Shown here in pieces: positions 1 through 24,000 of a stretch of DNA of 24,000 nt. A program made the translations under genes and the position numbers. The stretch comes from an uncultured Paraprevotella sp. (GTDB lineage Bacteria; Bacteroidota; Bacteroidia; Bacteroidales; Bacteroidaceae). The DNA is taken from contig URKA01000002.1 in assembly GCA_900548345.1 (NCBI GenBank), positions 146,127 through 170,126 on the forward strand, in the 5' to 3' direction. Position 1 is the stretch's first letter; each line of letters begins with the position of its first letter. The notes beneath the pieces are model-generated. The model was not told where the DNA came from and did no database searches. It saw only the letters and a program-made list of their open reading frames with translations.

Positions 1-109
1 GGCTGTGAAAATGGCCAACCGTTCTGCCGACCGTATCCTGTGGATTCGTGCCGTGACCCAAAGCGGCAAACTGAGAAGCGCAGTGGTGGAGTTGGACGGT
101 AAGGATTAA
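1..109 (+). CDS. 3' end of an unidentified CDS (partial; it runs off the 5' edge)
   Basis: The frame starting at nt 2 reads ...AVKMANRSADRILWIRAVTQSGKLRSAVVELDGKD and stops at TAA 107-109. A strong terminator lies 40 nt downstream. Thirty-five aa is too short to recognise a family. Confidence 0.35.
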   Translation, partial: AVKMANRSADRILWIRAVTQSGKLRSAVVELDGKD

Positions 110-151
110 GCAGGTCTTATGTAAACCTCAACCTACTTCTTTTAGATAAAC

Positions 152-190
152 GGTGTATGCCAGCAACTAAATTGGCATACACCGTTTTTT
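152..190 (+). terminator. Rho-independent terminator
   Basis: Perfect 11-bp stem GGTGTATGCCA (152-162) / TGGCATACACC (173-183) with a 10-nt loop, followed by GTTTTTT (184-190). Confidence 0.65.
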
Positions 191-237
191 AGGCGTAATT
201 TTCCCGGTAAATGTTTGTACGTTCTCCAAAGAAGGCT

Positions 238-245
238 TATTTTTG
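238..245 (+). promoter_or_regulatory. Candidate Bacteroidetes -7 promoter box (TAnnTTTG)
   Basis: TATTTTTG at 238-245, 27 nt upstream of ATG 272. Confidence 0.35.
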
Positions 246-271
246 TATAAGCAAGAATTTTCAATCAACTT

Positions 272-1264
272 ATGATGATTCAACCGGTGTTCCGTGAGAA
301 GAGGCCGGAGGAGTCTTCTCTGACAGGAACGGTCATGAACAACACAAAATATAACAGCCTCGACTATAACCGTTGTGTGCTCATTGTCATGGTGATTTTG
401 TGCCATGTGGTGAAACTGGGGGAATTGTATCCTGACTTTCAGGATGCGGTGCTGATGATTGTGAACCCGGCTTTCCTGATGATTACGGGCTACCTGGTGC
501 GGGTGGACAAGGGTTGGAAGGATTTCTCGCTTTACCTTGTAAGGATTATCCTGCCTTATGTCATTATGACATTGGGCTTTGGTGTTCTTTCCGTCTACCT
601 TCCTGTAAGATATGGGCTTGCAGACTGTCGGCTGTCTACATTGCTCCGTGCCTTGCTTGTTGAGCCTATAGGACCATACTGGTATTTCCACACAATGATT
701 ATCTGCTCTTTCCTATATTATATAGCTTTCAAATTGGGCAGACTTGGCAAATTGTCCTCATTCTTTGTATTCGCTTCCCTGTTGATTGTCTGTTCAAGGT
801 TTCTCCATCTGATGTCCATAAGGTTTGCATTCAGCTTTTTCATGGGAGCCTGCATCAGGCAGTTCTGCGGCAGTTTTCATGATTTCTGCAGGCCGTCGTA
901 TTACGCTTTGATTCCCTTTATGTTGCTGTTGTCCAAAGACCCGGTGACGTGGAGCGACTTTGTGGTGATTATCCTGTCGTTTTGTTTCGTAAGTTTCTTT
1001 TCCCAGGTATTCGCGGGAAGAGAGGGGTGGGCTATGGATGTCATGGGTTATATCGGGCGTAACACTTTCCCCATATACATATTCCACCCGATTTTTACGA
1101 TGGCTGCCAAATTCGTTTCCGGATGGTTCGTGTTCGACAAGTCCGGGGTGTTATATACCGTCTTCACAGTTGTACTTTGTGTGTCGGGAAGCCTTGGGAT
1201 AGCCCGTTTGATGGACATGACCCGACTTTCCCGTTGTTTCGGAAGGAAGAGGATGTTGCGTTGA
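272..1264 (+). CDS. Acyltransferase family 3 (OafA/YrhL-like) integral membrane protein
   Basis: 330-aa ORF that is hydrophobic throughout. N-terminal NRCVLIVMVILCHV and C-terminal GRNTFPIYIFHPIF resemble acyltransferase_3 motifs. The start is uncertain: ATG 272, or ATG 335 (MNNTKYNSLDYNR...), which gives the more typical N-terminus. Confidence 0.7.
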   Translation: MMIQPVFREKRPEESSLTGTVMNNTKYNSLDYNRCVLIVMVILCHVVKLGELYPDFQDAVLMIVNPAFLMITGYLVRVDKGWKDFSLYLVRIILPYVIMTLGFGVLSVYLPVRYGLADCRLSTLLRALLVEPIGPYWYFHTMIICSFLYYIAFKLGRLGKLSSFFVFASLLIVCSRFLHLMSIRFAFSFFMGACIRQFCGSFHDFCRPSYYALIPFMLLLSKDPVTWSDFVVIILSFCFVSFFSQVFAGREGWAMDVMGYIGRNTFPIYIFHPIFTMAAKFVSGWFVFDKSGVLYTVFTVVLCVSGSLGIARLMDMTRLSRCFGRKRMLR

Positions 1265-1299
1265 TGCTTCGTTTCTGGCTGTATCCGTTCGGAAAAGGC

Positions 1300-2343
1300 T
1301 TATTTTTCGATGGTGATTTCCCCTGCAAGGTCCGTATTCATCTGTTGGCGGACTTCCTCGGTAGGCATGTTGTGGCCAAGCAGAAACATCAGTTTGGTCA
1401 GTGCACATTCCGGGGTACTGTCATATCCGCTGATGACACCGGCTTCGAGCAACTGCCTGCCCGTTTCATACCGTTCCATTTCCACGCTACCTGATTGGCA
1501 TTGCGTGATGTTGACGATGATGATGCCGCGTTCGGCCGCTTCCTTGATGAGTTTGATAAACCATGGCTTTTGGGGCGCGTTGCCCGAACCGAAAGTTTTC
1601 ATCACCACGGCTTTCAGGCCGGGAATGCGGAATACAGAGGTGATGATACTTTCCTGAAGTCCGGGAAACAGCGTGAGGATGACCACGTTGGTGTCGAACA
1701 GGTAATGTGCCTTCAACGGTTTTCCGGGCATCGGTTTACGGATGCGTTCCGGCTTGAATTTGATGTCAATGCCGCTATGCCCCAGACACGGGTAATTGTA
1801 TGATTTGAAAGCGTTGAACTTCTCCGCATTGATTTTTGTCGTACGGTTGCCGCGCATCAGGTCGCTCTCAAAGTAAATGCACACTTCGGGCACCATGGCC
1901 GTTCCGTCGGGATTCTTGGCTGCGGCAATCTCGATGGCCGTAATCAGGTTTTCTTTCCCGTCGGTGCGTAGCATGCCCATGGGTAGTTGTGAGCCGGTGA
2001 GGATGACCGGTTTGGAAAGGTTCTCAAGCATGAAACTAATGGCAGACGCCGTGTAGGCCATCGTGTCTGTGCCGTGCAGTATGACAAATCCGTCGTACAG
2101 GTCATAATTGTGTTCGATGATTTGTACCAGCCGCACCCAATGATACGGTTCGATGTCCGAGGAGTCGAGAGGCGGTTCGAATGAATAGGAGTTGATGCGA
2201 TAGTTGAAACGTTTCAATTCAGGCACAAATGTCAGCAAGTGGTCGAAATTGAAACTTTCCAATGCTCCGGTCTCCGGATTTTCTATCATTCCGATAGTTC
2301 CTCCCGTGTAAATTAGCAGTACGGATGGGGCTGGTGTTGTCAT
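1300..2343 (-). CDS. ansA: L-asparaginase, type I (cytoplasmic)
   Basis: 347 aa with the N-terminal LLIYTGGTIGM and HGTDTM asparaginase signature motifs. No signal peptide is present. Confidence 0.9.
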   Translation of the reverse strand: MTTPAPSVLLIYTGGTIGMIENPETGALESFNFDHLLTFVPELKRFNYRINSYSFEPPLDSSDIEPYHWVRLVQIIEHNYDLYDGFVILHGTDTMAYTASAISFMLENLSKPVILTGSQLPMGMLRTDGKENLITAIEIAAAKNPDGTAMVPEVCIYFESDLMRGNRTTKINAEKFNAFKSYNYPCLGHSGIDIKFKPERIRKPMPGKPLKAHYLFDTNVVILTLFPGLQESIITSVFRIPGLKAVVMKTFGSGNAPQKPWFIKLIKEAAERGIIIVNITQCQSGSVEMERYETGRQLLEAGVISGYDSTPECALTKLMFLLGHNMPTEEVRQQMNTDLAGEITIEK

Positions 2344-2370
2344 ATTGCTATCGTTTTACGGTAATATTTG

Positions 2371-2378
2371 CAAATATA
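2371..2378 (-). promoter_or_regulatory. Candidate -7 promoter box for ansA
   Basis: The minus strand reads TATATTTG (plus-strand CAAATATA at 2371-2378), 28 nt upstream of the ATG at 2343. Confidence 0.4.
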
Positions 2379-2740
2379 CGATAAAGAAATGAATTTTTGG
2401 CAATACGAAGGGATAATGTTGTTTTCTTTTTAAATTATGGTTGTTTTTTCATCTGCATCCGCCGTGTTTTCTCTTTCGTGCATGTGTATGACCCGGTGAG
2501 GTGAAGACAGGACGGAAAGGGGGCCTGTATGCGATAAAATCCCGACCTGTCTGCATTCCGTTCTTGACAGCTCGGCTTTTTGTGTTTTAATTTCAGTAAC
2601 TTACAGATGGAAATGATAAGAAGCGTGAGTATGTGGCTATGCTTGAAAAGGATGAGGCGGATATGCAGTTATCTGCATTCATTCTGACTTCGGAAACTGT
2701 GGGCTTGAAGTTTGCCTTGAATATTATTTGGAGTAATAAG

Positions 2741-2772
2741 AAAAAAATCATGCCGCATTCAAGCGGCATGAT
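2741..2772 (-). terminator. Rho-independent terminator downstream of the YeiH-family gene
   Basis: The minus strand reads ATCATGCCGC-TTGAAT-GCGGCATGAT, a perfect 10-bp stem, followed by TTTTTTT. It lies about 55 nt after the stop at 2826. Confidence 0.65.
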
Positions 2773-2825
2773 GAGATGATAATATTATAAGGTATAACAA
2801 TTCTAACTTAGTACGGGCACATGGT

Positions 2826-3887
2826 TCAGCACAGAATTTTTGCGATGGCGTATCCGCCTAACAGGAGCCACAGGTAGAGTGCGCCCGCCAGATAGAACGG
2901 TTTGGCACCGGCCTGTTTGAACTTGTCGAAACTTGTTTCCGCTCCGAGAGCAGTCATGGCCATGGTGAGCAGGAAGGTGTCGAGGTTGTTGATGAATCCT
3001 ATGCCGGCCTTCAGAGGCTCTTCCGGGATGAAAGAGGCGGATTGCAACAGAGAGTTGATTCCGATGACCACCAGAAAGTAGAACGCGAACCAAGGTATGG
3101 TGATTTTATTTTTTCCGGCAGAGGCGGTACCGTTCTGTTTCTTGCGGCTGCGCGAGAGGAACAGGCTCATGATGACCAATACGGGAGCCAGCATCATGAC
3201 ACGTATCATCTTCGTGATGGTGGCTGCATCGGCAACGTGGCCGCCAGCTGCGTCGATGGCATTGCCGGCGCCAACAACGTGCGCCACTTCATGCAGCGTG
3301 GAGCCGGTATATACGGCTATGGCCTGGTCGCTGAGCCCGTCCATCAGTCCGGTACGGTACATCACCGGGTAGAGGAACATGGACAATGTGCCGAATATGA
3401 CTACCGTAGATACGGCGACGGCCGTCTTGTGCGCTTCGCATTTCACTACAGGCTCGGCTCCCAGCACGGCGGCTGCGCCGCAGATGGCGCTTCCGGTGGA
3501 GGTCATGAGTGCGGTTTGTCCGTCCACTTTGAAGAGCTTGCCGAAAAGGATGCCGAGCAGCAGGGTGCCTGTTACGATGATGAGGTCGGCCGTAACAGCA
3601 GGCAGTCCGATGGCTACAACCTGTTGGAAGGTCAGTTTGAAGCCATAGAGCACCACGCCCGTTCGCAGGATTTCTTTGGAACAGAACTTGATGCCGGGCA
3701 CCCACGTTTCAGGCAGTTTGTTGCGCAAGCTGTTGGCATACAGCATGCCTAGTATGATGCCGACGATGAGCGGGCTGAACGAAAGGTCTTTGATGAACTC
3801 GAAATCAGCTATATAGAAAGCCGAAAATGAGAACAGTACGATGAGAAGGATGCCGTGAAGCACTTCCCCTTTGTTTTCCTTGAACAT
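2826..3887 (-). CDS. YeiH/UPF0324-family putative sulfate-exporter-type membrane transporter
   Basis: Polytopic membrane ORF whose sequence (MFKENKGEVLHGILLIVLFSFSAFYIADF..., GSTLHEVAHVVGAG) matches my recollection of the YeiH family. I prefer ATG 3887 over the upstream in-frame ATG 3938, because the latter adds a polar 17-aa extension. Confidence 0.8.
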   Translation of the reverse strand: MFKENKGEVLHGILLIVLFSFSAFYIADFEFIKDLSFSPLIVGIILGMLYANSLRNKLPETWVPGIKFCSKEILRTGVVLYGFKLTFQQVVAIGLPAVTADLIIVTGTLLLGILFGKLFKVDGQTALMTSTGSAICGAAAVLGAEPVVKCEAHKTAVAVSTVVIFGTLSMFLYPVMYRTGLMDGLSDQAIAVYTGSTLHEVAHVVGAGNAIDAAGGHVADAATITKMIRVMMLAPVLVIMSLFLSRSRKKQNGTASAGKNKITIPWFAFYFLVVIGINSLLQSASFIPEEPLKAGIGFINNLDTFLLTMAMTALGAETSFDKFKQAGAKPFYLAGALYLWLLLGGYAIAKILC

Positions 3888-3935
3888 AATTTTCTGTTTT
3901 GATGTGTATGGTTTATTACTCTGGATTTGATGATG

Positions 3936-3943
3936 CAAAGGTA
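3936..3943 (-). promoter_or_regulatory. Candidate -7 promoter box
   Basis: The minus strand reads TACCTTTG (plus-strand CAAAGGTA at 3936-3943), 49 nt upstream of ATG 3887. Confidence 0.35.
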
Positions 3944-3985
3944 TATAAAAGCATGCAAAAGGCCGAATAAAAAGGGCCGAAACTC

Positions 3986-5137
3986 TCAGGATGCCCTACG
4001 TTTCTCATAATGGTATAAAGTATATAAGGCGACAGCTCCGACTGCGGCACAGGGAATGCCGGCCAAAGCCGGAGATGCCACACCGAAACCGTGTCTGATG
4101 ACAGCTCCTCCTATTGCTGCTGCCATGGCATTGGATACATTGAATGCAATCTGTATTCCAGCCCCGCCAAGCATCTCTCCTCCTTTGGCGTAACGTACGA
4201 TAAGGTATTGTAACGGCCCGCCAAGTCCGAACAGTAGTCCGGGAGCGACAAATGCAAATAGCAATGAGGGTATTTTATAGTGGGCGAACAGAAATATCAT
4301 TGGCATGAGTGCGATAGTAAGCGTTGCGATGATAGCTGTGACAATAGAAGGGGTATATTTGTCAGACAGGCGTCCGGCATAGAAGTTGCCGAATACCATG
4401 CCGGCACCGACCAAAACCATTATGAAGGTCATCGAGGAATTGGAGAAACCTGCCACATCGGTCATAATCGGAGATATATAGCTTAACCAACAGTATATAC
4501 TGGCCTGTCCGAAAAATACACCTGCGTATATCAGCCACGGGGCGGGGTGGGACAGAAAGCGGAACTGACCTTTCATACCGGTGTCAGGCAGCGGAGGCAA
4601 TACGGGAACCCAACATCTGATGGCAATAAATGTAATCAGTCCGAGAAGGGCTACAATCCCGAAAGGCAAACGCCACGAAAGCATGTGGCACGCAAAGGTG
4701 AATCCCGGAACTCCAACAAGATTGGCAATGGTCATGCCTCCAACAAGAACAGCCACTGCCGACGCTCCTTTTCCGGGGTCAGCCAGTTTGGAACAGACAA
4801 TGGCACCGGCACCGAAAAACGCCCCGTGTGGCAAGCCGGAAATAAATCTTGCCACTAACAGATTGCCAAAATCGGGGGATAGGGCAACCAGGGTGTTTCC
4901 AACAGTTATCACTGCGGCCAAGAATAACATGAGGCGGCGCAAAGGTAATCTGCGTAACAGTAACAGAGCCGGTGAACCTATTGCCACACCGGCCGAATAG
5001 GCGGAAATCAGATGTCCGGCCTTGGCAATGCTGATATTTAAATCGCGGGCTATCTCATTGAGAATCCCCATCATGCCGAATTCTACGATTCCGAGTGCAA
5101 AGGTGCCGAACGCAAGTGAAAGCAACGATTTCTTCAT
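3986..5137 (-). CDS. MFS transporter (AraJ/YdhP-like efflux permease family)
   Basis: 383 aa with about 12 hydrophobic segments. The N-terminus LAFGTFALGIVEFGMMGILNEIARDLNIS...AGHLISAYSAGVAIGSP is typical of the MFS_1 YdhP/AraJ group. Confidence 0.8.
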   Translation of the reverse strand: MKKSLLSLAFGTFALGIVEFGMMGILNEIARDLNISIAKAGHLISAYSAGVAIGSPALLLLRRLPLRRLMLFLAAVITVGNTLVALSPDFGNLLVARFISGLPHGAFFGAGAIVCSKLADPGKGASAVAVLVGGMTIANLVGVPGFTFACHMLSWRLPFGIVALLGLITFIAIRCWVPVLPPLPDTGMKGQFRFLSHPAPWLIYAGVFFGQASIYCWLSYISPIMTDVAGFSNSSMTFIMVLVGAGMVFGNFYAGRLSDKYTPSIVTAIIATLTIALMPMIFLFAHYKIPSLLFAFVAPGLLFGLGGPLQYLIVRYAKGGEMLGGAGIQIAFNVSNAMAAAIGGAVIRHGFGVASPALAGIPCAAVGAVALYTLYHYEKRRAS

Positions 5138-5157
5138 GACCGTCTTTTTTTAGCCTG

Positions 5158-5165
5158 CAAAAGTA
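5158..5165 (-). promoter_or_regulatory. Candidate -7 promoter box for the MFS gene
   Basis: The minus strand reads TACTTTTG (plus-strand CAAAAGTA at 5158-5165), 21 nt upstream of ATG 5137. Confidence 0.4.
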
Positions 5166-5240
5166 CTCAAAATATCTGAGACTGTCGAATGGGAGTGAGG
5201 AATGTTTGCCGTAGATTGATGTCTTCGGATGCCGTTGGAG

Positions 5241-5465
5241 TTATCCGAAACTGAACGTGATGCTGTCTTCGCTGCCAAGGCGGATTACGCCATCTTCCGC
5301 ACTGATGAAGATTTTGTTTTCGCGTGCCAGCCATCCTACGGCCATGGCAGTGTCTTCGATACTCAAACCGACCATGTCGGACAATTCTTTCATGGTGATT
5401 TCCTTGGCCTCATTCAGGGCATGCCAGATGATTCCGGCATGTGTGCCTACTTCTGTCTTGTACAT
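5241..5465 (-). CDS. Small winged helix-turn-helix protein (DUF2582 family)
   Basis: 74 aa. AGIIWHALNE...ITMKELSDMVGLS...AVGWLARENKI matches the DUF2582 wHTH pattern. Its start lies 7 nt downstream of the TolC-like stop, so it is probably co-transcribed with the efflux operon. Confidence 0.65.
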   Translation of the reverse strand: MYKTEVGTHAGIIWHALNEAKEITMKELSDMVGLSIEDTAMAVGWLARENKIFISAEDGVIRLGSEDSITFSFG

Positions 5466-5472
5466 GATGTCT

Positions 5473-6840
5473 TTATTTTGTTTGGTTGTATAATGTTCCT
5501 GCGGCTTTACGGTATTTTACGTAGTTCAGGTAGAGTTGGTATCGCGCATCGACTGTGGTTTCGTATGCCTGTTGCCAAAGAGCCTGTGCTTCCAGATGGT
5601 CGGACAGAGTTTCCATACCCACATCGAACTGGCTTTTGCTCACTCTCATGTTCTCCGTAGCCTGTTCTAATGAACGGTCGGCCAGTATGCATTCCATTTT
5701 AGCCTCATCCAGGTTGTTGGCGGCTTGTGTCAGTTCCAGTAGCATCTGTTCGTTGAGGTTTTCCCTTTCCAGACGGGTTTGTTCCAGCTTGGCTTTGGCC
5801 GCTTTCACTTTGTTGGTGCGTTCGCCGAAATGATAGACGGGTATGCTGACATTCAGCAGTACGGCGAAACTGCCTTTGTCGAAGAAAGTCTCGTCGTTCA
5901 ACTCGAATCCGTGTAAATAGTGAACTCCTCCTTGTATGCCGACCTTTGGAAGCAGCTCGCTGCGGCTTAGCTTGATTTGTTGCTGCGCGATGCTTTCCTG
6001 TTTTTCCAGAATGGTGTATTCAGGCCTTGACGAGACATCGGATATCTGCGGGGATATGTGTTGCTCGATTTCAGGGAAACCTTCGGCCACGGTAATCGCT
6101 TCGTTCAATGGTTTGCCGATAAGGTGGCAGAGGTTCATCGTGGCCAGTCTCAGAGCATTGTCGGCCTTGCGCATGGAAAGCTCGCTCTCGTTCAGTTTCA
6201 CCTGTACTTTCAGCACATCGTTCTGCGCCTTTAAGCCATGTTTACGTGCGCTTTCCACATTGCGGAGCAGTTCGGACAGCAGAGCGTTGTATTTTGCGGC
6301 AACTTTCTTCATTTCTTGTGCCTTGACCACCTGTGCGTAGGCATTGTCGGTTTGCAGTATCACATTGGTTGCCGTCAGCGTTTCGTTCATCTGTGCCATT
6401 TCGTGGCCCAATACGGACATCTTGTAGGCCGCCTGTATCTTTCCGCCCATATACAGCGGCTGTTCCAGTTGTATACCGGCGAAAAACATGGGGCCAACCT
6501 TGTAATTCAGGTCCAGGCCTGGAAAGTAGGCAAAGGCGGGCATTTGCTGAGGGACTCCGTTGGGCCCCATGGCGAAGAGAGGAAGTTGTCCGCCGCCGGA
6601 ACTGTAACCGCCGTCGGCCGTACTGTAAAGTCCTGTCGCGCTGGCCGTGAGGTTAGGGAAGAAATTTCCTTTATAACTCTTGACCGTGTATCGTGTGCTT
6701 TCCGTCTGTTTGACGGATGCCGCCATTTCCTTATTATAGGTCAGCGCCATATCCCTGCATTGTTTCAGGTTGAGAGTTTCCTGTGCTATGGCCGGGAATG
6801 ACACGCATGCGGCTGTGATGGTCAGAATAAGTTTCATCAT
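5473..6840 (-). CDS. TolC-family outer-membrane efflux protein
   Basis: 455 aa with the signal peptide MMKLILTITAACVSFPAIAQE and a two-repeat coiled-coil/beta-barrel OEP-like sequence. Its start overlaps the RND stop by ATGA (6837-6840). Confidence 0.85.
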   Translation of the reverse strand: MMKLILTITAACVSFPAIAQETLNLKQCRDMALTYNKEMAASVKQTESTRYTVKSYKGNFFPNLTASATGLYSTADGGYSSGGGQLPLFAMGPNGVPQQMPAFAYFPGLDLNYKVGPMFFAGIQLEQPLYMGGKIQAAYKMSVLGHEMAQMNETLTATNVILQTDNAYAQVVKAQEMKKVAAKYNALLSELLRNVESARKHGLKAQNDVLKVQVKLNESELSMRKADNALRLATMNLCHLIGKPLNEAITVAEGFPEIEQHISPQISDVSSRPEYTILEKQESIAQQQIKLSRSELLPKVGIQGGVHYLHGFELNDETFFDKGSFAVLLNVSIPVYHFGERTNKVKAAKAKLEQTRLERENLNEQMLLELTQAANNLDEAKMECILADRSLEQATENMRVSKSQFDVGMETLSDHLEAQALWQQAYETTVDARYQLYLNYVKYRKAAGTLYNQTK

Positions 6841-9800
6841 TTGGTCTGTTTTATGTGAAAGAATAAGGCGTAAAGAATAGGTATGAAGATTAGTGTGACC
6901 AGTGTTCCGAACAACAGTCCGCCCATGACAGAGGCAGCCAGCGAGCCGAACATGGCATCGGTCAGTAACGGAATCATGCCTAAAATTGTGGTAAGCGAGG
7001 CCATCATGACGGGACGCAGGCGGCTCTGTGCACTGTCGGTCAGTGCTTTGACCGGTTCCACGCCTTCATTCAGTTGTAACGTGATTTCGTCCATCAGCAC
7101 AATACCGTTCTTGATAATCATGCCTATCAGTCCGAGTGTGCCCACTATAGCCACGAAATTAAAAGTCTTGCCTGTGATGAGCATGATGGCTACCACACCG
7201 ATGAAGACCAACGGAATGCAACAGAAGATGATGGCAGGCTTGCGGTAGTCCTTGAACAACATGATGAGTATGCCTATCATCAGGATAATGGCCAACGGGA
7301 ATGTACTGAACAGGTACTTCATGGATTTGGTGTTGGCGGCCTTTTCTCCTTGCCATTGCAGGGTATATCCCGCCGGCAGTTCTATTTGGTCTATTTTCGC
7401 GGCAATGGCCTTGCGGGCCTTTTCCGTTTCGATACCCGGTACCGGCGAACATTGCACACGCTGGCTGCGTTGGCCGTCATACCTTGGTACAACAGGGTCT
7501 TCCCATCGGATGTCCACTTTTTTGCTGACTTGTTTCAACGGAGTCGTGGTCATGATATTCTCCACCAAATCTTCTTTGGACAATGTTCCGCTTTTCAACT
7601 TTACAAGCATTTCTTCGTTGACCAATCCGCTGAGTGAGGGGAGTGAAGAGAATACTTGCGTGTTGTCCAAATCATTGATGGGCATTCCCTGTTCGTCCAA
7701 ACATTTCAGGTAAATGTTGTCTTTATGTATGCCTTCATAGAAAGAACCGATGGGAATGCCGCTTGTGGCAGTCAGAAGCGACAGGCTGACATCGTTCCGG
7801 CTCAGTCCCAATGAACGTGCGGCCGGTTGGTCGTATTCCACCGTAAGTACGGGCACCTGAGGGTCCCAGTCGGTGGTTATCAGTTCCACTTCGGGAGAAA
7901 GCTCCATGATGGCGCGGGCACTGTCGGCAAGTTGGTGCAATACGGCAGGGTCCGGACCGAGGAACTGTGCTTCGATGGGATATTTCTTGAACATCAGATT
8001 GTAACGTTTCATCTTCACGTAAGCATCCGGATAGTGTGCTGTCAGGTAGTCCTGAATCTCTTCCATGTTATCCACGAGAGCATCGGAAGATTTAAAGTCG
8101 ATGATGAGTTCGCCGTAGGCTAATGACGGATTGGCTATGCTGCGCACGAGGTTGTAACGTCCGGGAGTTCCTCCGATGGAAGTCGTTACATGGGTAATTT
8201 CGTCCCGGCTTTTCAGGTAAGCCTCAATTTCTTCTAGGTCGTGCTTTACTCTTGTGGAGTTGTTACCTTCCGGAAGTTTGTATTCCATATACATTTGGTC
8301 GTATACCATGTCGGGGAAAAATCCCTGACGCATGTAATTGTAGCCAAGGACGGAAATTCCCAATAGCGTAATCATGGTAATGACGAACGTCCAGCGGTGA
8401 TGCAGGCCGAAGTTCAGGATTGAGCGAAGAATGGCGTATGCCTTTCCGTCGTACCTTCTTGGTTCCTGCGATGTCTGCACTTCAGATTTCAGATAACGGT
8501 TGGCCATCAGAGGGACATGTACCAATGCCAATATCCAACTGAGCAGAAGCGATACAGCCAATACGATGAACAGGTCTCTTGTATAGATTCCGGCCGTGTC
8601 TGGTGAGAGAAAGATGGGCAGGAAGGCTATGATGGCTATCAGGGTGGCTCCCAACAGCGGCATGGCTGTCTGGCGTCCGATGGTCGTCATGGCTTCCATC
8701 CGGTTCTTGCCGGCTTTCAGGTCCACAAGGATGCCGTCGTCGATGACAATGGCATTGTCTACCAGCATACCCATGGCCAAAATGAAAGCGCCTAACGAAA
8801 CGCGTTGCATGGTGCCGTCCATAAACTGCAGGAACAGGAATGAACCGAATACCGTGACAATTAAACTGACACCGATAATCATCCCGCTTCGGAATCCCAT
8901 GGCAATCATCAGTACCAACACGACAATGATGACGGATTCAATCAGATTGATGACGAATGTGCCCAACGATGATCCCACGCGGTCCGGTTGGTGGAATACT
9001 TTATGGAATTCCACACCGGCAGGGAAACGTTCCGTTTTCAGTTGTTCCAATTTGTCTTCCACTTCGCTGCCTACTTTCATGATGTCTGTTCCGCTTGCCG
9101 CGGCTATCAGAATGCCGATGGAACGTTCGCCGTCGTAGAACATTTCGTTACGGGTGGGAGATTCGTATTCTTTTTCTATCTTTGCGATGTCGTTTAGGCG
9201 AAGCTGGTCATCGTCATGTCCTTGTATGAGCATGTTACCGATGTCGTCGACGGTTTTGAATTTGTTGTTCACCGTCACCCGTATGCGGTTGTTCCCATTG
9301 TCGAAATATCCGGTATATGTGGTCTGGTTTTGTCCATTCAGGGTGGCCAGAACTTCTGCAGGCTTCACGCCCAAGTTGGCCATACGGTCTTGCAATAAAG
9401 ATATGTTGATACACTCCGGCCGTTGTCCGTACAATTCCACACGGTCTACTCCGTCAAGTTCTATAAGGTTGCGCTTGATTAGTTCCGCATAGTCCGCCAG
9501 TTCACGGTCGGTCAGTCCGTCTCCCGTTATGGCATAGAACATGCCGTATACATTTCCGAAATCGTCCTTGACAATAGGTTTTCCTGTTCCGGAAGGTAAT
9601 GATGCTTGCGCATCGTTGACTTTTCGGCGCAGCATGTCCCAGCATTGTTCTATATCGTCTTCCTTTACTGTACTCAGAAGTTCTACCTGAATCAGTGAAA
9701 GGTCGTTATATGAGTAACTTTCAATGTTGTCGATATTACCCATTGTGCGGATTTCCTTTTCCAGCACGTCTGTTACTTCCAATTCCACCTGATGTGCCGA

Positions 9801-9965
9801 GGCACCGGGATAAGTGGTTACAATCATGGCCAGTTTGACTTTGATTTCCGGGTCTTCCAGTTTGCTCATCTGGTAACAGGACCAAATGCCTCCGGCCATG
9901 AGGATGGCGATGAAGAAATAAATCAGTTTCTTGTTCTGAAATGCCCATTTGCTGAAATCCATCAT
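6837..9965 (-). CDS. RND efflux pump permease (AcrB/AcrD/AcrF family)
   Basis: 1042 aa with the 12-TM, two-large-loop architecture typical of hydrophobe/amphiphile efflux pumps. It overlaps the adaptor gene by ATGA at 9962-9965. Confidence 0.95.
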   Translation of the reverse strand: MMDFSKWAFQNKKLIYFFIAILMAGGIWSCYQMSKLEDPEIKVKLAMIVTTYPGASAHQVELEVTDVLEKEIRTMGNIDNIESYSYNDLSLIQVELLSTVKEDDIEQCWDMLRRKVNDAQASLPSGTGKPIVKDDFGNVYGMFYAITGDGLTDRELADYAELIKRNLIELDGVDRVELYGQRPECINISLLQDRMANLGVKPAEVLATLNGQNQTTYTGYFDNGNNRIRVTVNNKFKTVDDIGNMLIQGHDDDQLRLNDIAKIEKEYESPTRNEMFYDGERSIGILIAAASGTDIMKVGSEVEDKLEQLKTERFPAGVEFHKVFHQPDRVGSSLGTFVINLIESVIIVVLVLMIAMGFRSGMIIGVSLIVTVFGSFLFLQFMDGTMQRVSLGAFILAMGMLVDNAIVIDDGILVDLKAGKNRMEAMTTIGRQTAMPLLGATLIAIIAFLPIFLSPDTAGIYTRDLFIVLAVSLLLSWILALVHVPLMANRYLKSEVQTSQEPRRYDGKAYAILRSILNFGLHHRWTFVITMITLLGISVLGYNYMRQGFFPDMVYDQMYMEYKLPEGNNSTRVKHDLEEIEAYLKSRDEITHVTTSIGGTPGRYNLVRSIANPSLAYGELIIDFKSSDALVDNMEEIQDYLTAHYPDAYVKMKRYNLMFKKYPIEAQFLGPDPAVLHQLADSARAIMELSPEVELITTDWDPQVPVLTVEYDQPAARSLGLSRNDVSLSLLTATSGIPIGSFYEGIHKDNIYLKCLDEQGMPINDLDNTQVFSSLPSLSGLVNEEMLVKLKSGTLSKEDLVENIMTTTPLKQVSKKVDIRWEDPVVPRYDGQRSQRVQCSPVPGIETEKARKAIAAKIDQIELPAGYTLQWQGEKAANTKSMKYLFSTFPLAIILMIGILIMLFKDYRKPAIIFCCIPLVFIGVVAIMLITGKTFNFVAIVGTLGLIGMIIKNGIVLMDEITLQLNEGVEPVKALTDSAQSRLRPVMMASLTTILGMIPLLTDAMFGSLAASVMGGLLFGTLVTLIFIPILYALFFHIKQTK

Positions 9966-11029
9966 AACATTCCTCCTATATTGGTTTTGCTTGTCGGTGT
10001 GAGCGGGTGTACATTCTCACCGTTTTGGATATGGTGTACGCCGGACGATACGATAATGTCGCCGGATTTGAGATGTTCTGAAGTCACGATGGCACTTCCG
10101 TCACTCTGTAATCTGAGGAGGTTGACAGGACAGTTGCAGACTTTTCCGTTCGATGGGTTGTATTTGAAAACGGAAGTTTTCCCCGCTTTTATCAAGACTG
10201 CACCGGCCGGAATGTTCATAGGTTTGTTATGGATGGTGTCACAGAGTATCGTCACCATGGTATTCATGCCCGGAGAAGGAAGGGGGGATTGGTGTTCCTT
10301 TAGTTTCAGGCGCATGGTGTACAATTGGTTGGCGTTGGCTTTCGGTGTGACGGAAACAGGTTCCAACTGATATGCCTTTCCGGGATAGATATCAAAAGTA
10401 CAATGATAAGACTGAAAATGTTCGCGGCGGATATACTCAGCTGCAGGAAGGTTGATTTCTACATCCGGCTGTCCGTTGTCGATAATGGAAATGACAGGCA
10501 TTCCGGCGCCAACCGTTTCGTAGGCATTAAACAAATGTTTCTGAACGTATCCGTCGAACGGCGCGTATAGTTTGGTATATGCCAATTGTTCTTTATGATG
10601 ATTATATTTGGCTGTGATTTGTTTAAGGCCGTATACGGCTTTGTCATTGGCATTTTCCGTGGTTCCCCCTTCTTTATATAATGCCATGACTCTTTCTGCT
10701 TCGGCCTTGATTTGTTTGTATTCCGCTTCGGTAGCGTCCAATTGTATCTTGTAATCGGTGGGGTCGAGTTCGGCCAATAGTTGTCCCTTCCTGATCCGTG
10801 TTCCTTCTTCGGCGTACATCCTTTGTATGGTTCCGCTGACTTTGAATGCCATATTGATATCTTCGGAAGCTTTTACCTTTCCTGGATATTGAATCATAGT
10901 AAGTTCATTTGCCGGTTTTACGGTGTCGGTCTTGACTGTTTGGACCGTGTCTTTGACGGATTGTTGATGTGAGCAGGCAGTCAGTATGAAGATGCCCAGA
11001 AATCCCGATATTAAATAATCCTTTTTCAT
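9962..11029 (-). CDS. RND efflux periplasmic adaptor (membrane fusion protein, HlyD-type) lipoprotein
   Basis: 355 aa with the lipobox FILTAC, followed by lipoyl/coiled-coil/beta-barrel MFP-like sequence. It is the first gene of the adaptor-pump-OMP operon. Confidence 0.9.
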   Translation of the reverse strand: MKKDYLISGFLGIFILTACSHQQSVKDTVQTVKTDTVKPANELTMIQYPGKVKASEDINMAFKVSGTIQRMYAEEGTRIRKGQLLAELDPTDYKIQLDATEAEYKQIKAEAERVMALYKEGGTTENANDKAVYGLKQITAKYNHHKEQLAYTKLYAPFDGYVQKHLFNAYETVGAGMPVISIIDNGQPDVEINLPAAEYIRREHFQSYHCTFDIYPGKAYQLEPVSVTPKANANQLYTMRLKLKEHQSPLPSPGMNTMVTILCDTIHNKPMNIPAGAVLIKAGKTSVFKYNPSNGKVCNCPVNLLRLQSDGSAIVTSEHLKSGDIIVSSGVHHIQNGENVHPLTPTSKTNIGGML

Positions 11030-11055
11030 AAACTCTGATAACTATTGGTTTTGTG

Positions 11056-11063
11056 CAAAGATA
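11056..11063 (-). promoter_or_regulatory. Candidate -7 promoter box for the efflux operon
   Basis: The minus strand reads TATCTTTG (plus-strand CAAAGATA at 11056-11063), 27 nt upstream of ATG 11029. Confidence 0.45.
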
Positions 11064-11197
11064 TTTGGATTCGGATGGATGTAAAAGTCTGATAAGGATA
11101 TTTTTTTGTTCGATTTGTAGGTTTTTAACGTAAAAAATAGCAAAAAGTTCTTCGATATGTATTTATTTTGTGCTGTTCATTTCATTTAAGTCAAACC

Positions 11198-12082
11198 ATG
11201 GCACAATCATCTTATCCTGTCAAGATTACCACCTTTTCCGAGGCGGATTTGTCTCCTTTCGTCCGGGGGCGTATCCTGTCTACACTTGACAAGTGTGGAA
11301 TGTTCTTTTGCAGGAAGGGCGAAGTTGAAATGGAGATAGACGGAACTCCTTATATAATAAGGAAAGGAGATGTTTATTTCTATATGGCTTCGGCGTTGGT
11401 CAGGCTGAACCGTAGGAGTCCGGATTTGGAGGGAGTCATATTGGAAGTTGACCTTGATTATATTCTTCCGGTTTCTCACAAAGTCATGACGATTGAAGAT
11501 ATATTGTTTTTGCGTGATCATCCCTGTGTTACGTTGACCGAGGCCCAGTATGCATATCTGGAGCGGTTGCTTGAAATGTATGGACGGCGGGCAGGCATGG
11601 ATGAGGATGCATCAGGCGGCATGCAAATTCGTTTTCTGCAAAATGAATTGATGAAATCATACGGTCAACTGTTGTTTTGCGAATTGATGGTGATTTATTA
11701 TGCTCATAAAAGCATGCAGCCTGTATCGAGAAATCAGACGGACTACATATTCCAGCGTTTTTTACTGACGTTGTTCCGTTGTTACCGTCGGGAACGTGAT
11801 GTGGTGTTTTATGCGCATGAGCAGAATCTGACGGCACGTTATTTCTCTTCCATTATCAAGGAAAAGTCCGGAAGAACAGCCTTACAATGGATTGTGAGGA
11901 TGGTGATTTCCGAATCCAAGCAACTTTTGGAAAGTTCCGATATGAGTATAAAGGAGATTGCCATGCAGTTGAACTTTCCCACGCAATCTTTTTTCGGAAA
12001 ATATTTCAAGCAGTATGTAGGGATGTCTCCGAAGATGTATCGCATGTCGTTTTTGTCACCTCAAGGCAGGAAGGATGTCTGA
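11198..12082 (+). CDS. AraC-family transcriptional regulator (N-terminal cupin-like sensor plus C-terminal HTH_18)
   Basis: The C-terminus ...ARYFSSIIKEKSGRTALQWIVRMVISESKQLLESSDMSIKEIAMQLNFPTQSFFGKYFKQYVGMSPKMYR is a classic AraC double HTH. The N-terminal KGEVEMEIDGTPYIIRKGDVYF is cupin-like. The ORF track starts at TTG 11168, but I prefer ATG 11198. Confidence 0.85.
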   Translation: MAQSSYPVKITTFSEADLSPFVRGRILSTLDKCGMFFCRKGEVEMEIDGTPYIIRKGDVYFYMASALVRLNRRSPDLEGVILEVDLDYILPVSHKVMTIEDILFLRDHPCVTLTEAQYAYLERLLEMYGRRAGMDEDASGGMQIRFLQNELMKSYGQLLFCELMVIYYAHKSMQPVSRNQTDYIFQRFLLTLFRCYRRERDVVFYAHEQNLTARYFSSIIKEKSGRTALQWIVRMVISESKQLLESSDMSIKEIAMQLNFPTQSFFGKYFKQYVGMSPKMYRMSFLSPQGRKDV

Positions 12083-12142
12083 ATCCGTAAAAATGGTATG
12101 TATTTCGGTATTAAATGTAAGAAGTTATAGGGGTGAATTGAT

Positions 12143-12150
12143 TAAATTTG
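12143..12150 (+). promoter_or_regulatory. Candidate -7 promoter box for the seven-gene redox/Tat operon
   Basis: TAAATTTG at 12143-12150, 27 nt upstream of ATG 12177. Confidence 0.45.
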
Positions 12151-12176
12151 CAATTGTATAAGAAGAATAAAGCAGT

Positions 12177-12737
12177 ATGAAAAAGAAAGCGTTGAACTTA
12201 TTGATTGTAATGTTTGTTATGGTTGGATTGGAAGTGAATGCACAAGAAGCAGGACGGGCAAAGAATGTGCTGGTAGCTTATTTCTCATGGTCGGGAAACA
12301 CGCGTGTCGTTGCGGAGCAGATTCGTGAGTTGACCGGTGGAGACTTGTTTGAAATTAAAACGGTGAAGGAATATCCTGAAGAGTACCGCCCTTGTACAGA
12401 AGTGGCCAAGAAAGAGAAAGAGGCCGATGCCCGGCCTGAATTGCAAGGTAAGTTGGAGAATCTGAGCCGTTATGATGTGGTGTTCGTAGGTTATCCGAAT
12501 TGGTGGGGAACGGCACCAATGGCCGTCTGGACTTTTCTCGGCAGTTACGACTGGACGGATAAAACATTGATTCCATTTTGTACGCACGGTGGTGGAGGAG
12601 AGCAAAACTGTTTTAAAGATTTTGTGAAACACAAAGGAAAGGCCCAGGCCAAGAAGGGATTTATCACGAACGGCGGTCGGGTGAACGTAGCCCGTCCCCA
12701 AGTGGGAAAGTGGTTGGCTGAGATAGGTTTGAAATAA
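12177..12737 (+). CDS. Flavodoxin-like protein (Flavodoxin_4 type) with an N-terminal Sec signal peptide
   Basis: The N-terminus MKKKALNLLIVMFVMVGLEVNA/QE looks like an SPI signal and has no Cys. The mature part starts VLVAYFSWSGNTRVVAEQI, a flavodoxin FMN-phosphate loop pattern, and also contains YPNWWGTAP. Confidence 0.8.
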   Translation: MKKKALNLLIVMFVMVGLEVNAQEAGRAKNVLVAYFSWSGNTRVVAEQIRELTGGDLFEIKTVKEYPEEYRPCTEVAKKEKEADARPELQGKLENLSRYDVVFVGYPNWWGTAPMAVWTFLGSYDWTDKTLIPFCTHGGGGEQNCFKDFVKHKGKAQAKKGFITNGGRVNVARPQVGKWLAEIGLK

Positions 12738-12762
12738 AATACATATCATAAAGAGTTGGCTT

Positions 12763-14262
12763 ATGTTGAAGAAAATCAGGCTGGCGGCAGCGTGCATCTG
12801 TTTTGTATTGGTTACTTTGCTTTTTCTCGATTTTACGGGGGTGGCGCACACTTGGTGGGGGTGGCTGGCCAAAGTTCAGTTTATCCCGGCGTTGCTTGCG
12901 TTGAATGCCATGGTCGTTGTGGTGCTGGTTTTGCTGACTTTATTGTTCGGCAGGGTTTATTGTTCGGTCATTTGTCCGCTTGGCGTTTTTCAAGACGTTG
13001 TTTCTCATGTGGCCGGAAAGCACAAGAAGAACCGTTTCCGTTATTCTCCGGCCGTTTCATGGCTGCGTTACGGAATGTTGGTATTGTTCATATTGCTATG
13101 GATTGCGGGAATGTATGCCGGCATTGCGGGTCTCGGTGCATTGTTCGGGCTTTTGGAGCCATATAGTGCATACGGGCGGATGGCATCCAACTTGTTTGCC
13201 CCGCTTTACCGTTGGGGGAATAACCTGTTGGCATACGGAGCGGAACAAGTTGACAGCTATATGTTCTATTCGGTTGATGTCTGGATGAAAGGAGGACTGA
13301 TAACTGGAGTGGCGGTGTTGACATTCCTTTTATTGGTGTTTCTGGCATGGCGTGGCGGGCGGACTTATTGCAATACGGTGTGTCCGGTAGGTACGATACT
13401 GGGTTTCTTTGCCCGTTTTTCTTGGTTCAAGCCTGTTATCGACAAGACCAAATGCGTGAACTGTCATTTGTGTGCACGTAATTGCAAGGCATCCTGTATC
13501 AATATAAAGGAACATGAGATTGATTACAGCCGCTGTGTGGCGTGTATGGATTGCATCGACAAATGCCCTAAGGGAGCTATTCATTACGTTCATGCCCCAT
13601 CCGGAGAGAAGAGGGGAACGGCCCATACGCCGGATGGCGGGCGTCGTAACTTTCTGACCGTGACATCGTTGTTTGCATTCGGTACGTGGGCAAAGGCGCA
13701 GCAGAAAACTGTGGACGGCGGACTGGCTGTCATTGAAGAAAAGAAAGTTCCGGAGCGGAAAACCCGGTTGACTCCGGCGGGGGCTTTGAGCGCGCGTAAT
13801 TTCTCTTCGCATTGTACGGCCTGTCAGCTGTGTGTGTCGGCTTGTCCCAATGGTGTGTTGCGCCCGTCTTCCTCGTTAGAGAACCTGATGCAGCCGGATA
13901 TGTCTTACGAACGGGGCTATTGCCGTCCGGAATGTGTGCGGTGCTCGGAAGTTTGTCCGTCCGGTGCCATACGTCCGATTACGGTAGCGGAGAAGTCTTT
14001 GGTACAGATAGGTCACGCGGTGTATCTGTATGAGAACTGTGTGGTGAATACCGATGGGGTGGAGTGTGGAAATTGTGCCCGTCATTGTCCTTCGGGAGCC
14101 ATACAGATGGTGCCTTCCGTGGCAGGTGTGCCGGATTCGCCCAAACTGCCGGTCATCAACGAAGAGCGCTGCATCGGGTGCGGTGCCTGCGAGAACCTGT
14201 GTCCGGCCCGTCCTTTCAGTGCCATTTATGTGGAAGGGCATGAAAATCATCGTATCATTTAA
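12763..14262 (+). CDS. Membrane polyferredoxin with a NapH-like N-terminal half fused to a NapG-like C-terminal half
   Basis: Four N-terminal TM segments carry two CX3CP motifs (YCSVICP at aa 66-72, YCNTVCP at aa 202-208). These are followed by CVNCHLCARNC and CVACMDCIDKCP. Next comes GGRRNFLTVTSLFAFGTWAKA (RR at aa 294-295, nt 13642-13647). The remainder holds four further Cys clusters: CTACQLCVSACP, CRPECVRCSEVCP, NC...ECGNCARHCP and CIGCGACENLCP. Confidence 0.85.
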   Translation: MLKKIRLAAACICFVLVTLLFLDFTGVAHTWWGWLAKVQFIPALLALNAMVVVVLVLLTLLFGRVYCSVICPLGVFQDVVSHVAGKHKKNRFRYSPAVSWLRYGMLVLFILLWIAGMYAGIAGLGALFGLLEPYSAYGRMASNLFAPLYRWGNNLLAYGAEQVDSYMFYSVDVWMKGGLITGVAVLTFLLLVFLAWRGGRTYCNTVCPVGTILGFFARFSWFKPVIDKTKCVNCHLCARNCKASCINIKEHEIDYSRCVACMDCIDKCPKGAIHYVHAPSGEKRGTAHTPDGGRRNFLTVTSLFAFGTWAKAQQKTVDGGLAVIEEKKVPERKTRLTPAGALSARNFSSHCTACQLCVSACPNGVLRPSSSLENLMQPDMSYERGYCRPECVRCSEVCPSGAIRPITVAEKSLVQIGHAVYLYENCVVNTDGVECGNCARHCPSGAIQMVPSVAGVPDSPKLPVINEERCIGCGACENLCPARPFSAIYVEGHENHRII

Positions 14263-14277
14263 TTAAAAGACTGTTTC

Positions 14278-15678
14278 ATGGAAAAGAAAGATAAAGGAAT
14301 GAACCGCCGTCGTTTCCTGAAAGTATTCGGTGCCGGTGCGGCTGCCACGACAGCTGCGCTTTACGGTTGTGCCCCCAAGAACGGTGCGTCTTCCGCTGCA
14401 GGCGGGGGTGAGATACCGACCGACAAGATGACTTACCGCACTCATCCCACGAATGGTGACAGGGTGTCTATATTAGGCTATGGTTGTATGAGGCTTCCGA
14501 CTGTAAGTAACGGCAGTGCACGTGAAAGCAAAGACGAAATAGACCAGGAGATGGTGAATAGGCTGACTGATTACGCCCTTGCGCATGGCGTGAATTATTT
14601 CGATACCTCTCCGGCATATTGCAAAGGGCATTCCGAACATGCCATGGGAGTCGCTTTGGGCCGACATCCCCGGAATACATATTATATCGCCACTAAGCTG
14701 TCTAACTTCTCGCCCGACACGTGGAGTCGGGAGGCCTCTCTTGCCATGTATCACAATTCGTTCAAGGAATTGCAGGTAGACTACATCGACTACATGTTGC
14801 TGCACGGCATAGGAATGGGCGGAATGGCAGCCTTTAACGGGCGATACGTTGAAAACGGGGTGCTTGATTTCCTTTTGAACGAGCGGAAGGAAGGACGTAT
14901 CCGCAATTTAGGATTTTCGTATCATGGCGACGTGGATGTGTTCGACTATCTGTTGTCACGACATGAAGAATACAAATGGGATTTCGTACAGATTCAGTTG
15001 AACTATGTGGATTGGCGGCATGCCAAGGAAGTCAACGACAGGAATACCAACGCGGAATATCTGTACGGAGAATTGGAAAAGCGCCATATTCCGGCTGTCA
15101 TCATGGAACCTCTTTTAGGAGGAAGGCTTTCCAATGTGCCCGACCATATCGTAGGGCGTCTGAAACAGCGCCGCCCGAACGACAGCGTGGCTTCGTGGGC
15201 TTTCCGGTTTGCCGGTTCTCCTCAGGGTGTGCTGACCGTGTTGAGCGGAATGACCTACATGGAACATTTGCAGGATAATCTGCGGACTTATTCGCCGCTG
15301 GATGTACTGACCGACGGAGACAAGGAGTTTCTGGAAGAGACCGCACGTCTGATGTTGAAGTATCCTACAGTGCCCTGTAACGACTGTAAATACTGTATGC
15401 CTTGTCCATACGGTATCGACATTCCTTCCATTCTGGTACATTATAATAAATGTGTCAATCAGGGAAATGTTCCGGAAAGTGTGCAGGAAGAGAACTACAG
15501 AAAGGCGCGTCGCGCCTTTCTGGTCGGATACGACCGCAGTGTGCCGCGCTTGCGTCAGGCCGACCATTGTATAGGATGCGGCCAATGCGTGAGCCATTGT
15601 CCGCAGAATATCAACATTCCGAGAGAGCTGCACCGCATAGACGGATTTGTGGAACAGTTGAAACAAGGCACGCTGTAG
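14278..15678 (+). CDS. Aldo/keto reductase with a C-terminal 4Fe-4S ferredoxin domain, a Tat signal peptide and a possible lipobox
   Basis: MEKKDKGMNRRRFLKVFGAGAAATTAALYGC contains the twin-arginine consensus RRxFLK, an Ala-rich h-region and LYGC. The AKR core includes YGCMRLP, NYFDTSPAY, YIATK and DYMLLHG. The C-terminus carries CNDCKYCMPCP and CIGCGQCVSHCP. Confidence 0.85.
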   Translation: MEKKDKGMNRRRFLKVFGAGAAATTAALYGCAPKNGASSAAGGGEIPTDKMTYRTHPTNGDRVSILGYGCMRLPTVSNGSARESKDEIDQEMVNRLTDYALAHGVNYFDTSPAYCKGHSEHAMGVALGRHPRNTYYIATKLSNFSPDTWSREASLAMYHNSFKELQVDYIDYMLLHGIGMGGMAAFNGRYVENGVLDFLLNERKEGRIRNLGFSYHGDVDVFDYLLSRHEEYKWDFVQIQLNYVDWRHAKEVNDRNTNAEYLYGELEKRHIPAVIMEPLLGGRLSNVPDHIVGRLKQRRPNDSVASWAFRFAGSPQGVLTVLSGMTYMEHLQDNLRTYSPLDVLTDGDKEFLEETARLMLKYPTVPCNDCKYCMPCPYGIDIPSILVHYNKCVNQGNVPESVQEENYRKARRAFLVGYDRSVPRLRQADHCIGCGQCVSHCPQNINIPRELHRIDGFVEQLKQGTL

Positions 15679-15679
15679 G

Positions 15680-16105
15680 ATGGAAGAGATTGTCGGAATG
15701 TTGCATGAGGGTGGATATTCCTGTGTGTTGCGCAACGGGGATATATATACTTTTACGCAGCGCGGCGTAGCCGATTTGTTCGATTTGCTGACCCGTCGCC
15801 CCGACCTGCTGAGAGGGGCGGATATGGCAGACAAGGTAGTGGGGAAGGGGGCGGCCGCTCTTATGGTTTTGGGCGGAGTGTCCCGTCTGCATGCCGATGT
15901 ATTGAGCGAGCCGGCATGGCATCTGTTGGCACAATGTGGTGTGGATACGACTTATGGCAGTCTTGTGTCCCACATCATGAACCGTGCCCAAACCGGATGG
16001 TGTCCGGTGGAAAGTCTTTGCCGTGACGCGGCCACGCCGGCCGACTGTCTGACGTTGATAGAAGGTTTCTTGAAAGTAAATGATGTGAAAACAACAATAG
16101 ATTGA
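15680..16105 (+). CDS. DUF1893 (TM1506-like) domain protein; function unknown
   Basis: 141 aa. DKVVGKGAAALMVLGGV...HADVLSEPA...HIMNRAQTGWCPVE matches my recollection of the DUF1893 family. No signal peptide is present. The ATG lies 1 nt after the AKR stop. Confidence 0.7.
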   Translation: MEEIVGMLHEGGYSCVLRNGDIYTFTQRGVADLFDLLTRRPDLLRGADMADKVVGKGAAALMVLGGVSRLHADVLSEPAWHLLAQCGVDTTYGSLVSHIMNRAQTGWCPVESLCRDAATPADCLTLIEGFLKVNDVKTTID

Positions 16106-16108
16106 AAT

Positions 16109-16618
16109 ATGGAAACAACCGTAAAACTGTATACCACAGGGTATACTGAAATGAAAACTTATTTGTTGGCTGCGCTTTTTGTATCGGGCAATATTGTCTT
16201 GCCCCAGCTGTTTCATCTGATGCCCCAAGGGGGGATGATATGGTTGCCTATTTATTTCTTTACTTTGATAGGCGCCTATAAATATGGATGGAAAACAGGT
16301 CTGTTGACGGCAGTCGGCTCGCCGTTGGTCAATTCATGGCTATTCGGTATGCCTTCACCTGCCGTATTGCCGGCCATCCTGCTGAAGTCCGTGTTGCTGG
16401 CTTTGGTGGCCGGTTTCACGGCCTCCCGTCTGAAGCGTGTCAGCATCCCGATTATGTTGGCTGTCGTACTTTTCTATCAGGTGGCCGGAACAGCGGGTGA
16501 ATGGCTCATGAGCGGAAGTCTGACGCTTGCCATGCAGGATTTCCGCATAGGACTTCCGGGTATGGCTTTGCAGGTAGTGGGAGGATATTATTTTGTGAAA
16601 CATTTAATCTTTAAATAA
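16109..16618 (+). CDS. Small polytopic membrane protein resembling an ECF-transporter S-component
   Basis: 169 aa with about 5-6 TM segments. WLPIYFFTLIGAYKYGWKTGLLTAVGSPLVNSWLFGMP resembles the conserved S-component core. No ECF ATPase or T component is present nearby. The start could instead be ATG 16151. Confidence 0.5.
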   Translation: METTVKLYTTGYTEMKTYLLAALFVSGNIVLPQLFHLMPQGGMIWLPIYFFTLIGAYKYGWKTGLLTAVGSPLVNSWLFGMPSPAVLPAILLKSVLLALVAGFTASRLKRVSIPIMLAVVLFYQVAGTAGEWLMSGSLTLAMQDFRIGLPGMALQVVGGYYFVKHLIFK

Positions 16619-16620
16619 TT

Positions 16621-16824
16621 ATGTTTGGAATAGGAACGCAGGAAATACTTTTTATTCTGCTGATTGTTTTACTGTTCTTCGGCGGCAAAAAGATTCCTGA
16701 ACTGATGAAAGGGTTGGGAAAAGGCGTGAAAAGCTTTAAAGACGGGATGAATGGCGTGGACACGCCTGAAAAGGACGAAGGTGTCAAGCATGACGCTCAG
16801 GAACGTGGGAAGGCGGAAGATTGA
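16621..16824 (+). CDS. tatA: Twin-arginine translocase subunit TatA/E
   Basis: 67 aa. MFGIGTQEILFILLIVLLFFGGKKIPELMKGLGKGVKSFKDG shows the canonical TatA TM helix, FG hinge and amphipathic helix. Confidence 0.88.
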   Translation: MFGIGTQEILFILLIVLLFFGGKKIPELMKGLGKGVKSFKDGMNGVDTPEKDEGVKHDAQERGKAED

Positions 16825-16830
16825 ATCGTC

Positions 16831-17637
16831 ATGGCGGAATCTGGAGATAAGAATACGCTGACTTTCTGGGAGCATCTGGATGAGTTGCGGGGCTGTCTGA
16901 TTCGGGCTGCCGTCGTAACGCTTTTGTGTGCCGTGGCGGCTTTCTTTCTGAAAGACGCCCTGTTCGGTATCGTGCTGGCACCTAAGTCGCCGGATTTCGT
17001 GACCTACCGTCTGTTGGAACAGGCGGGTGAATGGGTTTCGGGCGGCGTACAGCCCGAATCTTCCCGTTTCGAGGTCAGGCTGATAAATACGGCATTGACG
17101 GAACAGTTCGTTATCCACATGAAAACAGCTGTTTATGCCGGTGTGCTTTGCGCTTCTCCTTATATACTCTATTTGCTGTTCCGTTTTGTTTCTCCCGCAT
17201 TGTATGCCAACGAACGTCGGTATGCCGTGCGGATGGTCGGTGCGGGGTATGTCATGTTTCTGACAGGTACGCTGCTGAATTACTTTCTGATATTTCCTCT
17301 TACATTACGGTTCCTGGGAACTTATCAGGTAAGTGTGGAAGTGGAAAATGCCATCACTTTACAGTCTTATATGGACACTTTGCTGATGATGAGCCTGATG
17401 ATGGGGATTGTTTTCGAGATACCTGTGCTCTGCTGGCTGTTGGCGCGCATGGGCGTGTTGCGTGCCGGCTTTATGCGGCGTTACCGCAGGCATGCCATCG
17501 TGTTGATATTGACGGTGGCGGCCATCATCACTCCTACGTCGGATGTGTTTACGCTGTTGATGGTCGGCATGCCGATGTGGCTTCTTTACGAATCAAGCAT
17601 CTTCATCGTGCGTGGCGTGGAGGGGAAAATTCATTGA
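16831..17637 (+). CDS. tatC: Twin-arginine translocase subunit TatC
   Basis: 268 aa with a six-TM profile. The N-terminus LTFWEHLDELRGCLIRA and the motif FRFVSPALYANERRY are TatC hallmarks. It starts 6 nt after tatA. Confidence 0.9.
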   Translation: MAESGDKNTLTFWEHLDELRGCLIRAAVVTLLCAVAAFFLKDALFGIVLAPKSPDFVTYRLLEQAGEWVSGGVQPESSRFEVRLINTALTEQFVIHMKTAVYAGVLCASPYILYLLFRFVSPALYANERRYAVRMVGAGYVMFLTGTLLNYFLIFPLTLRFLGTYQVSVEVENAITLQSYMDTLLMMSLMMGIVFEIPVLCWLLARMGVLRAGFMRRYRRHAIVLILTVAAIITPTSDVFTLLMVGMPMWLLYESSIFIVRGVEGKIH

Positions 17638-17640
17638 ACA

Positions 17641-17765
17641 GTCTGCCCAAAAATGCAGACCAGTCCGCCCCAAAAATGCACACAGGTGAGCGTTCGATTC
17701 TTCACCTGTGAGCGTTTGATTCTTCACCTGTGACCGTTTCGTCGCACACAGGTGTGCATTTTCGC
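17641..17765 (+). repeat. Structured repeat and probable terminator downstream of tatC
   Basis: A small hairpin GTCTGC/GCAGAC lies at 17641-17660. The direct repeat GCCC(C)AAAAATGCA occurs twice. A 22-bp tandem repeat, GTGAGCGTTCGATTCTTCACCT (17686-17707) and GTGAGCGTTTGATTCTTCACCT (17708-17729), is followed by a degenerate third unit. The outer inverted repeat is AAAATGCACAC (17673-17683) / GTGTGCATTTT (17752-17762). The inner CACAGGTG/CACCTGTG sequences can also pair. Confidence 0.55.
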
Positions 17766-17894
17766 ATACTCTTGACCGTGAATTTATGCCGTCTTGCCCG
17801 TGTGATAATTTGAAACTTTCAGGCGATGTTTGATTATAAATTCATTTGATTTTTTGTTCAGGCCTTTGTTTTTGACGCTCTCTGTGCATTTTTG

Positions 17895-17913
17895 TAGGCA
17901 AAACTTTTGCCTA
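17895..17913. promoter_or_regulatory. Perfect 19-bp palindrome overlapping the -33 region of the ilvD promoter (candidate operator)
   Basis: TAGGCAAAA-C-TTTTGCCTA at 17895-17913. It contains TTTG (17906-17909), which lies 19 nt upstream of the -7 box. Confidence 0.35.
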
Positions 17914-17928
17914 ATAGAAAAAAGAGGC

Positions 17929-17936
17929 TAATTTTG
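17929..17936 (+). promoter_or_regulatory. Candidate -7 promoter box for the ilv operon
   Basis: TAATTTTG at 17929-17936, with TTTG at 17906-17909 providing a correctly spaced -33 element. It lies 41 nt upstream of ATG 17977. Confidence 0.5.
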
Positions 17937-17976
17937 CAATTTCAAACAGGAAAAAATATAAATTATATATATAAAG

Positions 17977-19779
17977 ATGAAAATTAAGCTACGCAGTGCG
18001 CAAAGCACAGAAGGCCGCCGTATGGCGGGAGCCCGCGCCTTGTGGGTGGCCAATGGCATGAAACGCGAACAGTTCGGTAAGCCGATTATCGCCATTGTCA
18101 ACTCCTTTACCCAATTTGTTCCCGGTCATACCCATCTGCATGAAATCGGTCAGGTGGTGAAGGCCGAGATTGAGAAGATGGGATGTTACGCCGCCGAATT
18201 CAACACGATTGCAATCGACGACGGCATCGCGATGGGCCATGACGGTATGCTTTATTCCCTGCCTTCGCGCGATATTATTGCCGACAGCGTGGAGTATATG
18301 GTGAATGCGCATAAGGCGGATGCGATGATTTGCATTTCCAACTGTGATAAGATTACACCGGGTATGCTGATGGCCAGCATGCGTCTGAATATCCCTACGG
18401 TGTTCGTTTCTGGCGGTCCGATGGAGGCGCATAAAATCAACGGTGAGAATGCCGACCTGATTACGGCGATGATAAAAGGGGCCGACGCATCCGTAAGTGA
18501 TGAAGAGATGGAGAAGATTGAGGTGTGTGCCTGTCCGGGATGCGGCAGCTGTTCGGGCATGTTCACGGCCAACTCCATGAACAGCCTGACAGAAGCCATC
18601 GGATTGTCTTTGCCCGGCAACGGAACCATATTGGCCACGCACACGAACCGTATACAGTTGTTCCGCGATGCGGCCCGTCTGGTGGTGGAGAATGCCTTTA
18701 AATATTATGAAGAGGGAGACGAGAGCGTGCTGCCTAAAAGCATCGCCACACGTCAGGCCTTCCTGAATGCCATGACGCTCGACATTGCCATGGGAGGCTC
18801 TTCAAACACGGTGCTGCACCTGTTGGCCGTGGCCAATGAGGCCGGCGTGGATTTCAAGATGGCGGATATAGACGCACTGAGCCGTAAAGTGCCCTGTCTG
18901 TGCAAACTGTCTCCCAATACGCAGAAGTATTCCATACAGGAATGTAACCGTGCTGGCGGTATCCTGAATATTTTGGGTGAACTGCACAAGGCCGGTCTGC
19001 TCGATGCTTCGTGCAGGCGCGTGAACGGCAGTACACTGGGAGAGGACATAGATAAGTACAGTATAGTGAAAGCTGCGGCCGACCCTGAGGCGCTTCGCAT
19101 CTACAGCAGTGCGCCCGGCGGTGTGTTCAGCAACAGGATGGGGTCGCAAAGCAATACGTATGAGACGCTCGATACCGACCGTGCCACAGGATGTATCCGC
19201 GATGTGGAGCATGCCTACAGCAAGGATGGCGGACTGGCGGTGTTGTTCGGCAACATCGCGCAGGACGGTTGCGTGGTGAAGACGGCCGGAGTGGATGAAA
19301 GCATCTGGCATTTTTGCGGACCGGCAAAAGTATTCGACTCTCAGGAAGATGCCTGCGAGGGTATACTCGGTGGCAAGGTGGTGAGCGGAGACGTGGTCGT
19401 GATTACCCACGAAGGGCCGAAAGGCGGGCCGGGCATGCAGGAAATGCTCTATCCCACGTCTTATCTCAAAAGCCGCCATCTGGGTAAGGAATGTGCCTTG
19501 ATAACCGACGGGCGTTTTTCGGGAGGCACATCGGGGCTGAGCATCGGGCATATTTCTCCCGAAGCGGCAGCTGGAGGCAATATCGGCAAAATCGTGGACG
19601 GGGATATGATAGAAATTGACATACCCGGCCGCAGCATCAATGTGAAACTGAGCGAAGAGGAACTGGCCGCGCGTCCGCAACGGCCGATGACGCGCAACCG
19701 TGTAGTACCGAAATCTTTGAAAGCATACGCTTCGATGGTAAGCTCGGCCGACAAGGGCGGTGTGCGCATTATAGATTAA
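17977..19779 (+). CDS. ilvD: Dihydroxy-acid dehydratase
   Basis: 600 aa. [30 protein letters not shown] and [16 protein letters not shown] are canonical IlvD motifs. Confidence 0.97.
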
Positions 19780-19796
19780 AAAACGACAGACAGAAT

Positions 19797-21494
19797 ATGG
19801 CAAAAGAGAGAATTACAGGCGCGGAGGCACTGATGCGTTCGTTGGAACATGAGGGTGTGGAGACGCTTTTCGGTTATCCCGGAGGTGCCATCATGCCGGT
19901 GTACGACGCTTTGTATGGTTATAGAGACAAACTGAATCATATTTTGGTTCGGCACGAACAAGCGGCTGCGCATGCCGCACAGGGATATGCACGTGTATCC
20001 GGTAAGGTCGGAGTGTGTCTGGTGACCAGCGGTCCGGGGGCGACCAACACCATCACCGGAATCGCGGATGCCATGATGGACAGTACGCCCATCGTGGTGA
20101 TTGCAGGACAGGTGGGGACTTCCATGTTGGGCTCTGATGCGTTTCAGGAGTGTGACCTGGTGGGCGTGACACAGCCTATCAGCAAATGGGCGTACCAGAT
20201 TCGCCGCCCCGAAGATGTGGCATGGGCTGTGAGCCGGGCTTTCTATATTGCAAAAAGCGGGCGTCCCGGTCCGGTCGTGCTGGATTTCGCCAAGAATGCA
20301 CAGGTAGGTATGGTGGAATATGAACCTCAGCCTACGGATTTTATCCGGAGCTACGTTCCTGTGCCCAAAACGGCTCCTGAGGCAGTCCGTACGGCGGCAC
20401 AGTTGATTAATGCCGCCAAACGTCCTTTCATCCTGGTAGGGCAGGGTGTGGAACTGGGTGGTGCGCAGGAAGAAGTGCTCCGCCTGATGGAGCGCGCCGG
20501 CATCCCTGCAGGATGCACCTTGCTCGGACTTTCCGCACTGCCGTCTTCCCATCCCTTGAATATGGGAATGTTGGGCATGCACGGAAGCCTGGCCAATAGC
20601 GTGAAGACACAGGAGTGCGATGTGTTGATAGCCATAGGCATGCGTTTTGACGACCGTATCACGGGTAAGTTGAGCACCTATGCCACGCAGGCGAAAAAGA
20701 TACATTTCGAAATAGACCCCAGCGAAATCAATAAGAATGTGCCGGTTGACGTGCCCGTACTTGGCGATTGCAAGGAGACCCTCTCTGCGTTGCTTGAACT
20801 GGTTGAACCGAATGAACACAAGGAATGGATAGGTAGTTTCCAGGAATATTATGATAAGGAGAACGAGATGGTCATACAGCCTGAAATCCATCCGGCAGAC
20901 GGTCCCATAAAGATGGGAGAAGTGGTGCGTAAGGTGACGGAGATGACGGATAACAAGGCGGTGCTGGTGACTGATGTCGGTCAGAACCAGATGCTGGCAG
21001 CACGTTATTTCATGTTCTCCCAGAAACGCAGTATCGTGACCTCCGGAGGAATGGGCACGATGGGCTTCGGACTTCCCGCGGCCATCGGTGCGACGTTCGG
21101 TGCTCCCGACCGTATGGTGTGTCTGTTCCTCGGAGACGGTGGCATGCAGATGACCATACAGGAACTGGGCACCATAATGGAGCAGCATAGTCCGGTAAAA
21201 ATCATCCTGTTGAACAATAATTATCTGGGCAATGTACGTCAGTGGCAGGAGATGTTCTTCGGCAAACGTTATTCTTTTACTCCCATGGTAAATCCCGACT
21301 ACAATATGATTGCCTCGGCCTACCGCATACCGAACCGTACCGTGGTGGACCGTGGCGAACTGGAAGAGGCCATACAGGAGATGATTGACACCGAAGGGCC
21401 TTATCTGCTTCAGGTGGGCGTGATAGAAGAGGGACGTGTGCTGCCGATGTGCTGTCCGGGTAATGATGTGGATAATATGATATTGGACTATTAA
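19797..21494 (+). CDS. ilvB: Acetolactate synthase (acetohydroxyacid synthase), large catalytic subunit
   Basis: 565 aa. It shows a ThDP-enzyme N-terminus (GAEALMRSLEHEGVETLFGYPGGAI), GPGATN and the ThDP-binding GDGGMQM...NN motif. Confidence 0.95.
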   Translation: MAKERITGAEALMRSLEHEGVETLFGYPGGAIMPVYDALYGYRDKLNHILVRHEQAAAHAAQGYARVSGKVGVCLVTSGPGATNTITGIADAMMDSTPIVVIAGQVGTSMLGSDAFQECDLVGVTQPISKWAYQIRRPEDVAWAVSRAFYIAKSGRPGPVVLDFAKNAQVGMVEYEPQPTDFIRSYVPVPKTAPEAVRTAAQLINAAKRPFILVGQGVELGGAQEEVLRLMERAGIPAGCTLLGLSALPSSHPLNMGMLGMHGSLANSVKTQECDVLIAIGMRFDDRITGKLSTYATQAKKIHFEIDPSEINKNVPVDVPVLGDCKETLSALLELVEPNEHKEWIGSFQEYYDKENEMVIQPEIHPADGPIKMGEVVRKVTEMTDNKAVLVTDVGQNQMLAARYFMFSQKRSIVTSGGMGTMGFGLPAAIGATFGAPDRMVCLFLGDGGMQMTIQELGTIMEQHSPVKIILLNNNYLGNVRQWQEMFFGKRYSFTPMVNPDYNMIASAYRIPNRTVVDRGELEEAIQEMIDTEGPYLLQVGVIEEGRVLPMCCPGNDVDNMILDY

Positions 21495-21506
21495 AGCGAA
21501 TGAAAG

Positions 21507-22085
21507 ATGGAACAGGAAAAGATATTCTATACATTGATAGTTTTTTCTGAAAACTTTGCAGGATTGTTGAATCAGGTCACTGCGGTTTTCACCCGCCGTC
21601 AGGTCAATATCGAGAGTCTGAACGTGTCGGCGTCCAGCATCAGTGGCGTGCACAAATATACCATCACGTGCTGGAGCACGGAAGAGCAGATACAGATTAT
21701 CACCAAACAGATAGAGAAACGTATCGATGTGCTTCAGGCGCATTACTTTACGGATGACCAGATTTTCATACAGGAAGTGGCACTTTACAAATTGTCTACG
21801 TCGGCTGTACTGGAGAATCCGGATATTTCATCGGCCGTGCGGCATCATGGCGCCCAGATTGTAGAAGTGAATCCTACGTATACGGTTGTGAGTAAGAAAG
21901 GCTCTACGGAAGATATTGTGTCGCTGTATCATGCACTCGATGAATACAAGTGTGTGTTGCAATACGTTCGTTCCGGACGGATTGCCATTACGAAGAGTTG
22001 CACGGAATATTTGGATGAATTTTTGAGCGAACGTCAGCGTGTGTATGATGATTTGCAGGCGCAGAAAAAGGAAAACATAGGATGA
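21507..22085 (+). CDS. ilvN: Acetolactate synthase small (regulatory, ACT-domain) subunit
   Basis: 192 aa. IFYTLIVFSENFAGLLNQVTAVFTRRQVNIESLNVS is the ACT-domain N-terminus typical of IlvN/IlvH. It lies immediately after ilvB. Confidence 0.88.
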   Translation: MEQEKIFYTLIVFSENFAGLLNQVTAVFTRRQVNIESLNVSASSISGVHKYTITCWSTEEQIQIITKQIEKRIDVLQAHYFTDDQIFIQEVALYKLSTSAVLENPDISSAVRHHGAQIVEVNPTYTVVSKKGSTEDIVSLYHALDEYKCVLQYVRSGRIAITKSCTEYLDEFLSERQRVYDDLQAQKKENIG

Positions 22086-22849
22086 AAGGCGATAAGGTAG
22101 GTACATACTCTTTTGTGGCGGAGCCGTTTCATGTGGACTTTACCGGACGGCTTTTCATGGGCGTGCTGGGAAATCATCTGCTGAATTGTGCCGGTTTTCA
22201 TGCAGAAGAAAGAGGGTTCGGTATGGCGGAGATAAATGAAAGCAACTATACATGGGTGCTTTCACGGTTGGCCGTAGAACTGGAAGAAATGCCACGGCAG
22301 TATGAGGAGTTTTCCATCGATACGTGGGTGGAAAATGTCTATCGTCTGTTTACCGACCGAAATTTCTCCATCTATGGCAAAGATGGCAGGGTGTATGGAT
22401 ATGCTCGTTCCGTATGGGCGATGATTAATATGAATACACGTAAGCCGGCCGACTTGTTGACACTGCATGGGGGGCATATTGTGGATTATATTTTGAAAGA
22501 CAAACCATGTCCTATCAACAAACCCGACCGCATTAAGGTGGGAGGGCAGATGCCGGTGCGCACGATAGATACATATTATAATGATATTGATATCAACGGC
22601 CATGTGAACAGCATTAAATATATGGAACACGTGCTGGACCTTTTCCCGAAAGATTGGTATGCGGAACATGCGATACGTAGGTTTGAGATGGCATACGTGG
22701 CTGAAAGCTATTTTGGCGATACGTTGAGTTTCTATCGTGAAGAGTGTGAAGATACCTCTTATAATATAGAGGTACGCAAAAATGTCGGCGGAGAAGTGCC
22801 CGAAGGAGAGGTTGTGTGTAGGAGCAAGATTAAATTTGATAACAAATAG
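22082..22849 (+). CDS. Acyl-ACP thioesterase family protein (double hot-dog fold)
   Basis: 255 aa. FHVDFTGRL...LLNCAGFHA...WVLSRLAVE and NDIDINGHVNSIKYMEHVLD resemble the FatA/B-type acyl-ACP thioesterase family. Its start overlaps the ilvN stop by ATGA (22082-22085). Confidence 0.8.
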   Translation: MKGDKVGTYSFVAEPFHVDFTGRLFMGVLGNHLLNCAGFHAEERGFGMAEINESNYTWVLSRLAVELEEMPRQYEEFSIDTWVENVYRLFTDRNFSIYGKDGRVYGYARSVWAMINMNTRKPADLLTLHGGHIVDYILKDKPCPINKPDRIKVGGQMPVRTIDTYYNDIDINGHVNSIKYMEHVLDLFPKDWYAEHAIRRFEMAYVAESYFGDTLSFYREECEDTSYNIEVRKNVGGEVPEGEVVCRSKIKFDNK

Positions 22850-22881
22850 CAATTTATTATGCTTGGTTTGAAATAATTTTG

Positions 22882-22889
22882 TATCTTTG
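22882..22889 (+). promoter_or_regulatory. Candidate internal -7 promoter box ahead of ilvC
   Basis: TATCTTTG at 22882-22889, in the 107-bp AT-rich gap. It lies 68 nt upstream of ATG 22957. Confidence 0.35.
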
Positions 22890-22956
22890 TGACGAAATAA
22901 GTATTAAAAAGAAATTTAATAGAACGCGGTTTAGTCCGCATAAAACAAAAATAGAA

Positions 22957-24000
22957 ATGGCAGAAATGAATTTTGGCGGTGTCATCGAGAATGTGATGAC
23001 CCGTGAAGAATTTCCCTTGGAGAAGGCTCGTGAGATTCTGAAAAACGAGACAATAGCAGTTTTAGGGTATGGAGTTCAAGGCCCTGGTCAGGCATGCAAT
23101 CTGCGTGACAATGGCTTTAATGTGATTGTGGGACAGCGTCAGGGTAAGACATACGAGAAGGCTGTAGCCGACGGTTGGGTGCCGGGTGAAACGCTGTTTT
23201 CGCTCGAAGAAGCAGCTGAAAAGGGTACGATTGTATGCATGTTGCTTTCCGATGCAGCGCAGATGCAGTTGTGGCCTACCATTAAACCTTATTTGACAGC
23301 CGGCAAGACACTTTATTTCTCACACGGTTTTGCTATTAACTGGAGTGACCGCACGGGTGTTGTGCCTCCTACTGATATTGATGTGATTATGGTGGCTCCT
23401 AAGGGTTCAGGTACATCTTTGCGTACCATGTTCCTTGAAGGGCGTGGTTTGAACTCTTCGTATGCAGTTTATCAGGATGCCAGTGGTCACGCCACAGAGA
23501 AAGTTCTGGCATTTGGTATCGGTATCGGTTCCGGCTACTTGTTTGAAACGACATTTAAGCGTGAGGCTACTTCTGACCTTACTGGCGAGCGTGGTTCTCT
23601 GATGGGTGCTATTCAAGGATTATTGCTGGCGCAGTATGAGGTTTTACGCGAGAACGGTCATACTCCTTCCGAAGCATTCAATGAGACGGTGGAAGAGTTG
23701 ACTCAATCTTTGATGCCTTTGTTTGCACAGCGCGGTATGGACTGGATGTATGCCAACTGTTCGACAACTGCACAGCGTGGTGCGTTGGACTGGATGGGTC
23801 CTTTCCACGATGCTATCAAACCTGTCGTTGAAAAATTGTATCATAGTGTGGTGACAGGTAATGAGGCTCAGATTTCCATCGATTCCAATTCTCAACCGGA
23901 TTATCGTGTAAAACTGGAAGCAGAATTGAAGGCGTTGCGTGAGAGCGAAATGTGGCGTACGGCTGAAACGGTTCGAAAATTGCGTCCTGAATGCAATTAA
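22957..24000 (+). CDS. ilvC: Ketol-acid reductoisomerase (class I)
   Basis: 347 aa from ATG 22957 (MAEMNFGGV...). It carries the Rossmann motif VLGYGVQGPGQACNLRDNG and FSHGF. TAA falls at 23998-24000. The ORF track's upstream extension from 22879 covers the promoter-like AT-rich spacer and is unlikely to be coding. Confidence 0.95.
   Translation: MAEMNFGGVIENVMTREEFPLEKAREILKNETIAVLGYGVQGPGQACNLRDNGFNVIVGQRQGKTYEKAVADGWVPGETLFSLEEAAEKGTIVCMLLSDAAQMQLWPTIKPYLTAGKTLYFSHGFAINWSDRTGVVPPTDIDVIMVAPKGSGTSLRTMFLEGRGLNSSYAVYQDASGHATEKVLAFGIGIGSGYLFETTFKREATSDLTGERGSLMGAIQGLLLAQYEVLRENGHTPSEAFNETVEELTQSLMPLFAQRGMDWMYANCSTTAQRGALDWMGPFHDAIKPVVEKLYHSVVTGNEAQISIDSNSQPDYRVKLEAELKALRESEMWRTAETVRKLRPECN

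Follow-up and report, generated by a model that had tools for sequence, protein, structure and literature searches.

A conserved polyferredoxin–aldo-keto reductase gene pair at the core of a modular, Tat-associated operon in gut Bacteroidales

Gut Bacteroidales carry a conserved gene pair that encodes a membrane Fe-S "wire" and a predicted exported Fe-S aldo-keto reductase (AKR), joined in the DNA analysed here by helper and Tat genes. We describe this pair in a 24,000-nt stretch from an uncultured Paraprevotella sp. (the window), and in a survey of related loci. On sequence grounds we think it fairly probable that the core is a two-protein, quinone-pool-linked membrane oxidoreductase that faces the periplasm, with a DUF1893 protein co-exported on the AKR, and that it works in the reductive direction.

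Results

ORF calling on the window places seven genes on the + strand at 12177–17637, separated, 5′ to 3′, by 25, 15, 1, 3, 2 and 6 nt, exactly as described in a first-pass annotation of the sequence. The gaps of 1–6 nt suggest translational coupling. A Bacteroidetes-type −7 promoter box, TAAATTTG (12143..12150, + strand), lies 27 nt before the first ATG, that of the flavodoxin gene. The TAnnTTTG element reported ahead of the first gene is present, though only as a consensus match to a short motif that occurs 23 times in the window versus 13.6 expected. It also stands upstream of other operon starts, at 238, 11056 (−), 17929 (TAATTTTG, before ilvD) and 22874, and a second copy, TAGGTTTG at 12724, precedes the polyferredoxin gene. 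On the 3′ side of tatC, a stem-loop/repeat cluster (17641..17755, + strand) has a minimum free energy of −45.1 kcal/mol versus −31.1 ± 3.5 for shuffled sequences (z = −4.0), and likely forms the 3′ end of the operon transcript. Upstream, an AraC-family protein (11168..12082, + strand; HTH_18, 64 bits) is a candidate regulator of the operon. The order RND pump, AraC, polyferredoxin, AKR is also seen in locus L171, and similar orders occur in L033, L013 and L060. Xenobiotic-type contexts recur, as AraC with an RND pump in the window and these four loci, and as MerR, nitroreductase and FMN reductase in a Firmicute.

The second gene (12763..14262, + strand) encodes a 499-aa polyferredoxin (PFD), identified from Pfam and NCBIfam profiles, hydropathy, motifs and orthologue conservation. 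Pfam finds two Fer4_5 domains and four or more Fer4 motifs. The N-terminal half is a NapH-like 4-TM domain with two CX3CP motifs and, after TM4, two cytoplasmic [4Fe-4S] motifs; an internal RRNFL (aa 294–298) and a weakly hydrophobic TM5 follow, and the C-terminal half is a NapG-like domain with four cluster motifs. Matches to the NapH, NapG and NapF profiles are sub-threshold, with NapH and NapG scores far under the NCBIfam equivalog cut-offs; the architecture is conserved, and the NapH-like and NapG-like halves proposed earlier are real. Motifs were counted in 69 PFD orthologues, 79 AKR orthologues and 18 loci with free DUF1893, and the second Arg of the internal RRxFL is kept in 69/69. The assignment of PFD parts to periplasm and cytoplasm is a prediction. 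The PFD architecture and the RRxFL motif match a class of membrane proteins for which experiments have shown that Sec and Tat share the task of insertion (Tooke et al. 2017, PMC5449189).

The third gene (14278..15678, + strand) encodes a 466-aa Tat-signal lipoprotein AKR (Aldo_ket_red PF00248, 105 bits) with a C-terminal Fer4_9 match covering two [4Fe-4S] motifs. Its N-terminus carries NRRRFLK and Cys31. In the orthologue alignment R10/R11 and the eight cluster cysteines are invariant and D109, Y114 and K140 are conserved, while the fourth tetrad residue, His176, was read by eye; an N-terminal RR is present in 76 of the 79 orthologues and the lipobox Cys in 72. With the AKR N-terminal RR and the PFD internal RRxFL both conserved, the earlier claim that two operon products need Tat is borne out. 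The AlphaFold model (pLDDT 87.6) best matches NAD(P)H-dependent AKRs in fold, and NAD(P)-binding signature elements are mostly retained. In sequence comparisons with the PDB, the AKR domain is best matched by L-galactose dehydrogenases (E about 1e-11), which are oxidative AKRs, at about 20% identity and without specificity among AKRs. Many loci have a cytoplasmic Fe-S paralogue of the AKR next to them (L001, L006, L019, L064).

One nucleotide separates the AKR stop from the start of gene 4 (15680..16105, + strand), which encodes a 141-aa DUF1893/TM1506 protein (PF08973, 159 bits; PDB relatives 1VK9 and 9E9A) with no signal peptide. In L030, L039, L048, L073 and P0122 the Tat-AKR and DUF1893 share one reading frame, with DUF1893 as the C-terminal part, and free DUF1893 lacks a signal peptide in 18/18 loci. 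Given these fusions, the signal-less free form and the 1-nt coupling, DUF1893 is likely a partner of the AKR. A Firmicute locus pairs it with a cytoplasmic AKR, in the order MerR, then AKR-DUF1893-(ferredoxin-nitroreductase)-FMN reductase. The operon linkage of AKR, TM1506 and a membrane protein was noted in 2011 (Iyer et al., NAR, PMC3239186).

The four remaining genes encode putative accessory proteins and the Tat proteins. Gene 1 (12177..12737, + strand) encodes a 186-aa secreted flavodoxin-like protein (Flavodoxin_4, 110 bits; PDB relatives 3KLB, 4J8P and 4ICI) with the signal peptide MKKKALNLLIVMFVMVGLEVNA/Q, ending VNA/QE. Gene 5 (16109..16618, + strand) encodes a 169-aa membrane protein with an ECF S-component fold. 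A Pfam search with the protein from the window gave no match; its orthologues match ECF_trnsprt just under threshold (one scores 27 bits against PF12822, cut-off 30.7), and many orthologues are annotated with PF12822 and listed at NCBI as "ECF transporter S component". Structural matches of the AlphaFold model (pLDDT 80.9) are to ECF S-components only, led in the PDB by RibU, PanT, ThiT and FolT at TM-scores of about 0.5–0.65. Genes 6 and 7 encode TatA (16621..16824, + strand; PF02416, 50 bits; TIGR01411, 58.1 bits, cut-off 53.9) and TatC (16831..17637, + strand; PF00902, 223 bits; TIGR00945, 164 bits, cut-off 132.7). All seven first-pass protein identifications hold in the Pfam/NCBIfam check, gene 5 through its orthologue profiles and AlphaFold model.

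The survey covered 80 species-level loci, 52 of which are well flanked, with 5 kb or more of sequence to either side. In 72/80 loci the PFD gene comes immediately before the Tat-AKR gene (median gap about 34 nt); among the well-flanked loci this holds for 50/52. The order is reversed, with divergent Tat-AKRs, in L164 and L165, and in L169, a Firmicute-like contig, a split NapH and polyferredoxin accompany the AKR. The first-pass annotation had named a lack of conserved co-occurrence as grounds for refutation. PFD and Tat-AKR do co-occur, almost without exception in Bacteroidales and again in more distant lineages. The flavodoxin gene adjoins the AKR in just 6/80 loci, always on the same strand, as an accessory, lineage-variable member. 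Among well-flanked loci, tatC is found in 20, DUF1893 in 19, the ECF-S-like protein in 13 and flavodoxin in 4 (8–38%), and 19 have PFD-AKR alone; DUF1893, the S-component-like protein and tatAC each occur in 25–40% of loci. The unit is modular, with PFD-AKR its only constant part, rather than the "self-contained" seven-gene module first proposed. The complete seven-gene order does recur in the Paraprevotella MAG L004 (60–77% amino-acid identity) and, minus flavodoxin, in the very prevalent gut species L171, so the arrangement is more than chance. The prevalent species L172 and about 10 other loci have the order PFD-AKR-DUF1893-TonB-dependent receptor-S-component-tatAC. This receptor, absent from the window, is found in 8/80 genome loci, plus L003 and L172.

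Discussion

Gene order, domains, motif conservation and co-occurrence are observed directly, whereas topology, hitchhiking, quinone coupling, direction and substrate are deduced from them. In the reading we favour, TM1–4 of PFD would be inserted by Sec, and TM5 with the folded NapG-like domain by Tat. The PFD Fe-S chain would then join the menaquinone pool to the periplasm, and its two cytoplasmic clusters might also take electrons from cytoplasmic donors. While still in the cytoplasm, the AKR would fold and take up both [4Fe-4S] clusters, and signal-less DUF1893 bound to it would be carried through Tat as a hitchhiker. Lipid-anchored via Cys31, the AKR would dock on the NapG-like domain, and electrons would be exchanged between the quinone pool and a small molecule bound in its TIM-barrel active site; of the two directions we opt for reduction. 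The molecule reduced would have to lie at a higher potential than menaquinol, as could quinones, alpha-dicarbonyls or similarly activated carbonyls, and the role would be that of an electron sink or detoxification; where a TonB-dependent importer is present, nutrient acquisition fits better than detoxification. The S-component-like protein and secreted flavodoxin would be exchangeable accessories, as would a small TonB-dependent receptor and a secreted DUF362 protein in relatives. Placement of tatA and tatC in the operon would follow from the Tat dependence of at least two of its products. The operon had been thought to bring its own Tat translocase. Speaking against this are close TatC relatives that form stand-alone S-component-tatA-tatC units, with no PFD or AKR nearby, in very common gut contigs, and TatA and TatC homologues reported in each of seven sequenced Bacteroides genomes (PMC6281302); rather than a copy reserved for this operon, tatAC is probably the Tat system that serves the whole cell, located next to two of its clients.

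The chemistry sets bounds on this scheme. A menaquinol-linked carbonyl reductase, the first-pass proposal, is plausible but thermodynamically problematic for ordinary aldehydes and ketones: E0′ is about −74 mV for MK/MKH2 and about −200 mV for aldehyde/alcohol couples, so quinol-driven reduction of ordinary carbonyls is unfavourable, which limits that idea. AKRs are hydride (two-electron) enzymes and Fe-S clusters carry one electron; the conserved core lacks a flavin that could bridge this difference, and flavodoxin is found in <10% of loci. Since the NAD(P) signatures are kept and the fold matches are NAD(P)H enzymes, the AKR Fe-S domain may not feed the active site directly.

Electrons could also run the opposite way, with the AKR as a periplasmic dehydrogenase of an alcohol or sugar hemiacetal that passes them via PFD into menaquinone, for instance for fumarate respiration. 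Thermodynamics favours this direction for ordinary alcohol/carbonyl couples, and a TonB-dependent receptor could supply the donor substrate. NapH-like proteins are documented as modular conduits that lead "to reductases or from oxidases", which fits the favoured reading as well, and pairings with an extracytosolic alcohol oxidase are already on record (PMC8238504). However, the hydride/single-electron mismatch is equally present, the known activity of NapGH and NosGH is quinol oxidation rather than quinone reduction, and the likeness to L-galactose dehydrogenases, which would suit an oxidative enzyme, is weak and unspecific; we consider oxidation unlikely. PFD might instead take electrons of low potential from the cytoplasm, supplied not by quinol but by ferredoxin, flavodoxin or an NAD(P)H-linked donor, and so drive periplasmic carbonyl reductions that are otherwise unfavourable. 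Its two canonical cytoplasmic [4Fe-4S] motifs and the [FeFe]-hydrogenase-like gene directly upstream of the AKR in L169 are consistent with such a donor, but no donor gene is conserved beside the PFD-AKR pair, and we know of no cofactor that carries electrons through the bilayer in NapH. NapGH, moreover, is a quinol dehydrogenase by experiment (cited in PMC5449189), and a cytoplasmic source seems to us decidedly improbable.

How much of the operon belongs to one function is a related question. Only PFD-AKR(-DUF1893) may act together, the flavodoxin, S-component-like and tatAC genes being neighbours by descent or convenience in a mixed-function operon. The sparse distribution of accessories, the stand-alone S-component-tatA-tatC unit, the Tat homologues of Bacteroides and the box at 12724, which could drive PFD separately from flavodoxin, all point this way. 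Against it, accessories are nearly always same-strand, contiguous and in recurring order across 55–78% identity, two products carry Tat motifs, the short gaps suggest coupling, and in L071 two secreted flavodoxin genes lie directly upstream of the AKR in PFD's place. We give this reading some weight while doubting it. A broader unit can be imagined in which a vitamin-like or metal-chelate nutrient enters through the TonB receptor, is reduced by PFD-AKR(-DUF1893) and is imported by the S-component-like protein. The L172-type gene order, the confirmed S-component fold and the neighbouring cytoplasmic AKR paralogues would suit such salvage, as would the best families of the receptor (BtuB, siderophore and hemin types), and single-electron chemistry such as the reduction of Fe(III) chelates would match what Fe-S clusters can do. 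Yet the receptor is missing from the window and most loci, and its family matches score far under the cut-offs and say nothing about a substrate. A riboswitch search of the window and six related loci was negative, none of the recurrent neighbours was recognised as an ECF A/T energising gene, and the S-component-like gene keeps to tatAC even where PFD-AKR is not nearby. Salvage is quite unlikely in our view.

Comparison with known systems

Zymomonas glucose-fructose oxidoreductase is a folded, cofactor-loaded Tat passenger, and HybOC and DmsAB are hitchhiker pairs. Putative Tat export of a folded, cofactor-containing oxidoreductase, perhaps with a signal-less partner, resembles these cases; the enzyme families differ, and both bound nicotinamide and DUF1893 hitchhiking are putative here. 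Gram-negative bacteria also have solitary ECF-type S-components, of which BtuM, encoded beside BtuB, is one. The gene 5 product is likewise a small protein of S-component fold; no ECF module is recognised near it, and in some loci it adjoins a TonB-dependent receptor. Unlike BtuM-type proteins, it has no detectable sequence relation to a substrate-defined S-component family and is tightly linked to tatAC.

Iyer et al. 2011 described operons of AKR, TM1506 and a "5TM" membrane protein in Firmicutes and Bacteroidetes, took the AKR Fe-S domain for a zinc ribbon, missed the Tat signal, polyferredoxin and tatAC, and proposed NAD/ADP-ribose sensing and transport control rather than an extracytoplasmic redox complex (PMC3239186). 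The same three families are linked here, and we confirm the Firmicute AKR-DUF1893 pair. The systems of Meheust et al. 2021 (eLife, PMC8238504) likewise combine a Fer4_5 membrane protein, as a module, with various extracytosolic reductases or oxidases; the partners of NapH-like proteins there include NosZ, PceA, NirS and ExaA, and AKRs are not mentioned. Their relay is an ApbE-flavinylated FMN-binding domain, whereas here it would be a NapG-like polyferredoxin, and neither FMN_bind nor ApbE was recognised in the window.

Also close are the NapGH and NosGH quinol dehydrogenase modules and the NapH-NapG fusion or "polytopic polyferredoxin" of Tooke et al. 2017, the latter exemplified by Q1NSB0 of delta-proteobacterium MLMS-1, for which neither Bacteroidetes members nor partner enzymes were reported (PMC5449189). 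PFD shares with this group of systems the 4-TM NapH-like domain with CX3CP, the cytoplasmic [4Fe-4S] motifs, the twin-arginine directly before a weakly hydrophobic TM5, the periplasmic four-cluster NapG-like domain and an adjoining Tat-exported catalytic partner. It scores far under the equivalog cut-offs of NapGH, and has two canonical cytoplasmic motifs versus the three cytoplasmic clusters described by Tooke et al. (PMC5449189). The PFD class (PMC5449189) and the AKR-DUF1893-membrane protein linkage (PMC3239186) are already known; the PFD-AKR pairing, of which we found no description in the literature, is apparently undescribed. The partner here is an Fe-S aldo-keto reductase, not the molybdo-, copper or haem enzyme of NapGH- and NosGH-type systems, and the pair looks like a new way to connect electron transport in the membrane with reactions beyond the cytoplasm.

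Gene order, promoter and flanks

The ORF list confirms the seven closely spaced plus-strand genes, with gaps of 25, 15, 1, 3, 2 and 6 nt. These encode a flavodoxin-like protein (gene 1, 12177–12737, 186 aa), the polyferredoxin PFD (gene 2, 12763–14262, 499 aa), the Fe-S aldo-keto reductase AKR (gene 3, 14278–15678, 466 aa), a DUF1893 protein (gene 4, 15680–16105, 141 aa), an S-component-like protein (gene 5, 16109–16618, 169 aa), TatA (gene 6, 16621–16824, 67 aa) and TatC (gene 7, 16831–17637, 268 aa). The first-pass annotation had read this arrangement as an extracytoplasmic reductase module with its own Tat translocase; the gene arrangement stands, and the interpretation is partly supported.

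A TAnnTTTG-type box (TAAATTTG) at 12143–12150 precedes gene 1, and calling it the operon promoter is reasonable, if weak as an assignment. The motif occurs 23 times in the window (13.6 ± 3.4 expected) and precedes several other operon starts; another copy, at 12724, is found 32 nt 5′ of the PFD gene. Beyond tatC, the segment 17641–17755 is strongly structured (−45.1 kcal/mol, z = −4.0), with tandem near-repeats (TTCTTCACCTGTGAGCGTTT and TTCTTCACCTGTGACCGTTT) that give several strong hairpins. These hairpins may act as a terminator or represent a REP-like element. A new TAATTTTG box appears at 17929, ahead of ilvD. Together, the box 5′ of gene 1, the structured segment and the box at 17929 make the 5′ and 3′ limits of the operon plausible. 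Scans within the operon were uninformative: terminator-like sites are near shuffle expectation, and the promoter scan used sigma-70 hexamers, not the Bacteroidetes promoter type.

Upstream of the operon lies an AraC-family gene (11168–12082, plus strand) and, divergent from it, an RND efflux operon (5473–11029, minus strand) composed of OMF (5473–6840), RND (6837–9965) and MFP (9962–11029) genes. The same pump-AraC-PFD-AKR synteny is found in the related locus L171, and similar layouts occur in three others (L013, L033, L060), which could reflect co-regulation by a xenobiotic. Downstream is an ilv operon (17977–24000). Its ORFs at 17977–19779 and 19797–21494 are presumably ilvD and the gene for the large subunit of acetolactate synthase; these are followed by the small subunit gene (21507–22085), an acyl-ACP thioesterase gene inserted into the cluster (22082–22849), and the ketol-acid reductoisomerase gene (from 22879).

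Conservation of the PFD-AKR pair

Scanning one genome per species yields 80 AKR loci (55–77% identity), almost all from Bacteroidales. These loci were searched by tblastn, with the proteins of the window as queries, and all of their ORFs were clustered. The conserved co-occurrence whose absence would have refuted the first-pass annotation clearly holds for PFD and AKR, the PFD gene lying directly 5′ of that for AKR in 72 of 80 loci. It does not make the flavodoxin an obligatory member, as the flavodoxin is found in just 4 of the 52 loci that have at least 5 kb on either side. In these same 52 well-flanked loci, PFD is present in 50, tatC in 20, DUF1893 in 19, the S-component-like gene in 13, a small TonB-dependent receptor in 6 and a secreted DUF362 protein in 5; PFD-AKR stands alone in 19.

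The full seven-gene order is also seen in a Paraprevotella MAG (L004). L171, from a very prevalent gut species, has the window layout minus the flavodoxin (RND pump, AraC, PFD-AKR-DUF1893-S-component-tatA-tatC), and L172, from a prevalent species, has a TonB-dependent receptor inserted after DUF1893. Distant Tat-AKRs keep the pairing as well, in reversed order in L164 and L165, and with a split NapH-like protein and polyferredoxin in L169, a Firmicute-like contig. In L166 the PFD gene is 5 kb from that of the Tat-AKR, and in L170 there is none. The pair occurs in Bacteroides, Phocaeicola, Parabacteroides, Prevotella, Paraprevotella, Alistipes, Butyricimonas, Barnesiella, Duncaniella and other Muribaculaceae, with single variants represented on >100 independent contigs.

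The polyferredoxin and the aldo-keto reductase

PFD matches PF12801 (62 bits, two stretches) and carries two Fer4_5 NapH-type CX3CP motifs, CSVICP at aa 67 and CNTVCP at aa 203. Hydropathy gives four strongly hydrophobic TM segments. There are six ferredoxin-type cluster motifs, two after TM4 and four in a NapG/NapF-like domain (Cys motifs at aa 351, 391, 435 and 470); NapG and NapF models align with aa 319–482. Between the two halves is an internal twin-arginine motif, RRNFL (aa 294–298), followed by a weakly hydrophobic segment that falls below the KD19 ≥ 1.5 threshold, and then by K311 and K315. Among 69 PFD orthologues, position 294 is R in 62 and K in 7, R295 is invariant (69/69), and F297 is retained in 66. 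Could PFD be NapG or NapH proper? Its scores against the NCBIfam equivalogs (NapG, 65.9 bits, cut-off 269; NapH, 60–68 bits, cut-offs 213–234) are far too low for that, and nap context is missing, with no napA in the window or the related loci; this identity is therefore ruled out. The architecture is instead the same as that of the "polytopic polyferredoxin" of Tooke et al. (PMC5449189), a NapH-NapG fusion for which joint Sec and Tat insertion has been demonstrated. We predict from these motifs that PFD belongs to this jointly inserted class and that its C-terminal domain is translocated.

AKR matches PF00248 (105 bits, cut-off 24). Its N-terminus contains NRRRFLK and a hydrophobic stretch leading to LYGC31, and its C-terminal domain contains CxxCxxCxxCP and CxxCxxCxxxCP. 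Across 22 aligned homologues, the most distant of them 33% identical, the RR pair is invariant, as are all eight Cys and D171; for D109, Y114 and K140 of the catalytic Asp-Tyr-Lys-His tetrad, conservation is 90% or higher. Read by eye, the alignment gives His176 as the tetrad His; among the NAD(P)-binding signature elements, the GxS, Q..Y, PLxxG and SG...DN equivalents are largely retained, but the Asn equivalent to N167 of AKR1 is replaced by Tyr/Phe. Among 79 orthologues, the RR motif is found in 76 and a lipobox-like Cys in 72. The Pfam TAT_signal score is 16.7, under the 22.7 cut-off. With its twin-arginine motif, h-region and cofactor-carrying passenger, AKR fits the pattern of a Tat substrate and is predicted to be one. 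The AlphaFold model, a confident one (pLDDT 87.6), shows the (alpha/beta)8 fold and is matched by Foldseek to AKR11C1, DepB and AKR14A1, each with probability 1.0, all ordinary NAD(P)H-dependent AKRs; a PDB sequence search returned no solved Fe-S AKR.

The Fe-S AKR family, which we take to be COG1453, comprises two groups, an abundant short form (~375 aa) without a signal, which is cytoplasmic, and a longer form with a twin-arginine N-terminus. Often, the PFD-AKR pair is directly adjoined by another Fe-S AKR paralogue that lacks a signal (~382 aa, 22–25% identical to the exported AKR), as in L001 (7291–8439), L006 (11414–12532), L019 (3386–4525) and L064 (11402–12511). One protein, P0154, which has a signal, a DUF1893-like region and an AKR domain apparently lacking the Fe-S portion, was judged an outlier and left out.

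DUF1893 as a probable companion of AKR

Gene 4 matches PF08973 (159 bits) and PDB 1VK9 (E = 2.8e-9) and has no signal peptide; free DUF1893 proteins lack one in 18 of 18 loci. In the window, DUF1893 starts 1 nt past the AKR stop. In several Bacteroidales (loci L030, L039, L048 and L073, and protein P0122), DUF1893 forms an in-frame C-terminal extension of Tat-AKR, and must therefore leave with AKR in those fusions. As the simplest reading, we infer that DUF1893 accompanies AKR everywhere as a subunit, and that here it would do so as a Tat hitchhiker. Iyer et al. (PMC3239186) described operons, in Firmicutes and Bacteroidetes, in which TM1506 (DUF1893) is linked to a "5TM" protein and to an AKR whose C-terminus is Cys-rich. 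We confirm the Firmicute case, which consists of MerR and cytoplasmic AKR-DUF1893-(ferredoxin-nitroreductase)-FMN reductase. The literature searched on DUF1893/TM1506 offers no function past the 2011 prediction. A second solved "DUF1893 domain-containing protein", PDB 9E9A, has no associated paper in that literature.

A DUF1893-TonB receptor "fusion" in L003, also noted in PMC3239186, was considered as proof of periplasmic DUF1893 and rejected. In this locus (11494–13851), a DUF1893 ORF without a stop runs in frame into the receptor gene, such that the receptor signal peptide is internal. Because the DUF1893 domain is followed by a signal peptide normal for the receptor (MTKKLACALFTCMLLGTGLQAQ), the arrangement shows linkage, not topology. 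The annotated 785-aa protein may represent two products or a membrane-tethered precursor.

Flavodoxin and occasional neighbours

Gene 1 encodes a Flavodoxin_4 protein (PF12682, 110 bits). Its signal peptide, of the classical type, ends in VNA|Q, and its FMN phosphate-binding (T/S)xxGxT loop is intact (YFSWSGNT, aa 35–42). Where present, the flavodoxin adjoins the PFD-AKR unit on the same strand. In L071 (8639–9934), two tandem secreted Flavodoxin_4 genes lie directly 5′ of Tat-AKR with no PFD nearby, a gene order which suggests that these flavodoxins are an alternative electron partner of AKR. Same-strand adjacency and the replacement of PFD by two flavodoxins in L071 argue that the link is not random.

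Beside the module in seven loci (L003, 15379–16353; L006, L019, L020, L046, L066 and L080) is a DUF362 protein (~320 aa) that is secreted, its N-terminus being of the signal or lipoprotein type, and that shows faint LarA-N similarity; its gene usually adjoins that of a small TonB-dependent receptor. Attempts to read a substrate from the receptor sequence gave generic likeness to B12, siderophore and hemin-type receptors, far under cut-offs, and were abandoned. Nor did riboswitches provide a substrate clue, since an Rfam scan at gathering thresholds of the window and six related loci returned tRNAs and one unrelated sRNA only. The latter, in an Alistipes MAG (L006, 2684–2979), matches the Helicobacter "5′ ureB sRNA" (67 bits, gathering 40); it is taxonomically unexpected and has no bearing on the module.

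The S-component-like protein and tatAC

Gene 5 has no Pfam match even at E ≤ 1, and a PDB sequence search with this membrane protein found no relative. Its Butyricimonas orthologue scores 27.0 against a PF12822 cut-off of 30.7, and many orthologues have a precomputed PF12822 match and the NCBI name "ECF transporter S component". All of the best 13 PDB matches to its AlphaFold model (pLDDT 80.9) are S-components (RibU, PanT, ThiT, FolT and others), with TM-scores of about 0.5–0.65 and probabilities of 0.85–1.0. As modeled, the protein has the S-component fold. No EcfA/A′/T module was recognised in the window or among recurrent neighbour clusters, where the sole recurrent ABC ATPase is DrrA-like.

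TatA and TatC score above their curated cut-offs (TIGR01411, 58.1 versus 53.9; TIGR00945, 164.1 versus 132.7). When the window TatC was used to scan metagenomes, 80 loci were recovered. In 14 of these, tatAC adjoins PFD-AKR, or AKR where the contig ends. In about 55, S-component-tatA-tatC stands among unrelated genes, and these loci belong to two contig types that are very common in the human gut. Stand-alone examples include L107 (7107–8834) and L152 (7094–8822), with no PFD or AKR within 8 kb. In a comparative study of seven Bacteroides genomes, every one was reported to have homologues of TatA and TatC (PMC6281302). The evidence thus leans against the earlier suggestion that the module has a Tat translocase of its own. 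Given close TatC relatives without PFD-AKR and the Bacteroides survey, the tatAC genes of the operon most likely encode the general translocase, sited beside two clients, rather than a private copy. A Cons_hypoth698 (PF03601) membrane protein gene is found both in the window (2826–3938, minus strand) and in L107 (4076–5062), where it and a LysR regulator gene lie a few kb 5′ of the stand-alone S-component-tatAC cluster; this could be residual synteny.

Proposed electron flow and its direction

NapH-like proteins are modular conduits that carry electrons to extracytosolic reductases or from oxidases (PMC8238504); neither that work nor the other literature searched mentions an AKR as partner. 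In the mechanism we propose, a quinone-pool-linked Fe-S chain facing the periplasm would run from the cytoplasmic clusters of PFD through its membrane domain to the NapG-like domain, and from there to the AKR dicluster and active site. Both thermodynamics and electron number limit the idea, put forward in the first-pass annotation, of a carbonyl reductase driven by menaquinol. The MK/MKH2 couple lies at about −74 mV, and aldehyde/alcohol couples at about −200 mV. Hence either the substrate must be a better oxidant, such as a quinone or alpha-dicarbonyl, or the enzyme works oxidatively, or electrons come from low-potential cytoplasmic donors. In addition, AKR chemistry is hydride transfer, and Fe-S clusters carry single electrons; the PFD-AKR core has no flavin, and AKR retains most of its nicotinamide-binding signature elements. 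Gene context also points two ways. The AraC/RND and MerR/nitroreductase settings lean toward handling of electrophiles or xenobiotics, and the receptor and S-component setting leans toward acquisition of a specific compound. We favour the reductive direction with a high-potential substrate, with moderate confidence.

A more ambitious proposal, which we regard as tentative and rather unlikely in its entirety, is that this would be the first AKR wired to the respiratory chain via Fe-S clusters and not free NAD(P)H. On this view, a periplasmic "respiratory AKR" would be widespread in gut Bacteroidales and would work on a gut metabolite, either as its terminal reductase or as a donor dehydrogenase. 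DUF1893 would be an obligatory Tat-hitchhiking subunit and, in many species, a TonB receptor and solitary S-component would make up a route of reduction followed by import. It would follow that many of these bacteria may retain Tat largely for the PFD-AKR complex. If the mechanism proposed further above holds, the catalytic range of NapGH-type conduits would widen to carbonyl, alcohol or quinone chemistry, and two orphan families, the Fe-S AKRs and DUF1893, would gain a first functional context. Joint Sec/Tat insertion and hitchhiking, both of them rare in Tat export, would gain candidates in Bacteroidetes. Abundant human gut bacteria would also harbour a periplasmic redox activity that has gone unrecognised and that may matter for the transformation of xenobiotics or metabolites.

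Comparison with known systems

No paper in the literature searched combines AKR, Tat, Fe-S and Bacteroides, and, by title and abstract, none of the papers found for COG1453/K07079 deals with this enzyme. A 2026 preprint on acetol dehydrogenase was set aside, as it overlaps through "naphthoquinone" only. Several parts of the system are of known kinds, namely the Sec/Tat polyferredoxin, NapGH/NosGH-style modules, the linkage of AKR, TM1506 and a membrane protein, and Tat passengers that carry cofactors. What is new, within the literature searched, is the near-obligate association between a polyferredoxin of this type and an Fe-S AKR predicted to be Tat-exported and lipid-anchored, the breadth of this pair in gut Bacteroidales, the fusions that point to co-export of DUF1893, and the embedding of tatAC in a PFD-AKR operon.

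Follow-up and report, generated by a model that had tools for sequence, protein, structure and literature searches.

A string of tightly spaced genes was identified on the forward (+) strand of the window (the whole stretch of 24,000 nucleotides that was analysed), including an ORF of 499 aa, with its translation, for a polytopic polyferredoxin that joins a NapH-like and a NapG-like part (12763..14262). Upstream of it, Pfam recognised a Flavodoxin_4 protein whose N-terminus is a signal peptide of the Sec type (…LEVNA|QEAG; 12177..12737). The next gene downstream (14278..15678) encodes an aldo/keto reductase that ends in a 2x[4Fe-4S]-type domain (Pfam Aldo_ket_red, Fer4_9 and TAT_signal) and carries an N-terminal Tat signal NRRRFLK and a lipobox LYGC; it is followed by genes for a DUF1893 protein (Pfam; 15680..16105) and for a 169-aa multi-helix membrane protein without a match in the Pfam search (16109..16618). 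The string ends with tatA (16621..16824) and tatC (16831..17637), both above the Pfam/NCBIfam cut-offs. From 12737 to 17637 the genes are spaced 1–25 nt apart, with gaps of 2 and 6 nt at tatA and tatC, respectively, and this downstream, same-strand arrangement agrees with the first-pass annotation, which had placed tatA-tatC in the operon of the polyferredoxin.

The neighbourhood was compared across 83 related loci. The aldo/keto reductase adjoins the polyferredoxin in 81 of them and carries the Tat motif in 81/81 and a lipobox-like Cys in 73/81. Since the Tat signal is present at all of these 81 loci, the reductase would be periplasmic and would need a periplasmic redox partner. The genes for the DUF1893 protein and for the 169-aa membrane protein were frequent rather than universal (34/83 and 33/83, respectively). 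Both tatA and tatC were found at most 5 kb from the polyferredoxin in 16/83 loci and were absent in the other 67; at one distant locus (L085), a 47%-identical homologue lies in a tatA-tatC-tatA-AKR-PFD string. Our literature searches returned no paper on a Bacteroidales polyferredoxin-reductase pair.

Pfam detected two Fer4_5 and several Fer4 matches in the 499-aa polyferredoxin, and its full-length AF2 model had a mean pLDDT of 90.6 and a pTM of 0.87. Two comparison sets were used to follow its residues, namely 203 distinct Bacteroidales orthologues and 110 diverse homologues with 34–86% identity. No Cys varies among the 110 homologues in the CX3CP motifs (4/4 invariant) or in the six ferredoxin-type [4Fe-4S] motifs (24/24 invariant).

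The NapH-like membrane module (12781..13350) was delimited by hydropathy, AF2 helices, charge pattern and BLASTP to E. coli NapH (aa 41–270, E=4e-7). Its four hydrophobic helices gave Kyte-Doolittle 19-mer peaks of 2.3–2.9 at aa 7–25 (TM1), 44–62 (TM2), 106–124 (TM3) and 178–196 (TM4), with AF2 helices at aa 2–22, 49–62, 99–119 and 178–198. The first CX3CP motif (CSVICP) is at aa 67–72 and the second (CNTVCP) at aa 203–208. The latter belongs, together with a two-[4Fe-4S] ferredoxin domain, to a segment (13369..13569) defined by its motifs (C231/234/237/241 and C258/261/264/268-P), its invariant Cys and the NapH model, which matches at aa 181–277. Hydropathy and motif positions thus bear out the layout proposed in the first-pass annotation for aa 1–270 (four helices, two CX3CP and two ferredoxin motifs). 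The loop charges obey the positive-inside rule for an N-in, four-helix topology, and this distribution fits four Sec-type helices with an Fe-S domain predicted on the cytoplasmic side, which supports the earlier premise that the NapH-like part keeps its usual topology. The two-cluster ferredoxin domain (C231–C241 and C258–C268) would accordingly face the cytoplasm, and the loop at aa 125–177, where P133, S135, G138, R139, P147 and N154 are invariant or nearly so in the 110 homologues, would be periplasmic.

The NapG-like domain (13768..14259, aa 336–499), predicted to be periplasmic, was recognised by the NapG model, by BLASTP and by 16 invariant Cys in four [4Fe-4S] motifs (C351–361, C387–398, C426/435–442 and C470–480). 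These read C351-x2-C-x2-C-x3-CP, C387-x3-C-x2-C-x3-CP, the interrupted C426-x8-C435-x2-C-x3-CP and C470-x2-C-x2-C-x3-CP; the Cys clusters that had been noted here earlier, one of them interrupted, were therefore all located. Positions 29–198 of the NCBIfam NapG model match aa 319–482, and the NCBIfam MauM/NapG model also matches this half. In BLASTP, aa 290–480 aligned at E=2e-18 with residues 6–195 of E. coli NapG, whose own Tat signal at the N-terminus (GRRRFL...) falls onto an internal GRRNFL. The NapH and NapG models thus match the halves for which kinship had been suggested, below their cut-offs: TIGR02163/PRK09477 NapH reached 67.6 and 60 bits, where the cut-offs are 213 and 234, and PRK09476/TIGR00397 NapG reached 65.9 and 60 bits, where they are 269 and 178.9. 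As these scores are far under the family cut-offs, both halves are better seen as paralogues of NapH and NapG than as orthologues.

No in-frame ATG, GTG or TTG is present between M262 and R294. The NapG-like part is therefore not a separate ORF, and its independent translation from an internal start was ruled out. We had also considered natural stand-alone NapG-like genes; the short matches that could represent them (P0130, P0228, P0209 and P0172) resemble truncated or chimeric metagenomic gene calls.

The internal twin-arginine motif G-R-R-N-F-L (aa 293–298; 13639..13656) is a conserved column, and alignments place it opposite both the E. coli NapG Tat motif and the RR of the MLMS-1 polyferredoxin. 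The RRxFL segment that had been read at aa 291–312 was found as given (DGGRRNFLTVTSLFAFGTWAKA) and, by eye, fits S/T-R-R-x-F-L followed by at least 13 uncharged residues. In one sequence such a pattern is merely suggestive, since RR.[FLIVM][LIVMF] with at least 11 uncharged residues arose somewhere in 1.9% of 200,000 shuffles of the polyferredoxin. It is the conservation that settles the motif as real: R295 occurs in 203/203 Bacteroidales orthologues, where it is preceded by R294 in 198 and by K in the other 5, and 201/203 have F297, with the column in the 110 diverse homologues being RR in 86, KR in 19, RK in 3 and other in 2 (RR/KR/RK in 108/110). The Tat-signal profiles PF10518 (Pfam) and TIGR01409, which are short and weak, gave no match up to E=10 on the isolated aa 284–347. 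This was listed against Tat-dependent assembly but not taken as a refutation, because the clear Tat signal at the N-terminus of the neighbouring reductase, used as a positive control, also missed the cut-off (20.8 bits against 22.7).

The motif is followed by a weakly hydrophobic segment (aa 299–312, TVTSLFAFGTWAKA; 13657..13698), delimited by hydropathy and orthologue columns, that could act as TM5 or as the h-region and c-region of a Tat signal. Its uncharged run has only 15 aa (N296–A310), few for a span that is stable in the membrane, and this was counted against Tat-dependent assembly. On the additive Hessa scale, an approximation of the position-weighted ΔGapp used in Tooke et al. 2017, the 19-mer score of TM5 was +10 versus -0.3 to -3.6 for TM1–4. 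TM5 is flanked by K311 and K315, and aa 313–345 have 7 K/R versus 4 D/E. A basic, nearly invariant segment comes next (aa 313–335; 13699..13767), with the consensus Q-E-K-K-V-D-G-G-L-A-x-I-E-D-K-K-I-P-x-R in the columns of the 203 Bacteroidales orthologues. The low hydrophobicity of TM5 and the net positive charge after it are the two features to which Tooke et al. ascribe release from Sec and handover to Tat.

In the full-length AF2 model, aa 284–321 are unstructured (pLDDT <50), so that no fifth helix packed into the bundle is predicted, which was also counted against Tat-dependent assembly; a truncated model (aa 218–499) has a helix at aa 292–314. The pTM of the truncated construct was 0.69 versus 0.87 at full length, with alignment depths of 43 versus 110 sequences. 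The full-length value would imply a defined interface between the NapH-like and NapG-like halves, and the lower one suggests that the cytoplasmic ferredoxin domain by itself does not give the NapG-like domain a confident docking site. As weak and indirect evidence from models, this pattern is consistent with a NapG-like domain that docks on the membrane module, including the conserved loops of the latter. A PDB search by sequence and Foldseek of the AF2 model returned generic ferredoxin domains only, with the NapH-like membrane module unmatched.

The first-pass annotation had pointed to a five-helix Fe-S precedent for combined Sec and Tat insertion. This precedent is real: in Tooke et al. 2017 (eLife 6:e26577, PMC5449189), a NapH-NapG 'polytopic polyferredoxin' with five TMDs and RR before TMD5 is described, and with MBP and AmiA reporters placed after TMD5 of the MLMS-1 protein, export needs an intact RR and a functional Tat system. 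The novelty that had been implied for the design is not supported, since a dual Sec/Tat NapH-NapG fusion is already published there and experimentally supported; the window gene is a gut-Bacteroidales example of it rather than a new mechanism. BLASTP to Q1NSB0 of delta proteobacterium MLMS-1, covering its residues 1–364 as given in the supplement of that paper, showed homology at aa 63–298 (E=5e-15, 26% identity) with RR on RR, and the proposed Sec-then-Tat assembly is shared. In comparison with Q1NSB0, the linker before the RR is shorter in the window protein and the fifth segment is less hydrophobic (+10 versus +6.7 with additive 19-mers). The phyla that Tooke et al. list for the family are Latescibacteria, Nitrospirae, Caldithrix, Thermoplasmatales, Anaerolinea, Anaeroarcus and deltaproteobacteria, so Bacteroidales fall outside them.

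Other known systems share parts of this design. The two halves are homologous to NapH and NapG, respectively, of E. coli and Wolinella and share their Cys motifs. NapG, which has four clusters like the C-terminal half of the window protein, is exported by Tat, and NapH likewise has, beside a pair of CX3CP motifs, two clusters on the cytoplasmic side (PMC5928378). The role, transfer of electrons between quinol and a periplasmic enzyme, is likely shared too. On the other hand, the window protein is one polypeptide in the order H-G, whereas E. coli has two genes in the order napG-napH, and nap genes are absent nearby, the partner being an aldo/keto reductase instead of NapA/B/C. The actinobacterial Rieske protein (Sco2149/QcrA) and the heme-MoCo protein Sco3746 are dual Sec/Tat membrane proteins too, likewise with an even number of Sec helices, an RR, a Tat-dependent last helix and a cofactor-loaded domain, but they differ in sequence, cofactor (2Fe-2S Rieske, and heme b with molybdenum cofactor, respectively) and helix number. 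The Fer4_5 module (PF12801) with two CX3CP is also shared with the flavinylation-associated NosR and PceC/RdhC, where, as a modular conduit, it passes electrons to oxidoreductases outside the cytosol (Méheust et al. 2021, PMC8238504). In those proteins an N-terminal flavinylated FMN-binding domain reaches the periplasm; the window protein is without it and would use a C-terminal Tat-exported Fe-S domain instead.

Taking identity, assembly and role together, we consider it quite likely that in the 499-aa protein a NapH-like membrane quinol-dehydrogenase module is fused to a complete NapG-like precursor, whose Tat signal was retained and is now internal, that Sec and then Tat assemble it, and that it serves as an electron wire. 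The dual Sec/Tat reading is well supported, and from it we infer the Tat dependence itself; the C-terminal half probably crosses the membrane already folded, by Tat via a mid-protein signal. Sec/YidC would insert the four hydrophobic helices co-translationally, N-in, so that the two CX3CP motifs, the ferredoxin domain with its two clusters and the remaining chain would stay in the cytoplasm, where the C-terminal domain would fold and gain its four [4Fe-4S] clusters. The TatAC translocase would then recognise the internal S/G-R-R-x-F-L and the weakly hydrophobic 15-residue stretch, which Sec is likely to handle poorly, as it is weakly hydrophobic with basic residues next to it. Finally, TatAC would carry the folded domain to the periplasmic side, and the stretch would become the fifth membrane-spanning segment. 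The assembled protein would act as a wire that links the menaquinone pool to the periplasm, with the co-conserved neighbouring Tat-exported lipoprotein aldo/keto reductase, which has an Fe-S domain of its own, as the likeliest partner. The absence of tatA-tatC from 67 of the related loci was counted against this assembly.

Two readings do without Tat. It is quite improbable that the four-cluster domain stays in the cytoplasm as part of a membrane-anchored polyferredoxin, with the RR being a relic or having another role. The silence of the Tat-signal HMMs on the segment, the short and weak hydrophobic stretch and its lack of structure in the full-length AF2 model would all fit, but a relic would not retain R295 and the twin basic pair at such frequencies with F-L behind them. 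Moreover, the domain is homologous to the periplasmic Tat substrate NapG with the signal within the alignment, the conserved partner reductase is itself Tat-exported, tat genes recur nearby, the truncated AF2 run gave no confident docking on the ferredoxin domain, and TMD5 of the MLMS-1 homologue exports reporters via Tat. Still harder to credit, and in our estimate very improbable, is insertion of the fifth segment by Sec/YidC, with the domain crossing unfolded and gaining its clusters later. TM1–4 already engage Sec, and neighbouring helices can assist the insertion of marginal ones, as discussed by Tooke et al.; however, the score of TM5 stands far from the negative values of TM1–4, the basic residues behind it disfavour Sec translocation and the conserved RR would be left without explanation. 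Such a route would also need a periplasmic [4Fe-4S] assembly machinery, and none is known.

A variant keeps the same Tat export and adds a cut of the internal signal by signal peptidase I at A312|Q313. The full-length form of about 55 kDa would then be split into two polypeptides from one gene. The first would be a NapH-like membrane protein of five helices; the second, a C-terminal NapG-like fragment of about 21 kDa, would lie free or docked in the periplasm, possibly with its N-terminal Gln cyclised. This whole course of events, export followed by cleavage at [K/R]-A|Q and Gln cyclisation in the Bacteroidales clade, is in our view rather unlikely, if clearly less so than the two readings without Tat. 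The segment has the full anatomy of a cleavable Tat signal (RR-x-F-L, a T/S/A/G-rich h-region of 15 residues and a basic residue at -2). In the BLASTP alignment its counterpart is the Tat signal at the start of E. coli NapG, and AF2 leaves it out of the helix bundle. The residues at A312|Q313 are those of a signal peptidase I site and of the Q-rule: A312 (-1) is present in 201/203 orthologues, Q313 (+1) in 195/203 and L/V/A/I at position 310 (-3) in 194/203, and [K/R]-A-Q is nearly invariant in the clade. The Q-rule of Bacteroidetes refers to Q at +1 in the substrates of signal peptidase I, where it applies to 71% of them per species on average (PMC5837995); the two Sec-type signal peptides in the window both obey it (AIA|QE and VNA|QE), and Q313 is unconserved beyond the close clade (26/110 diverse homologues). 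Tooke et al. (PMC5449189) placed a signal peptidase I site behind an internal Tat-dependent TMD so as to free the AmiA reporter. On the other hand, the 20 residues past Q313 are nearly invariant too, so the A-Q conservation may reflect structure and not processing. The -3 position is L in 135/203 orthologues, a residue that is not preferred in signal peptidase I sites. The published family is described as keeping TMD5 as its anchor, the advantage of a fusion is less obvious if the product is cut, and no proteomic evidence of cleavage was found. If cleavage were true, one ORF would place the two subunits of a quinol-linked redox module on either side of the membrane, as a Tat-dependent 'polyprotein', of which none has been described to our knowledge.

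With uncleaved Sec-then-Tat assembly as the preferred reading, what is new at this locus is the Bacteroidales clade of the polytopic polyferredoxin and its surroundings. The family is abundant in gut Bacteroidales: of the 90%-identity protein clusters found, three hold 638–839 sequences each. The clade has the nearly invariant [K/R]-A-Q after the hydrophobic stretch, resembling a signal peptidase I site and fitting the Q-rule, and the conserved KKVDGGLA behind it, as differences from the Q1NSB0 family. Also new is the near-universal partner, the Tat-signal lipoprotein aldo/keto reductase with an Fe-S domain, which is not described in the available portions of Tooke et al. Aldo/keto reductases are normally NAD(P)H-dependent, and NAD(P)H is not expected in the periplasm; thus, a quinone-linked periplasmic aldo/keto reductase would be unusual enzymology. 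Tight binding of NAD(P) is known from another Tat-exported enzyme, glucose-fructose oxidoreductase. The recurrent linkage to tatA-tatC is new as well and suggests that the minimal TatAC system in their host bacteria counts the polyferredoxin and the reductase among its important clients. Genetic tools exist for Bacteroides species, so the assembly pathway and the substrate are both directly testable.

Elsewhere within the window, an MFS transporter bears the RR-plus-uncharged pattern by chance. The Flavodoxin_4 gene lies near the polyferredoxin in 5/83 related loci and is not a conserved neighbour; its product is possibly an accessory periplasmic redox protein.

The gene at 12763–14262 (+) is a real ORF encoding a 499-aa polyferredoxin, and every feature that the first-pass annotation had listed for it was found in its place. 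Four strongly hydrophobic segments (TM1–4; aa 7–25, 44–62, 106–124 and 178–196), two CX3CP motifs (aa 67–72 and 203–208) and, in the N-terminal half, two ferredoxin motifs (C231–C241 and C258–C268) are followed by the segment DGGRRNFLTVTSLFAFGTWAKA (aa 291–312) with an internal RR motif, after which come four more cluster motifs, the third being interrupted (C426-x8-C435-x2-C-x3-CP). Pfam reported several Fer4 domains and two Fer4_5 domains, the latter being the mark of the NapH/NosR-type membrane module. Every cysteine of the two CX3CP and six cluster motifs was invariant among 110 homologues.

With NCBIfam models, aa 181–277 matched NapH/MauN, and aa 319–482 matched NapG and MauM/NapG from model position ~27–29 on, directly past the NapG signal peptide. 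All these scores were far below the family cut-offs, which rules out the two halves as Nap orthologues and makes them paralogues. Direct BLASTP against E. coli K-12 proteins aligned aa 290–480 with residues 6–195 of NapG (E=2e-18), the N-terminal Tat signal of NapG (PQNGRRRFL…) falling on the internal PDGGRRNFL…, and aa 41–270 with residues 79–271 of NapH (E=4e-7), spanning both CX3CP and both cluster motifs. The proposed NapH layout of the N-terminal half and NapG/MauM likeness of the C-terminal part were both borne out by these searches; since the NapG alignment includes the signal, the protein is, judging from the alignments, a NapH-like module fused to a complete NapG-like precursor. Between M262 and R294 there is no ATG, GTG or TTG in frame, which rules out separate translation of the NapG-like part; the short 'split' homologues resemble gene calls that are truncated or chimeric.

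Taken from this single protein, the RR pattern is only suggestive. Of 200,000 shuffles of the protein, 1.9% contained RR.[FLIVM][LIVMF] with a run of ≥11 uncharged residues after it. An MFS transporter encoded in the window (3986–5137, −) also carries a chance match to RR plus an uncharged stretch (RRLMLFLAAVITVGNTLVALSP, product aa 67–88), so the pattern alone is not specific. It is conservation that makes the motif significant: among 203 distinct Bacteroidales orthologues R295 was invariant (203/203), position 294 was R in 198 and K in 5, and F297 and L298 were kept in 201 and 187, respectively. In 110 homologues of 34–86% identity the pair was RR in 86, KR in 19, RK in 3 and something else in 2, so that the Tat-type motif first noticed in one protein recurs as RR, KR or RK in 108/110. 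Neither Pfam TAT_signal nor TIGR01409 gave a hit on the isolated internal segment; used as a control, the N-terminus of the reductase encoded by the adjoining gene reached only 20.8 bits, below its own cut-off.

The N-terminus (aa 1–6; 3 K/R), the loop aa 63–105 (7 K/R) and aa 197–296 (16 K/R) would lie in the cytoplasm, and the loops aa 26–43 (1 K/R) and aa 125–177 (3 K/R vs 4 D/E) in the periplasm, a charge pattern that obeys the positive-inside rule if the module is N-in and has four helices. The same topology was reported for NapH-type modules (summarised in PMC5928378). The fifth segment differs in kind from TM1–4: its uncharged run is just 15 residues (N296–A310), on the additive Hessa scale its 19-mer scores +10, where TM1–4 score −0.3 to −3.6, and it is followed by net positive charge.

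The full-length AlphaFold2 model (110-sequence alignment) had a mean pLDDT of 90.6, with values <50 only at aa 284–321, and a pTM of 0.87, which implies a defined interface between the halves. When aa 218–499 (cytoplasmic ferredoxin domain, linker and NapG-like domain) were modelled alone, aa 292–314 formed a 23-residue helix of moderate confidence and the pTM fell to 0.69, suggesting that the NapG-like domain does not dock confidently on the cytoplasmic ferredoxin domain alone; by these models, the full-length interface would have to include aa 1–217. In the loop aa 125–177, P133, S135, G138, R139, P147 and N154 were invariant or near-invariant among 110 homologues. Docking of the NapG-like domain on the periplasmic side would be consistent with the models and with these residues of a putatively periplasmic loop, in a weak and indirect way. 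Neither sequence nor fold searches turned up a solved structure that matches the NapH-like membrane module.

The precedent half-remembered in the first-pass annotation exists. Tooke et al. 2017 (eLife, PMC5449189) screened genomes for proteins in which an even number of TMDs precedes an RR motif and a single further TMD. Among these they described a five-TMD 'polytopic polyferredoxin' that has cytoplasmic clusters as well as four extracytoplasmic ones, and explicitly called it a NapH and NapG fusion. MBP and AmiA reporters placed after TMD5 of Q1NSB0, the polyferredoxin of delta proteobacterium MLMS-1, were exported only with an intact RR and functional Tat, release from Sec being governed by low TMD5 hydrophobicity and the positive charges after it. 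Compared as residues 1–364 only, from the supplement of that article, Q1NSB0 aligned with aa 63–298 of the window protein (E=5e-15), RR on RR. The dual Sec/Tat mechanism and the architecture were thus already published in 2017, and homology, conservation, context and this experimentally tested homologue make such insertion of the window protein highly probable. The family list in PMC5449189 names Latescibacteria, Nitrospirae, Caldithrix, Thermoplasmatales, Anaerolinea, Anaeroarcus and one deltaproteobacterium; Bacteroidetes are absent from it. What is added here is modest: a Bacteroidales clade of the polytopic polyferredoxin, its conserved Tat-lipoprotein aldo/keto reductase partner and recurring tatAC linkage, and a possible processing site.

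That site follows the h-region (aa 299–310), which in the 203 orthologues is variable in sequence, T/S/A/G-rich and constant in length. Directly after it, K/R at 311 (179/203), A312 (201/203) and Q313 (195/203) precede a nearly invariant x-K-K-V-D-G-G-L-A-x-I-E-D/E-K-K-I/V-P-x-R. In its form, [L/V]-[K/R]-A|Q resembles a signal peptidase I site. It also fits the Bacteroidetes Q-rule (Gln at +1 in ~71% of signal peptidase I substrates per species; PMC5837995), which both ordinary signal peptides of the window obey: the outer-membrane efflux protein has AIA|QE and the flavodoxin VNA|QE. To set AmiA free, Tooke et al. placed an engineered signal peptidase I site behind an internal Tat-dependent TMD (PMC5449189). 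However, the residues past Q313 are equally conserved, so the A-Q may be structural, and we consider cleavage of the internal Tat signal at A312|Q313 rather unlikely.

The polyferredoxin belongs to a large family, with 1,335 representatives (E ≤ 1e-30) in a 50%-identity library. The best 80 reference-genome matches, all at ≤68% identity, were nearly all labelled Bacteroidales (Bacteroides, Phocaeicola, Parabacteroides, Prevotella, Alistipes, Odoribacter, Muribaculaceae and others). Among 83 related loci, an aldo/keto reductase (AKR) with a C-terminal Fe-S domain adjoined the polyferredoxin gene in 81, and a flavodoxin was nearby in 5. All 81 of these reductases carried a Tat motif, and 73 of them a lipobox-like Cys (N-terminus in the window, MNRRRFLKVFGAGAAATTAALYGC), so the enzyme should be a periplasmic lipoprotein. 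In the window (14278–15678, +), as at L001, L002 and L004–L083, it combines an AKR with a two-cluster ferredoxin-type domain; motifs resembling the AKR catalytic Asp/Tyr/Lys/His were seen by eye (FDTSPAY, ATK, LLHG), and its nearest solved structures were remote AKRs only (E=1e-11). To our knowledge, NAD(P)H is not expected in the periplasm.

From 12177 to 17637, seven window genes follow one another at gaps of just 1–25 nt, so that tatA-tatC share one tightly spaced string with the polyferredoxin gene, in line with the operon named in the first-pass annotation. Only tatA and tatC were found (16621–17637, +), with no tatB detected, which makes this a minimal TatAC system. Both genes lay within 5 kb of the polyferredoxin in 16/83 loci, the linkage being missing in most. 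At the distant locus L085 (tat genes 2470–3586), a 47%-identical homologue belongs to a tatA-tatC-tatA-reductase-polyferredoxin string, the tat genes being directly upstream. The recurring linkage is unlikely to be accidental; it supports export of the NapG-like domain, as does the neighbouring periplasmic Fe-S enzyme, whose electron partner has to be periplasmic too.

Between the reductase and tatA (15680–16618, +) lie genes for a DUF1893 (TM1506-like) protein and a 169-aa multi-helix membrane protein, the latter with no Pfam match even at E=10. Since 34 and 33 of the 83 loci, respectively, have them together with the polyferredoxin-reductase pair, both may belong to the system. The Flavodoxin_4 protein (12177–12737, +) has a Sec-type signal peptide (…LEVNA|QEAG) and is thus a predicted periplasmic flavodoxin. 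In Parabacteroides segnis (L002, 5094–5984), the polyferredoxin gene is preceded by one for a 296-aa protein that has weak or faint Fer4 matches and whose N-terminus may contain a Tat motif and a lipobox (TRREALKYLG…FTSC). At L084 (4059–6728), the more distant homologue P0195 (575 aa, 44% identity) has a DUF362 gene ahead of it in place of the Fe-S AKR, which suggests that the partner of the polyferredoxin module varies among lineages.

The flanks of the redox gene string are ordinary (5473–11029, −; 11168–12082, +; 17977–24000, +). One holds an RND efflux operon (outer-membrane factor, RND pump and HlyD-type lipoprotein), and the other a branched-chain amino acid operon (ilvD, acetolactate synthase large and small subunits, acyl-ACP thioesterase and ketol-acid reductoisomerase). 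An AraC-family regulator gene, 94 nt upstream of the flavodoxin gene, may control the string.
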